A stretch of DNA of 64,000 nucleotides from Patescibacteria group bacterium (GTDB taxonomy: Bacteria; Patescibacteriota; Microgenomatia; UBA1406; GWC2-37-13), in contig BPJC01000003.1 in the NCBI GenBank assembly GCA_026004415.1, forward strand, positions 49,178 to 113,177. Direction: 5' to 3'. The position numbers and the translations under genes are program-made. Shown piece after piece: positions 1-64,000 of the stretch. The notes under the pieces were generated by a model. It was not told the DNA's origin. It did not search any database and saw nothing but the letters and a program-made list of their open reading frames with translations. How positions within the stretch are numbered: the first letter of the stretch is position 1; every line of letters starts with the position of its first letter.

Positions 1-560
1 AGCAAGAGTACCAAGTTATCAATGGACATTCATAGATGTGAGGACAAGGATAAGATTTGTATTTTACTCATATAACCTATACAGTTACTATGGATTTTTG
101 TTTTTGTATTTTACACTTTCATATTTAAGAGCACATAATGTAAGAACACATAATGTAAGAACAAAGATAAACATAAGGATAGATAATGGGACAGAATTTA
201 CAGGAGGATCAAGGGACAAATTAAAAGAATGGGATGAATTTTTTAGGGATAAATTCAATGCAGGGATACATACAATACCCAACAGGAGAGAAAGCAGTAT
301 AATGCGATAGTGGAGAATTCACACAGGAAAGATGATGAAGAGTTTATAATACCATTTTAACAGATGATAAAAGACAAGAGAGATTTTTTGAATAAAGCGC
401 AGAAATGGTTGATATATTGGAATACAAAGAGGGTACACTATGCAAAAGAATTTAAAGAAGGAGGAGAGAAAGCAATCGAAGTATTAAAAAGAGAAGGAGA
501 TAATTTGACAGATGAGAAATTAGTCTATTTTCCAGTGATGTTGATAGAGGATATTTTAGA
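1..560 (+). pseudogene. Relic of a DDE (rve/integrase-core) transposase, broken by stops/frameshifts; runs off the 5' edge of the window
   Basis: Consecutive pieces of an rve-type core sit in different + frames: IRIDNGTEFTG...IHTIP (ORF 38..310), QYNAIVENSHRKDDEEF in another frame (~295-345), then KAQKWLIYWNTKRVHY (ORF 364..744). No intact ORF and no terminal inverted repeats identified. Confidence 0.5.
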
Positions 561-737
561 TCATCAAACAACAACGTTATTTGATTTAATTCCTAATAAC
601 TCTTCTGTTTATCCTAAGATCGAGAAGAAAGATACCTTAAAAGTTACTCAAAAAGGGGTCAATATCTCTGTCCCCAGTGCCTCTTTTTTTGCTTTTTCAC
701 GGTTTTTTGAACTTTTTTGGTTTGTTATACTTAATTT

Positions 738-1457
738 ATGTTGAGATTTAGTAAAGATAGCTTTTTTGCTTTTATAGGATATGTTTTAAAACCAGCAGGT
801 AAAGATACTTGTTTGTTTTTAAGTTTTTTGTTTTTACTTTTGTTCTTTTTATTTAGTTTTTTGACTTATATTGATTTATTTACAAGATTGGATTGGTGGT
901 TTTTACAAACATTTCAGGAGATTACTCCGGTTGAATATGATCTGTTTTTTTCTATGCTTAGCGTAATTGGCACTTTTGAGATTTATACAGCATTAGCAAT
1001 AATTTTTTTTATTCTGGGTAAAAAAACTATTGAGGCTGTTTATTTTTTTGCGGTTTATGGTTTAGGTCATATTATTGAGATTCTTGGTAAAACTTTTATT
1101 CATCATCCAGCGCCACCGAATGAATTTTTGAGGTTTAATTTGCCTTTTCATTTGCTAAGTTCAGGGTTTCATCCTGGTTTTGCTTATCCTTCAGGTCATT
1201 CTATGAGAACTGTTATCTTCGTTTTGCTAGGTTTTTGGTTGGTGAATCGGCATATTAAATCTTTGGGTCTGCGGTTAGTCTTGCTTTTTTTTGGTTTGTT
1301 ATATTTGTTGTTGGTTCTTTATAGTAGGGTTAGTTTGGCAGAGCATTGGTTTAGCGATGTTGTTGGCGGTAGTTTATTAGGTGTTTCAATAGCTTTGTTG
1401 ATGTTGTCAGTTTTTGATTTTTATGAAAAGTATCCAGGTTATAAAGTCAGACGGTAG
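738..1457 (+). CDS. PAP2-superfamily membrane phosphatase (undecaprenyl-diphosphatase / phosphatidic acid phosphatase type 2-like)
   Basis: Multi-TM protein with PAP2 signature blocks PSGHSMRT and SRVSLAEHWFSDVVGG (PSGH ... SRxxxxxHxxxD). Confidence 0.7.
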   Translation: MLRFSKDSFFAFIGYVLKPAGKDTCLFLSFLFLLLFFLFSFLTYIDLFTRLDWWFLQTFQEITPVEYDLFFSMLSVIGTFEIYTALAIIFFILGKKTIEAVYFFAVYGLGHIIEILGKTFIHHPAPPNEFLRFNLPFHLLSSGFHPGFAYPSGHSMRTVIFVLLGFWLVNRHIKSLGLRLVLLFFGLLYLLLVLYSRVSLAEHWFSDVVGGSLLGVSIALLMLSVFDFYEKYPGYKVRR

Positions 1458-2271
1458 TCTGCAAAAATTTAAACGAAGAAAACTTATTAAATCTTTAATC
1501 AACTCTGGTGTTAAAAGAAAGTTAGCAAATAGTATTGCCTATGATTTAGAGAAAAGATTACAAGGATCAGTCATTAAATCAAACGAGTTGTTTAGTCTGG
1601 CGTATGATTTGGTAAAAGAGAGGTCTTTTGGACTTCATTTAAATTATAGTTTGAAATCAGCTTTGTTTCGTCTGGGTCCTACTGGTTATCCGTTTGAAAA
1701 ATTTGTGGCTTCTGTTTTAAGAAGTTATGGTTATGTTGTTACTGTTGATGTTGTATTGTCAGGAAGTTGTGTTGATCATGAGATTGATGTTTTGGCAGAA
1801 AAAAAAGATAAAGTTTTTTTTGTTGAGTCTAAGTTCCACAACTCTGCAAGTGTTAAGACAAATGTTAAAACTACTTTGTATATTTATGCTCGTTATCTTG
1901 ATCTGATTGAAAATAAAGATAATCTGGATAAATGGCAGGGAAAAAATTTGCAACCGTGGATATTTACCAATACTAAGTTTACTCAAGATGCTATAAAGTA
2001 TGCCTTTTGCAAAGGGTTCAGATTAACCTCTTGGAATTATCCTGAACGAAACAGTCTGGCTAAAATTATTGAAAAAAAACTGCTTCACCCAATTACTATT
2101 TTTTCTGAGTTAGATGATGCCACTTTAAAGTCTGCTTTTGAGAAAGGTATCGTAACCTTAAAAGATTTTATGGAAAATTCAGAGTTATCTGAAAAAGTGT
2201 TTTCAGATAAATACCTAACAATTAAGCTACAGATTCAGTCTTTACTATCCTCTTTTAATCAGAGTTTTTAA
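1423..2271 (+). CDS. ATP-cone domain protein fused to a restriction-endonuclease-like (Mrr-type) fold
   Basis: N-terminus VIKSDGSLQKFKRRKLIKSL is an ATP-cone as in NrdR. The middle, GYPFEKFVASVLRSYGY...DHEIDVLAEKKDKVFFVESKFH, resembles the D...E-x-K nuclease core. The track ORF starts at TTG 1414; ATG 1423 preferred. Confidence 0.55.
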   Translation: MKSIQVIKSDGSLQKFKRRKLIKSLINSGVKRKLANSIAYDLEKRLQGSVIKSNELFSLAYDLVKERSFGLHLNYSLKSALFRLGPTGYPFEKFVASVLRSYGYVVTVDVVLSGSCVDHEIDVLAEKKDKVFFVESKFHNSASVKTNVKTTLYIYARYLDLIENKDNLDKWQGKNLQPWIFTNTKFTQDAIKYAFCKGFRLTSWNYPERNSLAKIIEKKLLHPITIFSELDDATLKSAFEKGIVTLKDFMENSELSEKVFSDKYLTIKLQIQSLLSSFNQSF

Positions 2272-3455
2272 AACCCCAAAGCAGAGATGCCTGGCAAATT
2301 GCCTTTTTCAATAAACTCCAGCATAGCTCCACCTCCGGTTGAGATATGATCAATTTTGTCAAGATACTCTTTTTTTGAGATTGCGGCTAAGGTATCGCCA
2401 CCTCCTACTATTGAAATTGCTGGAGTATTTTCGCAGATTGAGTAGTAAATAAAATCAGTTCCTTGTCTGTAGTTGGGGTTTTCTATATAACCTAAAGGTC
2501 CATTCCAAACAATTGTTTTTGACTGCATTATTATTGATCCAAATTTAGCTTTAGTCTCAGGTCCGATATCTAAAATTGATCTTTTTTCATCTTGAGGTAT
2601 TTGGTTTATTTTGACTACTTCACCTGCTGTTTTTTCATCGTCTGGGTAACCTAAAACAACATCTTCTGGCAGAATTATTGCTGTTCTGGTTTTAGCAGAT
2701 TTAAAAAGTATTTTTCTGGCTGTTTCAACAAAATCATATTCATAAAGGCTTTTTCCTATACCAAGACCTTGTGCAGAAAGAAAGGTATTGGCAATTCCTC
2801 CTCCTATAAGCAGATAGTCTGATATTTCCATAAGTTTATCTATAAGCATAATTTTAGTTGAGATTTTAGCGCCACCTAGTATTGCTGTAAATGGTTTGTG
2901 TCTTTCTGTAAAGATATACTTGTTTATTGTTTCTATTTCTTTTTTAAGCAGTAATCCACCGTATGATGGTAGATACTCTGTTATGCCTACTGTTGATGCA
3001 TTTACTCTGTGGCTTACTCCGAATGCGTCATTTACATAAACATCAGCCAACTCTGCCAGTTTCTTGCTAAATTCAGGGTCGTTGTTTGACTCTCCTTTGT
3101 AGAATCTAATATTTTCAAGTACATAGATTGTTGGTTCTTTCTGGTGTTTTATTTTATTGTTTTCAGTTAAAAAATCACTGATAAGCTCAATGTTGATGTC
3201 AGGTAGATACTCTTTTAATCTTTGTACTACTGGTTTTAGCGAGTATTTAGGGTCCCGTTTTTCTGGCCTGTCAAGGTGAGATACCAGTATAATGGTATTG
3301 TTTCTTTTTAATAGATACTCAATTGTTTCCAGACTTTGTTTGATCCTATAATCATCTGCGATTTTAAAGTCTTTGGTTAAGGTTACATTGAAATCTACTC
3401 TTAATAGTACTTTTTTATTTTGTATATCGGTATGATCAATATAAGTAATTGACAT
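2268..3455 (-). CDS. pgk: Phosphoglycerate kinase
   Basis: 395 aa; LLRVDFNV near the N-terminus, GGGDT and STGGGAMLEF C-terminal PGK motifs. Confidence 0.95.
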   Translation of the reverse strand: MSITYIDHTDIQNKKVLLRVDFNVTLTKDFKIADDYRIKQSLETIEYLLKRNNTIILVSHLDRPEKRDPKYSLKPVVQRLKEYLPDINIELISDFLTENNKIKHQKEPTIYVLENIRFYKGESNNDPEFSKKLAELADVYVNDAFGVSHRVNASTVGITEYLPSYGGLLLKKEIETINKYIFTERHKPFTAILGGAKISTKIMLIDKLMEISDYLLIGGGIANTFLSAQGLGIGKSLYEYDFVETARKILFKSAKTRTAIILPEDVVLGYPDDEKTAGEVVKINQIPQDEKRSILDIGPETKAKFGSIIMQSKTIVWNGPLGYIENPNYRQGTDFIYYSICENTPAISIVGGGDTLAAISKKEYLDKIDHISTGGGAMLEFIEKGNLPGISALGF

Positions 3456-3476
3456 AATAGGGTTTTAGGTTTTAAT

Positions 3477-4490
3477 TTATAAAGATTTGGCCAATCTGTC
3501 TACTAATTCAACTAATCTGTTAGAGTAGCCCCATTCATTATCGTACCAGCCACAGATAGTTACCTGAGTTTGATCAATTACTTTAGTGTAGTTTGCGTCA
3601 AAGATCGACGAGTAGGGAGAGCCTATGTAATCACTTGATACTAATGGTTTATCTTCATATTTTAGTATGCCTGTCAATGAGGTCTCCGCTAGCCTTTTAA
3701 AGGTTTGGTTTACCTCTTCAACTGTTGTGGGTTTTTCTACTTCTGCTGTGATTATGGTGAAAGAGACTGTTGGAACAGGAACTCTTACTGCCATACCATC
3801 TATTTTGCCTTTAAGGTGTGGTAGTGTTTTCACTACAGCCTCTGCGGCTCCTGTTGTTGTTGGAACAATGTTTAATCCTGCGGCTCGAGATCTAGTTGCG
3901 TCTTTGCCAGCGTCATCTAAAAGAGGTTGAGTTGAGGTATAAGCATGAGCTGTTACTAAAAACCCTTTTTTTACTTTAAAGTTTAGATCAAGTCCTAAGA
4001 AAAGAGGTGAGGCAGAGTTGGTTGTACAGGAAGCATTGGAGATGATCTGGTAATTATTTTCCAACTCTTTATCATTAACGCCTAAAACTATATGAGGAGT
4101 CTCGTTATCTTTTGCAGGAGCTGATAAAACTACTTTTTGCACAGTTCCGTGAAGATGTCCTTTAAGTGCCTCAGATGTGGTAAAGGCTCCAGTAGCATCT
4201 ACAACAATCTCCACATTCTGCTCCTGCCAAGGTATTTCTTTTGGATCAGAGTAATTATAGGCAGTTATGGTCTTGCCATCTACAATAATTTTGTTATCTT
4301 CAACAACAACCTCTTTGTCGTAGGTTCTATAGACTGAATCATACTTGAGTAGATAAGCAAGTTCTTTAGCTTGGCTTTTTCTTGTATTTACAGCTGTAAT
4401 TTGAAAATTATAGTCGCCAGAGAAAGCAATTCTTGCAAATGCTCTGCCGATTCTGCCGAATCCATTTAGACCAACATTTATTTTTTTCAT
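3477..4490 (-). CDS. gap: Glyceraldehyde-3-phosphate dehydrogenase (type I)
   Basis: 337 aa; NGFGRIGR Rossmann motif and active-site SNASCTTN. Confidence 0.95.
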   Translation of the reverse strand: MKKINVGLNGFGRIGRAFARIAFSGDYNFQITAVNTRKSQAKELAYLLKYDSVYRTYDKEVVVEDNKIIVDGKTITAYNYSDPKEIPWQEQNVEIVVDATGAFTTSEALKGHLHGTVQKVVLSAPAKDNETPHIVLGVNDKELENNYQIISNASCTTNSASPLFLGLDLNFKVKKGFLVTAHAYTSTQPLLDDAGKDATRSRAAGLNIVPTTTGAAEAVVKTLPHLKGKIDGMAVRVPVPTVSFTIITAEVEKPTTVEEVNQTFKRLAETSLTGILKYEDKPLVSSDYIGSPYSSIFDANYTKVIDQTQVTICGWYDNEWGYSNRLVELVDRLAKSL

Positions 4491-4508
4491 AGTTTTGATG
4501 ATTTATAA

Positions 4509-5444
4509 CTAATAATTTTTTAATTCTTCAATACTACCAGCAATAAAATCTGCTTTTTTATGAATTGTTTTGTTTGAAAAAATAATTTTATCAGCTGATG
4601 TTATAACTTTTCCTCCTAATCTTTTAATTATAAAACTAAACGGCAAGATCTCAAAGATGATTCTAAGTTTTCCTTCTTTATTGTTCTTTGTAAAAGGATA
4701 AAGAAAGACTCCTCCTTGCAAAATAGTTCTGTGCATATCAGCAACAAGTGTGCCTACATATCTTAAGCTATAGTTTTTGTCTTTTAGTAAATTTATAAAG
4801 TTTTTATCTTTGTCAAAGAATTCATTTATATATGCTTCATTGACACTATAATCTGAACCTTTATTTGGAAGTTTGAGATTCTTTTTAGTTAAAAAAAAGT
4901 TGCCTGTAGCAGAGTCTAGCAAAAATAGGGCAGATCTGAATCTGTCAACATATAAAAGCACTGTTGCAGAGCTGTAAAGGCAGTATCCAGCGCAGACGAT
5001 GTTTTTTATTGTTAGAAAGTTGTCTTTATGCTTTTTATATAAACAAAAGATTGTTCCTGAAGGTAGTTGGATTTGAGATTGTTTAGAGCCATCTAAAGGA
5101 TCTATTGATAAGATGTACTCAGAGTCTTTGTTTATTTTAAACAGACGCTTTTCCTCTTCTGAAGTAAAAGCATAAAGCAGTTTGTTATTTTTAAAAACTT
5201 TAGCAAAAACCGAGTTGGCAAATACATCAAGTTTGGCTATAAGATCGCCTGAGGCATTGGTCTTGCTTTCATAACCTAATAGATCTACTAGTCCAATATT
5301 TCTAACATAACCAGATATAGTTTTGCAACAGTCTTGGATGTTGTTAAGGATTAAGCTGTAATTGCCTTTGGTGGTATAGTTTAATTCATTTAATAATAAG
5401 AACTCATTAAAACTGGTTAGCCTATGTTTTGTTGTTAGTGTCAT
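4509..5444 (-). CDS. fbp: Fructose-1,6-bisphosphatase, class 1
   Basis: 311 aa; metal-site DPLDGS, GKLRIIFEILPFSFIIKRLGG matches the class I FBPase C-terminal block. Confidence 0.85.
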   Translation of the reverse strand: MTLTTKHRLTSFNEFLLLNELNYTTKGNYSLILNNIQDCCKTISGYVRNIGLVDLLGYESKTNASGDLIAKLDVFANSVFAKVFKNNKLLYAFTSEEEKRLFKINKDSEYILSIDPLDGSKQSQIQLPSGTIFCLYKKHKDNFLTIKNIVCAGYCLYSSATVLLYVDRFRSALFLLDSATGNFFLTKKNLKLPNKGSDYSVNEAYINEFFDKDKNFINLLKDKNYSLRYVGTLVADMHRTILQGGVFLYPFTKNNKEGKLRIIFEILPFSFIIKRLGGKVITSADKIIFSNKTIHKKADFIAGSIEELKNY

Positions 5445-5447
5445 TGG

Positions 5448-6512
5448 TTAGGCAATTGTAATTTTATCTTCAAGATACACATCCTGAATTGCATTCAGTA
5501 TTTTCACGCCTTCAGCTAAAGGTTTTTGAAATACTTTTCTGCCAGAGATTAAACCCATACCGCCTGCTCTTTTATTGATTACAGCTGTTCTTACTGCTTC
5601 ATTTAAATCGTTGTCTCCAGATGATGCTCCTCCTGAGTTTATTAACCCAATTTTGCCCATATAGCAGTTAGCTACTTGCCATCTTACTAGATCTATTGGG
5701 TGGTTGCTGGTTAGTTTTTTATATACCAAGTCATCGGTTTTGCCAAAGTTTAAAGCAGTATAGCCGTTGTTTTTATCTGCTTGTTTTTGTTTTATAATAT
5801 CAGCCTCTATTGTTGCAGAAAGATAATTTGCTTGTCCTGTTAGATCAGCTGATGTGTGATAGTCTTGGTCGCCTTTTACAAAGGCTTTGTTCCTTAAATA
5901 CGCCCAGAGTATTGTTGCCAAACCAAGCTCATGCGCGTATTCAAAGGCTTCTGACACCTCCATTATTTGTCTTCTGCTTTCAGCAGAACCAAAATATATT
6001 GTAGCTCCTATTGCGCTTGCTCCTAAGTTATAAGCCTGATCTACGCTGGCAAACAGCGTTTGATCATGAAAGTTTGGGTAAGACAGTAATTCGTTGTGGT
6101 TTATTTTTACGATAAATGGGATTTTGTGCGCGTATTTTCTGGAAACTAAACCCAAAACGCCAACAGTTGATGCCACCGCATTGCAACCACCTTCTATGGC
6201 TAGTTTAACTATGTTTTCAGGGTTAAAATAGTCTGGGTTTTTGGCAAAAGCAGATGCCGCTGAGTGTTCTACGCCTTGATCTACAGGCAGAATAGATAAA
6301 TAACCTGTATTTTTGAGTCTGCCATTGCCAAAGATTCTTTGCAGGTTTACTAAAACTCTAGGCGACCTGTCTGATAAAGAAAAAACTTCATCGACAAAGT
6401 TAGGGTTAGGAAGGGTAAGGTTTTCTTTGGGAATTGTTTTACAGGTGTGATTTAACAAACTTTCTGTTTCTTCACCTAAGTAAGATTCAATTTTAGAGTA
6501 TAGATCTGTCAT
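5448..6512 (-). CDS. fbaB: Class I fructose-bisphosphate aldolase (FbaB/DhnA type)
   Basis: 354 aa, alignable end to end with my recollection of E. coli FbaB ([55 protein letters not shown], ...KITIA terminus). Confidence 0.9.
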
Positions 6513-6664
6513 AGTTTTTTTTAATTTATAATGCTAATAATTAAATCTTAAACCCAATCGTTTTAAAATACAACTATCATACATTATCATACTTTTTGAT
6601 AATTTGTCAAGTTTTTTTTAAGCAATTGACAAAGCAATAGTTTTTACTTAGAATAACTTTTAAG

Positions 6665-6937
6665 ATGGATTTTGACAGTGCCTTTCTAGCCGGAGTTCTA
6701 GGAGGTCTGGTTAGAGGCGTTGTTGGTATTGTTAAGTATTTTGAAAAGAACCAGAAAAATAGTAAAATTAACTGGTGGTATCTGTTTTTCTCTCTTTTTA
6801 CTGCTGGATTGGTAGGTGGTTTTGCAGGTGTTTTTGCCAATCATGACTGGCAATTTTCTTTTTTGGCAGGTTATGCTGGTGCAGATTTTTTAGAGGGTTT
6901 ATATAAAATAAGGTTACAGCAAAAATTTGAGATTTAG
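6665..6937 (+). CDS. Small hypothetical membrane protein (Gly-rich TM segments)
   Basis: 90-aa ORF with two or three hydrophobic Gly-rich segments; no recognisable family. Confidence 0.4.
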   Translation: MDFDSAFLAGVLGGLVRGVVGIVKYFEKNQKNSKINWWYLFFSLFTAGLVGGFAGVFANHDWQFSFLAGYAGADFLEGLYKIRLQQKFEI

Positions 6938-6944
6938 TTTAGAT

Positions 6945-7703
6945 ATGCGTTTTACTGTAATATCGCTTTTTCCTGAAATAATCTCTAATTTTACAACTTT
7001 CAGTGTTTTAGGCAGAGCTGTTGAAACTGGCGTTATTAAAATAGATTATATTCAACTGCGCGACTATGCTAAAGATAAGCATAAAACAGTCGATGATACT
7101 GCATATGGAGGAGGAGCTGGTATGGTTATAAAACCTGATGTTGTATATAGTGCTTTACAGTCTGTTGTGGGTCAAGAAAAACAAGAGAAAAAAGTTATGT
7201 TGTCTCCAGCAGGGTATAAATTTGATCAAAATAAGGCTAAAGAGTGGTCTAGTTTAGACCACCTGATTTTGGTTTCAAGCAATTATGAGGGAGTTGACGC
7301 AAGGGTTGAGGATTATGTCGATGAGATAATCTCTATTGGTGATTATGTTCTCTCTAATGGAGAGATTGCCGCAAGTGTTGTTATAGATGCTGTAGCTCGA
7401 TTGGTTCCTGGTGTTTTAGGCAATAGAGATTCTGCTGAGTTTGATTCTTTTTTTGAGGTCAATCTTGATGAACTAATTAAAGTTGTAGGACAAGATAATA
7501 AAGTCTTGTTGAGTTTAAGACAAAAGGGTATTAAAAAAGTAAGACTGCTTGATTATCCCAGTTTTACAAGGCCTTATGAGTTTATGGGCGTTAAAGTTCC
7601 AGATGTGTTGTTGTCTGGCAATCATGCGGAAATAACAAAATGGAGATTGCAGAGCGCTTTTTCAAGGACGCTAAAGTATAGGCCAGATCTTTTAGGTCTG
7701 TAG
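6945..7703 (+). CDS. trmD: tRNA (guanine37-N1)-methyltransferase
   Basis: MRFTVISLFPE...VLGRA...DYAKDKHKTVDDTAYGGGAGMV... are canonical TrmD blocks. ATG 6945 preferred over the track TTG 6927. Carries a ~30-aa insertion before the YPSFTRP block. Confidence 0.9.
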   Translation: MRFTVISLFPEIISNFTTFSVLGRAVETGVIKIDYIQLRDYAKDKHKTVDDTAYGGGAGMVIKPDVVYSALQSVVGQEKQEKKVMLSPAGYKFDQNKAKEWSSLDHLILVSSNYEGVDARVEDYVDEIISIGDYVLSNGEIAASVVIDAVARLVPGVLGNRDSAEFDSFFEVNLDELIKVVGQDNKVLLSLRQKGIKKVRLLDYPSFTRPYEFMGVKVPDVLLSGNHAEITKWRLQSAFSRTLKYRPDLLGL

Positions 7704-8804
7704 GTTTTTTTCAATAATGTTTAAGATGCCTTTTTTAAAACTGTCAAAACTAAATTTTTCTGCTGTTTTTCGGGCATTTTGTCTCATTTGGTCAAGTTCT
7801 TTTTGTGTCAAGTTCTCAAAAATATTGATCTGGTTTATTACAGAATCAACCTCAAGTTTGTCAAAAAATAATCCGTTTAGTTTGTCAACTAGGTATTCTG
7901 TTACGCCTCCCGATTTATAAGCTATTACTGGTACAGATCTTCCTAGAGCCTCAACAGGTGCTATGCCAAATTCTTCATCTTGACTGGCAAATACGAAGCC
8001 TTTAGCTTTTGCATATAAAGATTCCAGTTCTTTGTCCGAGACATTTCCAGCAAAAACTATGGTTTTTCCTGCCAGCTTTTGCAAATACTCTTTGTCTTTG
8101 CCTGTTCCAACTATAATGAGTTTGAGATTAAGTTTGTTGAAAGCCTGAATTAAAATATCTATGTTTTTTGCTTTTGCTAATCTTGATACTGTAAGATAAT
8201 AGTTGTCTGATTTGTTTGTTTTGGCATGTTTGGGTATATTTACAGGAGGGTAAACGATCTCTGAGTTCCTTCTGTAGAATTTGGCTATGCGACGCTGAGT
8301 TTCACGCGAGTTGGCTATGAGTATATCTGGTCTTTGAGAGGCTATAAAGTCGTACTGTCTTAAAAATTGGTTTATTAAAAGTCCGTAGAGCTTGATAATT
8401 TTATATTTTTGCCAGTTGATTGCTGTTTGATAATAATATAGGTATCTAGGTGGGTGGTGAATATAAGATATGTGAAGTGTTTGAGGCTTTGTAATTATAC
8501 CCTTGCACATCCAGGAACCTGTCGTTGAGATAACTAAATCGTAATTTGAAAAATCAAAACTCTCCCAGATCATAGGTGTTAAAAACCTTAATGGAGAGTA
8601 ATAATATTTTAGAACAGGAATCTTTCCAAACCAAGACTCAATGATTTTTGAGTTCTTAAATAAATCTTTGTGATTGCCTAGTTTGTTAAGGTCAGCTGTA
8701 GATGTGTAGATCTCTGCATTTGGAAAAATTTTAGTTAGCGCATATAAAACCCTTTCGGCTCCGCCAAATTCAACAAGTTGGTCGTGGACTATTGCTGTTT
8801 TCAT
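7692..8804 (-). CDS. Glycosyltransferase family 4 (GT-B, group 1)
   Basis: 370 aa; C-terminal EEFGIAPVEALGRSVPVIAYKSGGVTEY is the GT4 E-x7-E region. Confidence 0.8.
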   Translation of the reverse strand: MKTAIVHDQLVEFGGAERVLYALTKIFPNAEIYTSTADLNKLGNHKDLFKNSKIIESWFGKIPVLKYYYSPLRFLTPMIWESFDFSNYDLVISTTGSWMCKGIITKPQTLHISYIHHPPRYLYYYQTAINWQKYKIIKLYGLLINQFLRQYDFIASQRPDILIANSRETQRRIAKFYRRNSEIVYPPVNIPKHAKTNKSDNYYLTVSRLAKAKNIDILIQAFNKLNLKLIIVGTGKDKEYLQKLAGKTIVFAGNVSDKELESLYAKAKGFVFASQDEEFGIAPVEALGRSVPVIAYKSGGVTEYLVDKLNGLFFDKLEVDSVINQINIFENLTQKELDQMRQNARKTAEKFSFDSFKKGILNIIEKNLQT

Positions 8805-8821
8805 AAAGTATAATTATATCT

Positions 8822-9653
8822 ATGTTTGATACGCATTGCCATCTTAACTTTAAAGCATTTGAGTCCCAGGTTGATGATATTATCAAAGAATCTAAAAACT
8901 ATGGGGTTTATTATTTTATGATACCAGGCACAGATTATGCAACAAGCAAAAGAGCGGTTGAGATATCTGAAAAGTATAAAAATGCATTTTGTTCTGTAGG
9001 TTTGCATCCGCATCATATATATGAGTTTGTTCAAAAAAACATAGATATAGATGATTATGATTTTATAGGTTTTATTAAGGTTTTAGTTGAGTCAGATTCT
9101 GTTAAGGCTATAGGTGAAGTTGGGTTTGACAGACATGTGTATACTAAGACAAAGTATCAGAATTATAAAGTTAATGAAGTTTTTTTGAGTTTACAAAAAA
9201 AGTTGTTTATTAAGCAGTATGATATGGCACTTAAATTAGACAAGAGTTTAATAATTCATTGCAGAGAGGCTGAATCTGATTTGTTGGCTGTACTTGGCGA
9301 TGTGTGGGATAGCAAGATGCAAGGTAGAGCAGTGTTTCATTGTTGTCCCTGCCAGCGGAGATTTGCTTAAGTTTGCTTTAGAGCAAAAAGTTTTTATTGG
9401 AGTTGATGGAGATGCAACCTATGATCCCAGAAAACAGGCTTTTATTAAAAAAGTTCCGTTAGACTTATTAGTTTTGGAGACAGACTCTCCTTTTTTAATG
9501 CCTGAACCTATAAGATCTGAAAGGAGATTTCCAAATACACCAGCAAATTTAAGGTATATTGCCGAGATATGCGCTTATCTAAAAGATTTAAGAGTAGATG
9601 AAATAGTAAGAATTACCACTGAAAATGCATTTAAATTATTTAGATTAAAATAA
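8822..9653 (+). pseudogene. tatD: TatD-family metal-dependent hydrolase/DNase, interrupted by a single frameshift
   Basis: ORF 8822..9370 starts MFDTHCHLNF and runs to AVFHCC. ORF 9294..9653, one frame over, continues PASGDLLKFALEQKVFIGVDGDATY...LVLETDSPFL. The switch is at ~9344-9350 (TGTCCCT). Confidence 0.75.
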
Positions 9654-9657
9654 AATT

Positions 9658-10164
9658 GCCTTTTAGTTCCTAACTTTCGATGCCGTTTTTTACTTATAGT
9701 TAGCCTTTTAGTTCCTAACTTTCGATGGATGTGGTTGCTATTCCTTGCCTTTTAGTTCCTAACTTTCGATGTATTTTTTTTCTTTTTTTGGCCTTTTAGT
9801 TCCTAACTTTCGATGGTGTGGTTGCTATTCCTTGCCTTTTAGTTCCTAACTTTCGATGTATTTTTTTTCTTTTTTTGGCCTTTTAGTTCCTAACTTTCGA
9901 TGTAAATTTGTCGTTTTTTTGCCTTTTAGTTCCTAACTTTCGATGGGCACAGGGACACTATTTGCCTTTTAGTTCCTAACTTTCGATGTCTTGCTGTCGT
10001 TTGATTGGCCTTTTAGTTCCTAACTTTCGATGAACAAGTCCAATAAAACTAGCCTTTTAGTTCCTAACTTTCGATGGGAGTTATTATTATGTTTCGCCTT
10101 TTAGTTCCTAACTTTCGATGAAAAGAAAGATTTTATCAAGCCTTTTAGTTCCTAACTTTCGATG
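9658..10164 (-). CRISPR. CRISPR array: 12 identical 25-nt repeats, 11 spacers of 18-20 nt
   Basis: Repeat on + strand is GCCTTTTAGTTCCTAACTTTCGATG, starting at 9658, 9703, 9747, 9791, 9834, 9878, 9921, 9964, 10008, 10052, 10096 and 10140. Minus-strand transcription is inferred: there is no leader room on the low side (tatD stop is 4 nt away), and a minus-strand promoter abuts the repeat at 10164. Confidence 0.97.
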
Positions 10165-10193
10165 AGTATAACAAATTTAGATTTTTGTGTCAA
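10165..10193 (-). promoter_or_regulatory. Candidate sigma70-type promoter driving the CRISPR array (minus strand)
   Basis: Minus strand reads TTGACA (10193-10188), a 17-nt spacer ending TGT, then TATACT (10170-10165), directly abutting the terminal repeat. The predicted start falls ~6-8 nt into that repeat. Confidence 0.55.
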
Positions 10194-10211
10194 GTTTTAC
10201 AAAATTTATAA

Positions 10212-10241
10212 TTGACATTTATCTATTAGAAATTCTATAAT
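10212..10241 (+). promoter_or_regulatory. Candidate sigma70-type promoter for cas1
   Basis: TTGACA (10212-10217), 18 nt, TATAAT (10236-10241), located 44 nt upstream of the cas1 GTG. Confidence 0.5.
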
Positions 10242-10284
10242 TTTAGATAGATTTTTAGTTTTCAATATTTATTTTTTTCAGTTA

Positions 10285-11316
10285 GTGAAAATATCAAAAT
10301 ATTTTATTTGGTTACCTTATTTGACCAAAATTAAGGTATATCCAAGTTCAGTTTATTTTGAGTTTAAGGGAGGAGATCTTAAAATTGAATGGTCTAGAAT
10401 TCACTCTATTATGATCTACGGTAGTTCTGTTGATCTTCCTCATGATTTTTTAGACAAATGTTCTTTTTACAAAATCCCGATAGTTTTGCATAGAAGAAAT
10501 GTTGTAAGAGCTGTTTTTATTGCTCCTTGTCTTTCTGGAGATTCTGAGGATATTTTAAGTAAACAGATTTGTTTTAGAGATAACTATAAAAAAAGAGCAT
10601 ATATTGCAAAAAGGTTGCTTTTGGCCAAATTCAAAAGTATGTCTTGGCTTGTGCCTTATCGAAAAGATTATTTATATGGTGTTTCTGATATTGATAAGAT
10701 GGTTTCTTTTGAGGCGCATCACTCTAGAAGGTATTGGAAAGAATATTTTGGTTTATTAGGCAGTAGTTCCAGCAGAAGAGATTCAGATTCAGATTATAAG
10801 AAGGTTTTAGATGCTATTTCTAAGTTTGTCTCTGGTGTTTTGTTAAGATGGGTTGTTTATCATAATTTGAGTCCTTATCATGGATTCATTCATAAGCCTA
10901 ATGACTATCCTTCTTTAGTTTATGATCTTATGGAACCATATAGAGGTTATTTTGATAGGGTAGCTTTTGGTGTCTTTAAAAAAGTTAGTGATGCTGGCAT
11001 TGATAAAAAAAGGTGCCTTGGCCTTGCGATAGAGGAGATAAAAGAGTTTTTAGATATTAAGGTTTATGTTTCTGCAACAAGGCAAGTTGTTAAGTTTAAA
11101 GAGTTGTTGCATGGTGTAGTTATTGCTTTAAGATCTTATCTGTTAGGCAATACAAGAAGGTTTGTTGTTCCTTTGCCCAGCAAGCCAAAAGGTGGAAGAC
11201 CTGTTAATGCAGGTTATAAGCTTTATGGAGGTAACGCTGGTATTACTAATTTTTGGCCTGATACTAAAGAGTTGGCCTATAATTTTGAAAAAATATTCTT
11301 TGTTTCAGATCTGTAG
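10285..11316 (+). CDS. cas1: CRISPR-associated endonuclease Cas1 (stand-alone; no cas2/cas4 partner)
   Basis: 343 aa; EAHHSRRYWKEYF and YHGFIHKPNDYPSLVYDLMEPYR match the Cas1 catalytic H / D-x-x-E-P-(F/Y)-R blocks. Adjacent to the array. GTG start. Confidence 0.9.
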   Translation: MKISKYFIWLPYLTKIKVYPSSVYFEFKGGDLKIEWSRIHSIMIYGSSVDLPHDFLDKCSFYKIPIVLHRRNVVRAVFIAPCLSGDSEDILSKQICFRDNYKKRAYIAKRLLLAKFKSMSWLVPYRKDYLYGVSDIDKMVSFEAHHSRRYWKEYFGLLGSSSSRRDSDSDYKKVLDAISKFVSGVLLRWVVYHNLSPYHGFIHKPNDYPSLVYDLMEPYRGYFDRVAFGVFKKVSDAGIDKKRCLGLAIEEIKEFLDIKVYVSATRQVVKFKELLHGVVIALRSYLLGNTRRFVVPLPSKPKGGRPVNAGYKLYGGNAGITNFWPDTKELAYNFEKIFFVSDL

Positions 11317-14300
11317 CCAACTTATATTTTTTATTGTTTTGTTTTTTAAGAATTCGATAGTTTCTTTGAATGTATCTTTTGATTCATCTTTAGTTTGATT
11401 TTGGTTTCTAAGAAGCATTGTATAACCTCTAACTGCCATAATAAAAGATGCTTGTTTGTCTGCGTCAGCTATGAAGTTGCAGTCTGAGTTTGGACAGATA
11501 AATAAAAAGCTGTTTCCTCTTTTGTTTTTTAAATCATATATTTTTTGTAGGTTATTGTTGTCTTTGTTTGTTTGGATCAGACTTGAACTGCTTTTGTTAA
11601 GAGGAGGTCTTGCAAAGTCCTTGACTATTTTTTGAAACTCTTTCAATGCATTTTTGTTATTGCCAATCTTTGGTATATTTTGGCTGTATGCTTTTAAGGT
11701 TTTGTTCCCTATTGTGATTTTTAGTAAATGTTTGTTTTCTGGGTTTGATTCTATTTTAATGTCTTTTAGGTCGTCTTTACTTATTTCATATAAACTAGTT
11801 TTACATTTGGCGCAGGTATAGCTTGAGGCATATGCGCTGACATGTTTGCCTGGGTATTTACTTCTTTTTCCCCAGATGTGTTCGTGAAGGTTATTGTTTT
11901 CTTGATATACGTCAGATTTTTTTACTGTATTATAGATTTTTGTTGTTCTGCCACTGCCAGTTTCAAAATTACTTATTGAGTATTCGTAGATAATATAGCT
12001 TGGTTTATATTTTAAAATAAGATTGTGAATTTTGTTTCTTAATGAACCAGCGGCATTTTCTCTTACTTGAGCAACTTTGTCACTTTTGTTTTTAAATAGT
12101 CCTTTTCTAGCTTGTTGTTGAATTAGTTGGAAGTTGTCTTTAATTTTGCCTATGTTGGGCTCTATTATAAAGTCTGATTCAAGAATTTCAACCTCTTGGT
12201 CGTTTACTTTAATTACTGAGTAAGCCAATCCATACTCTCCAACATCTATGCCTATTATGGGTCTGTTTAGAGATTCTGGCGCTTTTTGAATTTGTAATAA
12301 ACTTCTGTCGGGATTCTGTAATGGTTCTATATTAAAAGGTATGCTAATGTAAAGTCTGTTTTTATCTCTATTAGTTGGTGTGAATGTTGGTACTTTTTTA
12401 TTTAGATCCCAGATTATTTTGTATTCTTTCTCAAGTATCAAGCTCCACTCACCTAATTTAATTTTATGACTTTGCCAGCTTTTAGGTTTATATAGAAATC
12501 TATCTAAAAATTGGATTTGATAGTATGATGAGTTTATTTTTAATGCATTTGACAGTTGTTCTTCAGATATTTTGCTGTCTGTTATTTGGTTTTTTATGAG
12601 GTTGAGCGCTTTTGTTGATTTGTTTCCTGAATTTTTGGTAAATGTTATTACATAGTTATGCTTATTTGCAACTATGTCTTTTAGGTTTGGCTTGTCTTGG
12701 TTAAGGAGGTCGGAAATTAAAAATAGTTTGTATTTTTTGTCTATAGCTATAAATTGACAGGTGTATTTTGCTGTGTATAGTTCTTGGGTATAGATTGTTG
12801 CAAAGCCTTTTATTTCAGATAGAATAAGAGACTGGAGCAGGTAGTTGTACTCATTTTTGGTTATTTGCTGGCTTTTTATAAGTTTAAGATATGTGTTTGC
12901 TTTTGTGAATGAGTCTGGTATTTTTAGGTCGTTTTTATTGATTATTTCTATTTTTGAGAGCTTGATAAGTTTTGATATTAGATGTCTAGATAAGTCTAAA
13001 AAGTCAAGCAACTGTTCTTTGTTTTTTAATATTTCTGTTGGGTCCTGTTTTATTAAGGATAATAGTTCGTCTATTAGTTGTTTAAAGATTTTGTTTGGTT
13101 GACCGTTTATGTTTATTGTTTTTTGTGTGCCTTTGGCATATTCGCTTTTGTAAAAACAAATATGATTTAATCTATTATTTTTAATAATATCTTTAATCAC
13201 TGGTGCAGTTTTTATTAGTATTCTTGTATAACTTTCTTTGTAATACTGGCTGTTTACAGAGTTTGTTTTTAATTTATTTAATATAAAATTGAGTGTTTTT
13301 CTTAATTCTATTTCATCGTTGAGTTTTTCTATGTCAATTGAGTCAAAGATTAGTTTAAGGTGCTTTAATATAAATTCAGTTCCGGTTTCAATAGTTTCAA
13401 TGGTGTTTTTAAAGATTTTTTCATTGTTTTTTAGAATTACAGTACCGTAAAAACTTGCTGGTCTATATATATTGTTGAAGTATCTTTTTATAAGATGCTC
13501 TGATTCTTCGTTGTTGTCTGATATTTTTTGAAAGTAAAAGTTTGCTTTTTTCTTTAGTTCTGAAATTAGATTTTGAATAACTTCATTTTGTTCTGGGTGT
13601 TGAAGAGTATTCGGGTTGTTTTCTATTATTTCAAGTATTTGTTTCGCTTGTCTACTCACTTCTGTTTTTTGATCTGTTTGATCATCTTGATTGTTGTCTA
13701 TCTCTTTTATAAGTTCTTTAAGGTTGTTTTTGAATTGAGTTGTTTGTTCTATTATGTCTTTTTGTCTTTTTAACATATTACTTATCCAGCTTTTTATTTT
13801 GCCAAAGTTTATTCTATACTCAGACCAGCTATTTATTTCAGGCATAGTAGGTTTCTCTAATTTTTTTGATTGATTAGATAAGTACTCCAGCGCCTTTAGT
13901 ACTTGTTCTTGTTCTTCTTGTTGATATTTATAGATTTTGTTGATTGCTTCAAAGATTTCTGTTGTTCTGTTTTTTTGTAAACTAGTTAAAACTTTGCCGT
14001 AATAGTTTGCCATGCCATTAAAGTTGTCATCTGTTAGAACAATGCTGATTAGTACTTTTTCTATATCGTTAGTTTTTATGTTAATTTTTTCTTTTAACCA
14101 CAACTTTCTTATCTCAATTAGCTGTTCTATAGTTATGTCTTTTTCTTGGGTTATAAGTTCTGGGATTATAATAAATGTCAGTTTATCATATGGTTTGTCT
14201 GGTCTGAGATCATCTAATAATGATTTTTTAAGATCAAATTGTTGTTCCCAGAATTTTATTTGTTCTAAATTGTTCAGCTTAAGTTTTCCTTTTTCGTTAA

Positions 14301-14877
14301 AAAAGGATTCTACTATGAATTCTATAATTTCATTAGCTTGTGGTTGAATAGTTTTGTTTTTTTCATCAGTTATTTGATCTTTTTTTAGTATTTTTAAAAG
14401 CCTATTTTTGAATGATTTTTTAGTTGTTGTTGGTCTCACAGATTCAGACATTAGAATTTCATTAAATATTCCTTCATATGTAAATGTTTGTAGTAATTTA
14501 GAAGATGATTTAGTTATTATTTTTTCAATCAGAGAGTTTTCTTTTAGTATATATTGTTGTGTAAATCCGATAATGGCATTGCCTGATGATTGCCAGATAA
14601 CACCTGCTTTTAAAGAGTCTATCCAGAAGTCAATTATTGTATAAAAATTATGGTTATTGTTATAGTATTGGTAATAGTCATTTAAATTTACGCAACCTCG
14701 GATTTTTAAATCGTCTTTTACAATCGCTGTGGATATTTTTTCTATAAGTTCTTGATTGGTTAAGTTCTTTGAGTATGTTTCAAGTGGATATTTTATGCTT
14801 CTTATAACTGGTTTTTGAGATAATTGTAGTCTTTTCTGATGTAGTTTATAACCTGTGTTTATAAACTTCCTGCTCAC
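11305..14877 (-). CDS. cas12d: Type V single-effector nuclease, Cas12d/CasY-like (1190 aa)
   Basis: - RuvC-I: PIIGIDVGEYGLAY (D878, nt 12244-12246).
- RuvC-II: YIIYEYSISNFE (E965, nt 11983-11985).
- RuvC-III: ADADKQASFIMA (D1140, nt 11458-11460).
- Cys4 insertion: CAKC (1022/1025) ... CPNSDC (1128/1133).
- No HNH. The first ~870 aa have no motif I recognise.
- N-terminal GYKLHQKRLQ...SIKYPL and C-terminal RGNSFLFICP...ADADKQAS resemble CasY proteins as I remember them.
- GTG start immediately after an in-frame TAA. Confidence 0.9.
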   Translation of the reverse strand: MSRKFINTGYKLHQKRLQLSQKPVIRSIKYPLETYSKNLTNQELIEKISTAIVKDDLKIRGCVNLNDYYQYYNNNHNFYTIIDFWIDSLKAGVIWQSSGNAIIGFTQQYILKENSLIEKIITKSSSKLLQTFTYEGIFNEILMSESVRPTTTKKSFKNRLLKILKKDQITDEKNKTIQPQANEIIEFIVESFFNEKGKLKLNNLEQIKFWEQQFDLKKSLLDDLRPDKPYDKLTFIIIPELITQEKDITIEQLIEIRKLWLKEKINIKTNDIEKVLISIVLTDDNFNGMANYYGKVLTSLQKNRTTEIFEAINKIYKYQQEEQEQVLKALEYLSNQSKKLEKPTMPEINSWSEYRINFGKIKSWISNMLKRQKDIIEQTTQFKNNLKELIKEIDNNQDDQTDQKTEVSRQAKQILEIIENNPNTLQHPEQNEVIQNLISELKKKANFYFQKISDNNEESEHLIKRYFNNIYRPASFYGTVILKNNEKIFKNTIETIETGTEFILKHLKLIFDSIDIEKLNDEIELRKTLNFILNKLKTNSVNSQYYKESYTRILIKTAPVIKDIIKNNRLNHICFYKSEYAKGTQKTININGQPNKIFKQLIDELLSLIKQDPTEILKNKEQLLDFLDLSRHLISKLIKLSKIEIINKNDLKIPDSFTKANTYLKLIKSQQITKNEYNYLLQSLILSEIKGFATIYTQELYTAKYTCQFIAIDKKYKLFLISDLLNQDKPNLKDIVANKHNYVITFTKNSGNKSTKALNLIKNQITDSKISEEQLSNALKINSSYYQIQFLDRFLYKPKSWQSHKIKLGEWSLILEKEYKIIWDLNKKVPTFTPTNRDKNRLYISIPFNIEPLQNPDRSLLQIQKAPESLNRPIIGIDVGEYGLAYSVIKVNDQEVEILESDFIIEPNIGKIKDNFQLIQQQARKGLFKNKSDKVAQVRENAAGSLRNKIHNLILKYKPSYIIYEYSISNFETGSGRTTKIYNTVKKSDVYQENNNLHEHIWGKRSKYPGKHVSAYASSYTCAKCKTSLYEISKDDLKDIKIESNPENKHLLKITIGNKTLKAYSQNIPKIGNNKNALKEFQKIVKDFARPPLNKSSSSLIQTNKDNNNLQKIYDLKNKRGNSFLFICPNSDCNFIADADKQASFIMAVRGYTMLLRNQNQTKDESKDTFKETIEFLKNKTIKNISWLQI

Positions 14878-14897
14878 TTAATTAAAAAAATTTTTGT

Positions 14898-14971
14898 GAG
14901 CCTTTGCAGTAAAAGGCAACGATTTACAAAAATGTAAATCGGGAAACCGCAAAGGCTCTGAGTTAGGAACT
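14898..14971 (-). ncRNA. Candidate scoutRNA/tracr-like RNA with repeat-complementary segments
   Basis: - Perfect 10-bp long-range stem: GAGCCTTTGC (14898-14907) / GCAAAGGCTC (14949-14958).
- Inner 8-bp hairpin: GATTTACA-AAAA-TGTAAATC (14921-14940).
- AGTTAGGAACT (14961-14971) is the exact reverse complement of repeat positions 8-18.
- TAAAAGGC (14910-14917) is the reverse complement of repeat positions 1-8.
- Minus strand chosen because of the promoter at 14980-15007 and a downstream U-tract. Strand is not proven. Confidence 0.6.
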
Positions 14972-14979
14972 CAATTAAT

Positions 14980-15007
14980 TTTATATCATATTATTTTAAA
15001 TTGTCAA
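14980..15007 (-). promoter_or_regulatory. Candidate promoter for the anti-repeat RNA / cas12d transcript
   Basis: Minus strand reads TTGACA (15007-15002), a 16-nt spacer ending TGA, then TATAAA (14985-14980). The predicted start is ~14971-14974, at the first anti-repeat segment. Confidence 0.5.
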
Positions 15008-15030
15008 TATTGTATAATGTATACAGGTGT

Positions 15031-15969
15031 ATGAAAGATAAAAATTTTTTAGTTAGTGTTGTGATCCCTGTTTACAATGAAGAACAGGCTTTGCCTAAAT
15101 TGTTTCCTCGTCTTTTGCCTATATTGGAAAAATACAATTATGAGTTGATATTTGTTGATGATGGATCTAAAGATGCTTCTGTTGAGATTATCAAGGAAAA
15201 GGCAAGGTCTAATCCAAGAATAAAGTTAATCTCTTTTCAGAGAAATTTTGGACATCAGATGGCTTTAACCTGTGGCTATGATAATTGTAGAGGTGATTGT
15301 GTTATAACTTTAGATGCTGATTTGCAAGATCCTCCTGAACTTATAGATAAAATGATTGTTAAATGGCAGGAAGGTTACGATATTGTTTATGGTCAACGGT
15401 TGGATCGTCAGACTGATTCTTTTTTCAAAAGAACTACCGCAGATTATTTTTATAAGTTTATGAATTATTTATCTGATGTAAAAATCCCTGAACATGTTGC
15501 TGATTTTAGACTTTTGGATAAAAAGGTTGTTGTTTTTTTGAAAACTTTAAAAGAACGATCAAGGTTTTTGAGAGGTTTAGTCGTTTGGCCTGGTTTCAGA
15601 TCTACTGTAGTGCGTTATAAAAGAGAAAAGAGATCTGCAGGTACTACACATTATAGTTTGAGGAAAATGTTTGCTTTTGCTTTTGAAGGTATTATCTCTT
15701 TTTCTACGCGACCTTTGCAGTTGGCTACTTATTTGGGCTTTATAAGCGCTTTTCTAGGTTTTATTGGCATAGTGTATGCTGTTATTGGTAAGTTTGTTTT
15801 TTCTCATTACTGGGTTACCGGCTGGACTGCTTTGTTTGTGAGCATTATGTTTATGGGCGGTGTTCAGCTTATTGCAATAGGTATAATAGGAGAGTATGTT
15901 GGAAAGATTTATAAAGAAGTTCAGCAAAGACCTTTGTATTTAATAAAAGAAAAGGTAAATTTTGATTAA
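15031..15969 (+). CDS. GT2 polyprenyl-phosphate glycosyltransferase (GtrB/ArnC/DPM1-like)
   Basis: VSVVIPVYNEE, FVDDGSKD and LDADLQDPPE are GT2 motifs, plus two C-terminal TM helices typical of lipid-carrier-charging GT2 enzymes. ATG 15031 preferred to the track TTG 15001. An extended -10 TGTATAAT lies at 15011-15018. Confidence 0.85.
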   Translation: MKDKNFLVSVVIPVYNEEQALPKLFPRLLPILEKYNYELIFVDDGSKDASVEIIKEKARSNPRIKLISFQRNFGHQMALTCGYDNCRGDCVITLDADLQDPPELIDKMIVKWQEGYDIVYGQRLDRQTDSFFKRTTADYFYKFMNYLSDVKIPEHVADFRLLDKKVVVFLKTLKERSRFLRGLVVWPGFRSTVVRYKREKRSAGTTHYSLRKMFAFAFEGIISFSTRPLQLATYLGFISAFLGFIGIVYAVIGKFVFSHYWVTGWTALFVSIMFMGGVQLIAIGIIGEYVGKIYKEVQQRPLYLIKEKVNFD

Positions 15970-15971
15970 AT

Positions 15972-16136
15972 ATGTCTGTTTTTAGGGTTATTGCAAAGTT
16001 TAGATGGCTATTTTTGGTTGTTGGTTTAATCCTGTTTGCTTATTTTGTTTTTAAGTATATAAATCAGGATAAACAGTTTCTGTCTCCTGTGCCTATTGAG
16101 AATGATATTAAGGTTATTCAATTGAAGGGGTCTTAA
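15972..16136 (+). CDS. Possible small single-pass membrane protein (54 aa)
   Basis: ATG ORF MSVFRVIAKFRWLFLVVGLILFAYFVFKY... lies 2 nt after the GT2 stop, below the track length cut-off. Only the ORF, TM segment and tight spacing support it. Confidence 0.3.
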   Translation: MSVFRVIAKFRWLFLVVGLILFAYFVFKYINQDKQFLSPVPIENDIKVIQLKGS

Positions 16137-16146
16137 TTTTTTTGTT

Positions 16147-17811
16147 ATGAAGAAAATTACATGGAGAAAAGATCTTTCTATTATTGATAATCTAACTGAA
16201 GATTTAGTAGTTAAGGAGTTGATCAGACTTAGAGATCTTCAGGATTTGACTGATGAGGAGTTCTATGATACTGATTTGAATACTTTGGGTTTTTCAAATG
16301 AGCTTGCTATTCTTCTTGATTTGTTGTCTTTTGTCAAAAAAAAGAAAAAAAAGATTGTTGTGTATACAGATTATGATGCTGATGGTATTACAGGAGGCGC
16401 TATAATGTGGGAGAGTTTGTATCTTTTAGGGTTTGATGTTATGCCGTATGTGCCAGATCGTAAAACAGAGGGTTATGGTTTTTCTGTTGGAGGCCTTGAT
16501 TATGTTAAAAAGACTTATGATCCTGGTTTGATAATCAGCGTTGATCATGGCATCTCTGCTAGGGAAAAGATAGAGTATGCTAAGACTAAACTTGGAATTC
16601 CTATTGTTGTTACTGATCATCATTTAAAACCAAAGCTGTTGCCAGAATCTGCAGAGGCTATTATTCATATGGATTTTTTATCCGGATCAGGAGTTAGTTT
16701 TTTTACTGCAAAGTCTATTGTAAGGAAATTAGCTAAAAATAATGATAATGAGATAAATAAAAATTTTCAGGTAGATTATACAGTTTTGGCAAGCATTGGC
16801 ACAGTTGCTGATTTGGTTCCTCTTATAGGGTTGTCAAGGCAGTTAGTTAAAAAAGGGTTAGTTAATTTTTCAAAGTCAAATAGAGTGGGTTTGAGACAGT
16901 TGTTGAAAAACGCTGGTATTGATAATAAAAAGATCTCTCCGTATGATATTGGTTTTATTATTGCTCCAAGAATAAATGCCGCTGGAAGGCTTGAGTCTGC
17001 TTTGACTGCTTTGCAATTATTGTGTACAAAAAGTCCGGAAAGAGCATCTGTTTTAGCTTCAAAACTGAGTCAGTTGAACAGTGATCGTCAAGATTTAGTA
17101 GAGGAGTTTTTTAAACAGATAGAGCAAAAATATAGCAGTTTGCCAAAACTGCCAAAGATAATTCTTGAGTACAGCCCTGATTTGCAGGAAGGTATTATTG
17201 GCTTGATAGCTTCAAGGTTAGTTGAAAGATTCAACAGACCTAGTATTGTGTTTACAGATTCTGATGGGTTTATTAAAGCGTCAGCAAGATCTGTTGAAGA
17301 TCTTCATATTACTAATTTTTTGAGAAAGTCTGGAGATTTGCTTGTTGAGGTTGGTGGCCATAAACAAGCCGCAGGACTAAAGGTCTCCAAAGAGAACTTT
17401 GCTGATCTTAAGTTGTTTTTAAATAATTTGGCAGATAAAGAGGTTACTGATAATATGTTAGTAAAAAAGATAACGGCTGATTTTAAAGTCAGGCTAGACC
17501 AGCTTTCTGAAGATCTATATTTTAAACTTTTAAGTCTGGAGCCTTTTGGTGTTGGTAATCCTAAACCTAGTTTTTATTCTAAGGTTAGAGTTGTTTCAGC
17601 TAGACTGTTTGGAAAGAATAATGAGCATACAAAGCTGACTGTTTCCGATGGTTTTGGTCAGATTGATCTGCTGGCTTTTAGAAATGAAAGACTATTTTTT
17701 AAAGTTCATAGAGATGAACAGATACATGTTGTTTTTAATCTTGCTGTAGATAGGTGGAACAATAGAACTTGTCTGAATGGAATGTTGATTGATTACAGTT
17801 TAGCTGGTTAA
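16147..17811 (+). CDS. recJ: Single-stranded-DNA-specific exonuclease RecJ
   Basis: DHH-family motifs YTDYDADGITG, SVDHG and VTDHH, followed by the DHHA1 region; 554 aa. Confidence 0.9.
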   Translation: MKKITWRKDLSIIDNLTEDLVVKELIRLRDLQDLTDEEFYDTDLNTLGFSNELAILLDLLSFVKKKKKKIVVYTDYDADGITGGAIMWESLYLLGFDVMPYVPDRKTEGYGFSVGGLDYVKKTYDPGLIISVDHGISAREKIEYAKTKLGIPIVVTDHHLKPKLLPESAEAIIHMDFLSGSGVSFFTAKSIVRKLAKNNDNEINKNFQVDYTVLASIGTVADLVPLIGLSRQLVKKGLVNFSKSNRVGLRQLLKNAGIDNKKISPYDIGFIIAPRINAAGRLESALTALQLLCTKSPERASVLASKLSQLNSDRQDLVEEFFKQIEQKYSSLPKLPKIILEYSPDLQEGIIGLIASRLVERFNRPSIVFTDSDGFIKASARSVEDLHITNFLRKSGDLLVEVGGHKQAAGLKVSKENFADLKLFLNNLADKEVTDNMLVKKITADFKVRLDQLSEDLYFKLLSLEPFGVGNPKPSFYSKVRVVSARLFGKNNEHTKLTVSDGFGQIDLLAFRNERLFFKVHRDEQIHVVFNLAVDRWNNRTCLNGMLIDYSLAG

Positions 17812-17866
17812 TTTTTTCAAGCTTAATCTTCTTTATTTACACAATCTTTTTGTATATAATTTTTTT

Positions 17867-19858
17867 ATGTCAATAAAATATAATAAGAGTTTTCTTCAGT
17901 TTTTAGTATTGCCTGCTTTATTGGTTTCTATAATTTTTAGTTACTTTGTTGTTGCCAATAATGATTTGTTGTTTCTTTTACCTAAAGCAGAAGGGGATGT
18001 GACCTTTTATAAAGACTCTTCTAACCCTCCTTTCTTGTTTTTTTTCAACTCTTATGACAACAAGGAGTTTATGTGTTTTCAAAGAGAAAACAGGGAAGCA
18101 GGAGAGGTAGATAAGTCTGTTCCTTGGGATGCCTGGTTGATAAATAAAACTGAAAACTGTACTGATACATGGAATTGGTATTTTAATAGGGTTGGTACTA
18201 CTCCTAATCTGCCTGCAGATAAATCCGGTTATGTTAACTTATGTCGAACGCCACAGTATGATCAAACTGTTTGTTTGTCTAAAGTAAGGCCGCAACAGCC
18301 TACTCCTACTCCACAACCTGATACAGATTTAGAGCCTTCACCAACCTTGACTCCAACACCTGTTCCAGCTGATAATCAGGGTTCAAACTCAACTTCAGAC
18401 AATACTTCATCTAATCCAACACCAACTTCTGCGTCGGTAACAAATACTGCTCAGCTTTGTTTTTACAATACAGCAGAGATTTATATTAATTGTTTAAAAA
18501 CTAAAAATAACTGTGTTTTTTCTACTCATATTAAGTTTAACAATGACGATTCAAGTCTAAAAAATACTGGAGATATAAAACTAGAAAGAAGCAATGATGG
18601 AAAATCTTTTAAACATATTGCTGGCCCTAACAAATGGGAGAAAGATTCTTTAAAGTTTAATTATTCTCCTGAATGGACAGGAGGAGATGTTATGCTGAAT
18701 TTAGATAAAGATAATTCAGCAACAATTTATTGGAAAGGCAAATTCAATGGGTGTGTTGGTTCTGAAAATAAAGAAATTGAAGATATGTTAGAATGTGAGT
18801 TTTCTGTTAATGGTGGATTGCCATCTGTTAAGGGCTCTGGTTGTTATGTAAAAGATATCATAGTTGAGCATGAGACTCAAAAGAGTTCTGATTCTAACTC
18901 TGGTACTTCATCTAATTCCAACTCTGGTACTTCATCTAATTCCAACTCTGGTACTTCATCTAATTCCAGCTCTGGTACTGTATCTAATTCTAACTCTGGT
19001 TCTTCATCTGGCTCCAATTCTGGTACTTCATCTAATTCCAGCTCTGGTACTGCATCTAATTCCAACTCTGGTTCTTCACAAGTTGATGATTCAGGGACCT
19101 CTACGAGTAATGACAGTGGTTCAAGTCAAACTGTAAGCTGTCTTGCAAATTGTTTTTCTACAGCTACAGTTGAGACTGCAGTAAGAAGATGTGTAGTTGA
19201 TAATAATAATAATAATTATAGATGTATACCACAAGTAAATTTGTGTTCTAATGTTTCTTGTAGAGGCGAAGATGAAGGCGTTTTGGTGTCTACAAAATAC
19301 TATAAAAACGAGGATTCTTCTGAGGAGTATCTGTTATATAATTCAAGCAATTGTTCTGGTCAGCCTCAAATGTATAGAGATCAAAGAACTTTAGAGGCTA
19401 TCTGTGGAAAAACAAAGAGAAATATAAGAGTTAGCTATGAAGATTACAGACTGGATCTAAACCATGAACCTGGGTTTTCCAAAGATTTAAAATTGGTTTC
19501 AGCTTATATCTTAGTAATACAAGAAAAAAACGGAATTTATTTCCCGATCTCTGATAATATTTATTTATATAAAGATCAGCAAGACTCTAATATATTTGGT
19601 TATCATTTAAAAAATAACTTTAAAACTATTAGTATAGAGATATCAAAATTTTCTTTTTTATTAACGGATAAGTATAGGATAAATCCTGAAAACAACAAAC
19701 TAAACAGTAATAATTTTGTTATTTTAAATCTAGAATTTGATAGAAATATATCAAATGATATGCCCCATACGATATTTATATTAATAGGTCGTTTTGGTTA
19801 TAAAACAAGTTATGTTTTTTCAAATTTATCAGTTGTTGATTTACAAAATTCTAAATAG
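17867..19858 (+). CDS. Hypothetical secreted/cell-surface protein with PT-rich linker and Ser/Asn-rich tandem repeats
   Basis: N-terminal hydrophobic anchor, a PT-rich stretch (QQPTPTPQPDT...) and (SGTSSNSN)n low complexity. Many Cys. No family recognised. Confidence 0.6.
   Translation: MSIKYNKSFLQFLVLPALLVSIIFSYFVVANNDLLFLLPKAEGDVTFYKDSSNPPFLFFFNSYDNKEFMCFQRENREAGEVDKSVPWDAWLINKTENCTDTWNWYFNRVGTTPNLPADKSGYVNLCRTPQYDQTVCLSKVRPQQPTPTPQPDTDLEPSPTLTPTPVPADNQGSNSTSDNTSSNPTPTSASVTNTAQLCFYNTAEIYINCLKTKNNCVFSTHIKFNNDDSSLKNTGDIKLERSNDGKSFKHIAGPNKWEKDSLKFNYSPEWTGGDVMLNLDKDNSATIYWKGKFNGCVGSENKEIEDMLECEFSVNGGLPSVKGSGCYVKDIIVEHETQKSSDSNSGTSSNSNSGTSSNSNSGTSSNSSSGTVSNSNSGSSSGSNSGTSSNSSSGTASNSNSGSSQVDDSGTSTSNDSGSSQTVSCLANCFSTATVETAVRRCVVDNNNNNYRCIPQVNLCSNVSCRGEDEGVLVSTKYYKNEDSSEEYLLYNSSNCSGQPQMYRDQRTLEAICGKTKRNIRVSYEDYRLDLNHEPGFSKDLKLVSAYILVIQEKNGIYFPISDNIYLYKDQQDSNIFGYHLKNNFKTISIEISKFSFLLTDKYRINPENNKLNSNNFVILNLEFDRNISNDMPHTIFILIGRFGYKTSYVFSNLSVVDLQNSK
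18887..19078 (+). repeat. 24-nt (8-codon) in-frame tandem repeat, ~8 copies
   Basis: TCTGGTACTTCATCTAATTCCAAC and close variants are repeated head to tail from 18899. They encode SGTSSNSN units inside ORF 17867..19858. Confidence 0.9.
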
Positions 19859-19871
19859 AATAAAATAAATA

Positions 19872-20240
19872 ATGTTAGGTTTTTCAAATATAATCTCAAA
19901 AAAAACAGGGGTTTTGATTTTAGGTTTAGTTTTAGCTTTAATTATTACTATTTTGTTGACAAACTTTGTTTTTACTCCTTATAGTGGTTCTTTTACACCT
20001 TTAGTTCAGTCATATATAAATAAAGTTTTGAATAAAGATAACTTAAAACCTAAATTAATTAATATTGGTAATGAAGCTAATGCTATTAAAGATGGAGATC
20101 AGATTACTATAGTTGATTATAATTTAGATAAGAGTATTATACATGAGGTTGAGGTGAATGGTAAAAAAATAATTTTAATTGCTCCAAATGATTTTAGTAA
20201 AAATATTGATGGCAATTTGCTTAAAAATTTGATTAAATAA
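19872..20240 (+). CDS. Hypothetical membrane-anchored protein
   Basis: 122-aa ORF with one N-terminal TM helix; no family recognised. Confidence 0.45.
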   Translation: MLGFSNIISKKTGVLILGLVLALIITILLTNFVFTPYSGSFTPLVQSYINKVLNKDNLKPKLINIGNEANAIKDGDQITIVDYNLDKSIIHEVEVNGKKIILIAPNDFSKNIDGNLLKNLIK

Positions 20241-20244
20241 AAAT

Positions 20245-20541
20245 ATGTATATTGGTCCGTTTTATTTTGATACAAAAGAGTTGTTTTTAATTTTGGCGGC
20301 AATTTTTGTGTTTGCCGCTAATTATTTTAGCTGGGATCTTTGGTGGTTTGATTCTTCTGCTTTATTGACAATTTTAATTCTTATTTTGTTGACAAAAGGT
20401 TTATTACCTGCTCTGCATAATGAAAACTTTTTAATTCTTTCTTTGTCAGCGGTCTTTTTAACGATTTATCTAACTGTTTTTCAGGTAATTTTGTTTTATA
20501 TTATAGGGTTTGCTTTATTTAGAATATTTAGAATAATTTAA
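20245..20541 (+). CDS. Hypothetical small multi-pass membrane protein
   Basis: 98-aa ORF with three hydrophobic segments, tightly spaced with its neighbours. Confidence 0.4.
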   Translation: MYIGPFYFDTKELFLILAAIFVFAANYFSWDLWWFDSSALLTILILILLTKGLLPALHNENFLILSLSAVFLTIYLTVFQVILFYIIGFALFRIFRII

Positions 20542-20545
20542 TTAA

Positions 20546-21388
20546 ATGGAATATAATAATACAACATCGGCTCAGGTAAATAACAATCCGTCTAGTAAAA
20601 CTGGTTTTGCAGGTCATATAGTAGAGGAGGTAAGAGTCTTTTCAGGAAAAAAGATAGTAAGAATAGTTATTGGTATTATTGCTGTCTTAATTGCTTTAGG
20701 TGTTGTGTTTTTTGTTTATACAGGAGGTTTTACTCAGGCTGGTGACCAAAAACCAACAGATGTTGTGATTGCCAATATAACAGAAGGATCTGCGCAGATA
20801 ACATGGAAAACCGCAGTTGCTGTACAGGCTGTTGTTGAGTATGGCACTACACCAACAGCTTTAAATTTTTTCGCTCCTGAGACTGAAAAAACTACTGATC
20901 ATAAAGTAGATCTGACTTTATTATCTCCCGAAACAACTTATTATTTCCAGATCCGCGTTGGTGACACGATCTATGATAACGCTGGTGTTCCATGGAGTTT
21001 TACTACAAGATCAAAAACTCAGAACAATAATTCTCAAGCTGTGCCAACACCTACATCTGCAAATTCTAATCAGAATACTAATCAATCCGAAAACACACAG
21101 TCTTCACCTACTGCTACTCCAACTCCTTATCAGAGTTTTAAACTGAACTCAAATGGAAATAAGGTTAATGAGTGTAATTATACAAACTGTGACGATATCA
21201 AAGCTAATTTGGGTAAAGGTTGTAGTTTAAAACAGTATCTTGATTGTAGAAACAAAGAGGTTACGCCTACCAATACTCCTGCTTCAGAGCCAACTCCAAC
21301 TGAAACTCCGACTCCAAGTCCAACTCCCACATCAGCTGAGCCTACTGCAACGCCAAGCCCGAGTTTAACACCAACGCCAACTAGTTAA
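20546..21388 (+). CDS. Hypothetical membrane-anchored protein with fibronectin-III-like domain and PT-rich tail
   Basis: TM anchor, then ITWKTAVAVQAVVEYGTTPTAL...TDHKVDLTLLSPETTYYFQIRVG (FN3-like pattern), then a PTPT-rich C-terminus. Confidence 0.5.
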   Translation: MEYNNTTSAQVNNNPSSKTGFAGHIVEEVRVFSGKKIVRIVIGIIAVLIALGVVFFVYTGGFTQAGDQKPTDVVIANITEGSAQITWKTAVAVQAVVEYGTTPTALNFFAPETEKTTDHKVDLTLLSPETTYYFQIRVGDTIYDNAGVPWSFTTRSKTQNNNSQAVPTPTSANSNQNTNQSENTQSSPTATPTPYQSFKLNSNGNKVNECNYTNCDDIKANLGKGCSLKQYLDCRNKEVTPTNTPASEPTPTETPTPSPTPTSAEPTATPSPSLTPTPTS

Positions 21389-21406
21389 AAGTTAAGTATT
21401 AAATAA

Positions 21407-22027
21407 ATGGTAATAGAAGAAATTAGATCTTTAGCAATACCAGAAGTTAAGATTATAAGATATAAAAGGTTCTCTGACGACCGTGGGTATTTTACAGAGA
21501 CATATCGTCAGTATCAATTTAAAGAAGAGTTTTTAAGAGATTTTCAGATTTATCAAATAAATGAGAGCAAATCAAGAGCAAATGTTGTTAGAGGTTTGCA
21601 TATTCAGTGGAACCCATATATGGGTAAACTGGTTCGGACTCTGTATGGTCATATGGTTGATTTGGTAGTAGATGTTAGAGTTGGTTCACCAACATTTGGG
21701 AAGGGTTTAATGTATGATATGCCAGCTAGATTAGATGAGAATTATGGAGAATGGATCTGGGTTCCAGTTGGTTTTGTTCATGGAAACTATTATTTGCAGG
21801 ATTCTGCCATAGAGTATTTTTGTACTGGCTGGTGGAGTCCAGAGACTGAGGCTGGTGTTAATCCATATGATAAAAATATCGATTGGAGTCTTTCGGACAA
21901 ATCTTTAGTCAAACAATTTTTAAGTTTAAAGAACAAAGCTATAATGTCTGAAAAAGATAGAAATGCAATGAGTTTAACTGATTGGAAAAAATCTTCTGCT
22001 TCAAAACAATTTATTTATCCTCAATAG
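21407..22027 (+). CDS. rfbC: dTDP-4-dehydrorhamnose 3,5-epimerase family (RmlC-like cupin)
   Basis: RFSDDRGYFTETY, RGLHIQ and VPVGFVHG blocks typical of RmlC. Confidence 0.8.
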   Translation: MVIEEIRSLAIPEVKIIRYKRFSDDRGYFTETYRQYQFKEEFLRDFQIYQINESKSRANVVRGLHIQWNPYMGKLVRTLYGHMVDLVVDVRVGSPTFGKGLMYDMPARLDENYGEWIWVPVGFVHGNYYLQDSAIEYFCTGWWSPETEAGVNPYDKNIDWSLSDKSLVKQFLSLKNKAIMSEKDRNAMSLTDWKKSSASKQFIYPQ

Positions 22028-22127
22028 TTTTTGTTTTTAAAAAGTATTAAAATTGGTTAAAAATTTTTAAAGTAAGTTCTACTTTCTAACTTTTCTTGTT
22101 TTTTAATTTATTTTAGTTTTAAATTTG

Positions 22128-22198
22128 CTGCCGGGCTAGGATTCGAACCTAGACTAAACGGTCCAGAGCCGTTTGTGCTACCTTTACACCACCCGGCA
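22128..22198 (-). tRNA. tRNA-Gln (anticodon CUG)
   Basis: Hand-folded cloverleaf. Acceptor UGCCGGG/CCCGGCA with U1:A72, anticodon stem AACGG/CCGTT, loop CTCTGGA, T-arm CTAGG-TTCGAAT-CCTAG. No encoded CCA. Confidence 0.85.
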
Positions 22199-22367
22199 TA
22201 TTTTAGATGATAGTTTCTAAAATAAATCTTTTAAGATTTTCATTATAGCATATACTGTTTATATTTATATAATAAGAATATGAGATGTTTTTTTAAATAT
22301 AAATCTTTGAATTATATATTTCTAAGAAATTATGTTTTCTTATTTTAAAGAAATCAAGAAATAAGAT

Positions 22368-23984
22368 TTATCTATAACAGCTATATCTTGGATCATTGCT
22401 GATTATATCTTTCAACTTAAGTTCATCTGCTTTTTTTAAATCTAGTTCTTTTGGTTTTGGTAATAAAACTCGTTTTTGTACTATAGTTTCACCAAATTTT
22501 TTCTCCTCTATTAATTTTGATCTATGGTCTTCTAAAAACAGCGTTGCTTTAATTGCATAGTCTGGTATGCCTACCTCTGGTTCTAATATTAGAAACTTTA
22601 GTTCTGGTCTTTTGGTATCATAGGGTAAGTAAGATGTGTTGAGGTGTTGGTCTGGTCCAGACCAAAAGGGTAAATAGCCATATCTTTTTTCTCCATAAAA
22701 CTTGTATAAAAACGACCAAGTTGTGTTAATAAACAAAGGATTTGTTACAGCACAGATTGAAAATTCTTTATTATTTGCTTCTTTATATGTATAATCAATT
22801 AGATCTTTTTCATCTTTAAGGGTTATTCTTTGAACCTCTATCACTTTGATATTCTTAAATTCATCATTTTTTATATTTATAAAATTGCTGATCAATATAA
22901 ATATAATCAATGCATATCCTAGAAGTTTGTTTATTTGTATTATAAAGTAAATACCGCCAGCGATAGTTAAAGTCAATACAGGATATATAGGATTATTTAT
23001 AAAATCAAAAGAAACTATTCCTGTTTTGAACATAAATAGTGGAAATGTAGAGAAGAGCCAGAGAATTATAAGTTTATATCTATTTTTATCATTAATTGAT
23101 TTATAGCAAAGTATAAGAAGTATCAAGAAAAAGGCTAGCGCGAGTTTTGGATTTATAAAAAAGAAAGAATTAACTATCGCATTTTCTAATTTGCCTAAAT
23201 AATTAATTACAAAGCTATAAAATTGATTATTTAAATGATTTGATCCACTTGTTAAATAGTTTAATAAAGATTTTATTCCTATAAAGTTCCATTTAATCTC
23301 TGCAATAATAAAATTGCTTGTTAATATAAGAAATAGAAACAATGATTTTTTTAAATCTGATAAATATTTATTTTTATCAAGTTTGAACAAAATATAAATT
23401 AAGGGATAAAATATAATAAGGTATACAAGCATAAAATTAAAGTTTATAGATAAAACTAAACCTAATACGCTAATAAATAGATATTTTGTTTTTTGTTTAT
23501 TAAATAAATAGTATATGAGCCCCAAGAAGAAGATTGTTGCACCTAAAGACATTGGTGCAGCATTTGAAATGAATCTAGCATAATTAAGTTGCGCAAATGA
23601 TATTGACCATAAAAATGATGTTAGTAATGCCGGAAAATCTTTTCTAAAAATAAGCTTTGCAATTAAGTACAATGGTATAATAACAGTCATATTTAACAGA
23701 ACAAATAAAAAAACAGTTATATTAGGGTCAAATTTCGACAAAAAATAAAAGGGTAGTGTCAAATAATAATGTAATGGACCATGGTGTATTCCTATAATAT
23801 CAGTTTCGGGTCCTACTATCTTAATATCTTTATTAGTTATGATTTCAAATACTCTTTGTGCGTCTCTAGCCTGATCATAACTAAAAAAGAAGTTGTCTTT
23901 TAAATTATATAACCTAATTAGCAACCCTAAAAAAAATATTGCTATTAAAAACATTTTGCTTTTTTTGGTAGCAAAGATCCTCAT
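22368..23984 (-). CDS. GT-C fold membrane glycosyltransferase paralog (ArnT/PMT-like)
   Basis: 538 aa, >10 predicted TM segments. The first periplasmic loop has the motif FFSYDQARDAQRVFEI, shared with its neighbours. Confidence 0.6.
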   Translation of the reverse strand: MRIFATKKSKMFLIAIFFLGLLIRLYNLKDNFFFSYDQARDAQRVFEIITNKDIKIVGPETDIIGIHHGPLHYYLTLPFYFLSKFDPNITVFLFVLLNMTVIIPLYLIAKLIFRKDFPALLTSFLWSISFAQLNYARFISNAAPMSLGATIFFLGLIYYLFNKQKTKYLFISVLGLVLSINFNFMLVYLIIFYPLIYILFKLDKNKYLSDLKKSLFLFLILTSNFIIAEIKWNFIGIKSLLNYLTSGSNHLNNQFYSFVINYLGKLENAIVNSFFFINPKLALAFFLILLILCYKSINDKNRYKLIILWLFSTFPLFMFKTGIVSFDFINNPIYPVLTLTIAGGIYFIIQINKLLGYALIIFILISNFINIKNDEFKNIKVIEVQRITLKDEKDLIDYTYKEANNKEFSICAVTNPLFINTTWSFLYKFYGEKRYGYLPFWSGPDQHLNTSYLPYDTKRPELKFLILEPEVGIPDYAIKATLFLEDHRSKLIEEKKFGETIVQKRVLLPKPKELDLKKADELKLKDIISNDPRYSCYR

Positions 23985-23987
23985 AAT

Positions 23988-25481
23988 TTAGTTTTTATTT
24001 TCTATAAACTCAATTGTAACTCCATATTGGTATTCTTTGTTAATTACTTTAGAATTTTTAGGAATATTGTTTTGTCGCCATTCAGTTATTCTGAATTCAT
24101 ATCCTTTAGCCTCGTCTTCAATAATAAAATAACAAGTATTGTTAACAAAGTTTGATTTGGGTTCTGGAGTGTTTAGTTTACGACTGTAATATTTGAATAG
24201 ATAATCCCAAGTATAAGGTATTACTGGTGGAGTATAGATTTTAACACAGAATTCTTTACCTTTGTTTTCATTATATATTTTATTTACAATTGTATCTTGA
24301 ACAAAGAAACCTTGTGGTTTAGATGGATTTTTAATTACATTATAAGATGAAATAAGTCCTGTCGTAAGTATTAATATTAAGCCTGTTTTTATTATTATAT
24401 AACCTGTTTTAGTCTTGGTTTTGCCGATTATATTAATTGCCAATATTATGGAGATAATAAAAAAAAGTTGTATACCTTCATAATAATTAGCCCAGAAGTT
24501 GTCTCTGTAAAAGACAGATAAGGCAAAAAGTAAAAATATTATTAAGTTATTTGCGTAAAATATCTTTGTTTCTATATTCTTGCTTTTTTTTCTTAGTGTT
24601 ATTATAAAGGCACTGGTTATGATCGTTAAAAAAAATATGCTTGTTATAGAATTTAGAAAATCAGGAAATATTGATGTGTAGTAATTTGAAAACTGTGTTA
24701 TTCTTTCTATTGCTGAGTCTAATAATGGCCGTGGATTATGTAACTTTGGATTGATGATAAAATTGATAAATGTTTTCGTCTGAATAAAATTGTTTTTAAT
24801 TTCAAAAGCCAATCTTAAAGATAGTGGAATTATAAGTCCTAATGCTGATAAAATTAGATTCTTTTTATTTAAGAAAACATCTTTTAATCTACCAAACAAA
24901 ATTAGCATTATAATTGTTGCGGGTAGTAAGAAAATTCCAAAAGCAAACTCTGCTTCCCAGACGAATCCAACCGACAAAAAGATAAGAAAATAGAACTTTG
25001 ATTTGTTGGTTGCAAAGAGATTATAAATACTATAGACAAATAATAATATAAAAGGGAATGTTAAAACGCTATTTATAACGAATGTGCTCATAGATATGAA
25101 GTATGGCGAAAAAGCAATGAACGACAAAAAAATTATTGATTCGACTGAACTAAAATTTTTATTTAAAAAATAAAAGAATAACAAAAAAGATAATAACTGT
25201 GATAAAAATAACCAATATGGGAAAGCGATAGGGTTTCCATTAGTTAAAATATAGGGGATTGCTAAAAAATAATACCACCAAGCTCCATGATAAACTCCAG
25301 GAAGGCCTGTTGTGGGACCTATGAATGTTGGGTTTTTATACCTTACCACCTCTTCCACTTTTAAGAAGTCTCGTCCTTGATCATAAGTATAGGGAAAGGT
25401 TTTCTCTTTTATTGTTTTGATTCTGATAATTGAAAATAAAACAATTAAAAAAATTAAGATAATGTGTATTTTTTTAATCAT
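23988..25481 (-). CDS. GT-C fold membrane glycosyltransferase paralog (ArnT/PMT-like)
   Basis: 497 aa, polytopic. Motif PYTYDQGRDFLKVEEV in the same position as the neighbouring paralogs. Confidence 0.6.
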   Translation of the reverse strand: MIKKIHIILIFLIVLFSIIRIKTIKEKTFPYTYDQGRDFLKVEEVVRYKNPTFIGPTTGLPGVYHGAWWYYFLAIPYILTNGNPIAFPYWLFLSQLLSFLLFFYFLNKNFSSVESIIFLSFIAFSPYFISMSTFVINSVLTFPFILLFVYSIYNLFATNKSKFYFLIFLSVGFVWEAEFAFGIFLLPATIIMLILFGRLKDVFLNKKNLILSALGLIIPLSLRLAFEIKNNFIQTKTFINFIINPKLHNPRPLLDSAIERITQFSNYYTSIFPDFLNSITSIFFLTIITSAFIITLRKKSKNIETKIFYANNLIIFLLFALSVFYRDNFWANYYEGIQLFFIISIILAINIIGKTKTKTGYIIIKTGLILILTTGLISSYNVIKNPSKPQGFFVQDTIVNKIYNENKGKEFCVKIYTPPVIPYTWDYLFKYYSRKLNTPEPKSNFVNNTCYFIIEDEAKGYEFRITEWRQNNIPKNSKVINKEYQYGVTIEFIENKN

Positions 25482-25501
25482 ACTTTAATTTTAACTTATT
25501 G

Positions 25502-27073
25502 TTATCTATAATGTATCCAATCGTTTATATTAGGATCAGTTGGAATTTCTAAATCTTTCTTATCTAACTTGTATTTTTCTATTGTATATCCAACCGGGGG
25601 AATTTGTTTTTTCCAAATAGGTTCTTTGGTCAGATTTACCTTAGATTCTTTCCATGAAGAATAGTTTAGCCATGGTTTGTCTGAAGGAGGCGGCGCAATG
25701 ATTAGGTAGGTAACTGGTCTTTTTTCATATATAAAGACCTTTGTGTTTGGGTATCTTTTTATATAGTAATTCATGCTTGCCTTTGTTTGATAAGCTAAAA
25801 TGTCTGGAGAAAATATAAAAAAACCAAATTCTCTGTCGTTTTGTTCAAAAACTGTTTGGGCTATTTTGCTTTGATATGTCCAGCTGTTTTCATCTTGTCC
25901 TATTGAGTTTTTTAGATTTTTCCACTCTTGAATATTATGTATTGTCCAGGTAAAGATTATTATTGATGTTAATATTATGTATATCCTTTTTAATTTTTTT
26001 TCTACTAATGTTGTTCCAACTGATAAAAGAAAAATAGGTAGCGACATAGTGGGAAGGAAGTAATGGTATAAGAGCCAGCCTTTGTGTAATATGGAAAAGA
26101 AGTAAAAAGTAATATAAAAATAAAAAGTTAATAGAAAAACTTGTTCTTGTGTTTTTAGTTTGTTTTTGTTTTTTAATTTTAAAATTAAAATTATTGCAGT
26201 CAATAAAAACAGAATCAAAATGATAAAATTCAAATAGTAACTATTAAAAAAATCAATTCCTTCATTGCTCATAATATTTAATCTGTTTAAGATAACGGTC
26301 TGCGTATCTAAAGGTATTGCATTTGTTGTTCCTTTGATATAAGTTAGCAGAGATTTGCTAAGTTGGAAATTATGTCTTAAGTCGAACAAAAGATATGTTA
26401 TTGTAGTCAATGGAATTGCTAAAAGACTTTTTAAATGAGAAAAAGATCTGTTTTTTATTATTTTAAATATGATTATAAATAAACTTGAAATTAGAAAAGG
26501 ACCAGCAGTAGCAATTTGCAGATGAATCATTAATCCTAGAATAATTAAAGATATAAATAAAAATTTTTCTTTATTTGTCTCTAAATAGTAATATAAAACT
26601 AGTATAAATGGTATAGTTAAAAATAAGGCTCCGTAGGGGTTGTAAAGTCCATTTAAATGTAACGCAAAGATAGTTAAAAATAAAGTTATAAATAAAAGAG
26701 CTGAATATTTTTGTTTAATTATTTTCCCAATTAGATTTTTTGTTATAAAGAGAATAGAAATTGTCATTATTATCCATCCCCACCCGATAATTATTGGGTT
26801 TCCTTTTCCTATAATATAAAAAGGTATATTTAGGTAAAGCCATAATGGTCCATGAAAAAAACCATCTAATCCGCTTGCTCGTGGACCTATAAGAACAATC
26901 TTTTTTTTGACAATTTCATCAAAGAGTAGAAAATCTCTTGCAATATCAGTATGAAATTTTATTTCTCCGATAAATAAAGGGCTAATTGCTATTATCAGGT
27001 TAATTAAAAAAATTATTCGCAGTAATGTTGTTATCTTTGTCTTTTTTATAAAATTATGAATAGAAGTTGTCAT
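25502..27073 (-). CDS. GT-C fold membrane glycosyltransferase paralog (ArnT/PMT-like)
   Basis: 523 aa, polytopic. N-terminal loop HTDIARDFLLFDEIV and overall architecture as in the two upstream paralogs. Confidence 0.55.
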   Translation of the reverse strand: MTTSIHNFIKKTKITTLLRIIFLINLIIAISPLFIGEIKFHTDIARDFLLFDEIVKKKIVLIGPRASGLDGFFHGPLWLYLNIPFYIIGKGNPIIIGWGWIIMTISILFITKNLIGKIIKQKYSALLFITLFLTIFALHLNGLYNPYGALFLTIPFILVLYYYLETNKEKFLFISLIILGLMIHLQIATAGPFLISSLFIIIFKIIKNRSFSHLKSLLAIPLTTITYLLFDLRHNFQLSKSLLTYIKGTTNAIPLDTQTVILNRLNIMSNEGIDFFNSYYLNFIILILFLLTAIILILKLKNKNKLKTQEQVFLLTFYFYITFYFFSILHKGWLLYHYFLPTMSLPIFLLSVGTTLVEKKLKRIYIILTSIIIFTWTIHNIQEWKNLKNSIGQDENSWTYQSKIAQTVFEQNDREFGFFIFSPDILAYQTKASMNYYIKRYPNTKVFIYEKRPVTYLIIAPPPSDKPWLNYSSWKESKVNLTKEPIWKKQIPPVGYTIEKYKLDKKDLEIPTDPNINDWIHYR

Positions 27074-27103
27074 TTTAATTTATTTTTTTGGTTAAAAATA
27101 ATG

Positions 27104-27176
27104 TGAATCGCCGGGGAGTCGAACCCCGAACCTACCGGTTAAGAGCCGGTTGCTCTGCCAATTGAGCTAGCGATCC
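27104..27176 (-). tRNA. tRNA-Lys (anticodon CUU)
   Basis: Cloverleaf: GGATCGC acceptor, GCTC-AATTGGCA-GAGC D-arm, ACCGG-CTCTTAA-CCGGT anticodon arm, CGGGG-TTCGACT-CCCCG T-arm. Confidence 0.9.
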
Positions 27177-27266
27177 AATAATTACAAAGTATAGTATATC
27201 AAAATATTAGGTTTAATGAGTTGTTTTTGCTTGTTTTATTTATGTGTTTTAAGATTTGAGAGAATG

Positions 27267-27338
27267 AGCGGCGGACCGGATTCGAACCGGCGACCTTCTC
27301 CTTGGCAAGGAGACATTCTACCACTGAACTACCGCCGC
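27267..27338 (-). tRNA. tRNA-Gly (anticodon GCC)
   Basis: Cloverleaf: GCGGCGG acceptor, TCTCC-TTGCCAA-GGAGA anticodon arm, GCCGG-TTCGAAT-CCGGT T-arm. Confidence 0.9.
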
Positions 27339-27392
27339 TTAAATTAAAAAAATTTTACCACTATTTTAAAAAATTGCAAAATAAGCAAATTC

Positions 27393-28571
27393 TTATTCCT
27401 CCTTTTCTTTTCCAATGATATTTTTCATATATATTAGCAAAACCATGTAAACAAAAGGAAAATATAATATTAGGTATCTTGGATAGATTGGTATCTTTAT
27501 TAAATATAGCATATATAACCAAATCCAGATAAGAAATAAAAACATAAACCTGGTTTGTTTATTAAAAACTTTTCTTTTTAACTTTATGGCTTTATTTAAA
27601 TAAATTATTGTTAAAAGAATCATAGATATAATTGAGAATGGATAAATTAAGTTCCAGTATTCAAAGTTTATATATCCTTTGTTATCCCACCAGATTTTCC
27701 ATTTATTAAACAACAATAAAGGCAAAACATTACCTTTGGCTTCTATGTAATTTAAATGATTATACCTCCAGAAGTTAAAGATCCATTTTTGGGCTTTAAT
27801 AAATTCTGTAATAGTTGTTCCTTGAGTAAATGATGGTATGTAAGTTAATAAAAAAGCTAAAGTAAAAGACAAGCTAGATATAAGTATAAAGAATATTATT
27901 TTTGAAAGTTTAAGTTTAGATAGCAACATATGAATTAACAATGTTATAGCAACTATGACTACTATTAAATAAAACTTTACTGTTGCTAAGAATCCAAGTG
28001 ATAATCCTGTTAATATATTAAACATAATTTGTTGTTTATTTACCCATTTTATATAAAAATAGAAAGTTAGTAATAAAAACAATAGTTGGTATATATCTAA
28101 CAAAGTTGGTTCTTTTAAAAACATTTTTATAGTGCTGTCGTTGGTAAATAAGAAAAAACCGATTGAACTTAACAAAAAAGAATTTGTCACCTGTTTTAGT
28201 ATTAGATAGAATAAAATAGCTGTTAAAACTACAGATATTAATCCAGAAATATTTTCATTTTTAAATAACAAGATTGAGACACCAATAAAATATTTGCCTA
28301 GAGTCATATGTTCAGCATTGAGTAGAATAGGGTTTGTTCCTGTAAGGTATTTATACCCAGCATATGCATATAATTGGCCATCTGATATTCCTTTTTTTGA
28401 GTTGGGTATTACATATTGTGATTGATTAAACTCTTGTTCTGCTAAATCAGGATCAAACTTTTTAATATAGATTTCTTTATTATTGTATATTTGAACTACC
28501 AGGCTAATAAAACCTAATAAAATCATTAAAATGCTTATATATTTGGTTAATTGTTTGTTTTTTATATACAT
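27393..28571 (-). CDS. GT39/PMT-like membrane glycosyltransferase
   Basis: 392 aa, polytopic. The loop NAEHMTLGKYFIG resembles the HPPLGK motif of protein-O-mannosyltransferase-type GT-C enzymes. Confidence 0.55.
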   Translation of the reverse strand: MYIKNKQLTKYISILMILLGFISLVVQIYNNKEIYIKKFDPDLAEQEFNQSQYVIPNSKKGISDGQLYAYAGYKYLTGTNPILLNAEHMTLGKYFIGVSILLFKNENISGLISVVLTAILFYLILKQVTNSFLLSSIGFFLFTNDSTIKMFLKEPTLLDIYQLLFLLLTFYFYIKWVNKQQIMFNILTGLSLGFLATVKFYLIVVIVAITLLIHMLLSKLKLSKIIFFILISSLSFTLAFLLTYIPSFTQGTTITEFIKAQKWIFNFWRYNHLNYIEAKGNVLPLLLFNKWKIWWDNKGYINFEYWNLIYPFSIISMILLTIIYLNKAIKLKRKVFNKQTRFMFLFLIWIWLYMLYLIKIPIYPRYLILYFPFVYMVLLIYMKNIIGKEKEE

Positions 28572-28640
28572 TAATGTAGTTTTTATATTTTAGAACAATT
28601 TAATAGATTTAACAAATTTTTGTTAATTGTAGGTTTGGTG

Positions 28641-28723
28641 TGCCGGGGAGAGGACTTGAACCTCCACTCCCAAAGGGAACAGCCTCCTCAAGACTGCGCG
28701 TCTACCAATTCCGCCACCCCGGC
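28641..28723 (-). tRNA. tRNA-Leu (anticodon GAG)
   Basis: Class II tRNA with a long variable arm: GCCGGGG acceptor, CAGTC-TTGAGGA-GGCTG anticodon arm, TTCAAGT T-loop. Confidence 0.9.
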
Positions 28724-28780
28724 ATTAACTATTTAAAAAAAAGATTATTAATCAATATGATTAAATATACTATACTTTTG

Positions 28781-28853
28781 TGAGCCCGCAGGGACTCGAA
28801 CCCTGAACCAACGGCTTAAAAGGCCGTTGCTCTGCCAGTTGAGCTACGGGCCC
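28781..28853 (-). tRNA. tRNA-Lys (anticodon UUU)
   Basis: Cloverleaf: GGGCCCG acceptor, ACGGC-CTTTTAA-GCCGT anticodon arm, CAGGG-TTCGAGT-CCCTG T-arm. Confidence 0.9.
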
Positions 28854-28923
28854 AAAATATTGAACCAACAACTAACTATTATAGCATAGATGAAAGCAAA
28901 TTTGATTTTATTGTTAATTTGTT

Positions 28924-30435
28924 TTATTTTTTTACAAATACTAACCATTTTTTATGATCAAGTTGGTTGTTGGTTTCACATTTTAATTCATAATCATTGG
29001 TGTCAATGCCCAAGTTTAGATAATCTACTTTTTGTATTATCACGATAGGATAGTTTCTATAGTTTTTTACAAATTTTTTTTCTTCGTAGTAAAAGTCTGG
29101 TTTTTTGTTTGAGTAGTAAACAAAAGAAGGAGATCCGCCGTATATAAATGTTGTTGCTGTGTCAAGATCATTTTCTTTTAAAAATCTATAATTTAGGCGC
29201 TCTGATTCTTTCATAAGGTAAGCTAATTTTTCTGCAGACTCTTCTTTAACACATTCAGCTAAAACATATCTTTCATTAGTACTAACTTTATGATTGTAAA
29301 AAATAGTTTGTTGTAAAAATGATGTTAAAGAAAATAAAAATACAGTTATAAAAATTAACCAATAAATTATTTTTTTCTTTATTTTTAGCAATATGCTAAC
29401 TGCTGTTATAGACAAAAGGGGAAGTATAAATGTTATATACCAATAAATTTTGCTTTTACTAATTGTTAATAGTAATAAAAAAGGTAAATAAAATACTACT
29501 AGCAACTCTAGTTGATTTAAATTGTAGAAAAGTTTTATAAAGTTAAATCTAATTTTTTTAAGTTTATGTATTAAGTTATAAAGTATTGTTACAATACTTG
29601 TAACAGATAATAAGGTTAAAATTTTTGAGTCGTTCCAAAACAGATATGGATAGTAGAGTAATCCTAAATTATTGCCAAAATGAGACTCAATCGGTTTGAT
29701 GACTCTTTTGAAAATCTGATCGTAAAAATGTGCCTTTAAAAAATAATCTCCAAAGTTAAGATAAGCATAAAAGTACCACAGGCTAGCAATACCTACTTGG
29801 ATAAAGACAGTTGCCAAAAAAATCCTTATTTTGCTTATTGTTACTTTCTTATTCTTGTGGACAAAGTTTATAATTTCATAAACTAAAGGAAAAAAACCTA
29901 CTAAAGATTTTGACCAAACACCAAGCACTAAAAAAAAAGTTTTTATCCAAAATTTGTCTATAAAATAAACATATCCTATCCAAGAAAGTCCAATAATAAT
30001 ATCTGTATTTAATATGCTTGATCGTTCAATATAGGTTTTTGAACTTAATAATAATGCTGTCGATAAAAGGCTTAATAATTTATTGTTTGTTAGCTTAAGG
30101 GTTAGTTTATATGTTAATAAAATTACTAAAAATGAAAACACTGTTATTACTAATCTTGCATTTGTTTCTTCGTAAGTTTTGCTAAGTTTTAGTGCAAACG
30201 CTGTTATTAAATGTAATAGTGGAGGTTTGTTCAACCATACTGTACCATTAAAAGTTGTTTTTATATTTTTGTTTTGGATTATTTCTTTGCCTACTTGAGC
30301 ATAAATTCCTTCATCCCAATCATAAAAAGGCTGTTTTGATAATTTAATAGTTCTTAATGTTAAACCTAAACCAAAGAGTATGAAAATAAATATGATTAAA
30401 ATTTTTGATTTGTTTCTTTTATGTTTTATCTTCAT
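28924..30435 (-). CDS. GT-C fold membrane glycosyltransferase (ArnT/PMT family, GT39/GT83-like)
   Basis: 503 aa, polytopic. The first-loop motif FYDWDEGIYAQVGKEI is the acidic D-E-x-x-Y loop typical of ArnT/PMT enzymes. Confidence 0.65.
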   Translation of the reverse strand: MKIKHKRNKSKILIIFIFILFGLGLTLRTIKLSKQPFYDWDEGIYAQVGKEIIQNKNIKTTFNGTVWLNKPPLLHLITAFALKLSKTYEETNARLVITVFSFLVILLTYKLTLKLTNNKLLSLLSTALLLSSKTYIERSSILNTDIIIGLSWIGYVYFIDKFWIKTFFLVLGVWSKSLVGFFPLVYEIINFVHKNKKVTISKIRIFLATVFIQVGIASLWYFYAYLNFGDYFLKAHFYDQIFKRVIKPIESHFGNNLGLLYYPYLFWNDSKILTLLSVTSIVTILYNLIHKLKKIRFNFIKLFYNLNQLELLVVFYLPFLLLLTISKSKIYWYITFILPLLSITAVSILLKIKKKIIYWLIFITVFLFSLTSFLQQTIFYNHKVSTNERYVLAECVKEESAEKLAYLMKESERLNYRFLKENDLDTATTFIYGGSPSFVYYSNKKPDFYYEEKKFVKNYRNYPIVIIQKVDYLNLGIDTNDYELKCETNNQLDHKKWLVFVKK

Positions 30436-32004
30436 TTAATCCAATTTATCATTTGTCTTTTGTAACTCTAAAAGCGTAATTTTTTGGCCTGATATAGGTT
30501 TGGGGTATTCTTTAATTAGTTTTACTGGCCAATCTTGGGGAATGTCTTGAGTATGAGCAAGTACTATAAGTATATAGTTGTCTTTTAAATTCTCTTGGTT
30601 TGCTATTAGAGCTTCTTTATTTAAAGGCCAGTAACCTTTAATATGAATTTTCCGGTCCTTAACTGTTTTTAATGCTTCTAGTTGATCTCCAACTACACCA
30701 AAATCTCCTTCTGCCAAAATGATCACATTTTTCTCTTGAGATTTCTGTCTGGCGTATTCGAGTATTTCCTTCAATCCCCAGCCTGCGGTTGTGCCCTGAA
30801 TATATTGGCCTTTATCAACTTTAGGAAAAGGTATGTTAATTTGGTCATATATAATTGCATAATCAAATTTTATTGTTTGGAACATAAAGATTAATACAAC
30901 CGTTAATTTGAAATATAGCCTGAGTTTTGATTTATTTTTAGCAAATAAATCGTTTAGATAAAAACTTGTTGGAATTAGCAATAAACCTCCAGTAAATAAA
31001 AGATACCTTGGAAATAAAACCTTAGCAAAAAATGCAATTGCAGATAAAGGTATTATTATCCAAAAGATAGTATACAAAGCAATGTTTTCTTTATTATTTA
31101 AAAACATTTTCAAAAAACCTAGTATAGCTATGATTCCAAAGAAAATGGTAGTTTCAGAAAATATATAGTTGGGTATCAGCTTAATATTTGAAAAAAAATA
31201 AGCAAATGGTTGTGTTTTGAATTCTTCAAAGCTCATTACAAAGGTTAGGTTTTTTTGTGAGACAAAATGAAAAAAAGGAGAGAGTCTTTGGATATTGTAG
31301 ATTATTAAAGCTAAAATAGAGCTTATAACAATAAGAATGTAATAATTGATGATTTTATTAAAGTATTTAGATTTGTTTTTTTTAAATAAAGCCAGGCTTA
31401 ATACCGGAGCTGTAATTGAGTTGATTATTGCTAGTCTCATTGAAGATTTTGCTAACATAAAAAAACCTGCAGTCAATCCAAACAGCAAGCTAGTATCAAT
31501 TCTTAGTGTTTTCCAGATTAATATTGAGCAAAAAAACAACCATATAAAACCTGCATTTACCATAGAATCTGCTAATGCCATACGGTCGTAAAATAAAAAA
31601 TAAGGGGTGATTATATATAGCAGTGTGCCAAGATAGGCAGTTCTTTTATTAAATATATAAAACAAACATAAAAAAATACCAATTAGAGCTATTAGTCCTG
31701 AAAGAACACCAAAAAGTCTTCCAGCTAAAAGCGGGTTTTCTGGAAATAATTTTAAAAATGGTATCGTTAGCCAAGTTTGTAATGGTTGTCTGCCGTCTGT
31801 GAGGGAGATAAATCTCCAGTTGGCGTCTTGCCAAGCTGTTTTTGCCCAACGAATATAAATGCCCTCGTCTCCAAAGATTGGTAGAGCAGTAATGTTGGTC
31901 AATCGGGTAAAGAAAAACAGCGTCAGTATTGCTGTTACGATCAATAGATCTTTTAGGTCAAACTGTTTTTTTATAAAGTTTATTATTTTGAAAACATCAA
32001 ACAT
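30436..32004 (-). CDS. GT-C fold membrane glycosyltransferase (ArnT/PMT family)
   Basis: 522 aa, polytopic. The first-loop motif PIFGDEGIYIRWAK; its stop codon directly abuts the start codon of the downstream paralog. Confidence 0.65.
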   Translation of the reverse strand: MFDVFKIINFIKKQFDLKDLLIVTAILTLFFFTRLTNITALPIFGDEGIYIRWAKTAWQDANWRFISLTDGRQPLQTWLTIPFLKLFPENPLLAGRLFGVLSGLIALIGIFLCLFYIFNKRTAYLGTLLYIITPYFLFYDRMALADSMVNAGFIWLFFCSILIWKTLRIDTSLLFGLTAGFFMLAKSSMRLAIINSITAPVLSLALFKKNKSKYFNKIINYYILIVISSILALIIYNIQRLSPFFHFVSQKNLTFVMSFEEFKTQPFAYFFSNIKLIPNYIFSETTIFFGIIAILGFLKMFLNNKENIALYTIFWIIIPLSAIAFFAKVLFPRYLLFTGGLLLIPTSFYLNDLFAKNKSKLRLYFKLTVVLIFMFQTIKFDYAIIYDQINIPFPKVDKGQYIQGTTAGWGLKEILEYARQKSQEKNVIILAEGDFGVVGDQLEALKTVKDRKIHIKGYWPLNKEALIANQENLKDNYILIVLAHTQDIPQDWPVKLIKEYPKPISGQKITLLELQKTNDKLD

Positions 32005-32079
32005 AACTTAAATTTTACAAAATTTTTATAAATAAAGAATTGAAAAATAGAGTATCTTTTGTTAATTTATAGGATAAAA

Positions 32080-33222
32080 ATGCCCGAAGTTTCTTATCTT
32101 AAAGACTTTAGGAATAAATTTAACGCTCGTATTAAAGAGATTCTTTTATTATTGTTAATATCTTTATCTCAGTCTTCTTGTGTTGCATTCGATAGTAGAA
32201 AGGATTATGAAGCATGCCAACCTGGAGCTTTAGTTGTTGATACATTCCGCAGTCTTCCTAATAATAATATAAAAGAAATTTACACAAAAGTTTTGGCTGG
32301 TGTCTGGCTAACTAGGAATAGTTATCTTTTAAAAGTCAATAAGGATATGTTTGTTAGCAGATTGATGAGTTTGTTTGATCAAGATCCAGATATGGCCTAC
32401 AGGGTTTTAGAAGACTTGTTGATTTTAATCTACGCAGATCATGGCAGTATGGTTTCAACTCTTTTTAGCAAAATCAGTAGTTCTAATTGTTTATTTACTG
32501 AAGATTTAAAACAAGCAGTGAGTAGCCTTTCTTATTCTTACAGAGTAGATGGCAATAAAAGGGAGCTTTTTATTAGCTTAGATTTGGATCCTCAAGTTAT
32601 AATTGATATCTTAAATAAGGAAATTTATGCTAATGTTAAGGTTGTTAATTTTAGTTTTCAGGTTGGTCATCTACAGTTTAAGGTAGTTGAAAGTATTGAT
32701 GATAAAGGAGAATCAAGAGTTGTGTTTAGTCCTGTTCCTCCTTATGATGAGAATAATTTAAAAGGAAAAGAGAACCTATTATCATTGGTAAAAATAGCTC
32801 ATTCTGTTCCAGAAAAATTAATTATTGCCGCAAGCGGTAATCTTGGAGACAATTTTTATAATATAAAAAGAGATTTGCAAGAAAGTAATCAATGGCCAGA
32901 TAACCTGTTAATAGTTACTGATCTGCCTGATTTTGTAAATCCTGAAATTGAGGCTGGCGCCGATATTGCAGTAGCAGTATCAAGTTTTGGAGCTCCTTCT
33001 TCTAGTTCTTTTGCCACTGTTATTGTCTCGGCTATCGTTGATGTTTTGTTTGCTAATAATCCTGATTTATCTTTTGAAGAAATTATTAAGTTGTTAAAGC
33101 AAGATCTATCCAGTGGTTATCTTTTAGTAAGTTATGGAAATGGATCATTTCATAATCCATTATATGTTTTGCCTATAATTTCTCACACAGACAAGATATC
33201 AGATTTATTGAATAATTATTAG
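32080..33222 (+). CDS. Hypothetical secreted protein (weak, possibly degenerate subtilase-like motifs)
   Basis: N-terminal hydrophobic segment. IIAASGNLGDN and SSFGAPSSSSFATVIVSAIV faintly recall S8 peptidase blocks, but the catalytic residues are not convincing. ATG 32080 is preceded by AGGA. Confidence 0.4.
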   Translation: MPEVSYLKDFRNKFNARIKEILLLLLISLSQSSCVAFDSRKDYEACQPGALVVDTFRSLPNNNIKEIYTKVLAGVWLTRNSYLLKVNKDMFVSRLMSLFDQDPDMAYRVLEDLLILIYADHGSMVSTLFSKISSSNCLFTEDLKQAVSSLSYSYRVDGNKRELFISLDLDPQVIIDILNKEIYANVKVVNFSFQVGHLQFKVVESIDDKGESRVVFSPVPPYDENNLKGKENLLSLVKIAHSVPEKLIIAASGNLGDNFYNIKRDLQESNQWPDNLLIVTDLPDFVNPEIEAGADIAVAVSSFGAPSSSSFATVIVSAIVDVLFANNPDLSFEEIIKLLKQDLSSGYLLVSYGNGSFHNPLYVLPIISHTDKISDLLNNY

Positions 33223-33247
33223 TATCTTGTTATACTCATAGTAGTCT

Positions 33248-33640
33248 ATGGATAACTGTGTATTTTGCAAGATAGTGAAAGGAGAGATACCTTGTTATAA
33301 GGTTTATGAGGATAATAAGTTTTTGGGGTTTTTGGATATTAATCCTCGTGTTGAGGGTCATACGCTTCTTATTCCTAAAAAACACTATCGTTGGGTCTAT
33401 GATGTGCCTGAGTTTGGTCAGTACTGGGAAACCGCAAAAAAAATTGCCTTAGCTACTAAAACAGCTTTGTCTGCAGAGTTTGTAAGTTTTGCCACTCATG
33501 GACTCGATGTTGCTCATGCTCATATTCATATTATGCCAAGACAAAAAGGTGAGTATGAGTTCTTGCCTAACACAAAACAACTGTCAAATCTTCAGTTGGC
33601 TAAAATAGCAGAGACTATAAGGCAGAATCTAAATGATTAA
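33248..33640 (+). CDS. HIT-family (histidine triad) nucleotide hydrolase
   Basis: 130 aa; CVFCKI near the N-terminus and the histidine triad HAHIHIMP. Confidence 0.9.
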   Translation: MDNCVFCKIVKGEIPCYKVYEDNKFLGFLDINPRVEGHTLLIPKKHYRWVYDVPEFGQYWETAKKIALATKTALSAEFVSFATHGLDVAHAHIHIMPRQKGEYEFLPNTKQLSNLQLAKIAETIRQNLND

Positions 33641-33684
33641 ATTTTGCTCTGGTTATATTGCCTTAAAGTCATAGTGAAAATTTT

Positions 33685-34884
33685 TTGAAAACCTTTTATT
33701 ATAAAAAAATGAAGTTTATTCTTTGGCATTCTACAGATTTTAGGGAAAAAAACAAGGTTTTTCTTACTATTTTTTTGAGAAGTTTTGCTTTTTTTTATTT
33801 GTTAAGTTTTATGACGCCTTTAATCTATGAGTCTAATTTATATAAGGGGCAAAGTTTTGCTTTGATGATTACTTTGGCAGTTGTTTTAATTTATGCACTT
33901 ATAGCTTTTTTGGCTGTGCCTTTTTTGTTTTTGACTTACAAATATTTTGGTTTAAGAGGAGGGTTGGTTTTTGGAGTTCTGACAAGTATTGTTTTGTTTG
34001 TTTTGCTTGAGTTTAAACAGTTCTTGCTTTTGGCTGTTGTTTATTCAGTTGAGAGTTTGTTCTGGTGGTCAAGTTACTATGCTTTATTTATTGCTGTTGA
34101 GGGAAGAAGACATTTGGGACAGTTAATCGGCAAGGATATGTTTTTGCGCACAGTTGGTATTTCTTTTTCTCCTTTACTTGCTGGCTTAATACTAAATAAT
34201 ATTCCAGATCTGTATTATCTGATTGGCATTATTTTGCTGTTGTTGGTTTTGTTCATGGTTTTTAGTTTTAAGCCCCATAGAGTTTCTAATGACATTCAGA
34301 TTAATGATCTTGTGTTAACCTTTCACAGCAATAAAAAAGATTTTTTTATCTATCTGATCTTTGGTTTTGAAAACGGTTTGTTTATTTTTATTTGGCCTTT
34401 GCTTTTATATACTTCACTAAAAAACTTTTCGTCTGTTGGTTTCTTATTGTTTATAGTTTCTTTGTTTTCTGGGTTTATTGTTTATTTATTAGGCAAATAC
34501 CTTGATAAGTATAAACATTTAAGTGCTAAGTTAGAGTCTTTGGGGCTATTAGCTTTTGCTGTTAGTTGGTTGGGAAAGTTTTTTTGGTTGGAGCCTATTG
34601 CTTTTGGAATTTTTGATATTGTCAGAAGGTTTTTTGATGGATTTGTAAATCTACCTCTACTGCGTTTGGCTTTTAGCAAGGCTTATTCTAAAGATATAAA
34701 TCAAACAGTTGTTTATGTTGTTTTTAGGGAGTTGGCTTTAAACTCTGGAATCATAGTAATGTGTATTGTTGGTTTAATCTTTGTTTATTTAGGCATTAGT
34801 CTTTGGTGGCTTTTAGCTTTAGCTGGTTTGTTGATCTTGTTAAGTAATAATTTTATTCAGAACTTTTTTATTACTCAGGGATAA
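33685..34884 (+). CDS. Polytopic membrane protein, possibly MFS-type transporter
   Basis: 399 aa with ~10-12 hydrophobic segments. No diagnostic motif read with confidence. Confidence 0.4.
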   Translation: MKTFYYKKMKFILWHSTDFREKNKVFLTIFLRSFAFFYLLSFMTPLIYESNLYKGQSFALMITLAVVLIYALIAFLAVPFLFLTYKYFGLRGGLVFGVLTSIVLFVLLEFKQFLLLAVVYSVESLFWWSSYYALFIAVEGRRHLGQLIGKDMFLRTVGISFSPLLAGLILNNIPDLYYLIGIILLLLVLFMVFSFKPHRVSNDIQINDLVLTFHSNKKDFFIYLIFGFENGLFIFIWPLLLYTSLKNFSSVGFLLFIVSLFSGFIVYLLGKYLDKYKHLSAKLESLGLLAFAVSWLGKFFWLEPIAFGIFDIVRRFFDGFVNLPLLRLAFSKAYSKDINQTVVYVVFRELALNSGIIVMCIVGLIFVYLGISLWWLLALAGLLILLSNNFIQNFFITQG

Positions 34885-35108
34885 TCAATGCCTCCGGGTT
34901 TAAAAGGATGACACTTTAGCAGTCTTTTGAGGCTTTTTTTTACGCCTTGTCTTACTCCGTATTTTTCAATTGCCAGGTAGGCGTACTCAGAACAGCTTGG
35001 ACTAAATCTGCAAAGACCAGACGGAAAAAAAATTTTTATAATAGGATAAAACAGCCTTATAACAAACTGATAGCTTTTTATGGCTATCAATAAAAATTCT
35101 TTAAGCAT
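34875..35108 (-). CDS. yidD: Membrane protein insertion efficiency factor YidD
   Basis: 77 aa; CRFSPSCSEYAYLAIEKYG...KRLLKCHPFKPGGIDYP is the YidD signature. Confidence 0.9.
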   Translation of the reverse strand: MLKEFLLIAIKSYQFVIRLFYPIIKIFFPSGLCRFSPSCSEYAYLAIEKYGVRQGVKKSLKRLLKCHPFKPGGIDYP

Positions 35109-35113
35109 CTTTT

Positions 35114-36397
35114 TTAGCCTTTGTTTAGAGTTTCTAAAAACTCTGCATTGGTTTTTGTTTTGGCCAATTTCTCTATTAGCACTTTAAGTCTTTCTTCAGG
35201 GTCAAGCAAAGACAGCATTCTTCTAAGAGTTGCTATCTTTGTCAATTCTTCTGGTGTTTGCAAAAGTTCTTCTTTTCGTGTGCCTGATTTTTCAATATCT
35301 ATAGCTGGAAACACTCTTTTTTCAGCAAATTTTCTTTCAAGGTGAATTTCCATATTTCCAGTACCTTTAAACTCTTCATAGATTAAGTCATCCATTCTTG
35401 ATTCAGTACCAATAAGGGCAGTTCCTATAATTGTTAGACTACCTCCTTCTTCACAGTTTCTGGCTGCTCCTAAAAACTTTTTAGCAGGGTAGAGGGCGGC
35501 AGGATCTAACCCTCCTGATAATGATCTTCCAGTATTGCCTGTGGTGACATTGTAAGCTCTGGCAAGTCTAGTTATTGAGTCAAGCAGTATTATTACATCT
35601 TTACCCATCTCAACTAATCTTTTTGCTCTTTCTAAGGCAAGGTTGGCAACTCTTATTTGATATTTTGGTGGTTCATCAAAGTGTGATGCCGCAACTTCAC
35701 CTTTAATTACTCTAGATAATTCTGTAACTTCTTCAGGTCTTTCTCCTATGAGAATTGCAATAATATGAGCCGAAGGGTGATTTTCAGCAATTGCTCCTGC
35801 AATTTCTTTTAATAAGGTTGTTTTTCCTGCTTTAGGTTGTGAGACTATCAGACCTCTTTGCCCAAAACCAATTGGTGATAACAGATCAATAATTCTGGTT
35901 GAGATTATATCAGGTTTAGTTTCTAACTTGATTTTTCTGTTTGGATGAATTGATGTTAAGTTTTCAAAATACGGTCTTTGTCTGCTTTCTTCTTCGTTCA
36001 TTTCTACATTGTTTATTTTTTTAATTAAAAGAAGGCTATTAAACCGTTCACCTTCTTTTGGCGGACGAGCTAAACCTTCTATTTCATCTCCTTTTCGCAA
36101 CCAAAATCTTCTTATCTGTGAATTTGACAGGTAAACATCTTTATCTGGGTTGATGCCATAATTAGCTCTTAAAAATCCATATTTGTTGAAGGTAATATCA
36201 AGTATTCCTTTGGTTGGGTAGCTTAGTTTCAAGTCTTCCTCGAGTCTTTTTTGTTTTTCATCCGCGTCTAATCTATTGTTTTCTGTTTTGTTATTAGTTT
36301 TTGGTTCTTCTTGTTGGGGATCAATTGTTTCATCTAAAAGTGTAGAGGTTATTAACTCAACCTCATCTTGATTGTGGTCAGTGTTGTTGTTTGACAT
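35114..36397 (-). CDS. rho: Transcription termination factor Rho
   Basis: 427 aa; N-terminal RNA-binding region, Walker A PKAGKTTLLKEIA, and the RecA-type core through ...RKEELL. Confidence 0.95.
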   Translation of the reverse strand: MSNNNTDHNQDEVELITSTLLDETIDPQQEEPKTNNKTENNRLDADEKQKRLEEDLKLSYPTKGILDITFNKYGFLRANYGINPDKDVYLSNSQIRRFWLRKGDEIEGLARPPKEGERFNSLLLIKKINNVEMNEEESRQRPYFENLTSIHPNRKIKLETKPDIISTRIIDLLSPIGFGQRGLIVSQPKAGKTTLLKEIAGAIAENHPSAHIIAILIGERPEEVTELSRVIKGEVAASHFDEPPKYQIRVANLALERAKRLVEMGKDVIILLDSITRLARAYNVTTGNTGRSLSGGLDPAALYPAKKFLGAARNCEEGGSLTIIGTALIGTESRMDDLIYEEFKGTGNMEIHLERKFAEKRVFPAIDIEKSGTRKEELLQTPEELTKIATLRRMLSLLDPEERLKVLIEKLAKTKTNAEFLETLNKG

Positions 36398-36572
36398 ATG
36401 AATAATTAATTTATAAATAAAAACAGGCTATTTTTTTTACTTAGTCCTTCCATTTATTTGTTTATTTAAGCATAAACTAAAGATTTCTTATTTTGAGAAG
36501 TTTTCAACTTAAATCTACATTAATTATATTATAGATTTTATTAAATGCAAATCTTTTTTCGTTTTAAATAGT

Positions 36573-36747
36573 CCCTTCCGATGGGTGAGTTTAAGGCTTT
36601 TCTCCAATGCTCAACGGGAAAGGGTTTTTCAAAAGTACTGCTTTTGAAACAGACCCTTCTTTCTCCAATTCTAATATTAGAATCGGAGTTACCCTAAGCT
36701 TGGATTTCGTCAAGAAAAGCCCTTTAAAGTGTCGCCCATCAGAAGGG
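36573..36747 (-). ncRNA. Unclassified highly structured RNA candidate (~175 nt) upstream of rho
   Basis: - 13-bp closing helix (36735-36747 with 36573-36585), then further nested helices: TTTAAAGGGCTTTTC/GAAAAGCCTTAAA and TCCAAGC/GCATTGGA.
- Two internal hairpins: CTCCGATTCTA-ATAT-TAGAATTGGAG and AAGGGT..TTTCAAAAG-CAGTA-CTTTTGAAA..ACCCTT.
- Two positions are G:U on the minus strand but C:A mismatches on the plus strand, so minus is favoured. Confidence 0.45.
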
Positions 36748-36819
36748 TTAAAAATAGTATATCATATTTTGTTTTTTTATAAGTTTTGATTTGTTTATTG
36801 TTATAATAAAAACAACCTT

Positions 36820-37311
36820 ATGTTAAAAAAACTGTTTTTAATTTTTTTTAGTTTTCTTATAATTGTAGTTGCTTTTGTTTCAGGTGTAAGATATGGAAGA
36901 AGTCTTGAGGTTGATGAAAAATATATAAATACTTTAGCTAAGATTGAGTCTGAGTCAGAGCAGTCTGCTGATCTTGGTTATGTCGGCTTCAAAAGTTTTA
37001 AAATGGTAGAGTTAGAAAATTGTAGCCTTAAAATATTAGTTCCGGATTCTGCTGAAGTCTCTAGAAAGGACTCCAGTTTAAATGTATCTTATAAAGATCT
37101 ACAGTTGTTTGAAATATCTTGTTTGGAGAAACAACCTGATTTAAAGATTAAGACTAACACTAACCTTATTTTTAAAGGCAATTTTATAACAGCAGGTGAT
37201 TTTGGAGATTTTGTAGTTTTTGATTTCAAGCATCCTAAAAAAAACATTTGGTATCAGTTTAAAGCAGAGAAATCAGTTTATCCATTGTTAAATGCTGTTG
37301 AGTTTCTATGA
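36820..37311 (+). CDS. Hypothetical membrane-anchored protein
   Basis: 163-aa ORF with an N-terminal TM helix, overlapping the fmt start by 4 nt (operon-like). Confidence 0.5.
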   Translation: MLKKLFLIFFSFLIIVVAFVSGVRYGRSLEVDEKYINTLAKIESESEQSADLGYVGFKSFKMVELENCSLKILVPDSAEVSRKDSSLNVSYKDLQLFEISCLEKQPDLKIKTNTNLIFKGNFITAGDFGDFVVFDFKHPKKNIWYQFKAEKSVYPLLNAVEFL

Positions 37312-38243
37312 AGATAGTATACTTTGGGTCTCCAAGATTTTCAGCAAAATTATTAAAAACCATATCTGAAGACTTTGAGATTTTAGCTGTTGTAACCCAA
37401 AGAAAAAAACCTGTTGGTAGAGGTTTGAAGTTGAGATCAACTGCTGTGGCGCAGTTGGCTCAGTCTTTAAAGTTTAAAACATTTGAGGTTGGTTCTAAAA
37501 ACGACTTGTTAAACAAAGATTTGTTGTCTTTTTTGGAAAAATCAGATTTCGCTTTAGTTTATGCCTTTGGCTTTATTATTCCAGAAGATTTGCTTGTCCT
37601 GCCTAAGTTTGGTTTTTTAAATGTTCATCCTTCTTTGCTTCCAAAATTTAGAGGTCCTTCACCTGTAGTTTATCCTTTGGCATTGGGAGAGAGTTCAACA
37701 GGTGTTTCAATTATTAAGATGGATAGTTTAATGGATCATGGTCCCTTGATATTTCAAGAAAGAGTATCTATATCAGAAGATGATTTTGTTGAAGAACTTG
37801 TCATCAAATTGACAAGGATTTCTGCTCAATTTTTGGTTATGTTGCCATATAAAGGTCTAGATAATCTTAAATTTATTGAACAAAATCATGCTTTTGCGAC
37901 ATATACAAGGTTGTTGAATAGAGAAGACGGATATCTCCCACAATCAGTTTTTGAGGCTTTAGAAAAGTTAGATAATATTAAGTTTTGTTCGATATTTGTA
38001 CCAGATTTTTTGCGTGATTATATGAAAAATTATAACCAAAGTTTAGGAGACAACTATAGTTTGTTTTCGTTGTTTAGGGCATTATACCCATGGCCTGGTC
38101 TTTATACTTATGTTGGTAGGCAAAAAAAAAGACTTAAAATTATTGAGGTAACGAAAGAGAATCAAATAACAAAAGTTCAACTTGAGGGTAAACCAGTTGT
38201 TGCGGTTGAGAACATCGGAAAATATTTATCTAATTTTCAGTAA
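37308..38243 (+). CDS. fmt: Methionyl-tRNA formyltransferase
   Basis: MKIVYFGSP...VVTQRKKPVGRG...LNVHPSLLPKFRGPSPV are canonical Fmt blocks. Confidence 0.9.
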   Translation: MKIVYFGSPRFSAKLLKTISEDFEILAVVTQRKKPVGRGLKLRSTAVAQLAQSLKFKTFEVGSKNDLLNKDLLSFLEKSDFALVYAFGFIIPEDLLVLPKFGFLNVHPSLLPKFRGPSPVVYPLALGESSTGVSIIKMDSLMDHGPLIFQERVSISEDDFVEELVIKLTRISAQFLVMLPYKGLDNLKFIEQNHAFATYTRLLNREDGYLPQSVFEALEKLDNIKFCSIFVPDFLRDYMKNYNQSLGDNYSLFSLFRALYPWPGLYTYVGRQKKRLKIIEVTKENQITKVQLEGKPVVAVENIGKYLSNFQ

Positions 38244-38295
38244 GTTTTAGCAAATACTTGACAAATCTGCTAATAGTTTGTATACTTGATTTAGT

Positions 38296-40431
38296 ATGAG
38301 AGCATATTATCAGCCACCAACAGAACAAAAAAATTCTTTAGAGGAGTTTACCATCAATCTGACTGATTTGGCAAAAAAAGGTAAACTTGATCCTGTGATT
38401 GGTCGAGATCAGGAAATTAGAAGAGTAATGCAGATTTTATCAAGAAGAACAAAAAATAATCCTGTATTATTGGGTGATCCTGGCGTTGGTAAAACTGCTA
38501 TTGTTGAGGGTTTGGCGCAAAGAATTGTTAATGGAGATGTGCCTTATACTTTGAAAGACAAGCAGGTTTTAAGTCTTGATCTTACAGCTTTAATTGCTGG
38601 ATCTGCTTATAGAGGCGAGTTTGAAAAAAGAATTAAATCTTTATTGAAAGAAATTGAAAAGTCTGATGGTAAATATATTTTGTTTATTGATGAACTTCAT
38701 ACCATAGTTGGAGCTGGTTCAGCTGAGGGTGCTAGTGATGCGGCAAATATTTTAAAGCCTTCATTAGCTCGCGGTTTGTTAAGAGCTATTGGCGCTACAA
38801 CTGTCAATGAATATCGTAAATATATAGAGAAAGATCCTGCTTTAGAGCGAAGGTTCCAGCCAGTTTTGGTAGATGAACCATCTGCTGAAGACACATTGTC
38901 TATATTACGAGGGATTAAAGAAAAGTATGAGGTTCATCATGGTATTAAGATCTCAGACTCTGCTTTAATAGCCGCTGTTAATTTGTCTATTAGATATATT
39001 ACTGACAGGTTTTTGCCAGATAAAGCAATTGATTTAGTTGATGAGGCCGCTTCTGCAGTAAAGATTGAGGTTGAGTCGATGCCGACTGTTTTAGATGAGA
39101 TGAAAAGAAAAATAACTCAGTTAGAGATTGAAATAGCGGCTTTGAAAAAAGATAAGGATTCAAACTCAAAACTAATACAGTTAGAAGAAGAAAAGAAACA
39201 ACTACAAACTAAGTTTGATAAGATGTTTGAAAAATGGGAAAAACAAAAAAAGATTATTTCAGAACTTCAGAGGGTCAGAGTAGAGTTGGATGGTTTGCAA
39301 TCAGAATTAGAAAAAGCAGAGCGTGAGGCTTTGCTTGATAAGGCCGCTGAGATTAAGTATGGCAAAATGCCTGAACTGCAGAAAAAACTTTCAGATCTAG
39401 AGAAAGAATGGTCTAAAATTCCAGTTGAGGAAAGGCTTATTAAAGAACAAGTAACTGAGGAAGATATTGCCCAGATTGTGTCCAGATGGACAGGTATCCC
39501 TGTTACAAGGTTATTAAGATCTGAGGCTGAAAAACTTACTCATTTAGAAGATGAGTTAAGGACTCGTGTTGTAGGCCAAGATCATGCTTTACATAAAATA
39601 GCCAGAGCCATAAGAAGATCTAGAGCTGGTTTGTCAGAGGAGAATAGGCCTATTGGTTCTTTTATCTTCTTAGGTCCCACAGGTGTTGGTAAGACAGAAA
39701 CAGCAAAGGCATTGGCTTGGTCGCTGTTTAATGATGATAAGGCTTTAATTAGGATTGATATGAGTGAGTATCAGGAAGCTCATACTGTCGCTAGACTTGT
39801 AGGCGCTCCACCAGGTTATATTGGTTACGACGAGGGTGGTCAACTTACAGAGGCTGTCAGAAGAAAACCTTATTCTGTGGTTTTGTTTGATGAAATAGAA
39901 AAGGCGCATCCAAGAGTTTTTAATATTTTTCTTCAAATCTTAGATGATGGCAGATTGACAGATGGGCAAGGAAGAACTGTAAATTTTCAAAACACCATCA
40001 TCATAATGACTTCAAATCTTGGTAGTGAGTATTACAAAGACGGACGAGACTTTAAAGAAATAGAAAAAAAAGTTTTAGAGAGGGTATATTCATTTTTTAG
40101 ACCAGAATTTATAAACAGAATTGATTCTTTGATTGTCTTTAATGCTTTACAGAAATCAATGATTGATGAAATATTAAAGATTCAGTTTGAGAGGGTTAAA
40201 CAAAGGTTAAAGAAACAAAACATAGAGGTTGAGTTAACTCCTGCTGTAGAAACATATCTTAAAACTGCTGGTTTTGATCCTGTTTTTGGAGCAAGACCTT
40301 TAAGAAGGTTGTTAGAGGAGGTTATAGTTGACGAGATTGCTTACCAAATTATAGAAGGCAAAATAAAACCTGGAGATAAGATTGTAGTAGATTACAAAGA
40401 AAACAAAACAGTTATTGTCAAAAACAACTAG
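38296..40431 (+). CDS. clpB: ClpB-type AAA+ disaggregase lacking the N-terminal domain
   Basis: 711 aa; two Walker A sites ([15 protein letters not shown] and [15 protein letters not shown]) and a long coiled-coil middle domain. The protein begins ~14 aa before the [16 protein letters not shown] block. Only 52 nt separate it from fmt, so there is no room for an N-domain. Confidence 0.9.
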
Positions 40432-40534
40432 TTTTTTTAAGTAACAAAATCTTTGTTAAACTCATTAGTTTGTTTTTTTAATTATTAAATAAACTAATCT
40501 TTGCCTATTTAAAACCTTTATGCCTTAGATCTGC

Positions 40535-40576
40535 TTGACAAAAAACTTCTTTATACCTTATACTGGTATAAGGTAT
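40535..40576 (+). promoter_or_regulatory. Promoter with overlapping 10-4-10 palindromic operator upstream of the CsoR-family gene
   Basis: TTGACA (40535-40540), 18 nt, TATACT (40559-40564). A perfect inverted repeat ATACCTTATA-CTGG-TATAAGGTAT (40553-40576) covers the -10. Confidence 0.55.
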
Positions 40577-40595
40577 ATAAGTAAATCAATAAAAT

Positions 40596-40835
40596 ATGGA
40601 TAACAAAGTTTTTACCAAAAGAATAAATAGAATTGTCGGGCAACTTAGGGGAATAGAGAAGATGATTCAGCAGGATAGAAGTTGTGATGAAATTATCATT
40701 CAAATAAATGCAGTAAAGCGTGCTATAAACGGCTTTACTAAAGAATTTTTGGTTTCGGGTTTTTGTAATAGGTTAAATAATTTTAAAGATCAACAAGAGT
40801 TGAAGAGAGCGATAGAAAAAGCTGTTGATCTTTAG
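40596..40835 (+). CDS. CsoR/RcnR/FrmR-family (DUF156) transcriptional repressor
   Basis: 79 aa; RINRIVGQLRGIEKMIQQDRSCDEIIIQINAVKRAI is the family hallmark. Cys30 and Cys57 are present, but no His is seen at the usual metal-ligand position. Confidence 0.85.
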   Translation: MDNKVFTKRINRIVGQLRGIEKMIQQDRSCDEIIIQINAVKRAINGFTKEFLVSGFCNRLNNFKDQQELKRAIEKAVDL

Positions 40836-40866
40836 TTATAATTTTGTGTACAATTTGTGGATAACT

Positions 40867-41898
40867 ATGAAAAACAAAAGCGTAGGTATTATTGGAGGTG
40901 GTCCAGCGGGTTTAACAGCTGGGTTATACGTAGTTAGAGCTGGTTTTAAAACAACTATATTTGCTGGCTCGCCTTCTGGTGGTCAATTGATGTTAACATC
41001 AGAGGTTGAAAACTTTCCTGGATTTAAATCTATTCTGGGTCCAGAGTTGATTGCCAAAATTAGAGATCAGGCTAATCATTTTGGAGCTGATATTAAAGAC
41101 AAAAATATTGTTCAAGTTTTTTTTGATCAAAAACCATTTGTTTTGATAGATAATGATAGTGTTAAGTATTATTTTGATGCAGTTATTGTAGCTGTTGGAG
41201 CAAAAGCTATGTGGCTAAATCTTGAATCTGAACAAAGGCTTATAGGTAAAGGAGTTTCTGCTTGCGCTGTTTGTGATGGCTTCTTTTTTAAAAACAAAAC
41301 AGTAGCAGTTGTGGGTGGAGGAGATACAGCTATGGAAGAGGCTTTAACATTGACTAAGTTTGCTAAAAAGGTGTTTATAATACACCGTCGTGACAAATTC
41401 AGAGCCTCTCAAATTATGCAGGATAGGGTTTTTGGCAACGATAAAATTGAGATTATTTGGAATTCAGAAGTTAAAGAGGTTTTAGGCAAAGATAGAGTTG
41501 AAGGTGTAGTTTTGTCGCAGAATAAATTAGATGGCAAAATCTCTGAACATCAATTAAGTGTTGATGGTTTATTTATAGCTATTGGCCATAAACCAGATAC
41601 TGAGATTTTCAAAGATCAGATCGAACTTGACTCTAAAGGTTATATTATAAATACAGATAGACTCTCGTATGAGATATTGCTGTCTCAACAAGGCAATGCA
41701 ATGATAGAGGAGCCTCGTCTTAAAAGGTTGATTTCTATTTGGAGCGCTGGTCAATTTAATTATAAAACAGCAACATCTGTCAAAGGTGTTTTTAGCGCAG
41801 GAGACTGCGTTGATTTTATTTATAGACAGGCTAGCACTGCTGTTGGTTTGGGAGCAATGAGCGCTTTGGATGCTGAAAAGTTCTTAGAGAATAATTAA
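40867..41898 (+). CDS. trxB: Thioredoxin-disulfide reductase
   Basis: GIIGGGPAGLTAG (FAD), redox-active CAVCDG, GGGDTAMEEA (NADPH). ATG 40867 preferred to the track start 40825. Carries a ~35-aa insertion before the C-terminal GVFSAGDC block. Confidence 0.9.
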   Translation: MKNKSVGIIGGGPAGLTAGLYVVRAGFKTTIFAGSPSGGQLMLTSEVENFPGFKSILGPELIAKIRDQANHFGADIKDKNIVQVFFDQKPFVLIDNDSVKYYFDAVIVAVGAKAMWLNLESEQRLIGKGVSACAVCDGFFFKNKTVAVVGGGDTAMEEALTLTKFAKKVFIIHRRDKFRASQIMQDRVFGNDKIEIIWNSEVKEVLGKDRVEGVVLSQNKLDGKISEHQLSVDGLFIAIGHKPDTEIFKDQIELDSKGYIINTDRLSYEILLSQQGNAMIEEPRLKRLISIWSAGQFNYKTATSVKGVFSAGDCVDFIYRQASTAVGLGAMSALDAEKFLENN

Positions 41899-41929
41899 TA
41901 TTATTATTAAGTTTCTTTTTTTAATTAAT

Positions 41930-43186
41930 ATGTGGCAGGAAATTCAAAACTTAATTAAAGCCAGTGGTGAGAGAATAAAGGCAGATTCTAATTTAATTAC
42001 TCAATTGTTGGAACATGATTTTGTTTATGAGTTTGCAATTCCTGTTAATATGGATGATGGAAGTGTTAAGGTTTTTAAAGGTTATAGAGCTCAACATAAC
42101 AACTGGAGAGGCCCTTATAAAGGAGGGATTAGATTTCATCAGAGTGTAAATTTAGATGAGGTTAAGATGTTGTCTGCTCTTATGACTTTAAAAAACGCAT
42201 TGGTCGAGCTTCCATTTGGAGGAGGCAAAGGTGGTGTAGTGGTTAATCCAGCTGAGTTGTCTGAAAGAGAACTAGAGCTCTTATCAAGAGGTTATGTAAA
42301 AAAAATATATCAGCACATAGGATCGGACAAAGACATTCCAGCTCCAGATGTGAATACTAATCCTAAAATTTTGTCTTGGATGCAAGAAGAATATGAAAGT
42401 CTCACTCAGTCAAAAATTTTTTCAGCATTTACTGGAAAAACCATTGAGTCCGGCGGTAGTTATGGTAGAGAAGAAGCTACGGGTTTTGGAGGTGTTGTTG
42501 TATTAAAAAGGCTTGTTGAAAAATTGGGTTTGTTTAAAAACAATAAGGATATTACTATTGCCGTGCAGGGTTTTGGTAATGTAGGATATTATTTTGCCAA
42601 GTTTGCTTTTGATGCGGGTTTTAAGGTCATCGCCGTTTCAGATAGTAAAGGAGCTGTTTATGTAAAGGATGGATTAGATCCTGTAGCTACTTTGAAATGC
42701 AAGTATGAAAAAGGTACTGTAGCTGGTTGTTACTGCGTAGGTTCTGTTTGTGATGTTAAATTTGGTCAGAGTATTAATAACAATGATTTGCTGGCGATGG
42801 ATGTCGATGTTTTGGTGCCAGCGGCTTTAGAAAATGCCATAAATAAAGCAAATATGAAAGATGTAAAAGCAAAGGTTATTGTTGAAATGGCTAACTCTGC
42901 CATATCAGAGTCTGCTTTGAGTTATTTAAATCAAAAAGGAGTAATAGTTGTTCCTGGTATTCTAGCAAATAGTGGTGGTGTAATTGGTTCTTATTTTGAG
43001 TGGGTTCAAGGTAGAACAGGTTTGTGGTGGGATAAAGATAAAGTATTGCGCAGTATTGATAAAAAATTATCTTTAGCTGTAGATAAGGTTGTAACATCTT
43101 TTAAAGACTCAGAGCTTGATTTTAGTCAGGTTTGTTATGACCTGTCTGTTAAAAATTTAATTAAAGTCAGAACTTATAATCTCTAA
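41930..43186 (+). CDS. gdhA: Glutamate dehydrogenase (Glu/Leu/Phe/Val dehydrogenase family)
   Basis: GPYKGGIRFH, LPFGGGKGGV and GFGNVG Rossmann motifs; 418 aa. Confidence 0.9.
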   Translation: MWQEIQNLIKASGERIKADSNLITQLLEHDFVYEFAIPVNMDDGSVKVFKGYRAQHNNWRGPYKGGIRFHQSVNLDEVKMLSALMTLKNALVELPFGGGKGGVVVNPAELSERELELLSRGYVKKIYQHIGSDKDIPAPDVNTNPKILSWMQEEYESLTQSKIFSAFTGKTIESGGSYGREEATGFGGVVVLKRLVEKLGLFKNNKDITIAVQGFGNVGYYFAKFAFDAGFKVIAVSDSKGAVYVKDGLDPVATLKCKYEKGTVAGCYCVGSVCDVKFGQSINNNDLLAMDVDVLVPAALENAINKANMKDVKAKVIVEMANSAISESALSYLNQKGVIVVPGILANSGGVIGSYFEWVQGRTGLWWDKDKVLRSIDKKLSLAVDKVVTSFKDSELDFSQVCYDLSVKNLIKVRTYNL

Positions 43187-43270
43187 TTTATATAAAGATC
43201 TAATCTCAATTTGTTATTATTTTTATAATTAAGACTTGAAAAAATTCTAAAAGGATTTATTATTAGTAGT

Positions 43271-45331
43271 ATGAATAATTTAGAGATAGATAATTTTAAT
43301 AAGATAATCTTTACTGCAAAAAGGTATCTAGTTTGGTTAATTTTCTTCTTATATCCGCTGTTTTTTTTACCTTTTTTTAGAGATGTATACTCGATTCCTA
43401 AAAATTTATTCATAATTTATTCAGCTTTATTGCTTTTAATCTTTGATTTTTTTTATATTCTTATAAACAAAAAAATAGTTTGGAGAAAATCAAGATTAGA
43501 TTTACCTTTATATCTGTTTTTATTGATCTATGGATTAAGTATATACATAATGTCTCCTAATAAATGGCAGGCACTGTTTTTGTCATCAGAGGCCTATGCT
43601 GTTTGGATTGGTTGGGCAATAATCTTGTTTTCTGCTGTATCTGTTAATTTGGATGTCATAAAACCTTTAATTATCTCTGGTTTTTTGTCTGCTTTAAATA
43701 TTTTTTTATCGTTTATCAATATTTTTTCTTTGTTTAATCTGCCAGATAGTTTTGGTTTTGTAAAAAATAATTATTTTGTAACTACTGGTTCTTATCTGGA
43801 GTCATTGGTTTTTGTTGGGTTTGTTTTATTATATTTGATCTTTAGTTTTGTATTTAAATCAGATCAAAAATCTGAGTCAAATGGTTTTTGGCAGTTGTTT
43901 GAAAACATTGTTTTAGTTACTTCTATAATAGCTATAATATTAGGTGTCTACAACATAATTAATCCTGTTGAGGTTAATGGTCAGTTGTTTAGTCTTGTTT
44001 TGCCTCCTTTTAGAACATCATGGTATGCGGCAGTAGAGATTTTAAAGTCTCCATTGACAGCGTTATTTGGCGTAGGGCCAAATAATTTTTCTTCTATATT
44101 TACACGAGTTAAGACAATTGATTATAATATGTCAGATCTTTGGACTATCTCTAGTTTTAATCTGTCTGCCAGTTTCTTTTTGCACATTTTAACAGTCAGC
44201 GGCATTTTAGGGATTGCTAGTTTTGTATATTATCTATCGGTAGTTTATCGTCAGTTATATAATAACTCGGACGCGAAGCTAGTTTATATATTCTATATAT
44301 TGATACTATTGTTTTTGCTTTTGCCATTGTTGCCTATACTGACTTATCTGTTGTTTGCTTTATCTGTAAAAGCAGGTGGAACAACCGAGGATTATGAGAT
44401 TAATATTGGTTCTATTCCTTTGGTTTATATATCTAGTCTTGGCGTAAGTTTAGCTCTAATTGTTGGAGGTTTTTATTATAGTATTAAATACACTAAAGCA
44501 GAGTTGTTTTTTTATCGAGGCATACAAGCATTAAATAAAAACTCAGCAGTTGATGTTTTTGAAAATCATCGTAAAGCAATAATTGAGTTTCCCTACCTTG
44601 AAGCTTTACGAAGGAACTTTAGTCAGATAAATATGGCTTTGGCTGAGAATTATCTAAACCAATTGGTTGAGGAAAACAAAAAGGAAAAGGCAGATCAAGA
44701 AAAAATAACCAATTTAAGAAATTCCTTAAATCAGGCTATCCAAGCAAGCATAGATGAAGCTAAAGCTGTAACTGCATTAAATTCCCAGAAAGCAGAGAAC
44801 TGGGCCTTTTTAGGCAGTATCTATAGAAATATTTTAAACCTTGCTCAAAACGCTGATGCCTGGGCAATATCATCTTACCAACGAGCTGTCCAGCTTGATC
44901 CATTGAACCCCAACTATAAAATAGAATTAGGAGGATTGTTTTATGCTTTACAGCAATATAATGATGCTGAAAGGTTGTTTGAGTCTGCGATTGCCTCAAA
45001 ACCAGATTGGGCTAATGCGTATTACAATTTAGCTTGGACAGCTTATCAGAAGAAAGATATAAATAAAGCAGTTAATGCTATGCAGAGTGTTGTTTCTTTG
45101 ATGGAAAGCAATGATAAAGCAGATAAAGATTCTTTAGAGAAGGCAAAAAAAGAGCTTGAAGAGTTTAAAAAACAACTGCCATCAAATGAAGGCTCAGCTA
45201 CTTCAGGAGCTGATCTGAAAGATCAGGGTCAAGATCAGTTGCAGATACCAACGCCTCCTCAGCAAGAAATAGATCAAAAAATCAATTTACCAGAGTCCGC
45301 TTCTCCAGACACTACTCAAGAAGGTCAATAA
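43271..45331 (+). CDS. Polytopic membrane protein (O-antigen-ligase/Wzy-like region) with C-terminal TPR repeats
   Basis: ~400 aa of TM segments, followed by TPR-like repeats (SYQRAVQLDPLNPNYKIELGGLFYALQQYNDAERLFESAIASKPDWANAYYNLAW...). Confidence 0.55.
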   Translation: MNNLEIDNFNKIIFTAKRYLVWLIFFLYPLFFLPFFRDVYSIPKNLFIIYSALLLLIFDFFYILINKKIVWRKSRLDLPLYLFLLIYGLSIYIMSPNKWQALFLSSEAYAVWIGWAIILFSAVSVNLDVIKPLIISGFLSALNIFLSFINIFSLFNLPDSFGFVKNNYFVTTGSYLESLVFVGFVLLYLIFSFVFKSDQKSESNGFWQLFENIVLVTSIIAIILGVYNIINPVEVNGQLFSLVLPPFRTSWYAAVEILKSPLTALFGVGPNNFSSIFTRVKTIDYNMSDLWTISSFNLSASFFLHILTVSGILGIASFVYYLSVVYRQLYNNSDAKLVYIFYILILLFLLLPLLPILTYLLFALSVKAGGTTEDYEINIGSIPLVYISSLGVSLALIVGGFYYSIKYTKAELFFYRGIQALNKNSAVDVFENHRKAIIEFPYLEALRRNFSQINMALAENYLNQLVEENKKEKADQEKITNLRNSLNQAIQASIDEAKAVTALNSQKAENWAFLGSIYRNILNLAQNADAWAISSYQRAVQLDPLNPNYKIELGGLFYALQQYNDAERLFESAIASKPDWANAYYNLAWTAYQKKDINKAVNAMQSVVSLMESNDKADKDSLEKAKKELEEFKKQLPSNEGSATSGADLKDQGQDQLQIPTPPQQEIDQKINLPESASPDTTQEGQ

Positions 45332-45367
45332 GTTAGGTTTATTCAAGTTTGTTATAATAAAAAAACA

Positions 45368-46456
45368 GTGATAACCCAATTTCTTAATTTTATTGCTCAA
45401 GTAAGAGAATTTGTTAAATTTTTTCTATCTTATCTTTTAACCCGATTATACCAATTCGGACTTTTTTTTGAAGAAATAAAAAATATTCTTATTGCAATAT
45501 TGGTAGTAAAAAGGGGAAAGTACTCCATAACTTTTTTGAATACAGTGTTTTTTATGATTGTTTTAACTGTATATTTTTTGTCGCCTGTTATTGCAGAGAA
45601 TAATCCATTTAAACAAACTGATGAGACTATAAGTAGAGACTTATTAAGTTTTGAGTATAATCCACAGGAAAACTCAGTTATAACCGATATATCTGTTAAG
45701 CCAAGACCATCGGTCGTAAAGTATGTAGTTAGAGAAGGTGATACGCTGTCTAGTATTGCTAAAAAATTTAACATTGATGTGAATAGCATTAAGTGGGCAA
45801 ATGATTTAAAGACTGATAGCATCAAAGTTGGACAGGAGTTGGATATACCCCCTGGTATTGGTATTGTGCACACGGTTAAAAAAGGTGAGACTATTTATAC
45901 AATAGCTAAAAAATATAAAGTTGATGCTCAGAACATTGTTAATTTTCCTTTTAATGAGTATTTAGATGATGATAGTTTTACTTTAGCTGTCGGACAGACA
46001 ATCTTTGTACCCGGAGGAGTTATTGAAACAGCTCCACAACCTATATATATTGCAGGGAGCAATAATCAAACAGAGATTCAGGGAGGTCAACCTGGTTCTG
46101 GAAGTTTTATCTGGCCTACTTCTGGTCGAATTACACAATACCCAGTTGCTTATCATATGGCTTTAGATATAGCTAATAGATCAGCTCCAGCTATTTTTTC
46201 AGCTGATTCTGGAGTTGTAATCTATGCTGGTTGTGTTGGCTATGGTTATGGTTGTCACATAATTATTGATCATCAAAATGGTTATAGAACTTTATATGCT
46301 CATCTTTCAAGAATTTATGTGAATGTTGGAAACTCTGTAAACAAGGGTGCTACAATAGGGCAGATGGGTTCTACAGGAAGATCTACAGGTACGCACCTTC
46401 ATTTTGAGATTATCAGAGGCGGAGTTAGAATAAATCCGTTAAGTGTTTTAAGGTAA
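45368..46456 (+). CDS. LysM-domain M23 family peptidoglycan metalloendopeptidase
   Basis: Two LysM repeats (YVVREGDTLSSIAKKFNIDVNSIKWANDL and HTVKKGETIYTIAKKYKVDAQNIV) and an M23 core (GSTGRSTGTHLHFEI). Confidence 0.9.
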   Translation: MITQFLNFIAQVREFVKFFLSYLLTRLYQFGLFFEEIKNILIAILVVKRGKYSITFLNTVFFMIVLTVYFLSPVIAENNPFKQTDETISRDLLSFEYNPQENSVITDISVKPRPSVVKYVVREGDTLSSIAKKFNIDVNSIKWANDLKTDSIKVGQELDIPPGIGIVHTVKKGETIYTIAKKYKVDAQNIVNFPFNEYLDDDSFTLAVGQTIFVPGGVIETAPQPIYIAGSNNQTEIQGGQPGSGSFIWPTSGRITQYPVAYHMALDIANRSAPAIFSADSGVVIYAGCVGYGYGCHIIIDHQNGYRTLYAHLSRIYVNVGNSVNKGATIGQMGSTGRSTGTHLHFEIIRGGVRINPLSVLR

Positions 46457-46535
46457 ACCTTATCTTTGTTTTTAAGTCTTGCAACTTGTTTAAGATTTCT
46501 GTTATGATTAAACTAAGTTGTTTCTTTTATTTAGT

Positions 46536-47594
46536 ATGAGTTTTTCAATAAATGATTTATTTAAACAAGCAATTAAGGAAGATGCATCTGATCTGCATAT
46601 AGTAACTGGTTATCGACCTTATATAAGAAAAAATAGTCTGCTTATAGAGCTTAAAGATTTTCCAGAGCTTAACAAGGATGTTGTTCTGCAGTTGTTAGTT
46701 GGTATCTTAAATCAAAAACAAAGACAGGAATTAATAGACAACCATGAGATAGATTTTTCTTACGAGGCAGAAGGTGTCAGATTTAGAGTTAATTATTATT
46801 TTACCAAAGGTTCTTTAGCTGGCGCTTTTAGGTTGATACCAGTTGAGATTAAATCTTTGACAGAGTTATCTTTGCCTTCACAGTTGGAAAGGTTAACTAA
46901 TTATACGCAGGGTTTGGTTTTGGTAACTGGTAGGACTGGCCAGGGAAAATCAACAACATTAGCTTCTTTAATAAATCTTATAAATATGCGCGAACGCAAA
47001 CATATTATTACAATTGAGGATCCTATTGAGTACATATATCCTAAAAGTTTGTCAGTTATAACTCAAAGAGAGGTTTTTTCAGATACATTAAGTTGGAAAA
47101 GAGCTTTGCGTGCGGCCTTAAGAGAGGATCCTGATATTGTATTAGTTGGAGAGATGAGAGATTATGAAACTATTAGTCTAGTTTTGACAATTGCAGAAAC
47201 AGGACATTTGGTTTTTTCAACTTTACATACTTCTACAGCTCCAGAAACTATTAATCGTATCATCGATGTGTTTCCTCCAAGTCAGCAAAATCAGATTAGA
47301 ACGCAGTTAGCTGAAAATTTAAAGGCAGTTATTAGTCAGGTTTTGGTTCCTACAGTTGATCTTAAAAGCAGACTTCCTGCTCTTGAGATCATGTATAACA
47401 CACCTGCAGTAGCTAATACAATAAGAGAAGGCAAAATACATTATCTGCAAAACATTATAGAAACATCAGAAAATGATGGTTTTATGTTGTTGGAGAAATA
47501 TTTGGCTGGATTGTATTCAGAAGGAAAAATAAGTAGAGATACAGCCTTGCAACATTCTGCCAGAGACTCTGTTATTAGAAATTATGTTAAATAA
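46536..47594 (+). CDS. pilT: Type IV pilus retraction ATPase PilT
   Basis: ASDLHI, Walker A GRTGQGKSTT, PDIVLVGEMRD, GHLVFSTLHT, and a size of ~350 aa typical of PilT. ATG 46536 preferred to TTG 46518. Confidence 0.8.
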   Translation: MSFSINDLFKQAIKEDASDLHIVTGYRPYIRKNSLLIELKDFPELNKDVVLQLLVGILNQKQRQELIDNHEIDFSYEAEGVRFRVNYYFTKGSLAGAFRLIPVEIKSLTELSLPSQLERLTNYTQGLVLVTGRTGQGKSTTLASLINLINMRERKHIITIEDPIEYIYPKSLSVITQREVFSDTLSWKRALRAALREDPDIVLVGEMRDYETISLVLTIAETGHLVFSTLHTSTAPETINRIIDVFPPSQQNQIRTQLAENLKAVISQVLVPTVDLKSRLPALEIMYNTPAVANTIREGKIHYLQNIIETSENDGFMLLEKYLAGLYSEGKISRDTALQHSARDSVIRNYVK

Positions 47595-47597
47595 GTT

Positions 47598-48791
47598 ATG
47601 TTGTATGAAGTAGAAGGAATTCAAGATGATAAAAGAGTAAAAAAGCGCTTTGAAGCAGAAAACGAATCTGATTTAAATAGAATACTTCTAGAGTATGATT
47701 TTGTTCCAATAAAAGTTAAGTCTATGACTAAGAAAGGGTCATTTTTAGGTTTGTTTAATAAAATGAGCTTTGATGATGTTGTTAACTTCACTAGGCAGTT
47801 GGCTATGATGTTAAATGCTGGTTTGAGTTTAGTTGATTCTTTCAATATTCTAAAAAAACAGTCTTATAAAGAAAGCATGTTGAAGTTTTATGATGATATA
47901 GATAAAGATATTAAGTCTGGGCTTAGTTTGTCTGCCGCTTTGCAAAAATATAAGGGAGTTTTTTCAAGCGTATATATATCGCTTGTTAAGGCTGGTGAGG
48001 CTTCAGGTAAAATGTCTGATATTTTGCTTAGATTAGCTGAAAACTTGGAGGAAAGTCAGGAGTTTAGAGGTATGCTTAAGTCAGCTTTAATTTATCCTGT
48101 TTTGGTTGTTATAGTTATGGTGGTTGTTATTTTTATTATGATTACCTTTGTTATTCCACGACTGTTAGATATTTATAAAAACTTTCAAATGGATCTCCCT
48201 ATAACAACAAAGATCTTAATGGTAATCTCAGATTTTAGTAGTAAGAATTGGTATGTGGTATTAATAGTTGTTGGAGTCATTGTTTACTTATTTAGGTATT
48301 ATATCAATACTGAACAAGGAAAAATGGTTTATGACAGATTTTTACTGCGTCTGCCATATATGGGAGATGTTATTGCCAAAGGAATTTTAGTTGAAACAAC
48401 TAGAACTTTGGCAATTTTGACTAGATCCGGCGTTTCGATTTTAGAGTCTTTAGAGATAGTAACAGAAACAACAGATAATCTTATATATAAGAATGCATTT
48501 AAAAGAATCTATGATCAGGTAAAAAAAGGCGTTTCTGTTGGAGATGCTATGCAGATGGAGGAATTATTTCCGCCAATGCTTGTCCAGATGGTTAAAGTAG
48601 GCGAGAATACAGGACATTTGGATGAGACTTTAGAGCGTGTGGCTAAGTATTTTGAGATGGAGTCCAGAATTGCGATTAAGGCAATGACTTCATTGATTGA
48701 GCCTGCAATTTTGATTGTTTTGGCATTAGGCGTTGGTTTTTTGGTTATTTCGGTGATAACGCCTATTTATAATCTAACCTCTGCTTTTTAA
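47598..48791 (+). CDS. pilC: Type IV pilus/T2SS platform protein (PilC/GspF family)
   Basis: 397 aa with two GspF-type repeats and three TM segments; sits between two secretion ATPases. Confidence 0.85.
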   Translation: MLYEVEGIQDDKRVKKRFEAENESDLNRILLEYDFVPIKVKSMTKKGSFLGLFNKMSFDDVVNFTRQLAMMLNAGLSLVDSFNILKKQSYKESMLKFYDDIDKDIKSGLSLSAALQKYKGVFSSVYISLVKAGEASGKMSDILLRLAENLEESQEFRGMLKSALIYPVLVVIVMVVVIFIMITFVIPRLLDIYKNFQMDLPITTKILMVISDFSSKNWYVVLIVVGVIVYLFRYYINTEQGKMVYDRFLLRLPYMGDVIAKGILVETTRTLAILTRSGVSILESLEIVTETTDNLIYKNAFKRIYDQVKKGVSVGDAMQMEELFPPMLVQMVKVGENTGHLDETLERVAKYFEMESRIAIKAMTSLIEPAILIVLALGVGFLVISVITPIYNLTSAF

Positions 48792-48906
48792 TTTTAAATA
48801 AGATTTACTAATAAGCTAAATTTATCAATTTAATATAACCTTAGTTTTGTAATATAAAAATTTTTCTGTTTGAAAACCTTTAATTTTTTTCGTAATATAA
48901 ATTATT

Positions 48907-50625
48907 ATGTATGCTATAAATCAAACTGATTTAATAAACAATCTTCTTCAAGAAGGTCTTGACGCAAGGCTTTTGGAAAATGCTAGATTAGAGTCATTAA
49001 AAAAGGATATACCTTTTGACGATTATTTGTTAACTAATACAGATATTGATAAGAAAAAGATTTATAGCGCAATTGCAAAAACAATGGGCACTACCTATGT
49101 TGATTTAGATGAAATGGCAAGTGATCCACAGGCATTGGCTTTTGTTCCAGAAATTATTGCAAGAAAGTATGATTTATTGCCAGTAAAGTATAATCAGAGC
49201 CTTGATGAGATCGTAACTGCAGTAGTTGATCCATTAAATTTATCGTTAAAAGACTTTTTGGAAAAAAAGACAGGAAAAAAAATTAGGTTCGTTCTGGCAG
49301 AAAAAGATAAAATAAAATCTAAAATTGATATGTCTTACAGCCAAAGAATCTCTCCAGAGGTCTTGGCGGCTTTAAAAGAGGTTGAGGGAGAGAGTGTGGA
49401 CTCAACTGTTCAAAAGAAAATTGAAACAGTCAATCGTGAAGCTCCTATTGCGCGTATAGTCAACACAATTTTAGAGTTTGCTGTAAAAAGTAGAGCGTCT
49501 GATGTGCATATTGAGCCATTGGAAGACAGAACTCGCGTTCGTTATAGAATAGATGGTATTTTGACTGAGAAATTAGTTTTGCCTAGAAGTATTCATTCTG
49601 CTTTGGTTTCTCGTATCAAGATTCTTTCAGATATGAAGATCGATGAGAAAAGAGTTCCTCAAGATGGCAGGTTTGCTTTTTCTTTAGGTTCTGAAGAAGT
49701 AGATTTGCGTGTGTCAACTTTGCCGTCAGTTCACGGTGAAAAAGTAGTTATGAGACTTTTGAAAAAAACAGGAGGTATACCAGATTTGCCTGCATTAGGT
49801 TGGAGAGGACCACAGTTAAAATTAGTTGAGGAAGCAATTAGAAAACCTTATGGCATAATTTTGGTTACAGGTCCTACAGGTTCAGGTAAGACAACAACAT
49901 TGTATTCTGTGTTAAACAGGCTGAATAAACCAACAGTTAATATTGTTACATTGGAAGATCCAGTTGAGTATCAGATTCCAGGCATTACACAAGTTCAGGT
50001 CAATCCTCAGGCTGGTTTAACATTCGCCAATGGATTACGGGCATTTTTGCGACAAGATCCAGATATCATTTTGGTAGGAGAGATTAGAGACAAAGAAACA
50101 ACGCAATTAGCTATACAAGCCGCTTTAACAGGCCATTTAGTTTTTTCAACTTTACACACCAATGATTCAGCAACAGCAATTCCTCGTTTGTTGGATTTAG
50201 GAGCTGAGCCTTTTCTAGTCGCGTCTGTGTTGGAAATATCGATTGCTCAAAGAATTGTTCGTAGAGTTTGCGAGGATTGTAAAGAAGAGTATGAGCCTAA
50301 ACAAGAGATCATAGATAACATAAAAACAGTTTTAGGAGATCTGTTACCAAAAAAATATCAAGATGGAACTGAAAAAATAAAACTAACTAGAGGAAAAGGT
50401 TGTAAAGAGTGTGGGGATACTGGTTATAGAGGTAGAATTGGTATTTTTGAAGTTTTAAAGGTAACTCCTGAGGTTACGAATTTAATACTAAATCACTCTG
50501 CTTCTGAAGATATTATGAAGGTTGCTAAATCCCAAGGAATGATGGAGATGATACAAGATGGTTACTTAAAGGCTCTTGATGGATTAACCACTATTGAGGA
50601 GGTTTTAAGAGTTTCAGAAGCTTAA
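48907..50625 (+). CDS. pilB: Type IV pilus assembly ATPase (PilB/GspE family)
   Basis: Walker A GPTGSGKTTT, DPDIILVGEIRD, GHLVFSTLHTN, and tetracysteine CEDC...CKEC zinc motif; 572 aa. Confidence 0.9.
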   Translation: MYAINQTDLINNLLQEGLDARLLENARLESLKKDIPFDDYLLTNTDIDKKKIYSAIAKTMGTTYVDLDEMASDPQALAFVPEIIARKYDLLPVKYNQSLDEIVTAVVDPLNLSLKDFLEKKTGKKIRFVLAEKDKIKSKIDMSYSQRISPEVLAALKEVEGESVDSTVQKKIETVNREAPIARIVNTILEFAVKSRASDVHIEPLEDRTRVRYRIDGILTEKLVLPRSIHSALVSRIKILSDMKIDEKRVPQDGRFAFSLGSEEVDLRVSTLPSVHGEKVVMRLLKKTGGIPDLPALGWRGPQLKLVEEAIRKPYGIILVTGPTGSGKTTTLYSVLNRLNKPTVNIVTLEDPVEYQIPGITQVQVNPQAGLTFANGLRAFLRQDPDIILVGEIRDKETTQLAIQAALTGHLVFSTLHTNDSATAIPRLLDLGAEPFLVASVLEISIAQRIVRRVCEDCKEEYEPKQEIIDNIKTVLGDLLPKKYQDGTEKIKLTRGKGCKECGDTGYRGRIGIFEVLKVTPEVTNLILNHSASEDIMKVAKSQGMMEMIQDGYLKALDGLTTIEEVLRVSEA

Positions 50626-50788
50626 ATTGGAGATTTAATTATTAATTTTTAGTTCTTAATTCTTAGTTCTTAATCAAATTATAACTATTAATTCTTAATT
50701 ACTAAACAGTTTAGAAATTAAAAATTAAACATTAGCAATTGAATATGAACTAGAAATTTAGAAATTAGAAATTAGAAACAAATCATTT

Positions 50789-52558
50789 TTAATTGATAAT
50801 TAACCAATTGAATTTAACTTCTTTATTATTCTTTTCAGTTATATAAACCTCAAAGTAGCCTTCTTCTTGTTTTGATACTGTCAGTTGTCCTTTAAGCTCT
50901 GCTGAGTTAGGAGTTAGGTAAATCAATGAATTGCTGTTGGCTTTATTAGAGTAGATTCTTACTGTTTGGCTGTTTTCAGGTATTATGCCAATACCAGCTG
51001 TTTGGTTTTCTGTAAGTATCTGCGCTGATTCTGTTGATAAAGGATCTATAGTGTCTGCCAAAATAAAGTTTGCAGAGTCACTGGCTGGGATATATTTTTC
51101 TAATCTAATCTCATTAAATTTGGCACTGCCTTGATTGTCAATGCTGGCTACTTCTTGATCTTGGCTATTTTTAATACTTAATTTATTCTCATTTCCATTT
51201 AGCTTAATTGTTAAGTTTTGGTCTGGTTTTGACTCCAAAGATTCAGTTTTGATGCCTTTGGCTATTATAACACCTGTTGTTGTAATATCACCGTTTTTGC
51301 TTATTGCTACTTGATTGTCAAAAAAGACAATTCTTTTTTCAGCTGTTAGGTTAAGTTCTTCGTTTATCGTCATTATTTTGTTTTGTTCAATGTAGATGTT
51401 ATTTACAGCCAAAGAGTTTAAAGCTATAAGGTTGGTGGTAGTTATAGTGTTTTTGGCATTTAGATAATTTGTGTTTATGAAATCAGCTTTTAGCTCTGGA
51501 TTTAATTTTTGGTAATACCCAACATCAGGTAGGCTAGAGTTGTTGACATCAGCTAGTAGTTGTTGAATCTCATTTATTCTTTCATAGAGTGGTTTGTCGT
51601 CTTCGTTAGTGCTTTGGTTATTGTTGTCATTGCTTATGATCTGGTTTAATCTTTGTTCTATCTGATTGATCTGTGTTTGAATGTTTTCTGCTTCGATTTT
51701 TTTAGCTTTTAAAGTGTCTGTTTGCACTTCTTTGGCAGTTATCGTTCCGCTAAAACTTGCGTTGCCATTGCCATCTATTACGACTGTGTTTTTACCATCA
51801 AAGTTGTTTAATATCAGTTGGGATAATTTGCCTTTGTTAGTATCTGATTTTAATTTCAGATCACCAGTTATCGTTGTCTTTTTCTCGTCTGTATTAAACT
51901 CTGCCACCGTTTGATTATTTGTGTCTGTTATTTGTATTTTGGAGTTTTCTGTTGTTGTTCTTATTTTAGAGTCTTTATTAGTTAGATTAAGTTGACCAGT
52001 CTCTACTACTGGTGATATAAAATTATCAGAGGTGTTTATAACTCTTTGGTTGGCCAAGTAATTACTTATTCTTTCATCTATGTAATCTGATAATTTCTTG
52101 CCAGCTATAGTTAAGTTGTCTGTAGTTAAATGAAGATTTTCAGCTACAATAGATTTTGTCAGCAGGGCATTGTTTACGATCAAATTTTCTGTTTCTATAA
52201 GTCCAGCTTTTATATTGGCAGTAATTACTTTAGCAAATCCACTGATTCTTGTGATTGTGTCTCCTGTTATTGTTTTCAGATTATATAGCTTGGATTTTAA
52301 GTTAGAGACTTGGTTTTGATAATTTAAACTGGAGTTGTAAGTATATTGATCAACAGGTTTTTCAAGTATAACATCACCTTCTGAGTTTAGACTAATTAAG
52401 TTTTTCAGATTTTCAATTTGGTCTTGTTGTTCTTGGATTGCTTTTATGGAAAAAGGTATTACTTCGGTATATGACAATGTTTTATATCCTTCTCCTGTTT
52501 TATGAACTATTGATGGCAAAACTTCTTCAATATTTTGAGCAATAAAGCCAAAATGCAT
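50789..52558 (-). CDS. C-terminal fragment of a giant surface-fibre gene: second half of an S74-type intramolecular-chaperone domain plus a ~500-aa extension
   Basis: Begins MHFGFIAQNIEEVLPSIVHKTGEGYKTLSYTEVIPFSIKAIQEQQDQIENLK, the conserved core of the endosialidase-chaperone (Peptidase_S74) domain. The frame is open upstream to LKPVSYYWDLENYPNNGFDEK, and joins the previous fragment if one A is removed from the A8 tract at 52621-52628. Confidence 0.7.
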   Translation of the reverse strand: MHFGFIAQNIEEVLPSIVHKTGEGYKTLSYTEVIPFSIKAIQEQQDQIENLKNLISLNSEGDVILEKPVDQYTYNSSLNYQNQVSNLKSKLYNLKTITGDTITRISGFAKVITANIKAGLIETENLIVNNALLTKSIVAENLHLTTDNLTIAGKKLSDYIDERISNYLANQRVINTSDNFISPVVETGQLNLTNKDSKIRTTTENSKIQITDTNNQTVAEFNTDEKKTTITGDLKLKSDTNKGKLSQLILNNFDGKNTVVIDGNGNASFSGTITAKEVQTDTLKAKKIEAENIQTQINQIEQRLNQIISNDNNNQSTNEDDKPLYERINEIQQLLADVNNSSLPDVGYYQKLNPELKADFINTNYLNAKNTITTTNLIALNSLAVNNIYIEQNKIMTINEELNLTAEKRIVFFDNQVAISKNGDITTTGVIIAKGIKTESLESKPDQNLTIKLNGNENKLSIKNSQDQEVASIDNQGSAKFNEIRLEKYIPASDSANFILADTIDPLSTESAQILTENQTAGIGIIPENSQTVRIYSNKANSNSLIYLTPNSAELKGQLTVSKQEEGYFEVYITEKNNKEVKFNWLIIN

Positions 52559-52574
52559 TTTTTCATCAAAGCCA

Positions 52575-54209
52575 TTATTTGGGTAATTTTCTAGATCCCA
52601 GTAATAGCTTACTGGTTTTAATTTTTTTTATTAAATCTATTGAGTTTTCAATAGGAGTTATATTTTTTTTCCATCTTTTATCAGAAGGTAAATAACTTCC
52701 AGTTGTGTAAACATTTCCTGTGAAATAACCAGCATAGCAGGTGTAACCTGAAGGGCAGGTGCTATTTACAGATCCTACAATTCCGGCGGCATAGTTCGAT
52801 AAATCATTTTGGTAGCCTATGCCACCGGCAGTAAGCCAGTTATTTCCTGCAGAGTTTAATAAGGTTCCATGAATTGCAACTCTGTAATTAGAACTAGTAC
52901 TTGTTCCTAATTCTTTAGCTATTGCTTCTATGGTGTGGTAACTTCCTGATGAAACAGATGGATCATAAGCATAAATCGATGTAAGTGCGTTATTTGTAGT
53001 ATAAGGAAGGTTTGTTGTTGATGATTTAGCTACATGTAAAATACTATCTGGGTTTGTAAGACCTATTCCAACATTTCCTCCACTTGGGTTGATTATAAAT
53101 TTGGTAGGAGAGTTAGAACTATTATACGCTTGTAGGCCGGTTACACTTGAAACATTTCCAAACAATATATAATCTCCGCTTCCAATAGTTGATCTTATTG
53201 AACCTTGTACATCAAGTTTATACTGCGGATTCGTCGTCCCGATGCCGACATTGCCAGTGTCAACAGTAATTGAACCATCTCTAAAAGATATTTGAGGATC
53301 TGTTGTGCCAGTGTTGTAAGTCCAGGTGAAGACAGAGCCGGAACCCCAAGTTACAGAGGCAAGTTCAGTTGGATCAAAGGCAACAGTTGGAGACCATCCT
53401 TCACCTGCAGTTCCTGTAACATCAATATAATTTCCCGCAGTGATTCCAGCAACATAATTGCCGGTAGTTTCTGATCCTAAGGCAATACAATTTGTACATG
53501 TTATTCCTCCATCTGCATTTATATCTCCTGAGAAATAAGCCGTACCTGCAACATATAGTTTATATGATCCCGGACTCGTCGTTCCGATGCCGACATTGCC
53601 AGTGTCAACAGTAATTGAACCATCTCTAAAAGATATTTGAGGATCTGTTGTGCCAGTGTTGTAAGTCCAGGTGAAGACAGAGCCGGAACCCCAAGTTACA
53701 GAGGCAAGTTCAGTTGGATCAAAGGCAACAGTTGGAGACCATCCTTCACCTGCAGTTCCTGTAACATCAATATAATTTCCCGCAGTGATTCCAGCAACAT
53801 AATTGCCGGTAGTTTCTGATCCTAAGGCAATACAATTTGTACATGTTATTCCTCCATCTGCATTTATATCTCCTGAGAAATAAGCCGTACCTGCAACATA
53901 TAGTTTATATGATCCCGGACTCGTCGTCCCGATGCCGACATTGCCAGTGTCAACAGTAATTGAACCATCTCTAAAAGATATTTGAGGATCTGTTGTGCCA
54001 GTGTTGTAAGTCCAGGTGAAGACAGAGCCGGAACCCCAAGTTACAGAGGCAAGTTCAGTTGGATCAAAGGCAACAGTTGGAGACCATCCTTCACCTGCAG
54101 TTCCTGTAACATCAATATAATTTCCCGCAGTGATTCCAGCAACATAATTGCCGGTAGTTTCTGATCCTAAGGCAATACAATTTGTACATGTTATTCCTCC
54201 ATCTGCATG
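52575..54209 (-). pseudogene. Middle fragment of the giant surface-fibre gene (contains the 3 x 115-aa repeats; no start codon of its own until TTG 53165)
   Basis: The minus-strand frame is open from 54209 to 52575. It encodes three identical 115-aa units (...GNVGIGTTSPGSYKLYVAGTAYFSGDINADGGITCTNC...), then ...GNVGIGTTNPQYKLDVQG..., and ends PSDKRWKKNITPIENSIDLIKK, the start of the S74 domain. The track only reports 52575..53165. Confidence 0.7.
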
Positions 54210-54256
54210 TTATATCTCCTGAGAATATAAGCCGTACCTGCAACATATAGTTTATA
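53222..54256 (-). repeat. Three head-to-tail 345-bp (115-codon) near-perfect tandem repeats inside the giant gene
   Basis: Positions p and p+345 are identical over ~53240-53911 except one mismatch (53238 C vs 53583 T). This is reflected by three identical antisense ORFs at 53292, 53637 and 53982. The top copy carries two extra bases (G 54209 and T 54226). Confidence 0.95.
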
Positions 54257-57200
54257 TGATCCCGGACTCGTCGTCCCGATGCCGACGTTGCCTGTCGCAA
54301 AATAACTATTTCCTCCTGAACCATCTAACCAAATATTGGTAATAATTGAAGGATAGGAACCAAGCGTGACCGTCATTGGTCCTATTCCTATCGCTTTGTT
54401 TACTCTTAAATTGGCGTCATCCCCTGAAGTTTGTAAAAACATTGTTGGTACGGTATTTCCAGTTGCGGTATTGGTATGAATCCAGGCCGGGCCATAGCCC
54501 GTTCCATCATCAGTATAATGAAGGTAAGTTTCAAATGGATAAGTTCCAGATTTAATAATTCCACCATAACCGGTCATACCTATTCCACCAATCCAGATGT
54601 TACCTGCTACTGATAATTTTTCACTAGGATTCGTCGTTCCGATGCCGACGTTGCCCGCTACTGTTAAACCTGCCCAGGGTGACTGTGTTCCGTAGTTGTA
54701 TCCTACACTTAGCGCTCCTGTATATACTTGTGCACCAGAGCTGCCGTAACCAAATCCTATTGCTGTTCCAGAATCATATTCTCTAAGCCAAATATTATTA
54801 ATCCTTATATCTCCTCCTTGAACATCCAACTTCGCCCCCGGATTCGTCGTCCCGATGCCGACGTTGCCTGTTGTTTGTGCAAGTATTGCTCCGCCAGAGA
54901 TTCTTAGAGAGTATCCGTTCATACCAGTACCTGCAGGATCTAATCCAAAGTTTTGGTCAGATTTGTCTAAGAATTTTTCTGCTATTACTGAATTGTTTAC
55001 AGTCAATGACTCTGTGGTTAAATTGGTTGAATATAAAGATCCATTAACATATAGTTTATAAGAACCCGGATTCGTCGTCCCGATGCCGACATTGCCCGAA
55101 GCTGTTATTCTCATGACTTCATTACCTGTATCCGCTCTATTACCATTCCAAGTAACACCAGATCTAAATGTTAGTGGTACATTTCCTCCGACTCCTTCCC
55201 AGCTAATAATAGCTCTTCTTTCTCCTGTAGTATCAGAAACGTCCAAACCTATTGTAGCATCGCCAGTATTACCAACAATTGCAGAAACGACTTGTCCATC
55301 ACCTTGAACCTGTAATTTTTGAGCAGGCCCCGTAGTCCCGATGCCGACGTTTTCTGATTTTATTACCATCTCCGGATCAGACACTCCATCCCCCTGGTTA
55401 AAAACCAGAGGATTTCCTGCACCAAGCCCTTGATCATCCATCCCTATTGTCCAACGGACTGAACTTCCATCTCTAAATTTTATTACTGGATCAGACAAAC
55501 CCGCACCATTCATAAGTATATTCCCGTTGTATACTGTAAGCTTTTCTCCTGGACCCGCCGTCCCAATTCCCACATAACCTGTTGCCCCTTCAATAAACAT
55601 TCGGGTACTAAAACTAAATGTATTTCCACTAGTTAATCCTGTATTTGCCCTAAATTGTATATTTCCATTTGCAAGGAATACTGCAGAGGCTGCATCACTC
55701 CTTGCTGTAAATGACCCCATGTCATGGGTTGCTCCTGCAGTAATGTGCCCCCAGTCAGCATCTGAAGTATATCCGCCTCCTCCTAAAAACAAACCACCTG
55801 AGGTTGTGCCTCCCATGGTGCTTGTTTGCAGGTATAACCCTCCGCCTTGACCATGTTGGACTAGTGCAGCCTCGTTAAGTCCTGTTTTAATATGAAGTCT
55901 CGCCCCTGGACTCGTTGTTCCGATGCCTACATTGCCGGAGGTGTCTATTCTGACAGCTTCAGTCCAATTATCAGTCATAAATCTTAATTGCCCTCCAGTT
56001 TCATCAGAACCGAGACTTAACAGATTTGAATTAGTGTCATAAACTACGTTGGCTACCTGGGTTCCATTTTCTGCCATACTAAATGCAGCTTGATATCCAG
56101 TTGTAGTGTCTGCTTGGATATAAGAGTGAGCTGTTGAATCATATTTAATGCCTATAGTTGATGATCCGGCTATATGCAATTTGTACACTGGACTTGTCGT
56201 TCCGATGCCGACATTGCCATTCATAATTTCAATATCTCCGTCTGTTTGAATTTTTAATCCTTCTACCCAAGTAATATTTGTGTCAGCTGTGCCTGATACT
56301 GCATATCTAAGGCTTATGTCTCCTGTAGATGGCATCGCAATATTTTGTGCTGTTCCAGTATTAGTGTATTTCCAGTTTGATCCATCCCAATAAGCGTTTC
56401 TAGTAAAGAAAGATCCGTTTGCCGCTTGAAGCAAATGAGTTAAGTTCTCAATTTGTAATTTAGATTTTGGATTAGTTGTTCCTATACCAACATTGCCACT
56501 GGCATCTATGACAAATGGAGTTGTGTCTGAGTCTCCTGTTTCATCGTTAACTCTAAAAGAAAATCCTGATCCTAAATTGGTAATCATTAAAGGAACTGCG
56601 CTAGAGTTACTGTTTGTTGCTAGTTTTAAAAGATTTCCTGTTCCTCCTGATGTTGTGGGTGAGTGGTTTATTTCTAAAATTGAGCCAGAAAGTCCTGATG
56701 AGGTAGAGGAGAGGTAAAGAGATCTGCCTGATGTTAGAGAGTTAGCGTTTATAGTAAAAAAATTCTGAGTGCTTGCAGATGTGTTAAAGGTCGTGGTATA
56801 GGTGGAGTGATTGAGTGTTAGGTTGTCTGTTGGGTCAAGCAAGTCGTCCCAGTATAGCGAGTTTGCAGTTATGTTAGTAGTCCAAGATAAAATTCCTGTT
56901 GCATCTGTTTTAAGGTATCCGTTAGCATTTATTGAAGTAGGTAGGGTGTAGGTAATATCCGCTGTTTGGGTTCCAGTTACAAAAGTTGTTGAGTATGCAT
57001 TGTCTCCGGCGCTGATTAAATCGATTTTGCCTGCAGTGTTGTTTGTGCCTGTTGAGGCATCTAATCCTACAGTTATGCCAGAAGAACCTGATATGTGAAG
57101 ATGCGTTGCTGGAGCTGTAGTGCCGATGCCAACATTTCCTGATGTGTCTATTATTACTTGAGGTGTAGTAGCCGCATTTGTTCCAAGACCTAAATACCTT

Positions 57201-59248
57201 GAAGCTGTAGCTTGGATATAAAAAGTGCTGTTTCCTCCTAAATCTACTCCCATTATATTGCCTAAGTTCGTGTTTGTGTTATATCTAAAGTTGATTAGCT
57301 GAATTGGTGTTGGTGATAATGTATCTGTTATAGCTATTCTTGAGAACTGTGTAGCAGAGGATAATATATGGAGTTTACCTGCAGGTGAAGCTGTTCCAAT
57401 TCCTACATAATTATTTGTAGTATCAAAATTTAATAAACCTGATTCTATATTCAATGCAGTTGTTGAGTTTGCTAAATCCCAGCTTATAGCTGATGTAGAT
57501 GTCCAGTTAGAATCTGAAAAAGTAGTTGTTTGATCTGTTAAGATATTTCCAGTTATTATGCCAGATGAGGTTGTGATATTGCCTGAGGTTATAATAGAGC
57601 CATTGTTGGTTAGTCTGAAGATATTAGAGGCAGTTGAGGCTCCATTTGATGCAACTAAAATATCTTGGTCACCTTTTTCCCATAAAGAAACTAAAGCTTT
57701 TCCAGTAATAGCTCCTTCAACCTCTAGTTTGTGTACTGCTGTTGTATCTCCGATTGAGACTTTATTGGAGGTAGTATATAGATAAACATTACCTGATGTC
57801 TCAGTCCATGGAGAGATTGATGAAGCAGTTGCAAACTCTAATCCTGTTTCTCCTGAGTTTACTTTTACAAAATAACCAGCTGACCCTGTATAACTGGAAG
57901 GAGTGTCTGTAAGGTCCAAAAAAGATAAGTCATTATCAAAAGCTAAATCTCCGAGCGTTCGTTTTACTAAATTGTTTGAAGAATTTATCATTATGGCTGT
58001 TTGATCTGTCGTAGATGTTGTTAGTCCAGAAAAATTTACTGTGTTTGTAGCGCGCAATGTTCCATTTATATCTAAAGTATAACTTGGATTTATAATGCCT
58101 CCAAGTCCGACATTTCCAGTTCTGTCTATTACAAATACTTGTTGAGTTGTTATTAAGTTACTAGTAGTTATTCTGAAAAGATCATTGCTATCTGATACTC
58201 CAAGACTCCAGTCTTTATTTTCACCATTGTCTCTAAAATGAATATATGTGTCTGCACCGGTTCCTCCTGCAATTGATAGTTTAATTACTGCATCAGAGTC
58301 TTGAATTTCTTGATATATGTCTAAAAGTTGAGCAGGTGTTGAGGTTCCAATACCTACATTGTTGGCAATATAAGCTCCATAGTTATTATCTGCGCCTGAG
58401 ACTGTGTCTACATATAATCCCCAGTTATTTGTTTCAGTTCCTGTAGATCCTGTAAAATCTCCAGTTGAAGTAATGTAAACTCCATATTTGTTGATTCCGT
58501 TTGTGGTAGTATTTGTAGTTGAGTTATTTATAATATTTGCATAATTAGATGAGGTAACTGCTCCTGATGAGAGAATATACAGTTTTGCAGTTGGATTAGT
58601 TGTTCCAATACCGACATTGCCTGTTGTTTGGGCTAGAATTGCTCCTGCCAATGTTCTTAGAGAGTAGCCTCCCATATCAGTACCTGCTGGGTCAAGACCA
58701 AATGTATTATTTGTATAGTCTAAAAATCTTTCTCCAATTATATCTCCAGTAGAGGTTATGCTTCCTGTTGCCATACTGGTAGCATAGAGTGAGCCATTGA
58801 CTTCTAATTTGTAATTAGGATTGGTTGTGCCAATACCTACATTGCCTAGGTTGTCAATAATCATTCTTGTTTCTGTATCTGTTGCTCCTTGCGTGCGGAA
58901 TTTTATTGTACCGCTCTCTGTTGCCTGCAAAACAATATCTCCTGTGCCAGCTGAGGCAATAGTAACTATATTTGCGCTTGATATCTCAAAGTTAGCACTT
59001 TCATAGGTTGATCTGATAGCAGGGTTAGCTAAAGCCAGCATCATATCTCCAGCTGAGTTAATGTATGGAATAAAAGGCACAGCAATAGAGCCATCGTCTG
59101 GAGGCAGGCCTTGAAGAGTTTCTGCATTAATTGCATAACCAACATTAGCTATTGGCTGTCTTGGCGTCATCTCAGGATCTGATCCAACCGTGACTCCTAA
59201 ATAAACCTCTGTATTTTCTGTAAAGACAGAGTTGTCAATTTCAGACAT
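54191..59248 (-). CDS. Giant secreted fibre/adhesin-like protein fragment (1685 aa) with ~15 GNVGIGTT(N/S)P-x-x-KL-x-V motifs
   Basis: Very Gly/Thr/Ser/Asn-rich. The motif GNVGIGTTNP..KL.V recurs at irregular spacing, as in tail-fibre-domain proteins that end in S74 chaperone domains. The frame stays open ~330 nt upstream of the first ATG and encodes a TM helix there (KAFALYLGGLFLIIAGSIIAYGVY). Confidence 0.8.
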   Translation of the reverse strand: MSEIDNSVFTENTEVYLGVTVGSDPEMTPRQPIANVGYAINAETLQGLPPDDGSIAVPFIPYINSAGDMMLALANPAIRSTYESANFEISSANIVTIASAGTGDIVLQATESGTIKFRTQGATDTETRMIIDNLGNVGIGTTNPNYKLEVNGSLYATSMATGSITSTGDIIGERFLDYTNNTFGLDPAGTDMGGYSLRTLAGAILAQTTGNVGIGTTNPTAKLYILSSGAVTSSNYANIINNSTTNTTTNGINKYGVYITSTGDFTGSTGTETNNWGLYVDTVSGADNNYGAYIANNVGIGTSTPAQLLDIYQEIQDSDAVIKLSIAGGTGADTYIHFRDNGENKDWSLGVSDSNDLFRITTSNLITTQQVFVIDRTGNVGLGGIINPSYTLDINGTLRATNTVNFSGLTTSTTDQTAIMINSSNNLVKRTLGDLAFDNDLSFLDLTDTPSSYTGSAGYFVKVNSGETGLEFATASSISPWTETSGNVYLYTTSNKVSIGDTTAVHKLEVEGAITGKALVSLWEKGDQDILVASNGASTASNIFRLTNNGSIITSGNITTSSGIITGNILTDQTTTFSDSNWTSTSAISWDLANSTTALNIESGLLNFDTTNNYVGIGTASPAGKLHILSSATQFSRIAITDTLSPTPIQLINFRYNTNTNLGNIMGVDLGGNSTFYIQATASRYLGLGTNAATTPQVIIDTSGNVGIGTTAPATHLHISGSSGITVGLDASTGTNNTAGKIDLISAGDNAYSTTFVTGTQTADITYTLPTSINANGYLKTDATGILSWTTNITANSLYWDDLLDPTDNLTLNHSTYTTTFNTSASTQNFFTINANSLTSGRSLYLSSTSSGLSGSILEINHSPTTSGGTGNLLKLATNSNSSAVPLMITNLGSGFSFRVNDETGDSDTTPFVIDASGNVGIGTTNPKSKLQIENLTHLLQAANGSFFTRNAYWDGSNWKYTNTGTAQNIAMPSTGDISLRYAVSGTADTNITWVEGLKIQTDGDIEIMNGNVGIGTTSPVYKLHIAGSSTIGIKYDSTAHSYIQADTTTGYQAAFSMAENGTQVANVVYDTNSNLLSLGSDETGGQLRFMTDNWTEAVRIDTSGNVGIGTTSPGARLHIKTGLNEAALVQHGQGGGLYLQTSTMGGTTSGGLFLGGGGYTSDADWGHITAGATHDMGSFTARSDAASAVFLANGNIQFRANTGLTSGNTFSFSTRMFIEGATGYVGIGTAGPGEKLTVYNGNILMNGAGLSDPVIKFRDGSSVRWTIGMDDQGLGAGNPLVFNQGDGVSDPEMVIKSENVGIGTTGPAQKLQVQGDGQVVSAIVGNTGDATIGLDVSDTTGERRAIISWEGVGGNVPLTFRSGVTWNGNRADTGNEVMRITASGNVGIGTTNPGSYKLYVNGSLYSTNLTTESLTVNNSVIAEKFLDKSDQNFGLDPAGTGMNGYSLRISGGAILAQTTGNVGIGTTNPGAKLDVQGGDIRINNIWLREYDSGTAIGFGYGSSGAQVYTGALSVGYNYGTQSPWAGLTVAGNVGIGTTNPSEKLSVAGNIWIGGIGMTGYGGIIKSGTYPFETYLHYTDDGTGYGPAWIHTNTATGNTVPTMFLQTSGDDANLRVNKAIGIGPMTVTLGSYPSIITNIWLDGSGGNSYFATGNVGIGTTSPGSYKLYVAGTAYILRRYNMQMEE

Positions 59249-59528
59249 TCCGCAGTCAGAGCCAATAATAACATTTATTACTCCGTCTTGGTCAGGTACA
59301 ACTCCATTAGCTCCAGTACAAGAACCTGTGTATAAAACATTTCCTCCAGTTGAACTATCGTAAAGTTTAAAGACAATATCTGTAGCAGTGGTTATTGGGT
59401 TGCCTAAAGAGTCAGTTAGTCTACCCTGAAAAGAAATTGTTCTGCCAGCTCTCTTAAGGTCTGTAGGATAAGCTAATGTTGGCTGGTTGTTGTTTGATAA
59501 TTTGTTATAAACTCCATAAGCAATTATA

Positions 59529-59837
59529 CTACCTGCTATTATTAAGAATAACCCACCAAGATATAAGGCAAAAGCTTTGTTTGCAATATACTGTTTTGTA
59601 CCTTGTTCTTAAATCAATTAAAAATCTTTGAAAAGAAATATATTTTAACTCATATACTGTTTTGCTTATTGTCTGTCTTAATTTCTTATACTCAGAATCA
59701 GAAATGTTTTTTTGGTCAAGTAAAAACTCTAGATAATAATTTAATGAGGTTAATTTCTTAATCTTTTCTTTTTTTGACAGCTTAAAATTGTTCAAGCCGT
59801 TAATGTATCTAAGAAATAAGTTTTCATAGTTTCTCAT
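59529..59837 (-). CDS. Small ORF, probably the displaced N-terminus of the giant gene
   Basis: This 102-aa ORF overlaps the startless upstream extension of the giant ORF. Removing one A from the AAAA run at ~59590 fuses ...LIDLRTRYK to QYIANKAFALYLGG... (cytoplasmic domain, then TM, then the giant ectodomain). Confidence 0.45.
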   Translation of the reverse strand: MRNYENLFLRYINGLNNFKLSKKEKIKKLTSLNYYLEFLLDQKNISDSEYKKLRQTISKTVYELKYISFQRFLIDLRTRYKTVYCKQSFCLISWWVILNNSR

Positions 59838-60026
59838 ATGGATTACCTTCTACTGCTGGATTAAAATAATCATTTATAATCCTAAGAGAAAAAGTTATGT
59901 AATACTTTATTGCTTTATAATCAAAATTGATTTTTTTTAGGCTTTGTTACAGTTAAACTTTCGTTTGGTCTGTCAAATAGATTGATTGATTTTTTTAATT
60001 GCAAACTACTAGTTTTTAACATATTG

Positions 60027-60533
60027 TCAATTAGAAGTTGAAACTGCTAACATTTCATTAATATCATCTAGGATTGTTCTAATAGTATCTTCGCTCAAAT
60101 TGTGTTTTTCTTTTAGAAATCTTGAAAACATTAGTTGTTGTTTTTTAATCTGAAGGTCTGTCGATAGGTTAGTAATTTGTCCTATGTTTTTATCATTAAT
60201 ATAATTTTTGAAGATACAAAACTGAAAAAATCTTCTTATGCTTGAGATTCTTCTGTCAATTGTACTTACAGGAACTTTTTTGGCAAACAAGTCTGTTTTA
60301 TATGATTCTAATAGGTCTTTGTTAAGCCATTTAAAAATAGAGATAGAATCTTGCGCAGTAGTGCTGTTGTGTTCTATAGCTTGTTTTAAAGCCCAATATA
60401 AAAAATGTTTAGTGTCAGAAATATAGTTTCTAATACTTGACTTTGCTATGGGATTATCTGCTAATTTATTTTGGTTAATTAGATAACTCTTAAATAAACC
60501 AAGTATATTAGATATATTAGATGTTTTTTTCAT
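60027..60533 (-). CDS. Stand-alone phage-integrase N-terminal SAM-like (core-binding) domain protein
   Basis: 168 aa; KSSIRNYISDTKHFLYWA ... VPVSTIDRRISSIRRFFQFCIFKNYINDKN matches the core-binding domain pattern of tyrosine recombinases. No catalytic domain follows. Confidence 0.5.
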   Translation of the reverse strand: MKKTSNISNILGLFKSYLINQNKLADNPIAKSSIRNYISDTKHFLYWALKQAIEHNSTTAQDSISIFKWLNKDLLESYKTDLFAKKVPVSTIDRRISSIRRFFQFCIFKNYINDKNIGQITNLSTDLQIKKQQLMFSRFLKEKHNLSEDTIRTILDDINEMLAVSTSN

Positions 60534-60980
60534 ATACTCAAATCATAATACAATAATAATAGAGTTGTCAAGAGTTATTTTGATATATTTTGAGATATAT
60601 AAAGTTTAACGACTGTGTGCTGTTTTAAAAGTAGAGAAGAGCTTGTAGTATTATATAATTATATTTAAATTATTTCCCGCATTATGTTTATGTGTCACTA
60701 TGGAGGTTTATAATGTATATATTTACTTATAGTAATTATATCCTGGTATAAATATTAATCTGATTTGTGTTTGTACAATTTAATTTAATTTAATTAAAAT
60801 TTAAGGTGGCTTTTGAGGTGTTCTTGTTATTAATTTGTTATCTTAGTATAAAGGCTTAATTTATAATTTTATTTATATTTAATTCATAATTTAATTTGAG
60901 GCTTAAGGTTAGTTTGACTGTTTTGTATTTTTCTATACTCTTTTAAGCATTCGTAAATAAAATATTCTAAAATATTAAGA

Positions 60981-61973
60981 ATGAAGAAATTTTTTTCTAT
61001 TTTCTCAGGTGTATTATTTTTCATTTTTTTTGCAGAAAGTGTTTATGCTCAAAGATTAAGTTTATCTATTTCACCACCTTTGGTTGAGTTAATTATTAAG
61101 CCATCAAAATCTGTTTTAGTTGCTTTTACTATTACTAATAACTCTGATCCTGTTTTATTAAAAATTAATCTAAAAAGTTTTAAGCCATTATCTGATACTG
61201 GCACTATTCTAGTTAAGGAAGGGTTAGAGGGTCCAATTAATTTTAATTTGGAAAACTCTGTTATAGATTTCTCTAAACCTTTTATGCTTGATAAAAATCG
61301 AAAAGAACAAGCATTGCTTAAAATCTCTGTTCCGCCTAATGCTCCTGAAGGAGACTATTATTATACTTTGCTTGTAGAGTCTATTCCAGAACAGGGTTTA
61401 AACTCGACCTCGGTTGTTAATAAAGCAAGTATTGGAGCTAATATAATAATAACTGTAACAGACGATGGTTCTATTGAAATAAAGCCTAAAATAGCCTTTT
61501 TTGGTGTGTTGCCAGAGTATAAAGTTAATCTTTTCGGCCGTAACATATATATATTTGATTCTTTTTCTGAGATTCCGGTTATCCTAAAGGTTGCTAATAC
61601 TGGAAAAAACTTTTTTCAGCCTAATGGTTTGATAACTGTTGAAGGTCTATTTGGTCTGACAAGCAGTTATTCTCTTTTGCCCCAAAATGTATTGGCTTAT
61701 TCTGATCGCATAATCTATGCTTCAGACTCTGCAGGAGTAATTAAAAAAGATTATAAAGACAAAACAGTATCTTATGTGTTATCAGATCTTATTTTTGGCA
61801 GGTATAAATTAAGAGCTGAGTTAAGTTTTGGTCAAAATAATGATAGTAAATTATTTGCAGACTCTGAGTTCTATGTTTTTCCAATAAAGATAGCTTTGGC
61901 TGTTGCAATAGTCTTTTTTGTTTTTTTTATCTTAAAAGCTTTTTTTATTAATAAAAAAAGTAAAGATGCCTGA
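60981..61973 (+). CDS. Hypothetical cell-surface protein (signal peptide + C-terminal TM anchor)
   Basis: MKKFFSIFSGVLFFIFFAESVYA signal, a beta-rich body, and a C-terminal hydrophobic helix followed by KKSKD. Architecture is like Gram-positive DUF916-type surface proteins (weak). Confidence 0.5.
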   Translation: MKKFFSIFSGVLFFIFFAESVYAQRLSLSISPPLVELIIKPSKSVLVAFTITNNSDPVLLKINLKSFKPLSDTGTILVKEGLEGPINFNLENSVIDFSKPFMLDKNRKEQALLKISVPPNAPEGDYYYTLLVESIPEQGLNSTSVVNKASIGANIIITVTDDGSIEIKPKIAFFGVLPEYKVNLFGRNIYIFDSFSEIPVILKVANTGKNFFQPNGLITVEGLFGLTSSYSLLPQNVLAYSDRIIYASDSAGVIKKDYKDKTVSYVLSDLIFGRYKLRAELSFGQNNDSKLFADSEFYVFPIKIALAVAIVFFVFFILKAFFINKKSKDA

Positions 61974-62730
61974 TGTTAATTATTTTGCTAATATTAATAC
62001 ACTATATTTGCATCAACCTTATGCAAGTTTGTTAAACGGGATAATCTTTGGCATAGAGCTTAAAACTTTAGAAGAATTTTTTTTACAACTTAAAAAGGTT
62101 GGTTTACTGCATATTGTTGTTTTGTCAGGAATGAATATAAGTCTTTTATCTGCTTTTGTTTCAAGACTAACTATTAGATTTGGCAGATATATCTCGAGTC
62201 TGTTTAGTATAATAGCTATCATTTGTTTTGTTTTATTTGTAGGACCTGAAGCCCCAATTGTAAGAGCTGGAATTATGGCGATTATTGCTCACGTAGCAAT
62301 TATATATGGATTTAAAACTTATTCTTTATATCTTTTATTTTTATCTGCAGTTATTTCTTTATTAGTAAAACCAGATTGGTTAATGAGTATCTCTTTTCAG
62401 CTTTCATACTTTGCTGTTTTAGGTATTGTGCTTTTCTCTAAGAGTTATAAGAGGGTAGATGGTTTTATTAATAATTTAATCCGTGACCTTAAGATTGAGT
62501 TGCGCACTTCTTTATCAGCCCAAGTCTTTACTTCTCCTTTGATATTTTTATACTTTAAAGAATTCTCATTGATCTCGCCTATATCAAACCTTCTTACTGC
62601 AGGTTTAATTGCTCCTATTATGATTTTAGGTTTTTTATCTGCTTTTTTAGGAAGTATTAATTATTATCTTGGTCTGCCATTTGCTTGGTTAGCTTATCGG
62701 TTTGTTGCGTTACTTAGTTTTTGTAATTGA
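61966..62730 (+). CDS. comEC: ComEC/Rec2 competence channel domain
   Basis: ASLLNGIIFGIE...GLLHIVVLSGMNISLL and multiple TM segments are typical of the ComEC competence domain. The end of the ORF looks frameshifted: an alternative frame continues ...RYLVFVIEVLANIPFGFFDFK. Confidence 0.75.
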   Translation: MPDVNYFANINTLYLHQPYASLLNGIIFGIELKTLEEFFLQLKKVGLLHIVVLSGMNISLLSAFVSRLTIRFGRYISSLFSIIAIICFVLFVGPEAPIVRAGIMAIIAHVAIIYGFKTYSLYLLFLSAVISLLVKPDWLMSISFQLSYFAVLGIVLFSKSYKRVDGFINNLIRDLKIELRTSLSAQVFTSPLIFLYFKEFSLISPISNLLTAGLIAPIMILGFLSAFLGSINYYLGLPFAWLAYRFVALLSFCN

Positions 62731-62807
62731 GGTTCTTGCAAATATTCCATTTGGATTTTTTGATTTTAAATAAGCTATGTTAGATCAGGGAGTTAATAGT
62801 AAATCCT

Positions 62808-63684
62808 TTGTTATTGTCGGTCTTGTTTTCTTTATTTATTTTATGTTTTTATATAGTTAAGTATTCTTTTTTTACAAACGATTTTTTTGTTGTCTGTGAT
62901 GTTGGCCAGGGTGATGGTCTCTACTTTAGAGTTAATAATAATGATATTATTATTGATTCAGGTTCTGGAAGAGATATGTTGTATTGTTTGGGAAAGTATA
63001 TGCCGTTTTGGGATAAAAAAATTGAGTTGGCTTTGTTAACACATCCTCAAAAAGATCATTATGGAGGATTTTTATTTATTTTAGATGAGTACAACATTGA
63101 CAGATTTATTTTGCCGTCTGTTTATAATTCTAAGGCTGAAAGTTATAAACAGTTTCTATCAAAGTTGTACAGTAAAGCTGTTATTAAAAAAGAAGTCTTG
63201 TTTTCTGGTGATTATATTAATATTGGAGACTCTGCTGTACTTTTGCTGTTCTGGCCAAGCAAAGGTTTTGTTAATGAAAACATTGTTAAGAGTAATGCTT
63301 TAGCCTTTGATAATAAATACTTTTATGATACAAGCCTTGATCTGAATCTATTTTCCTACACAGGGCTATTTTATACAACTAAGGGGGATAAAAGAGGTTT
63401 TACTAACAGGAGATATTAACAAAGAAATACTAGTTTCACTGCTGAAACAATATAACTCACTTGTACAACAGGTTGATTACTTAAAACAACCTCATCATGG
63501 CTCAAAAACAGGTTTTGATGATAAGATTTTTAACTTAGCAAAGATAGATAATGTTTTGATAAGTGTTGGAACAAGCAATCCTTATGATCATCCTAGTGAT
63601 GATCTGATTGATTATTTAAACTTAAATAAAATCAATTTCTTAAGAACAGATATCCAAGGAGATATTGTTATCAACTTAAATTAA
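62808..63684 (+). pseudogene. ComEC C-terminal metallo-beta-lactamase-fold domain, split by a frameshift at a G5 run
   Basis: FVVCDVGQGDGLYF...IIDSGSG...LTHPQKDHYGG sits in ORF 62808..63419. The next frame continues (K)GIKEVLLTGDINKE...QPHHGSKTG...NPYDHP... to the TAA at 63682-63684. The junction is at GGGGG 63383-63387. Confidence 0.7.
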
Positions 63685-64000
63685 TATATTGTATTCGTGA
63701 TATTAACTTAATTTGTAAATAACTTAACGGATAAATATCTGATATAAATTATATTGATATATTAATTACTTTATATCCGTTTTTAAATATAACTTGACAA
63801 TTAATAAATCGTTTGTTAACTTTAATTTATGGGTGTTAGAGATAATCAGACTAAAATTCTTTTAGGAATCTTCTTGTTAGGATCAGAAAAATTTGAACCT
63901 GTTAAACTTAGATGAGACTTTTTGCTAGTTTAACTGATCTTAACAATAAATGAAAGGACTAAGGGATTTTTGTCTTCTTTAGTTAAAGAATCTTATTTGG

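Follow-up and report, generated by a model that had tools for sequence, protein, structure and literature searches.

The compact locus at positions 9658–15007 of the 64,000-nucleotide stretch of Patescibacteria DNA analysed here (the window) raises the question of which type of CRISPR-Cas system it represents, and whether that system is still intact. An earlier note, made from the sequence, had assigned it to type V-D (CasY/Cas12d), and both the full-length match of the effector to the profile NF033951 and the Cas12d models of PADLOC support this assignment. With a probability of about 0.88, we regard the locus as a type V-D CRISPR-Cas system carried on the chromosome of a Patescibacteria (CPR) bacterium. 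The array, cas1, the convergent effector gene and the structured intergenic RNA were all found where the note had placed them (Table 1), albeit the strand had to be corrected for the array and the RNA, both of which are read on the minus strand. The locus is an intact-looking, ordinary member of the Cas12d (CasY) family with a scoutRNA; the family, the Cas1-only layout, the short spacers and the scoutRNA have already been published, and no new kind of system is at hand.

Table 1. Features of the type V-D locus, in positions of the window; promoters and RNA elements are predictions.
Feature	Position	Strand	Remarks
CRISPR array	9658..10164	-	12 x 25-nt repeat, 11 spacers of 18-20 nt
Array promoter/leader	10165..10193	-	TTGACA-17-TG-TATACT; 11/12 match, extended -10 TG
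cas1 promoter	10212..10241	+	TTGACA-18-TATAAT, 12/12; divergent from array promoter; putative function, from consensus match
cas1	10285..11316	+	343 aa, sole adaptation gene; Pfam Cas_Cas1 6.8e-18
cas12d (casY)	11305..14877	-	1190 aa, NF033951 Cas12d equivalog
scoutRNA gene	14896..14972	-	about 75-77 nt; structure, covariation, CasY.1 core likeness
scoutRNA 5' anti-repeat AGUUCCUAACU	14971-14961	-	11 nt
scoutRNA closing stem	5' strand 14958-14946, 3' strand 14910-14898	-	13 bp
scoutRNA UUUC(C)	14946-14942	-	first U closes stem
scoutRNA inner hairpin	14941-14920	-
scoutRNA unpaired UUGCCUUUU containing GCCUU	anti-repeat 2 = 14917-14911	-	7 nt
scoutRNA promoter	14978..15007	-	TTGACA-18-TAAAAT

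The locus lies between housekeeping genes at a syntenic site. A chimeric assembly, named in the earlier note as a possible refutation, does not account for it: 5573 nt recur without a difference in an independent Logan assembly of run DRR290133, and the whole module occupies the same chromosomal site in a syntenic sister genome whose housekeeping genes are 66-87% identical. A frameshift interrupts the neighbouring TatD gene, and a ComEC-type competence protein is encoded in the window.

The effector gene converges on cas1 with a 12-nt overlap. As the note had predicted, the best profile match of its product was Cas12d/CasY: NF033951 was matched with E = 0 and 1098 bits (cut-off 250), residues 8-1153 aligning with profile positions 2-1178 of 1180. 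With the Cas12d models of PADLOC, 1.5e-122 was reached. The first ~870 residues, which had been called unrecognisable, are in fact covered by the NF033951 profile, and the predicted fold can be aligned with Cas12c from end to end. The residues of the split RuvC (D878, E965 and D1140) and the cysteines of the Zn-ribbon (C1022, C1025, C1128 and C1133) were invariant among 12 aligned homologs, bearing out the split RuvC with a Cys4 insertion that had been claimed. In the same alignment the terminal motifs quoted in the earlier note were conserved, G9, Y10, H13, R16, I28 and K29 being invariant at the N-terminus and R1120, G1121, S1123, F1126, C1128, P1129, D1138, D1140, Q1142 and A1143 at the C-terminus. 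Pfam contained no HNH or other nuclease family matching the effector, and D878/E965/D1140 are the putative single catalytic site. KbCas12d is inactivated by alanine substitution of a RuvC Asp and a RuvC Glu (D827A and E913A). The AlphaFold2 model (pLDDT 79.6) found its best PDB matches in Cas12c2 (7v94, E 7.6e-23) and Cas12c1 (7vyx, TMq 0.56). A phmmer search of the PDB with the effector returned nothing, and Cas12c was reached only with a profile. No Cas12d structure was found in the PDB copy searched, so that any well-behaved ortholog is of some value. The exact protein is already public at NCBI as 'hypothetical protein KatS3mg090_0608'; its nearest relative is 50% identical and proteins annotated as Cas12d, which include its closest named homologs, 34-39%.

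The other protein of the system, Cas1, retains the candidate metal-binding residues E143, H203, D214 and E217, conserved among 30 Cas1 proteins from Cas12d loci; phmmer matched it to nothing in the PDB. Neither cas2 nor cas4 was detected with PADLOC among the 58 ORFs of the window (in the 25 listed of 40 matched families) or with Pfam on 20 small or medium ORFs of the window, in agreement with the claim that cas1 is the only adaptation gene. Lacking both genes is typical of type V-D; types V-C and V-D are known to be without cas2, and the Cas1 of V-C alone integrates spacers in vitro.

The array contains 12 identical copies of the repeat GCCTTTTAGTTCCTAACTTTCGATG (starts 9658, 9703, ... 10140; period 43-45 nt), of which the one at 10140-10164 is leader-proximal. 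In crRNA sense the repeat reads CATCGAAAGTTAGGAACTAAAAGGC. We place the array on the minus strand because the repeat end ...AAAGGC then adjoins the spacer, which is also the arrangement of the validated CasY.1 crRNA, and because of the conserved promoter position. The 12 repeats and very short spacers of the earlier note stand; the repeat is 25 nt long, not 26. All arrays found in related loci (29 loci) combine 25-nt repeats with a period of 43-44 nt, and the literature gives repeats of about 25-26 nt and spacers of 17-19 nt for type V-D, with the same Cas1-only layout. A search of the literature for the 9-mer core of the repeat returned unrelated primer sequences only. Two of the 11 spacers are duplicates, a two-spacer block being duplicated at the leader-distal end, and several spacers are low-complexity A/T runs; we take these as signs of limited array turnover. 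Six spacers were compared with a viral contig collection and none had an exact match. Five of them gave 0 matches, and the 17-mer core of one spacer gave 12, which we estimate to be about the chance rate if the collection comprises roughly 1e11 bases. An 18/19-nt spacer match with a 5'-TA flank occurs in four viral contigs (L053, L055, L057 and L059), which we treat as chance because no other spacer from the 29 arrays matched those contigs. As no protospacer was found, no PAM was derived for the present locus.

The structured intergenic RNA is the predicted scoutRNA gene of the system, and the 'anti-repeat RNA' of the earlier note corresponds to this published class, including its two repeat-complementary segments (14961-14971 and 14911-14917). 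The region 14878-15030 is strongly structured (MFE -34.2 kcal/mol, z = -8.8), and in 32 loci a scoutRNA precedes cas12d on its strand. In the scoutRNA alignment, 96.6% of the cells are paired, compensatory changes occur in 15 of the 25 pairs, and the covariation score was reached by 0 of 500 shuffles. Across the 64 kb the covariance model has only one strong match, which scores 83 bits and lies at 14898-14972(-). Neither the RNA nor the repeat matched an Rfam family, whether gathering or E-value thresholds were applied. Between them, the 11-nt and 7-nt segments complement the 3'-terminal 18 nt of the repeat, and GCCUU, complementary to AAGGC of the repeat, is invariant in 12 aligned scoutRNAs. 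Furthermore, 10-12 bp of the pairing are kept in 16 of 16 loci and the partners covary, repeat T/C occurring with scoutRNA A/G, and the G>T change of the L026 repeat with C>A in its scoutRNA. The sequence of the 5' anti-repeat is almost palindromic, and it could form a structure of its own.

Position and conservation across loci are the grounds on which the three promoters are predicted, the promoter scan overall not being enriched over shuffles (22 found versus 23.5 expected). The -10 box of the scoutRNA promoter terminates 5 nt ahead of the first G of the RNA, and most of 23 related loci have a -10-like hexamer ending 5-7 nt upstream of that G. The -10 box of the array abuts repeat 1, which would put the start of transcription some 5-9 nt inside that repeat; the TATACT-CATCG junction recurs in L001, L003 and L004.

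Altogether, we propose that three promoters would serve the scoutRNA, the array on the same strand and cas1 on the opposite strand, with cas12d probably expressed by read-through from the scoutRNA promoter. In the scoutRNA of roughly 75 nt, a long closing stem would surround the inner hairpin together with an unpaired loop, GCCUUUU. This loop would pair with the last 7 nt of the repeat (AAAAGGC, adjoining the spacer) and the 5' end with the preceding 11 nt, both clamping the 3' 18 nt of the repeat. On this two-RNA scaffold, Cas12d would be led by the 18-20-nt spacer to double-stranded DNA beside a short 5' T-purine motif and would cut it via its one RuvC site. Cas1 alone, without Cas2 or Cas4, would add the unusually short spacers at the cas1-proximal end of the array. 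The dependence on the scoutRNA, the PAM, DNA cleavage and integration by Cas1 alone are attributed here by analogy with published relatives.

The locus may instead be a decaying or silent type V-D remnant that has lost immunity, which we consider unlikely. The lack of a protospacer for any tested spacer and the duplicated block at the old end of the array fit such a remnant, and the frameshift in TatD shows that this neighbourhood is not free of decay or sequence error. Against this, neither cas ORF is disrupted or shortened relative to its profile, all catalytic and Zn-binding residues are kept, no repeat has diverged, the scoutRNA scores 83 bits with an intact structure, and the promoters are near consensus. 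The module has also stayed at its site in the sister genome despite the divergence of the housekeeping genes.

A system that is active but mainly serves a non-defence role, such as gene regulation or the control of DNA taken up from relatives, appears quite improbable. A role of this kind has been put forward for CasY loci of Roizmanbacteria, in which self-targeting arrays were reported (PMC6509639), and among the loci recovered here L035 has a spacer that differs at one position from a site in the cas12d gene of L008 flanked by 5'-TA; the ComEC-type protein could also be read in this sense. On the other hand, no spacer of the array matches the 64-kb window at <=3 mismatches except in low-complexity A-runs, and the intact catalytic RuvC site favours cleavage over mere binding.

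That the effector is another Cas12 subtype (V-C/Cas12c) or a TnpB/IscB-type transposon nuclease with a different locus logic, which the earlier note had offered as a refutation, is hardly credible: Cas12c profiles do match secondarily (NCBIfam 6e-16, PADLOC 2.1e-31), the nearest solved structures are those of Cas12c, and V-C systems are likewise Cas1-only with a scoutRNA, but the NCBIfam Cas12c profile NF033950 gave 57.3 bits (cut-off 250) over residues 739-995 only against the 1098 bits of Cas12d, the nearest named homologs are annotated as Cas12d, the repeat and the scoutRNA core match those of CasY.1, and no TnpB/IscB family in the Pfam, NCBIfam or PADLOC output and no transposon ends accompany a gene that sits with an array and cas1.

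As a type V-D system, the locus provides a divergent new Cas12d ortholog whose non-coding elements (scoutRNA, promoters and array orientation) have all been mapped, and the 5.3-kb fragment could be used directly in an interference or editing assay. It is also a further instance of CPR bacteria with reduced genomes keeping a Cas1-only immune system at a constant place in the chromosome.

Among known systems, KbCas12d/CasY.1 of Katanobacteria shares with the present one the full-length Cas12d profile match, the C-terminal split RuvC with a Zn ribbon, a 25-nt repeat ending AAAGGC that adjoins an 18-19-nt spacer, Cas1 as the sole adaptation protein and a CPR host. The experimentally validated minimal CasY.1 scoutRNA (KbCas12d scoutRNA1) has the same stem-UUUCC-hairpin-GCCUU-stem core, co-directional with the array. 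The branch-specific covariance model does not reach CasY.1-type scoutRNAs, and the proposed relation to them is one of common motif architecture rather than of a statistical match. In the locus scan, the effectors of loci with CasY.1-type repeats shared 26-33% identity with the present one. The gene order is scoutRNA, cas12d, convergent cas1 and array here, whereas it is cas1, array, scoutRNA and cas12d in CasY.1-like loci. CasY.1-type repeats contain an internal hairpin (CUCCG...CGGGG) that the present repeat lacks, and the extra 11-nt 5' anti-repeat of the present scoutRNA pairs with the hairpin-equivalent part of the repeat. The minimal CasY.1 scoutRNA is active without a 5' anti-repeat segment.

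We regard the 11-nt anti-repeat as a minor variant worth noting. A bolder interpretation, which we raise tentatively and hold to be doubtful, is that the scoutRNA of this Cas12d branch is a bipartite, tracrRNA-like clamp on 18 contiguous nt of the repeat (11 + 7) rather than one of 'short-complementarity', the 5' 11-nt duplex in trans replacing the cis hairpin of CasY.1-type repeats; it may already have been described in the primary scoutRNA literature. If true, a structural element of the guide RNA would have been swapped from cis to trans inside a single Cas12 subtype, and scoutRNAs would be connected with tracrRNAs. The extended anti-repeat with its covariation support suggests how the two RNAs relate, and offers a concrete design rule for single-guide RNAs in this branch.

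CPR genomes with CasY, Cas1 and an array are also known from hot-spring Roizmanbacteria/Microgenomates (Chen et al. 2019, PMC6509639), and several of the related loci recovered here came from Microgenomates-group genomes. A CasY PAM of 5'-TA/TG was deduced in that study from phage matches (PMC6509639). Compared by description, the present locus differs in that CasY is unfragmented and no self-targeting occurs within the window. Type V-C Cas12c (7v93, 7v94 and 7vyx) is separated from the present system by 12-15% identity in the structural alignment and by different repeat and RNA sequences. Nevertheless, it provides the nearest solved fold, with a full-length structural alignment, and its locus is Cas1-only. 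The guide scaffolds of both systems have more than one separate anti-repeat segment, and the stretch of the repeat directly 5' of the guide is among those paired; the tracrRNA of Cas12c1 uses three such segments, which include repeat positions -4 to -1.

Window positions 9658-15007 hold a type V-D CRISPR-Cas12d locus, complete with its scoutRNA, and the earlier note, which had described it and interpreted it as type V-D, was right in substance. The locus is not a new kind of system and its protein is already public, albeit unnamed: an identical effector is found in NCBI as 'hypothetical protein KatS3mg090_0608' of a Patescibacteria metagenome-assembled genome. The nearest relative, KatS3mg091_256 of a sister genome, is 50-51% identical, and the next ten relatives, some of which are annotated as Cas12d, are 34-39% identical. 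The locus is of modest interest for its sequence distance from the characterised orthologs, its fully mapped non-coding parts, and an extended bipartite pairing between repeat and scoutRNA backed by covariation. For comparison, 43 further Cas12d loci were fetched from genomes and metagenomes (L-numbers below; L001 is the sister genome KatS3mg091).

Table. Features of the Cas12d locus in window coordinates
Feature	Position	Strand	Description
CRISPR array	9658-10164		GCCTTTTAGTTCCTAACTTTCGATG, 12 copies, 0 mismatches
Array promoter candidate	10193-10165	-	TTGACA-17-TG-TATACT, abuts first repeat
cas1 promoter candidate	10212-10241	+	TTGACA-18-TATAAT, before cas1
cas1	10285-11316	+	343-aa ORF; Pfam Cas_Cas1 6.8e-18
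cas12d	11305-14877	-	1190-aa ORF, convergent with cas1, 12-nt overlap
scoutRNA	14896-14972	-	
scoutRNA promoter candidate	15007-14978	-	TTGACA-18-TAAAAT, ends 5 nt before first G of scoutRNA

A profile search of the kind proposed earlier matched the effector end to end with the NCBI curated Cas12d/CasY equivalog model, at 1098 bits (cut-off 250; residues 8-1153 on positions 2-1178 of 1180), and the PADLOC Cas12d models gave 1.5e-122. A Cas12c identity was rejected, the corresponding model scoring 57 bits where 250 are required. Across 12 aligned homologs, the RuvC residues already picked out from the sequence, D878 (GIDVGEYG), E965 (YEYSISNFETGSG) and D1140 (ADADxQAA), were invariant, as were the four cysteines (C1022, C1025, C1128 and C1133) and many N-terminal residues. 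According to the preprint on KbCas12d (CasY.1 of Katanobacteria), alanine substitution of a RuvC Asp and a RuvC Glu (D827A, E913A) abolishes cleavage. The first ~870 residues had been called unrecognisable. This holds with respect to Pfam, in which no model matched the effector, and explains why nothing had been seen there, but the Cas12d profile runs through this region and its predicted fold is Cas12c-like. No Cas12d structure was found in the PDB copy searched by sequence. The full-length AlphaFold model built from a 12-sequence alignment (pLDDT 79.6, pTM 0.67) matched Cas12c2 (7v94, E 7.6e-23) and Cas12c1 (7vyx, TMq 0.56) over nearly its whole length, followed by Cas12a. This match argues that the N-terminal two thirds, as modelled, is a recognition lobe of the usual kind for Cas12c/d-type proteins.

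In the PADLOC search of 58 window ORFs, the only cas families among the matches listed (25 of 40 families) were Cas12d, Cas12c-like and Cas1, and neither Cas2 nor Cas4 was detected by Pfam in 20 small or medium window ORFs. Cas1 thus stands as the sole adaptation protein among the searched ORFs, as initially claimed. Types V-C and V-D follow this pattern according to the literature, and a V-C Cas1 can integrate spacers alone in vitro. Among 30 Cas1 sequences from Cas12d loci, with 47-70% identity to the window Cas1, E143, H203, D214 and E217 are kept. Their C-terminal tail is conserved as well (P296, P298, P301, G303, G304, R305, G310, L313, Y314, G315, A318 and G319). The tail region (~250-343) falls outside the Pfam Cas1 match (residues 16-233), and might be related to functioning without Cas2.

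The array, with a period of 43-45 nt and 11 spacers of 18-20 nt, bears out the very short spacers reported at first. A 25-nt repeat and a 43-44-nt period recurred in every array found among the related Cas12d loci (29 loci). In the leader-distal part, an 86-nt block (9730-9815) spanning two spacers recurs exactly 87 nt downstream (9817-9902), which makes spacer 7 identical to spacer 9 and leaves spacer 8 one base different from spacer 10. Low-complexity A/T runs make up several spacers. Except for A-runs, no spacer matched the window outside the array with up to 3 mismatches, and searching 2.9 million viral contigs with five of the spacers gave no exact match. The 17-nt core of the duplicated spacer matched 12 times in viral contigs, close to the chance estimate for an assumed collection size of ~1e11 bases. 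In one viral contig group this match lengthens to 18/19 nt with a 5'-TA flank, and no other spacer of the 29 arrays matched the same group. As no target was found for the window spacers, the PAM is borrowed from relatives, the CasY PAM being 5'-TA/TG. Across loci, two spacer matches were observed against ~0.15 estimated by chance. With one mismatch and a 5'-TA flank, a spacer of L035 (10254-10272) matches the part of the L008 cas12d that codes for the conserved YTLFDFW (626-644), and it differs at 5 or more positions from the cas12d of L035 itself; the second match, from L030 to L039, lacks a T-purine flank.

The possibility that the locus stems from a chimeric assembly, raised in the earlier note, is contradicted by three observations. 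The glycosyltransferase-cas12d-cas1 segment was reproduced in the Logan assembly of run DRR290133 with 0 mismatches in 5573 nt. KatS3mg091 carries, at the same site, RecJ, a small ORF, GT2, scoutRNA, cas12d, cas1, array, TatD, GT1 and TrmD. The G+C content of the locus (29-31%) is like that of its surroundings. Thus, the system is chromosomal and vertically kept in the lineage. Between KatS3mg090 and KatS3mg091, identity is 66-87% for most flanking proteins, 57% for the small ORF beside RecJ and 70% for Cas1, but only 51% for Cas12d (gene at 4001-7543 in L001); the two genomes have the same repeat and almost the same scoutRNA. Judged from these identities, the effector evolves far more rapidly than the RNAs it works with or the genes around it. 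The gene beyond the scoutRNA stretch encodes a family-2 glycosyltransferase, of which the start is probably ATG 15031 rather than TTG 15001, because of a 312-aa ortholog.

The TatD-family gene adjoining the array (8822-9653) is broken up into ORFs 8822-9370 and 9294-9653, which overlap and match positions 1-154 and 161-253 of Pfam TatD_DNase, while its ortholog in L001 (9262-10092) is a single intact 276-aa gene; the break reflects a frameshift pseudogene or else a sequencing/assembly error. Elsewhere in the window, the region 52575-60533 contains a 1685-aa ORF (54191-59248) in a stretch of 38-44% G+C (~32% elsewhere), a 196-aa ORF with a weak endosialidase-chaperone (Peptidase_S74) match, and a 168-aa ORF with only the N-terminal SAM-like domain of phage integrase; together, these may represent a prophage or mobile-element remnant. 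Five tRNA genes lie on the minus strand at 22128-28853, four of them clustered at 27104-28853.

The non-coding stretch between cas12d and the glycosyltransferase gene folds with an MFE of -34.2 kcal/mol (z = -8.8 against shuffled controls), and in 32 loci an nhmmer profile of this element matched directly upstream of cas12d and in its orientation. RNAalifold on 12 short-form copies gave a 13-bp closing stem around a 7-bp inner hairpin, preceded by a 5-bp hairpin at the 5' end, with compensatory double changes in 15 of the 25 base pairs. Paired cells amounted to 96.6% on the predicted structure versus 31-50% with partners slid, and none of 500 shuffles reached the covariation score. The covariance model found a single strong match in the 64-kb window (14898-14972, minus strand, 83 bits) and one match per related locus, including 11 longer scoutRNAs outside its training alignment; Rfam holds no family for the window RNA. 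As tabulated in the supplement to the KbCas12d preprint, the minimal scoutRNA active in vitro reads AAAGGG-UUUCC-hairpin-AGCCUUCC-CCCUUU, and the crRNA comprises a 25-nt repeat with the 3' end AUAAAGGC followed by an 18-nt spacer. The core of the window RNA, GAGCCUUUGCGG-UUUCC-hairpin-UUGCCUUUU-A-CUGCAAAGGCUC, has the same architecture. Thus, what had been described as an anti-repeat RNA with two repeat-complementary segments is the scoutRNA, which type V-C and V-D systems require. Together with the minus-strand repeat ending in AAAAGGC, the shared core places array, scoutRNA and cas12d all on the minus strand. Two size classes of scoutRNA were observed, short (70-76 nt, one inner hairpin, as in the window) and long (94-100 nt, with two more hairpins following GCCUU), as noted at the related loci L003, L004, L007, L008, L009, L017-L019, L027, L028 and L048. 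Both classes share the anti-repeat, closing stem, UUUCC and GCCUU.

The three promoter candidates are the best sigma-70-like matches in the locus. Promoter-like sites are no more numerous overall than in shuffles, so position and conservation weigh more. In most of 23 distinct loci, the first base of the scoutRNA lies 5-7 nt beyond the end of a -10-like hexamer, and L001, L003 and L004 share the TATACT-CATCG junction. Transcription starting 5-9 nt inside repeat 1 would spare the 18-nt scoutRNA-pairing part.

As for this pairing, GCCUUUU (14917-14911) complements repeat positions -7 to -1, counted back from the spacer-proximal 3' end, and AGUUCCUAACU (14971-14961), within the first 13 nt of the scoutRNA, complements positions -18 to -8, the two together covering the 3' 18 nt of the repeat. 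GCCUU is invariant in 12 of 12 aligned scoutRNAs and all repeats end in AAGGC. The 11-nt 5' segment is a near-palindrome and could be no more than a hairpin. However, an intermolecular duplex of 10-12 bp is possible in all 16 loci with both array and scoutRNA, and the differences are matched: repeats with ...GGAACC accompany scoutRNAs starting with GGGUUCC, and those with ...GGAACU accompany GAGUUCC. In L026 (repeat GGUUAGUAACC, scoutRNA GGGUUACUAACCC), a G>U/C>A double change falls in the would-be hairpin loop, and L023 and L028 differ by G-U wobbles only.

The related loci fall into two architectures. In the branch of the window, the repeat is CATCGAAAGTTAGGAAC(T/C)AAAAGGC and the RNA precedes cas12d, followed by convergent cas1 and then the array on the cas12d strand. 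In the distant branch (effectors 26-33% identical to that of the window in the locus scan), the repeats are CasY.1-like, CxCCGAAA...GGGGAUAAAGGC, and the order is cas1, array, RNA and cas12d. The pairing of the window scoutRNA with its repeat follows a principle also seen in the Cas12c1 crystal structure, in which three separate tracrRNA segments are bound to repeat positions -18 to -11, -10 to -7 and -4 to -1. A long anti-repeat is missing from the minimal CasY.1 scoutRNA, whereas the window scoutRNA has one of 11 nt. Conversely, CasY.1-type repeats bear a covarying hairpin of their own (CUCCG/CGGGG, CCCC/GGGG, CUCCG/CGGAG), which is absent at that place from the repeats of the window branch. 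We infer that the window branch may supply in trans the helix that the CasY.1-type branch forms in cis.

What the first reader, a model, noticed from the sequence alone, without database searches (positions are those of the whole stretch)
9658..10164. Unusually short spacers (18-20 nt), perfectly uniform repeats, and minus-strand orientation of the array
All 12 repeats are identical (GCCTTTTAGTTCCTAACTTTCGATG on +). Spacers are 20, 19, 19, 18, 19, 18, 18, 19, 19, 19 and 19 nt, or 17-19 if the repeat is called as 26 nt. Typical CRISPR spacers are ~30-40 nt, so this implies a distinct ruler in the Cas1-only acquisition step and a short guide.

The low-coordinate end of the array starts 4 nt after the tatD stop codon. 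The leader must therefore be the 120-nt AT-rich segment at 10165-10284, and the crRNA repeat reads CAUCGAAAGUUAGGAACUAAAAGGC. Its only self-structure is a weak AGUU-AGG-AACU hairpin, which fits a requirement for a trans-acting RNA.

Several spacers are extremely low complexity (for example TATTTTTTTTCTTTTTTTG).
Basis: seen in the sequence. Interest (0 to 1): 0.7.

Follow-up and report, generated by a model that had tools for sequence, protein, structure and literature searches.

The report
Typical Cas12d (CasY) CRISPR array
The short-spacer repeat array is real and is read on the minus strand, but it is an ordinary type V-D (Cas12d/CasY) CRISPR array whose 18-20 nt spacers, Cas1-only neighbour and need for a helper "scoutRNA" (which I located next to cas12d) are already known hallmarks of that family.

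Summary
Observation confirmed. There are 12 identical 25-nt repeats at 9658-10164 and 11 spacers of 18-20 nt. Only 9-10 spacers are distinct, because an 87-nt two-spacer unit is duplicated.

The neighbours are cas1 (10285-11316, +) and a full-length cas12d/casY (11305-14877, -; NCBIfam Cas12d 1098 bits). There is no cas2 or cas4.

In 24 related arrays the repeat is also 25 nt, and 291 of 322 spacers are 18-19 nt. The lengths are therefore a family trait and not an assembly artefact. The literature already describes 17-19 nt CasY spacers.

Four results support minus-strand reading:
- The repeat matches the experimentally active KbCas12d crRNA (…AAAGGC followed by the spacer).
- A conserved promoter abuts repeat 1.
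- In relatives, degenerate repeats occur only at the cas1-distal end.
- Some pairs with the helper RNA are G·U.

The predicted trans-acting RNA exists. A scoutRNA gene lies at about 14972-14884 (-), with strong covariation support and a covariance-model E-value of 8e-11.

In this clade the scout 5' end also pairs with repeat nt 8-18 (10-13 bp, covarying). This resembles the solved Cas12c2 guide scaffold. No credible protospacers were found.

Verdict: a new member of a known kind; low interest for the array itself.

The parts
9658..10164 (-). CRISPR array with 12 identical 25-nt repeats (crRNA sense CATCGAAAGTTAGGAACTAAAAGGC) and 11 spacers of 18-20 nt. The leader-proximal repeat is 10164->10140.
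   Evidence: Orientation.
9730..9902 (.). Internal duplication of a two-spacer unit (9730-9815 equals 9817-9902 exactly, offset 87 nt). The spacer AAGGAATAGCAACCACA(T)C occurs as 19-nt and 18-nt versions. The spacer CAAAAAAAGAAAAAAAATA occurs twice.
10165..10284 (.). Leader and divergent promoter region. On the minus strand, TTGACA (10193-10188), a 17-nt spacer and TG-extended TATACT (10170-10165) fire into the array. On the plus strand, TTGACA-18-TATAAT (10212-10241) faces cas1.
   Evidence: Comparative conservation of the arrangement.
10285..11316 (+). cas1, the only adaptation gene. It is divergent from the array and convergent with cas12d, overlapping it by 12 nt.
   Evidence: (Pfam Cas_Cas1, 65.3 bits).
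11305..14877 (-). cas12d (casY) effector, 1190 aa, full length, with the RuvC acidic residues conserved (D878, E965, D1138/D1140 are invariant among 12 homologues).
   Evidence: (NF033951, 1098 bits, cut-off 250, model positions 2-1178 of 1180).
14884..14972 (-). scoutRNA gene. It contains the 5' anti-repeat AGUUCCUAACU (14971-14961), stem 1 (14958-14946 with 14910-14898), the UUUCC linker, a variable hairpin, the dock GCCUUUUA (14917-14910) and a U-run (14890-14884).
   Evidence: The covariance model built without this sequence gives 58.5 bits, E = 8e-11, at 14895-14974 on the minus strand.
14978..15007 (-). Promoter-like site for the scoutRNA (TTGACA-18-TAAAAT, 11/12). The predicted transcription start lies at the first bases of the 5' anti-repeat.
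   Evidence: Equivalent -10 boxes lie 6-8 nt upstream of the element in relatives.

Best explanation
This is the CRISPR array of a complete type V-D (Cas12d/CasY) system in a Patescibacteria (CPR) genome.

Inferred from family knowledge: Cas1 alone, without Cas2 or Cas4, inserts spacers of about 18-19 bp at the leader-proximal repeat on the cas1 side (10164). The small Cas1-only integrase sets the short length.

Inferred from the sequence and its relatives: the array is transcribed on the minus strand from a promoter that abuts repeat 1. This gives crRNAs of the form 5'-repeat(…AAAGGC)-spacer-3'.

The repeat has no hairpin of its own. It is held by a separately transcribed scoutRNA encoded just upstream of cas12d. 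The scout's GCCUU(UUA) loop pairs with the invariant repeat 3' end (U)AAAAGGC. In this clade the scout's 5' end AGUUCCUAACU also pairs with repeat nt 8-18. Together these build a pseudoknotted scaffold like that of Cas12c2.

Inferred by homology: Cas12d with crRNA and scoutRNA then cuts DNA that matches the 18-20 nt guide next to a 5'-TA/TG PAM.
For: - Effector: NCBIfam Cas12d at 1098 bits over its full length. The homologues are named Cas12d and come from Patescibacteria/Microgenomates MAGs.
- Adaptation module: cas1 only.
- Family-wide geometry: 25 arrays all have 25-nt repeats, and 291 of 322 spacers are 18-19 nt.
- Orientation: the active KbCas12d crRNA has the same repeat frame and places the spacer 3'. 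A promoter abuts repeat 1. In the leaders of most relatives I read, by eye, -10 elements facing the array within about 25 nt of repeat 1, and degenerate repeats occur only at the distal end. Intermolecular G·U pairs are possible only in this sense.
- scoutRNA: a conserved element lies upstream of cas12d in about 27 loci. It has 25 pairs, 17 with compensatory changes. 96.6% of cells are paired, against 31-49% when partners are slid, and 0 of 500 shuffles reach that value. It folds at -35.1 kcal/mol with z = -9. An independent covariance model hits it with E = 8e-11. Its layout matches the published KbCas12d scoutRNA1: stem, UUUCC, hairpin, GCCUU, stem.
- Pairing with the repeat: the dock pairs over 5-9 bp and the 5' element over 10-13 bp in 14 of 14 loci, with covariation at repeat positions 8, 14 and 18. 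Cognate pairs beat shuffled pairs in all 20000 permutations. The cofold uses the intermolecular duplex.
- Literature: 17-19 nt spacers (PMC6546366); Cas1-only adaptation in V-C/V-D (PMC6977970, PMC9419969); the Cas12c2 scaffold topology (PMC9522604).
Against: - No expression data exist for this organism, so strand, transcription starts and mature ends are inferred.
- No protospacer or PAM could be identified, so current activity is unproven.
- Two spacers are duplicated and three are of low complexity.
- The promoter scan found no more sites in the region than its shuffled controls did (22 found against a mean of 24.9). Promoter calls therefore rest on position and conservation, not on statistics.
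- Cas1-only integration has been shown experimentally only for V-C, not V-D.
- The permutation test for scout-repeat covariation ignores phylogenetic relatedness.
Confidence: 0.9

Rival explanations
1. The short spacers are an assembly artefact: a collapsed or mis-joined array whose true spacers are about 30 nt.
For: An exact 86-nt internal duplication shows the region is repetitive and could be prone to mis-assembly. The contig is a MAG contig.
Against: 24 arrays from independent assemblies and samples have the same 25-nt repeat and 16-22 nt spacers with a mode of 18-19. The literature reports 17-19 nt for CasY (PMC6546366). An active KbCas12d crRNA carries an 18-nt spacer.
Confidence: 0.02
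2. The array is transcribed on the plus strand by read-through from tatD, giving crRNAs that start with GCCUUUUAG….
For: tatD ends 4 nt upstream on the plus strand with no terminator called between them. Complementarity between repeat and scout is formally strand-symmetric.
Against: The functional KbCas12d crRNA reads …AAAGGC followed by the spacer. The scout's strand is fixed by its promoter, its U-run and an invariant G·U pair. G·U pairs between scout and repeat in L018 and L023 would become A·C on the other strand. The leader promoter and the position of degenerate distal repeats in relatives point the same way.
Confidence: 0.04
3. The locus is a decaying or inactive relic. The array is no longer expanded or used, which would explain the duplicated and low-complexity spacers and the lack of targets.
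For: Two duplicated spacers, and 3 of 10 low-complexity spacers against about 7% expected. No credible protospacer was found. The adjacent tatD is frameshifted.
Against: All 12 repeats are identical. cas12d and cas1 are intact and full length with conserved catalytic residues. The scoutRNA, its promoter and the array promoter are intact. Duplicated spacers also occur in relatives L025, L030 and L035. With 18-19-nt spacers and a viral database lacking this habitat's phages, missing protospacers are expected.
Confidence: 0.1
4. The scout 5' element (AGUUCCUAACU) does not pair with the crRNA. It would be just a 5' hairpin of the scoutRNA, or an evolutionary remnant of an antisense repeat.
For: The element can fold on itself as a 5-6-bp hairpin. 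The minimal KbCas12d scoutRNA1 lacks any such element and still works in vitro. In helix 1 of the alignment only 1 of 5 pairs shows a double change.
Against: The element's loop is complementary to the loop of the repeat palindrome and covaries with it: in L021 the repeat has G14U and the scout has C>A. G·U pairs occur in L018 and L023. In L009, L013, L014 and L017 the intermolecular duplex (10 bp) is better than the repeat's own hairpin. The cofold prefers the intermolecular duplex. Repeats of this clade have lost the intramolecular hairpin present in CasY.1-type repeats. Cas12c2 has an equivalent pairing (R:AR-1) at the same place in the RNA (PMC9522604).
Confidence: 0.3

Closest known systems
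KbCas12d / CasY.1 type V-D system (Katanobacteria; Burstein 2017; bioRxiv 10.1101/2023.12.12.571249)
   Same: The components are cas1, cas12d of about 1200 aa and an array. Repeats are 25-26 nt and end in AAAGGC. Spacers are 17-19 nt and lie 3' of the repeat. The scoutRNA has the layout stem, UUUCC, hairpin, GCCUU, stem.
   Different: The CasY.1-type repeat folds into its own 6-bp hairpin (-7.4 kcal/mol), whereas the repeat here has none. In CasY.1-like loci (L028-L036) the array lies upstream of cas12d, whereas here it lies beyond cas1. The scout here has an extra 5' anti-repeat. The covariance model of this clade's scout does not detect the CasY.1-like loci.
Hot-spring and groundwater Microgenomates/Patescibacteria Cas12d loci (L002, L004-L006, L012-L025, L030; compare the Roizmanbacteria CasY of PMC6509639)
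   Same: Gene order is the same: scout, cas12d, convergent cas1, leader, array. Repeats are identical or nearly identical: L004, L005, L006 and L012 carry exactly the window's repeat although their Cas12d is only 36-50% identical. The scoutRNA is the same.
   Different: Spacers differ; none is shared with the window. Many relatives carry two extra hairpins between the dock and stem 1. The distance between the array promoter and repeat 1 varies.
Type V-C Cas12c2 crRNA:tracrRNA (scoutRNA) scaffold, cryo-EM structure (PMC9522604)
   Same: It is the sister effector family; the Cas12c model hits this protein weakly, at 57 bits. Adaptation is Cas1-only, with short repeats and spacers. The order of elements in the helper RNA is the same: 5' anti-repeat, stem 1 5' strand, linker, stem 2, linker, dock, stem 1 3' strand. 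The dock pairs with the last nucleotides of the repeat.
   Different: The 5' anti-repeat duplex is 4 bp in Cas12c2 and 10-13 bp here. No equivalent of the third duplex (R:AR-3) was found. No Cas12d structure exists to confirm the analogy. The effector is below the Cas12c cut-off, so it is not V-C.

Membership tests
Type V-D CRISPR-Cas (Cas12d/CasY) | Cas12d effector with an intact RuvC | tested here: met
   NF033951 scores 1098.1 bits against a cut-off of 250, covering residues 8-1153 and model positions 2-1178 of 1180. D878, E965 and D1138/D1140 are invariant among 12 homologues. The D-to-E spacing of 87 compares with 86 in KbCas12d D827/E913.
Type V-D CRISPR-Cas (Cas12d/CasY) | Adaptation module is cas1 alone, without cas2 or cas4 | tested here: met
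   Only cas1 lies between cas12d and the array. The neighbours are FBPase, DeoC, TrmD, GT4, tatD, GT2 and recJ, and the small ORFs have no Cas2/Cas4 hits. Only about ±5 kb was screened by HMM.
Type V-D CRISPR-Cas (Cas12d/CasY) | Repeats of 25-26 nt and spacers of about 17-19 nt | tested here: met
   The repeat is 25 nt and the spacers are 18-20 nt. The family distribution peaks at 18-19. Literature: PMC6546366 and bioRxiv 10.1101/2023.12.12.571249.
Type V-D CRISPR-Cas (Cas12d/CasY) | Repeat homologous to the functional Cas12d crRNA repeat, with the spacer 3' of …AAAGGC | tested here: met
   CAUCGAAAGUUAGGAACUAAAAGGC compares with the KbCas12d repeat cuccgaaaguaucggggauaaaggc. AAAGGC is invariant in all 25 arrays.
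Type V-D CRISPR-Cas (Cas12d/CasY) | scoutRNA gene with a conserved short motif complementary to the repeat | tested here: met
   Located at 14972-14884 on the minus strand. Structure covariation. Covariance model E = 8e-11. GCCUU is invariant and pairs with AAGGC. Whether GCCUU is the published 'conserved five nucleotides' could not be checked, because Harrington 2020 is not held.
Type V-D CRISPR-Cas (Cas12d/CasY) | 5'-TA/TG (TR) PAM next to protospacers | tested here: inconclusive
   Seven viral-contig scans were run. Five spacers gave 0 hits. A 17-mer gave 12 hits and an AT-rich 19-mer gave 22 hits, both at chance level and without PAM enrichment.
Type V-D CRISPR-Cas (Cas12d/CasY) | crRNA and scoutRNA are expressed, and DNA cleavage depends on both | not testable with these tools
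   This needs RNA-seq or biochemistry.
Type V-C CRISPR-Cas (Cas12c) | Cas12c effector | tested here: not met
   NF033950 scores only 57.3 bits against a cut-off of 250 and covers only the RuvC region.

The most novel reading that the evidence does not exclude
In this large Cas12d clade the 'short-complementarity' scoutRNA would really be a tracrRNA with a split, permuted anti-repeat. Its first 11-13 nt pair with repeat nt 8-18 and its internal GCCUU(UUA) loop pairs with nt 18/21-25, so about 18 of the 25 repeat nucleotides are held in trans. The trans duplex would have replaced the intramolecular repeat hairpin of CasY.1-type systems. In the window's subclade, because the array promoter abuts repeat 1, the primary transcript would start almost exactly where this pairing begins. 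I could not check whether this was already reported for Cas12d15, because Harrington 2020 is not held.
Probability: 0.5. Interest if true: 0.4.

Novelty: new member of a known kind. Interest (0 to 1): 0.2.

Why it matters
For the array itself, not much. It adds one more intact V-D locus, whose effector is named only 'hypothetical protein KatS3mg090_0608' in the public record. It confirms that short spacers, Cas1-only adaptation and scoutRNA dependence travel together.

The comparative set built here covers 25 arrays and about 27 scoutRNA genes. It gives a sequence-based model of how the Cas12d crRNA and scoutRNA dock. No Cas12d relative was detected among solved structures by sequence search. 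That model could guide single-guide RNA design for this compact nuclease family, and it suggests that V-C and V-D share one pseudoknotted guide scaffold.

Tried and rejected
- Rfam: no family matched 8000-16500 even at E <= 1, so scoutRNA is apparently not in Rfam.
- Papers not held: Harrington 2020, Burstein 2017 and Wright 2019. Their content is cited only through other papers, or from memory where I say so.
- Protospacers: I searched the window and the 43 loci with up to 2 mismatches and ran 7 IMG/VR scans. One group (L048, L050, L052, L054) has a TA flank and matches 18 of 19 nt. It is a single independent event among about 7 chance 17-mer hits, and no other spacer matches those contigs, so I rejected it.
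- Spacer position 2: the window shows 'A' at this position in 10 of 11 spacers, but this does not generalise (93 of 312).
- Joint alignment: a single MAFFT alignment of short and long scout forms misaligned the 3' strand, so I analysed the two forms separately.
- CasY.1-like loci: the scout covariance model of this clade does not find their scouts. Those were compared by eye only.
- PDB: a sequence search found no Cas12d structure.

Full report
**1. The observation**

The window holds 12 exact copies of GCCTTTTAGTTCCTAACTTTCGATG between 9658 and 10164. Start-to-start spacings are 43-45 nt, which gives spacers of 20,19,19,18,19,18,18,19,19,19,19 nt. This is as reported.

One feature was not reported. 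The stretch 9730-9815 recurs exactly at 9817-9902. The low-complexity spacer therefore occurs twice. Its neighbour occurs as a 19-nt and an 18-nt version (AAGGAATAGCAACCACATC and …CACAC in crRNA sense).

The repeat has no stable fold on either strand, with an MFE of 0 kcal/mol.

**2. Context**

- The ORF at 10285-11316 (+) is Cas1 (Pfam 65 bits).
- The ORF at 11305-14877 (-) is a full-length Cas12d/CasY. NCBIfam NF033951 scores 1098 bits against a cut-off of 250. The Cas12c model scores only 57 bits.
- No cas2 or cas4 is nearby. The flanks are housekeeping genes: FBPase, DeoC, TrmD, two glycosyltransferases, a split tatD and recJ.
- The identical protein is on record as a hypothetical protein of the Patescibacteria MAG KatS3mg090.

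This is therefore a type V-D locus in a CPR bacterium.

**3. Is the spacer length real and special?**

I fetched 43 loci that encode Cas12d relatives at 26-50% identity. Arrays were found in 24 of them.
- All have 25-nt repeats.
- Pooled with the window, 322 spacers measure 16:3, 17:16, 18:155, 19:136, 20:10, 21:1, 22:1.

The lengths are a family constant across independent assemblies and not a collapse artefact.

They are also already published.
- CasY arrays have 17-19-bp spacers (PMC6546366; bioRxiv 10.1101/2023.12.12.571249).
- V-C and V-D carry Cas1 without Cas2.
- A V-C Cas1 tetramer suffices for integration into a 25-bp repeat (PMC6977970; PMC9419969).

From memory, Wright et al. 2019 reported a 17-19-bp preference. 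That paper is not held.

**4. Orientation and leader**

Five lines agree on minus-strand crRNAs with the leader at 10165-10284.

(a) The in-vitro-active KbCas12d crRNA is 5'-cuccgaaaguaucggggauaaaggc-spacer-3'. The window's minus-strand repeat CAUCGAAAGUUAGGAACUAAAAGGC shares the CGAAAGU and AAAGGC blocks. AAAGGC is invariant in all 25 arrays.

(b) In 23 of 24 relatives this sense is the cas12d strand, as it is here.

(c) A minus-strand TTGACA-17-(TG)TATACT promoter ends at 10165, directly against repeat 1. A perfect plus-strand TTGACA-18-TATAAT at 10212-10241 faces cas1. In the relatives, cas1 always starts about 105 nt from repeat 1 and diverges from it. By my reading of the leader sequences, a -10 box that is often TG-extended faces the array, abutting repeat 1 or within about 25 nt of it.

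(d) In relatives, degenerate terminal repeats occur only at the cas1-distal end: L012, L013, L019, L028-L030 and L033-L036.

(e) Pairing with the scoutRNA includes G·U pairs that would be A·C on the other strand.

A caveat applies to (c). The promoter scan as such finds no more sites in the region than its shuffled controls do. The weight therefore lies in position and conservation.

**5. The trans-acting RNA**

Upstream of cas12d on the minus strand the sequence reads as follows:
- a promoter (15007-14978);
- GAGUUCCUAACUC;
- a 13-bp stem (GAGCCUUUGCGGU with ACUGCAAAGGCUC);
- UUUCC;
- a 9-bp hairpin;
- single-stranded UUGCCUUUUA;
- a U-run.

The same element precedes cas12d in about 27 related loci.

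On 12 short-form sequences RNAalifold predicts 25 pairs, and 17 of them show double compensatory changes.
- 96.6% of cells are paired, against 31-49% when partners are slid by 1-3 columns.
- 0 of 500 column shuffles reach the observed pairing or covariation score.

The window sequence folds at -35.1 kcal/mol with z = -9.

I built a covariance model from 10 relatives, excluding the window and its closest relative.
- It finds one strong hit in the 64-kb window, at 14895-14974 on the minus strand, with 58.5 bits and E = 8e-11.
- The only other hits are weak matches antisense to CRISPR repeats.

The layout matches the published minimal KbCas12d scoutRNA1: aaaggg-uuucc-hairpin-uuagccuucca-cccuuu.

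**6. How scout and repeat dock**

GCCUU is invariant. It pairs with the invariant repeat 3' end AAGGC over 5-9 contiguous bp, and over 8 bp in the window.

The scout's first nucleotides, AGUUCCUAACU, are also complementary to repeat nt 8-18.
- The duplex is 10-13 bp in 14 of 14 loci that carry both elements.
- Changes are correlated at repeat positions 8, 14 and 18. In L021 the repeat has GUUAGUAAC and the scout has GUUACUAAC. L018 and L023 show G·U pairs.
- Cognate pairs beat shuffled pairings in all 20000 permutations. This test is not corrected for phylogeny.

RNAcofold of the window crRNA with its scout uses this intermolecular duplex, at -50.6 kcal/mol.

Repeats of this clade lack the 6-bp hairpin of CasY.1-type repeats, which folds at -7.4 kcal/mol. 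The trans duplex therefore plausibly substitutes for that hairpin.

The order of elements is 5' anti-repeat, stem 1, linker, stem 2, linker, dock, stem 1. This is the order seen in the cryo-EM structure of the sister enzyme Cas12c2, where the 'scoutRNA' proved to pair with the repeat through several duplexes (PMC9522604).

The PDB sequence search found no Cas12d relative. I could not check whether Harrington et al. 2020 already noted the 5' element.

**7. Targets**

There is no self-match with 2 or fewer mismatches, apart from low-complexity near-hits.

Seven exact-match scans of IMG/VR gave the following.
- Five spacers had no hits.
- A 17-mer had 12 hits.
- The AT-rich newest spacer had 22 hits.

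I judge both hit counts to be about what chance would give (my own rough estimate from the size of the collection). None of the 22 hits has a TA/TG flank. One related group of 17-mer hits has a TA flank and an 18/19 match, but nothing else supports it.

The PAM and current activity therefore remain untested. Short guides make such searches weak, as the literature also notes (PMC6546366).

**8. Verdict**

What was flagged as unusual is the textbook signature of type V-D, so this is a new, intact and un-annotated member of a known kind.

The most interesting by-product is the sequence-based docking model for the Cas12d crRNA and scoutRNA.

Noticed in passing
window 8822-9653 (+): tatD is split into two overlapping ORFs in different frames: 8822-9370 covers TatD model positions 1-154 and 9294-9653 covers 161-253. 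The frame switches just after the FHC motif, around 9340-9350. This is either a real frameshift pseudogene or a 1-nt assembly error.
   Followed up: partly
window 14961-14971 (-) against repeats 9658-10164; L021, L018, L023, L009: The 5' end of the scoutRNA is a 10-13-nt anti-repeat to repeat nt 8-18 and covaries with it. Repeats of this clade lack the intramolecular hairpin of CasY.1-type repeats.
   Followed up: yes
L004, L005, L006, L012 against the window: The 25-nt repeat is identical in loci whose Cas12d proteins are only 36-50% identical to the window's. The repeat and scout docking surfaces are therefore far more constrained than the protein.
   Followed up: partly
25 arrays (window and L002-L036): The first spacer nucleotide after …AAAGGC is A or T in 253 of 312 unique spacers, whereas the spacers overall are 60% A+T. 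This could be an integration bias, a processing bias, or a semi-conserved 26th repeat position.
   Followed up: no
window 10165-10170 and leaders of L004-L006, L012-L014, L021, L032: In this subclade the -10 box of the array promoter directly abuts repeat 1. Transcription should then start about 6-8 nt inside the first repeat, close to where scout pairing begins (nt 8).
   Followed up: partly
L002, L003, L004, L006, L009, L012-L014, L022, L023, L043: A 'long form' of the scoutRNA carries two extra GC-rich hairpins inserted between the GCCUU dock and the 3' strand of stem 1. Only the first of the two was predicted by RNAalifold, with few compensatory changes.
   Followed up: partly
window 53226-54292: A 345-nt unit is repeated 3.1 times at 99% identity. 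It lies in a region of raised G+C (0.44 at 54-56 kb, against about 0.32 for the window). It may be a repetitive surface-protein gene or foreign DNA.
   Followed up: no
window 18887-19078, inside ORF 17867-19858 (+): A 24-nt unit is repeated 8 times (TCTAATTCCAACTCTGGTACTTCA, an 8-residue Ser/Asn/Thr-rich peptide repeat). It sits inside a 663-aa ORF with no Pfam match.
   Followed up: no
window 6665-6937 (+): A 90-aa ORF has a weak, sub-threshold match to a phage holin family (PF16083, 24.5 bits against a cut-off of 28.4).
   Followed up: no
L009: This is the only relative whose array lies upstream of cas12d and on the opposite strand. It still has the same repeat type and a scoutRNA upstream of cas12d.
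   Followed up: no

Follow-up and report, generated by a model that had tools for sequence, protein, structure and literature searches.

A 1190-residue hypothetical protein from a Patescibacteria genome is a divergent member of the Cas12d (CasY) family

The 64,000-nucleotide stretch of Patescibacteria DNA analysed here (the window) carries a long gene beside cas1 and a CRISPR array, which raises the question of what kind of effector this gene encodes. A sequence-only reading had correctly recognised the product as a type V effector whose C-terminal part holds a split RuvC domain with an inserted zinc finger. It described the ~870 N-terminal residues as unrecognisable, with no visible Cas9, Cas12a WED/REC or OBD signature, implying a new type V subtype in which an N-terminal region with no known Cas12 counterpart is joined to a compact TnpB-like RuvC/Zn module. 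The identical database sequence, GIW62782.1 from a Patescibacteria MAG, is deposited as 'hypothetical protein'. We find that the protein is a divergent yet ordinary Cas12d, a member of a known family, and we consider it very probable that the gene encodes a Cas12d (CasY) nuclease, the only effector of a type V-D CRISPR-Cas system that is complete and lies on the chromosome of this Patescibacteria (CPR) bacterium. Cas12d/CasY systems are reportedly the subject of Burstein 2017 and Harrington 2020, the latter said to be the primary scoutRNA paper.

11305..14877, minus strand: cas12d (casY), type V-D effector, 1190 aa (NF033951, PADLOC Cas12d)

Translation of this ORF gives 1190 aa from a GTG start, and the codon directly before the GTG is an in-frame TAA, as the sequence-only reading had it. 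The start is supported by the 50%-identical homologue P0003, whose ATG lies at the same alignment column. That reading was also right that there is no Shine-Dalgarno upstream of the GTG, because the sequence there is AT-only (aaaaatttttttaattaaGTG). This is normal for these Patescibacteria; in one Roizmanbacteria genome the RBS motif met most often is 'TAA' (Chen 2019, PMC6509639). At the 29-31% GC of this DNA, chance comes nowhere near accounting for an open frame of 1190 codons that has full-length homologues. The four antisense ORFs (12845, 13573, 14012 and 14408; 66-111 aa, with much Phe, Leu, Ile and Ser) fall within cas12d, a gene conserved over its full length, and are best read as artefacts, as had been proposed. 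The Lys/Asn/Ile/Glu richness ascribed to the N-terminal three quarters is there, together with Leu, but the C-terminal part shows it too.

Against the NCBIfam Cas12d/CasY equivalog NF033951 the protein scored 1098 bits (E=0, cutoff 250), with residues 8-1153 aligned to profile positions 2-1178 of 1180, and the PADLOC Cas12d model matched residues 8-1164 at 1.5e-122. A phmmer search of 1.84 billion representatives returned 218 matches (137 at E<=1e-30), many of them single-stretch alignments over residues 8-1180 to proteins of 1150-1300 aa. About 60 or more cluster representatives, the CasY.1/KbCas12d lineage among them, could be aligned end to end; BLASTP against the CasY.1-lineage protein P0040 gave 28% identity over residues 3-1172 (E 1e-114). 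P0040 falls into the same 90% cluster as OJI08769.1, a protein of the WWE3 genome 'bacterium CG09_39_24', with a matching length of 1125 aa. We take this genome to be the CasY.1 source, an assumption that the matching length supports. Identity to any other Cas12d was 28-51%, with 28-31% to the CasY.1 lineage, 34-40% to annotated Cas12d proteins and 50-51% to the nearest relative. Alignment to the Cas12d, Cas12c and TnpB families had been suggested as a check, and Cas12d was the correct name on that list, matching over its full length, whereas Cas12c remained at 57 bits, below its cutoff, and no TnpB-family match was found in Pfam or NCBIfam. The supposedly unrecognisable N-terminus is the standard one of Cas12d, covered by both family models from residue 8.

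What speaks for a new type V subtype, apart from the deposited name, is the silence of other searches. A Pfam scan returned no family, which is uninformative since Pfam has no Cas12d model, and a single-sequence phmmer search of PDB sequences gave only noise (E about 0.2 to TM1367), a 12-sequence profile being required to reach Cas12c among them. The full-length matches to the curated Cas12d models and the end-to-end alignment with the CasY.1 lineage stand against this, as do the match of the N-terminal model alone to Cas12c structures and the conserved REC1 motifs common to Cas12c, described below. A new subtype is refuted by the family-model, structural and lineage matches, and we regard it as highly improbable. 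The uneven spread of recognisable motifs is the only point in favour of two genes having been fused in assembly or annotation, which had been set as a test beforehand. Full-length homologues over residues 8-1180 refute a fusion: dozens of proteins of 1150-1300 aa, taken from independent assemblies, align in a single stretch, and the syntenic locus L001 has a gene of the same length. We give this reading practically no credence.

The fold of the N-terminal part was examined in an AlphaFold2 (AF2) model.

12268..14877, minus strand: residues 1-870, inferred WED-I / REC1 (with PI insertion) / REC2 / WED-II lobes (AF2 model, Foldseek)

The model of residues 1-870 reached a pLDDT of 84.7 and a pTM of 0.78. 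Foldseek, also suggested earlier as a check, makes this region recognisable: its best PDB matches were Cas12c2 (7v94, E 1.7e-18) and Cas12c1 (7vyx, E 2.4e-15) with TM about 0.5, followed by Cas12e (7e-5) and Cas12a (1e-3). The full-length model (pLDDT 79.6, pTM 0.67, low confidence at residues 973-1009) likewise matched Cas12c2 (7.6e-23) and Cas12c1 (2e-22) best, over about 1150-1340 columns. The TM of about 0.5 and rmsd of about 10 Å to Cas12c are as expected for a multi-lobe protein and do not represent a tight superposition. The non-RuvC part of Cas12c consists of WED, REC1, PI and REC2 domains (domain order: PMC9522604). From the order of strands and helices in the predicted model, compared with the published Cas12c2 description (PMC9522604) rather than by residue-level superposition, we place WED-I at about 1-37, PI at about 96-234 (between strands 93-95 and 235-237), REC1 up to about 470, REC2 at about 479-640 and WED-II at about 645-865. 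As modelled, the protein is built like Cas12c, with WED, REC1 carrying an inserted PI, REC2, and RuvC with a zinc TNB, without being a member of the Cas12c family.

These structural matches, together with weak Cas12c HMM matches mostly within residues 739-1150, could be taken to mean that the protein is a Cas12c (type V-C) effector instead. The Cas12c equivalog NF033950 was matched at only 57.3 bits against its cutoff of 250, over residues 739-995 only, compared to 1098 bits for Cas12d, and identity to Cas12c in the structural alignments is about 12-15%. No Cas12d structure was present in the PDB copy (to April 2026), so Cas12c is the best structural match because it is the nearest solved relative. 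The repeat and scoutRNA, described below, differ in sequence from those of Cas12c and resemble those of KbCas12d. Membership in Cas12c is rejected on the family score, and there is very little chance that it is the better name; the protein is a Cas12d.

Dozens of N-terminal columns were invariant in an alignment of 12 homologues, and profile alignment showed sequence homology between a segment of REC1 and Cas12c. Two REC1 motifs are shared with Cas12c, N-x-N and W..YR..FGGK..SW..N..R.

14017..14025, minus strand: N285-F286-N287, invariant REC1 motif (profile alignment, invariance)
13765..13827, minus strand: W351-R371 (WSEYRINFGKIKSWISNMLKR), conserved start of a long REC1 helix (HMM alignment to the 7v93 and 7vyx chains)

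In the profile search, N285-F286-N287 aligned with N297-G-N299 of Cas12c1, where duplex unwinding is the role of N297 and recognition of PAM dG(-1) that of N299 (PMC9723637). Within the helix, W351, Y354, R355, G359, K360, S363, W364, N367 and R371 are invariant, and R355 aligned with R374 of Cas12c1 and R351 of Cas12c2 (7v93 chain numbering being native + 14, as checked against D928), the arginine that reads PAM dT(-2) (PMC9522604, PMC9723637). By this alignment, R355 and N287 are likely the base-reading residues and N285 the unwinding wedge. The mapping of N285/N287/R355 onto Cas12c1 N297/N299/R374 yields a prediction of the way in which Cas12d recognises its T(A/G) PAM.

The five C-terminal motifs named by the sequence-only reading are confirmed by translation, as is the 87-aa spacing between the first two.

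12229..12252, minus strand: RuvC-I GIDVGEYG, residues 876-883, catalytic D878 (invariance, P0040 alignment)
11962..11991, minus strand: RuvC-II IYEYSISNFE, residues 963-972, catalytic E965 (invariance, P0040 alignment)
11479..11814, minus strand: TNB/Nuc zinc-finger insertion between RuvC-II and RuvC-III, bounded by C1022-x2-C1025 and C1128-x4-C1133 (Cys invariance)
11446..11469, minus strand: RuvC-III ADADKQAS, residues 1137-1144, catalytic D1140 (invariance, Cys spacing)

The first cysteine pair is CAKC (residues 1022-1025, 11803-11814) and the second, 106 aa later, CPNSDC (residues 1128-1133, 11479-11496). The catalytic D/E/D assignment held up, as D878, E965, D1138 and D1140 were invariant in the 12 homologues, and so were all four cysteines. 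D878 aligned with P0040 D828 and E965 with P0040 E914; in KbCas12d, D827A and E913A are nuclease-dead (bioRxiv 10.1101/2023.12.12.571249). The distance from D878 to E965 is 87 aa compared to 86 in Cas12c2 and KbCas12d. Cas12c2 has the same CCCC pattern (C1089, C1092, C1189, C1194; PMC9522604), and D1140 lies 7 residues past the last Cys, like Cas12c2 D1201 past C1194 (PMC9522604). TnpB and compact Cas12 (Cas12f) likewise have a split RuvC into which a zinc finger is inserted ahead of RuvC-III, but TnpB-size proteins do not have the ~870 aa of WED/REC/PI lobes present here.

The genes and repeats around the effector were then compared with those of known Cas12d loci.

10285..11316, plus strand: cas1, 343 aa (Pfam Cas_Cas1 6.8e-18; PADLOC Cas1 8e-22)
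9658..10164, minus strand: CRISPR array in which 11 spacers of 18-20 nt separate 12 identical 25-nt repeats, crRNA sense CAUCGAAAGUUAGGAACUAAAAGGC (exact matches)

cas1 is convergent with cas12d, their 3' ends overlapping by 12 nt, and a consensus scan gave it a perfect TTGACA-18-TATAAT at 10212-10241. The convergent arrangement was also found in the related loci L001, L003, L004 and L005, with the 12-nt overlap recurring in L001. Neither cas2 nor cas4 was detected by Pfam and NCBIfam among the neighbouring ORFs scanned, which leaves cas1 as the only adaptation gene here. The 12 repeats are exact matches, of which none would be expected by chance. With the crRNA orientation taken from the KbCas12d crRNA (repeat, then spacer), the array leader lies on the high-coordinate side, where the consensus scan found a promoter-like TTGACA-17-(TG)TATACT (10193-10165, minus strand) abutting the first repeat. 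Published Cas12d hallmarks are 26-nt repeats, 17-19-nt spacers and a cas1-only module (bioRxiv 10.1101/2023.12.12.571249), and the parts of this locus (cas1, 12 repeats, 18-20-nt spacers) match them. A related MAG has the same locus between the same housekeeping genes, namely trmD, GT4 and GT2 glycosyltransferase genes, tatD and recJ.

A candidate scoutRNA lies directly upstream of cas12d.

14898..14972, minus strand: candidate scoutRNA (fold, covariation, KbCas12d layout)
14960-14972, minus strand: 5' hairpin and anti-repeat GAGUUCCUAACUC (fold)
14946-14958 with 14898-14910, minus strand: closing stem (fold)
14941-14946, minus strand: conserved unpaired UUUCCC (fold)
14920-14941, minus strand: inner hairpin (fold)
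14910-14917, minus strand: unpaired dock GCCUUUUA, complementary to the repeat 3' end UAAAAGGC (fold)
14978..15007, minus strand: promoter-like TTGACA-18-TAAAAT, which would start transcription at about 14971 (consensus scan, 11/12 matches, consensus match only)

The candidate RNA folds at -35.1 kcal/mol (z = -8.0). A homologous element is located directly upstream of cas12d in 9 other loci, with compensatory changes in 10 of the 18 consensus pairs, and L001 has a TTGACA...TATAAT corresponding to the promoter-like site. An Rfam scan of the window returned five tRNAs only and no scoutRNA family. The layout, stem / UUUCC / hairpin / GCCUU / stem, is that of the experimentally active KbCas12d scoutRNA1. 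The KbCas12d scoutRNA lies upstream of the array (bioRxiv 10.1101/2023.12.12.571249), whereas the candidate here is immediately upstream of cas12d, with a dock of 8 nt compared to 5. With a family-model match, RuvC triad, N-terminal homology, locus and adjacent candidate scoutRNA, the protein shows the sequence and locus features that mark Cas12d.

A second, 11-nt anti-repeat is present in this clade at the scoutRNA 5' end, as an extra hairpin relative to Cas12d/CasY; it may be a new observation. It suggests a tentative model, to which we would give a little under an even chance, that in the hot-spring Patescibacteria clade the scoutRNA is an extensive tracrRNA-like partner. In this model the 5' hairpin AGUUCCUAACU would unfold and pair over 11 bp with the repeat hairpin AGUUAGGAACU. 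Counted together with the 8-nt dock, this pairing would take in 18 of the 25 repeat nucleotides. The scoutRNA itself would derive from the cas12d mRNA, as its 5' leader. In KbCas12d, extended scoutRNA forms are dispensable.

Characterised Cas12d and Cas12c enzymes suggest, by homology, how the system may work. The array would be transcribed from its leader on the minus strand, and each crRNA would keep the 3' part of the 25-nt repeat followed by an 18-20-nt spacer. The scoutRNA would pair with the repeat via its unpaired dock and, in this clade, probably also via the 11-nt 5' anti-repeat, and both RNAs would be bound by WED and RuvC surfaces of the protein. The N-terminal 870 residues, as WED, REC1, PI and REC2 lobes, would grip the guide:target heteroduplex and recognise a short 5'-T(A/G) PAM. 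RuvC (D878, E965, D1140) with its CCCC zinc-finger TNB insertion would cut both DNA strands and, once activated, ssDNA in trans. Adaptation would be served by Cas1 alone.

The cutting step could have been lost in a true Cas12d homologue, which might then do no more than bind DNA and repress transcription, the role proposed for Cas12c2, or belong to a decaying locus. Cas12c2 and OspCas12c, with intact triads, bind DNA without cleaving dsDNA in vitro (PMC9522604), and one CasY from Roizmanbacteria is in fragments and probably inactive (PMC6509639). In the present locus, the array contains a duplicated two-spacer block and the neighbouring tatD looks frameshifted relative to the related MAG. Exact-match scans of viral_contigs with spacers 4, 5 and 10 found no protospacer, although 18-19-nt spacers give such scans little power, and within the window no spacer target was found at <=2 mismatches, apart from that of a low-complexity poly-A spacer. 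Several features speak against such a loss. The ORF is unbroken and retains every residue that is invariant in the family, the 12 repeats do not differ from one another, and the scoutRNA, dock and promoter-like sites are intact. KbCas12d cuts dsDNA in the assays of bioRxiv 10.1101/2023.12.12.571249, as does CasY15, cited in its introduction. We believe loss of cutting to be unlikely, and a Cas12d that would cut dsDNA is the preferred reading.

The protein shares with Cas12d/CasY (CasY.1 = KbCas12d from Katanobacteria WWE3; hot-spring Roizmanbacteria/Woesebacteria CasY, PMC6509639) a length of ~1200 aa, full-length sequence homology, the RuvC D/E/D triad and the CCCC zinc finger. The likeness extends to the cas1-only locus, a ~25-26-nt repeat with an AAAGGC end, 17-20-nt spacers, the scoutRNA layout with its GCCUU dock, and a CPR (Patescibacteria) host. 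With Cas12c (7V93/7V94 Cas12c2, 7VYX Cas12c1) it shares the predicted fold, the WED-REC1(PI)-REC2-WED-RuvC(TNB) order deduced from the fold match, the 86-87-aa D-to-E distance, the CxxC...CxxxxC finger and, as far as homology suggests, short T-containing PAMs, short guides and scoutRNA/tracrRNA dependence.

These findings leave knowledge of type V systems unchanged. They do correct an annotation: GIW62782.1 and its 50%-identical relative, both deposited as hypothetical proteins, are Cas12d effectors with complete loci. The name of the MAG (KatS3mg series) suggests a hot-spring origin, which we presume here. If so, a divergent orthologue from a hot spring with a compact, well-defined scoutRNA could suit structural work and might offer a thermotolerant short-guide, short-PAM editor.

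Translation of the exact coordinates bore out the cas12d open reading frame and all of the motifs that the sequence-only reading had listed in it:

11305..14877, minus strand: cas12d ORF, 1190 codons, GTG start
residues 876-883 of its product: GIDVGEYG
residues 963-972: IYEYSISNFE
residues 1022-1025: CAKC
residues 1128-1133: CPNSDC
residues 1137-1144: ADADKQAS

The D878-E965 spacing was 87 residues, as that reading had given, and its description of the start also stood: the codon before the GTG is an in-frame TAA, and no Shine-Dalgarno precedes it, the 20 nt upstream being A and T only. Four antisense ORFs (66-111 aa) are present. They had been regarded as composition artefacts, and their richness in Phe/Leu/Ile/Ser is expected when a Lys/Asn/Glu/Ile-rich gene is read as its reverse complement.

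A Pfam scan of the 1190-aa protein returned no match. The NCBI curated Cas12d/CasY equivalog NF033951 matched at 1098 bits (E = 0; cutoff 250), spanning residues 8-1153 and model positions 2-1178 of 1180, and PADLOC Cas12d models matched residues 8-1164 (1.5e-122). Alignment to Cas12d, one of the checks proposed earlier, was the right choice. The Cas12c model reached just 57 bits against a cutoff of 250 over residues 739-995 only. An identical sequence from a Patescibacteria MAG is already deposited under GIW62782.1 ('hypothetical protein KatS3mg090_0608'); the closest relative, from another KatS3mg MAG, is 50% identical, and those that come after it share 34-39% identity and include two with a Cas12d annotation. 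Exhaustive phmmer searching of 1.84 billion cluster representatives found 218 relatives (137 at E<=1e-30), many of them 1150-1300 aa long and aligned over residues 8-1180 in one stretch. A CasY.1-lineage homologue, P0040 (1125 aa), falls in one 90% cluster with OJI08769.1 of the WWE3 genome 'bacterium CG09_39_24', which we take to be the source of CasY.1/KbCas12d, as the 1125-aa length match supports. P0040 aligned with residues 3 to 1172 of the cas12d product (28% identity, E 1e-114). Single-stretch, full-length alignments to relatives including P0040 ruled out a fusion of two genes and, with the full-length models, show that the N-terminal three quarters are an ordinary Cas12d N-terminus. 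The N-terminal ~870 aa had been called unrecognisable; both sets of Cas12d models cover them from residue 8, and the claim reflects the limit of reading by eye. The protein is a new, divergent, mis-annotated Cas12d in a canonical type V-D locus.

Another representative from the same search, P0144 (2026 aa), matched in the RuvC region only (query residues 871-1043 against its 1621-1805) and may be either a far larger protein that carries a Cas12d-like nuclease domain or the product of a mis-called gene. Two short (3-5 kb) Cas12d contigs (L008, L013) belong to MAGs that bear the labels Gammaproteobacteria and Bdellovibrionales; because of this size and their CPR-type repeat, mis-binning is the probable cause, not the presence of Cas12d beyond the CPR.

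The complete protein, modelled with AlphaFold2 on a 12-sequence alignment (pLDDT 79.6, pTM 0.67), had its best PDB matches in Cas12c2 (7v94, E 7.6e-23) and Cas12c1 (7vyx, E 2e-22, TM 0.55), covering about 1150-1340 columns, with Cas12a next at about 1e-10; the PDB copy searched held no Cas12d entries. To exclude a RuvC-driven match, residues 1-870 were modelled alone (pLDDT 84.7, pTM 0.78). This model again matched Cas12c2 (1.7e-18) and Cas12c1 (2.4e-15) with TM of about 0.5, followed by Cas12e (7e-5) and Cas12a (1e-3); modelling and structure search of this region were the check that the sequence-only reading had suggested. In the model, a short strand (residues 24-34) and a helical segment are followed by lone strands 93-95 and 235-237 flanking a helical insert; then come a long run of helices, ending near residue 640, and a beta-rich part at 645-852. 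This order agrees with the published description of Cas12c2, where the PI domain interrupts REC1 between two of its strands (PMC9522604), and on this model we assigned residues 1-870, with approximate boundaries, to putative WED-I, REC1 with the PI insertion, REC2 and WED-II.

Homology of REC1 to Cas12c was detectable at the sequence level as well: the family profile matched Cas12c2 (3.7e-14) and Cas12c1 (1.8e-12) in two stretches, one within RuvC and the other at profile positions about 270-427. The non-RuvC sequence of Cas12c is reported to resemble no effector other than Cas12d (PMC9723637). In the profile alignment, the invariant N285-F-N287 aligned with N297-G-N299 of Cas12c1, and the invariant R355 with R374 of Cas12c1 and R351 of Cas12c2. 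In Cas12c, N297 acts as a wedge that opens the duplex, and the TG/TN PAM is read at dG(-1) by N299 and at dT(-2) by R374/R351 (PMC9723637, PMC9522604). By analogy, we infer that Cas12d would read its reported 5'-TA/TG PAM as Cas12c does.

The assignment of the catalytic D/E/D survived its refutation test, since D878, E965, D1138 and D1140, together with C1022, C1025, C1128 and C1133, were invariant in the 12-sequence alignment. The aligned counterparts of D878 and E965 in P0040 are D828 and E914; KbCas12d, a characterised Cas12d, bound DNA without cutting it when carrying D827A or E913A (10.1101/2023.12.12.571249; its numbering is one below that of P0040 used here). In Cas12c2, the key residues are D928, E1014 and D1201 and the zinc cysteines C1089, C1092, C1189 and C1194 (PMC9522604). 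At 87 residues, the D-to-E distance is one longer than that of Cas12c2 (86); the cysteine pairs are separated by 106 residues here and by 100 in Cas12c2. The last cysteine lies 7 residues before the RuvC-III Asp in both, and by this shared spacing the third catalytic residue would be D1140. The region following RuvC-II (ETGSGRTTKIY..VK.SD...WG; residues 973-1009, 11851-11959, minus strand) is among the most conserved of the family, yet no other long stretch of the model has a pLDDT below 50; this is probably a lid-like element ordered only upon nucleic-acid binding.

Around cas12d the following features were found:

10285-11316, plus strand: cas1 (Pfam 6.8e-18)
9658-10164: CRISPR array, 12 identical 25-nt repeats and 11 spacers of 18-20 nt
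14972-14898, minus strand: candidate scoutRNA, 75 nt (fold -35.1 kcal/mol, z = -8.0)
adjoining the first repeat, minus strand: promoter-like TTGACA-17-(TG)TATACT
before cas1: promoter-like, perfect TTGACA-18-TATAAT
15007-14978, before the scoutRNA: promoter-like TTGACA-18-TAAAAT

The promoter-like sites lie at expected places, yet their regional total is no more than expected by chance. cas1 is convergent with cas12d, overlapping it by 12 nt, and no cas2 or cas4 was seen at the locus. In a related MAG (L001), the cas12d/cas1/array unit is flanked by the same trmD, GT4 glycosyltransferase gene, tatD, GT2 glycosyltransferase gene and recJ, so the system is chromosomal and vertically shared. The TatD-family gene adjoining the array (8822-9653, plus strand) is split into two overlapping ORFs, 8822-9370 (Pfam profile positions 1-154) and 9294-9653 (161-253), an apparent frameshift that reflects either a pseudogene or an assembly error; in L001 it is a single 276-aa gene.

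Read in crRNA sense, the repeat has the sequence CAUCGAAAGUUAGGAACUAAAAGGC; KbCas12d has the repeat CUCCGAAAGUAUCGGGGAUAAAGGC, with a spacer of 18 nt after it. Near-identical repeats, CATCGAA[AG]GTTAGGAAC[CT]AAAAGGC, occur in seven homologous loci (L001, L003, L005, L007, L008, L009, L014) with Cas12d proteins only 36-50% identical; on these comparisons the guide-RNA scaffold is far more constrained than the protein. Within the array (9728-9877), the low-complexity spacers 7 and 9 share one sequence (CAAAAAAAGAAAAAAAAUA) and spacers 8 and 10 are alike but for a single-base indel, showing that a two-unit (88-bp) block was duplicated. Two further repeats, a 345-bp unit present 3.1 times at 99% identity (53226-54292, the highest-GC part of the window) and a 24-bp unit present 8 times (18887-19078, within ORF 17867-19858), are unconnected with the CRISPR locus.

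The candidate scoutRNA folds into a 5' hairpin and a 13-bp closing stem enclosing unpaired UUUCCC, an inner hairpin and unpaired GCCUUUUA, a dock complementary to the repeat 3' end. It shares the layout of scoutRNA1, the minimal active scoutRNA of KbCas12d (aaaggg-uuucc-hairpin-uuagccuucca-cccuuu). Nine other loci carry a homologous element immediately upstream of cas12d, with compensatory changes in 10 of the 18 consensus pairs. Taken together, fold, conservation, compensatory pairs and layout make this element very likely the scoutRNA. At all loci cas12d starts 10-50 nt past the closing stem (14878-14898, minus strand, in the window; 3975-4000 in L001; upstream of 4001 in L003, L004 and L005), and across these five loci the interval holds no Shine-Dalgarno and no conserved terminator; a T-run follows the stem by 7 nt in the window and is absent from L001. 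The short gap and lack of a conserved terminator suggest that the scoutRNA is co-transcribed with cas12d, and it may be released by processing from the 5' leader of that mRNA.

The 5' hairpin GAGUUCCUAACUC (14960-14972, minus strand) contains AGUUCCUAACU, an anti-repeat perfectly complementary to 11 nt of the repeat, AGUUAGGAACU. The two segments co-vary across loci, with flanks that are either A..U or G..C in the two RNAs alike (mixed in L005), and the loop of L004 has ACU/AGU in place of CCU/AGG; independent covariation events number about 2-3, in related loci. RNAcofold predicted that the two RNAs form an 11-bp duplex, at a gain of -9.6 kcal/mol that 0 of 300 shuffled repeats equalled, and predicted this duplex in L004, L005 and L007 too. 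In contrast, scoutRNA1 of KbCas12d lacks the anti-repeat, and the duplex was not predicted there. We regard this evidence for the pairing as suggestive only. The remaining value of the locus lies in the lack of any solved Cas12d structure, in the mapping of PAM residues and in a possible extended scoutRNA:repeat pairing: if the 11-bp duplex and the 8-nt dock both form, they would take up 18 of the 25 nt of the repeat.

Follow-up and report, generated by a model that had tools for sequence, protein, structure and literature searches.

Cas12d, a compact nuclease found in CPR bacteria, has attracted interest for genome editing. The scoutRNA of Cas12d (CasY, type V-D) was reportedly described by Harrington et al. 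(Mol Cell) and this kind of RNA has been known since 2020; for CasY15 and KbCas12d, cleavage of DNA is known to require a scoutRNA together with the crRNA. To our knowledge, no structure has been solved for the guide-RNA architecture of Cas12d.

For KbCas12d (CasY.1), the RNAs scoutRNA1-5, which work in vitro, are listed in the supplement of bioRxiv 10.1101/2023.12.12.571249. According to the same source, scoutRNA1 reads AAAGGG-UUUCC-AGUUUUUAACUAAACU-UUA-GCCUU-CCA-CCCUUU, the crRNA consists of CUCCGAAAGUAUCGGGGAUAAAGGC followed by the spacer, and a minimal scoutRNA of 44 nt without flanks is the most active form in vitro. The complementarity of a scoutRNA to the repeat is quoted as 3-5 nt (PMC9522604). 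The cryo-EM structure of the sister system Cas12c2 (Kurihara et al. 2022) revealed more pairing between scoutRNA and repeat than had been predicted: crRNA positions -4 to -1 pair with the dock, -11 to -8 with the 5'-terminal 4 nt and -18 to -12 with the tracr 3' region (R:AR-3). The RNA forms an X-junction, in which the 5' segment is followed by stem 1, stem 2, the dock and the second arm of stem 1 (PMC9522604). This structure overturned the limit of 3-5 nt for Cas12c2; the limit was treated here as part of the original description and not as a defining property.

The window, i.e., the whole 64-kb stretch of DNA which was analysed, contains the following locus:

11305..14877, minus strand: cas12d (CasY), 1190 aa, matching the Cas12d model NCBIfam NF033951 with 1098 bits
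14877, minus strand: GTG start codon of cas12d
10285..11316, plus strand: cas1, which converges on cas12d with an overlap of 12 nt
9656-10165, minus strand: CRISPR array with which the proposed scoutRNA would pair; 12 repeats, each 25 nt long, separated by 17-20-nt spacers
10193-10165: promoter-like site directly before the first repeat of the array

The match to NF033951 exceeds the cut-off for the cas12d assignment, which is 250 bits, and the Cas12c model gives only 57 bits for the same effector. The protein is identical to one in the Patescibacteria MAG KatS3mg090, and the convergent layout of cas1 and cas12d is likewise found in the loci of relatives. The array repeat, CATCGAAAGTTAGGAACTAAAAGGC (also written CAUCGAAAGUUAGGAACUAAAAGGC), is present in 12 copies on the same strand as cas12d; it is identical to the KbCas12d repeat at 17 of 25 positions, and both end with AAAGGC. 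As in type V-D, a non-coding element thus lies amid cas12d, cas1 and an array with 25-26-nt repeats and 17-20-nt spacers. An earlier note on this DNA had given 123 nt as the distance from cas12d to the divergent GT2 gene, a length which holds only if GT2 starts with the TTG at 15001; with the ATG at 15031 as its start, the gap comprises ~153 nt.

In this gap, the earlier note had listed a promoter, two segments complementary to the repeat, stems and a U run on the minus strand, and all of them were recovered from the sequence at the positions given there. The parts of the element are:

14973-14898, minus strand: structured RNA, whole element (fold and covariation)
14978..15007, minus strand: sigma-70-like promoter of the putative scoutRNA/cas12d transcript (11/12 match and conserved position)
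15007-15002, minus strand: -35 box TTGACA
14985-14980, minus strand: -10 box TATAAA, 16 nt after the -35 box
14983-14978, minus strand: alternative -10 box TAAAAT, 18 nt after the -35 box, preferred by the promoter scan (11/12 match)
14973-14959, minus strand: 5' hairpin region UGAGUU-CCU-AACUCA, UGAGUUCCUAACUCA, weak in the free RNA
14971-14961, minus strand: 11-mer anti-repeat AGUUCCUAACU (AGTTCCTAACT in the DNA listing), complementary to repeat nt 8-18
14958-14946, minus strand: 5' arm of the closing (outer) stem, GAGCCUUUGCGG(U), with GAGCCUUUGCGG itself at 14958-14947 (MFE and covariation)
14946-14942, minus strand: UUUCC linker, conserved and also present in the KbCas12d scoutRNA
14941-14920, minus strand: inner hairpin CGAUUUACA-UUUU-UGUAAAUCG, structure kept, sequence variable
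between inner hairpin and dock, minus strand: UU
14917-14910, minus strand: dock GCCUUUUA (listed also as GCCTTTTA), complementary to repeat nt 18-25
14909-14898, minus strand: 3' arm of the closing stem, CUGCAAAGGCUC (MFE and covariation)
14897-14878, minus strand: AU-rich link of 20 nt to the cas12d start, ACAAAAAUUUUUUUAAUUAA
14890-14884, minus strand: U7 run

The RNA of 98 nt folds with an MFE of -35.1 kcal/mol, compared to -12.4 ± 2.8 kcal/mol for shuffled sequences (z = -8.15), and 0 of 200 shuffles fold as well. The closing stem comprises 12-13 bp (14958-14946 paired with 14910-14898) and the inner hairpin 9 bp; the earlier note had underestimated both, with 10 bp and 8 bp, respectively.

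Homologous Cas12d loci were collected from GTDB genomes (11), from metagenomes (32) and via exact-protein look-ups (7), and are designated by L numbers; no Cas12d relatives were found in viral contigs. Following a pattern search, a covariance model termed R1 was built from 12 simple-type scout sequences. R1 detects a single copy directly upstream of cas12d in 35 loci, i.e., the window and 34 related loci, with E-values of 1e-21 to 3e-3, and 23 of these 35 loci played no part in building the model. The copy is located 7-49 nt before the cas12d start and scores 40-94 bits on the cas12d strand. In the group-B (CasY.1-like) loci, a related element is found between array and cas12d. A covariation analysis across homologous loci, as proposed in the earlier note, yielded compensatory changes on both sides in 17 of 25 pairs, with 97% of the cells of the 12-sequence alignment paired; none of 500 shuffles reaches the covariation score, and slid controls collapse. 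In the closing stem, 9 of 13 pairs are compensatory and 100% of the cells are paired among the 12 simple-type homologues, and in the inner hairpin compensatory changes occur in 7/7 modelled pairs.

The strand is fixed because the closing stem holds an invariant G.U pair, which would turn into a C.A mismatch on the opposite strand. A transcript of the opposite strand was rejected on this ground, for its weaker fold (z = -3.5) and for its R1 scores, which are at most 26 bits as opposed to 40-94 bits. From the conservation of the fold and the matches to the model we infer that the element is a genuine RNA on the cas12d strand, structured and conserved, which very probably is a homologue of the Cas12d scoutRNA. 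The earlier note had suggested a scoutRNA or a tracr-like RNA at this place; both the architecture of KbCas12d scoutRNA1 and the covariation upstream of cas12d in 35 loci speak for it. Neither a permissive scan of positions 9000-16000 nor a scan of the whole window at gathering threshold assigned the element to an Rfam family, and scoutRNA is apparently absent from Rfam 15.

By inspection, the element shares with the KbCas12d scoutRNA the order closing stem, UUUCC, inner hairpin, unpaired GCCUU and closing stem. Both belong to the same repeat type with short spacers and are encoded in a cas12d locus. They differ in location, as the element in the window lies directly upstream of cas12d with its own promoter-like site, whereas the KbCas12d scoutRNA adjoins the array. 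Further differences are the length of the closing stem (12-13 bp in the window, 6 bp in KbCas12d) and the additional 5'-terminal anti-repeat of 11 nt. A second anti-repeat is not universally required, because the flankless 44-nt scoutRNA of KbCas12d is its most active form.

The 8 nt of the dock are the exact complement of repeat nt 18-25, so that the complementarity to the spacer-proximal repeat end reported in the earlier note stands for this locus; across loci it shrinks to five positions. The pairing GCCUU:AAGGC is invariant, all 5 pairs being present in 13/13 distinct combinations; a sixth pair is possible in 10/13 of them, a seventh in 6/13, and the further 2-3 nt of the dock pair in the window locus and not in every locus. 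The dock-repeat helix amounts to only -5 to -8 kcal/mol. In the whole window, the 8-mer has 7 non-array matches with 5.2 expected; the earlier note had considered such a match unlikely by chance, a significance which these counts do not support, and the 8-mer was rejected as independent statistical evidence. It is meaningful because of its conserved position within the structure.

At the other end, the 3' tail of the scout element in the window has zero complementarity to the repeat. A general 3'-tail anti-repeat in group-B loci was considered and rejected, since only L028 and L033 gave significant results in shuffle tests, and KbCas12d, L031, L034 and L036 did not.

Over its whole length, the 11-mer is perfectly complementary to repeat nt 8-18, corresponding to crRNA positions -18 to -8 from the spacer, in full agreement with the earlier note. 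It constitutes the longest contiguous complementarity between scout and repeat (14 nt if one mismatch is allowed) and covers, jointly with the dock, crRNA positions -18 to -1, giving a total complementarity of 16-19 nt. With 11 nt plus 5-8 nt, the complementarity goes beyond the 3-5 nt of a scoutRNA in the literal sense. In the 64-kb window, the exact 11-mer occurs only in the 12 repeats and at the scout site, with 0.03 matches expected, in line with the earlier view that such a match is unlikely by chance. In all 21 loci with both array and scout, 10-11 of the 11 positions pair with nt 8-18 of the locus's own repeat. The 5' segment is almost invariant, with GUUCCUAA as its core, and its variants follow the repeat of the respective locus, while the sequence of the inner hairpin drifts freely. 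The combinations are:

repeat nt 8-18 AGUUAGGAACU, scout AGUUCCUAACU: window and 8 other loci, 11 Watson-Crick pairs
repeat nt 8-18 GGUUAGGAACC, scout GGUUCCUAACC: L002, switch at both ends
repeat nt 8-18 GGUUAGUAACC, scout GGUUACUAACC: L021, L044 and L045, compensatory change in the loop
repeat nt 8-18 AGUUAGGGACU, scout AGUUCCUAACU: L018, G.U
repeat nt 8-18 GGUUAGGAACC, scout GGUUUCUAACC: L023 and L035, G.U
repeat nt 8-18 AGUUAGGAACC, scout GGUUCCUAACC: 5 loci, terminal A.C

Among 13 distinct scout/repeat combinations, the helix is 97.2% paired and shows both-sided changes at three pairs. At pair 1:18, 8 of them have G:C, 5 have A:U and none has a mismatch. On a rough Cas12d tree, this pair has undergone at least 3 independent, coordinated switches between A:U and G:C among sister loci, namely L012 versus L002, L048 versus L046, and the window clade versus L017 and L044/L045. 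In the loop, pair 5:14 has changed from C:G to A:U in L021/L044/L045, and L023 has U.G instead. The terminal pair is an A.C mismatch in four repeat/scout combinations.

These data bear on an alternative in which the core of the scout is real and the 5' hairpin acts purely within the molecule, e.g., in protection of the 5' end or in protein binding, its likeness to the repeat being a matter of inverted-repeat ancestry. The hairpin is predicted in the free RNA, its stem runs 1-2 bp (UG...CA) past the repeat-complementary part with fairly conserved extra pairs, and the minimal KbCas12d scoutRNA works without flanks, all of which suits such a role. The energies argue for pairing with the repeat instead: in RNAcofold, the 5' hairpin (-3.5 kcal/mol) opens for an 11-bp duplex with the repeat (-14.4 to -16.2 kcal/mol), and the dimer reaches -46.2 kcal/mol versus -36.7 kcal/mol for the summed monomers, where energies are given per helix, as the complex with both helices is pseudoknotted and beyond RNAcofold. 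The arms of the stem being palindromic, a complement of the repeat can be told from a copy of it by the loop alone, and the loops of 11-mer and repeat are complementary (CCU versus AGG), not identical, and co-vary. In addition, a 10-mer is retained where the register of the intramolecular hairpin shifts (L011, L015 and L001), and ancestry alone is insufficient for switches coordinated with the repeat in sister loci. A purely intramolecular function of the hairpin is thus considered improbable.

Concerning transcription, the near-consensus promoter described in the earlier note is present as TTGACA-16-TATAAA, with the scan favouring TAAAAT as the -10 box. About two thirds of 31 distinct upstream regions share the position of a TTGAnn -35 box and of a -10 box whose last base precedes the 11-mer by ~7 nt; given this conserved placement, the RNA is predicted to begin with the 11-mer. 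The U7 run begins 7 nt past the stem, and L005, the closest relative, lacks it. Its presence was noted correctly before; its function as an intrinsic terminator was rejected, since the run is unconserved, starts 7 nt past the stem and the distance from stem to start codon goes down to 7 nt in other loci (7 nt in L016/L018/L019, 9 nt in L046 and 10 nt in L050). The link between scout and cas12d, 7-49 nt in relatives, is not conserved in sequence, and in the window (14897-14878) it is devoid of a Shine-Dalgarno-like motif. A separate promoter of cas12d between scout and start codon was rejected, as there is no room for it. Without a conserved terminator and with the start codon very near the stem, cas12d would have to be transcribed through the scout. 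On these grounds of position and sequence, we lean towards a co-transcription of scout and cas12d, the scout being the 5' part of the effector mRNA.

A related possibility is that the element is nothing but a cis-acting leader of the cas12d mRNA, i.e., Cas12d, with or without crRNA, binds its own 5' UTR and controls translation or stability, and a separate RNA acting in trans is not released. The stem-to-start gap of 7-20 nt in many loci with no room for a second promoter, the lack of a Shine-Dalgarno-like motif in this gap and the U run unconserved as a terminator would all fit. However, the homologous RNA of KbCas12d acts in trans in vitro, the scout of group-B loci follows the array and is not fused to a promoter-proximal leader, and roles in cis and in trans are compatible with each other; an exclusive role as a leader is accordingly rated as quite unlikely.

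Considered as DNA, the 11-mer is the repeat duplex inverted, hence co-variation alone cannot split RNA pairing from a shared DNA-binding site. TGAGTT-CCT-AACTCA at +1 could accordingly be an operator, or a site shared with the repeats, for a regulator or a Cas protein, being a 6+3+6 palindrome at the predicted transcription start; identity at the DNA level would yield the same 'co-variation'. Against this, the palindrome is broken in L001, L011, L015 and L022, yet the 10-mer is kept, and a conserved regulator gene was not found in the cas12d loci of relatives. Only two internal one-sided changes bear on the distinction between RNA and DNA, and both are compatible with G.U pairing. Further, pair 1:18 is perfectly conserved and pair 11:8 is not, which fits the end of a helix better than a symmetric operator. 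Small as the numbers are, RNA pairing is favoured by the two G.U cases, by the unequal conservation at the two ends of the helix and by the loci with a broken palindrome, and a DNA site appears very unlikely. Chance complementarity in an AT-rich intergenic hairpin, to which the lack of enrichment of the 8-mer alone would point, is effectively refuted by the comparative data, as the expectation for exact matches to the 11-mer is 0.03 in 64 kb and the element is conserved with covariation in 35 loci. Judged from the sequence comparisons, the pairing of the 11 nt with the repeat is rather likely to be functional.

With pairing to the repeat as the preferred reading, the permuted, pseudoknot-like order proposed in the earlier note finds a counterpart in the Cas12c2 cryo-EM structure (PMC9522604), which has multi-part pairing in the same strand order. 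For the window, this likeness is one of complementarity only: the 11-mer falls on crRNA positions -18 to -8, and the dock adjoins the 3' arm of stem 1 and complements the spacer-proximal end, here at -5 to -1 and up to -8. As in Cas12c2, the stretch of the 5' end that matches the repeat directly precedes the first arm of stem 1; here, this is seen from complementarity and co-variation. Cas12c2 covers -18 to -8 with two segments, the 5' 4 nt and the 3' 7 nt, whereas the window RNA uses a single 5' segment of 11 nt; a 3' region on -18 to -12 corresponding to R:AR-3 is lacking in the window, where the 5' segment covers those positions. Unlike the Cas12c2 RNA, the window RNA has no stem 3 or stem 4, it belongs to a different effector subtype, and the two sequences are without demonstrated similarity.

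Compared to canonical tracrRNAs (type II Cas9; V-B, V-E, V-F), the element resembles a trans-encoded RNA of the cas locus with a 5' anti-repeat followed by hairpins, and by homology it would form the guide scaffold of the effector together with the crRNA. It departs from them in that the anti-repeat is split (11 nt and 5-8 nt) and permuted without a single long duplex, no RNase III substrate is evident and the RNA seems to be joined to the effector mRNA as part of its leader.

Taken together, we regard 14973-14898 on the minus strand with good confidence as the scoutRNA gene of a type V-D locus, having the two-part anti-repeat scaffold proposed. The following mechanism is envisaged. Transcription would start from the conserved sigma-70-like promoter at the 11-mer or 1-2 nt before it, and the scoutRNA would be the 5' part of the cas12d transcript, from which it may be released by processing or to which it may stay attached. 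As the covariation shows, the core folds into a closing stem of 12-13 bp, the UUUCC linker and the inner hairpin, with the dock GCCUU(UUA) left unpaired. The dock would pair with the last 5-8 nt of the repeat (crRNA -1 to -5, here up to -8), and the 5'-terminal AGUUCCUAACU would leave its weak hairpin to pair with repeat nt 8-18, so that the two segments would cover the 3' 18 nt of the repeat in permuted, pseudoknot-like fashion. The resulting 11-bp helix would lie alongside the closing stem of equal length; side-by-side helices appear geometrically consistent, because a linker of 1-5 nt at one end and the dock at the other join them to a closing stem of 12-14 bp. This arrangement would be analogous to the X-junction of Cas12c2. 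By homology, Cas12d is predicted to bind the scaffold of two RNAs and to cut DNA guided by the 17-20-nt spacer.

More tentatively, the scoutRNA of the largest Cas12d clade found (35 loci) could be a tracrRNA-like RNA with a two-part anti-repeat which is made as the leader of the cas12d mRNA. If so, cutting would leave a near-leaderless effector mRNA, and binding of the effector could feed back on its own translation. In the literature other than the original scoutRNA paper of 2020, neither a co-varying anti-repeat of 11 nt nor a fusion to the effector mRNA was found described for Cas12d. What goes beyond existing descriptions may be the co-varying 11-nt anti-repeat, the positional match to Cas12c2 and the fusion to the cas12d leader; this would be a modest refinement, and its novelty is not claimed with confidence.

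Should the 11-nt anti-repeat prove functional, it would belong in any single-guide RNA designed for this hot-spring clade, and minimal guides modelled on KbCas12d might perform less well. The conclusion drawn for Cas12c2, that 'scoutRNAs' pair extensively with the repeat, would be extended to type V-D. Across related systems, crRNA positions -18 to -8 would then be covered by one, two or differently placed tracr segments, an example of the rearrangement of a scaffold. Finally, a scout fused to the leader of the effector mRNA suggests a simple coupling of the amounts of helper RNA and protein.

The closing stem of the scoutRNA upstream of cas12d in the window includes GCCUUU in its 5' arm (14951-14956, minus strand), which pairs with AAAGGC in its 3' arm (14900-14905, minus strand). 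The pairing between the dock, the scout segment complementary to the spacer-proximal repeat end, and that repeat end is thereby duplicated within the RNA. GCCUUU/AAAGGC in the closing stem is common to L016, L018 and L019 of the cas12d loci collected for comparison; most other loci have GCCCUU instead. Because the closing stem copies the dock:repeat-end pairing, alternative pairings are conceivable in the window scout, either of the dock with the closing-stem 3' arm or of the closing-stem 5' arm with the repeat.

A second scout subtype is longer (~100 nt) and carries two additional hairpins between the dock and the closing-stem 3' arm. The second hairpin usually has a NUUCC/GGAAN stem, which resembles GGAAC of the repeat and GUUCC of the 5' segment, the scout 11-mer complementary to repeat nt 8-18. 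A one-mismatch copy of this 11-mer (AGTTTCTAACT) lies at 35918-35928 on the plus strand of the window; chance alone predicts roughly two matches of this kind in the window. The compared loci with the longer subtype or a differing layout were:

Longer scout subtype, upstream of cas12d: L002, L003, L004, L006, L009, L012, L013, L014
Longer scout subtype, further loci, upstream of cas12d: L022, L023, L035, L043, L046, L047, L048
CasY.1-like loci, differing layout: L028, L029, L031, L033, L034, L036

The CasY.1-like loci are arranged on a single strand throughout, in the order cas1, array, truncated last repeat, scout and cas12d, and their scouts lack the 5' hairpin. For the scouts of L028, L031, L033, L034, L036 and KbCas12d/CasY.1 (L029 was left out), the 3' tail was tested for a match to the mid-repeat. 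Directly past the closing stem, the tail is complementary to the mid-repeat over 11 nt in L028 (p ~0.008) and over 8 nt in L033 (p ~0.03); the remaining four scouts (L031, L034, L036 and KbCas12d/CasY.1, the last a published scoutRNA) gave no significant match. Immediately past its last repeat, L031 contains an inverted copy of the repeat 3' half (2150-2225; GGGGATAAAGGC ... GCCTTTATCCCC), and the predicted 12-bp hairpin would sequester the final repeat.

Elsewhere in the window, tandem repeats and tRNA genes were observed:

53226-54292: 345-bp tandem repeat, 3.1 copies, 99% identity
18887-19078: 24-nt tandem repeat within the ORF 17867-19858, 8 copies, 85% identity
22128-22198 and 27104-28853, minus strand: five tRNA genes, four of them clustered

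In the window array, a two-spacer block is duplicated at ~9720-9900, the spacers CAAAAAAAGAAAAAAAAUA and AAGGAAUAGCAACCACA being present twice each, and several spacers are of low complexity and A-rich. Neither cas2 nor cas4 was seen adjoining cas1 and cas12d of the window. These two genes are convergent (cas1 on the plus, cas12d on the minus strand) and overlap by 12 nt at 11305-11316; the cas12d/cas1 arrangement of the window is also found in L044-L050.
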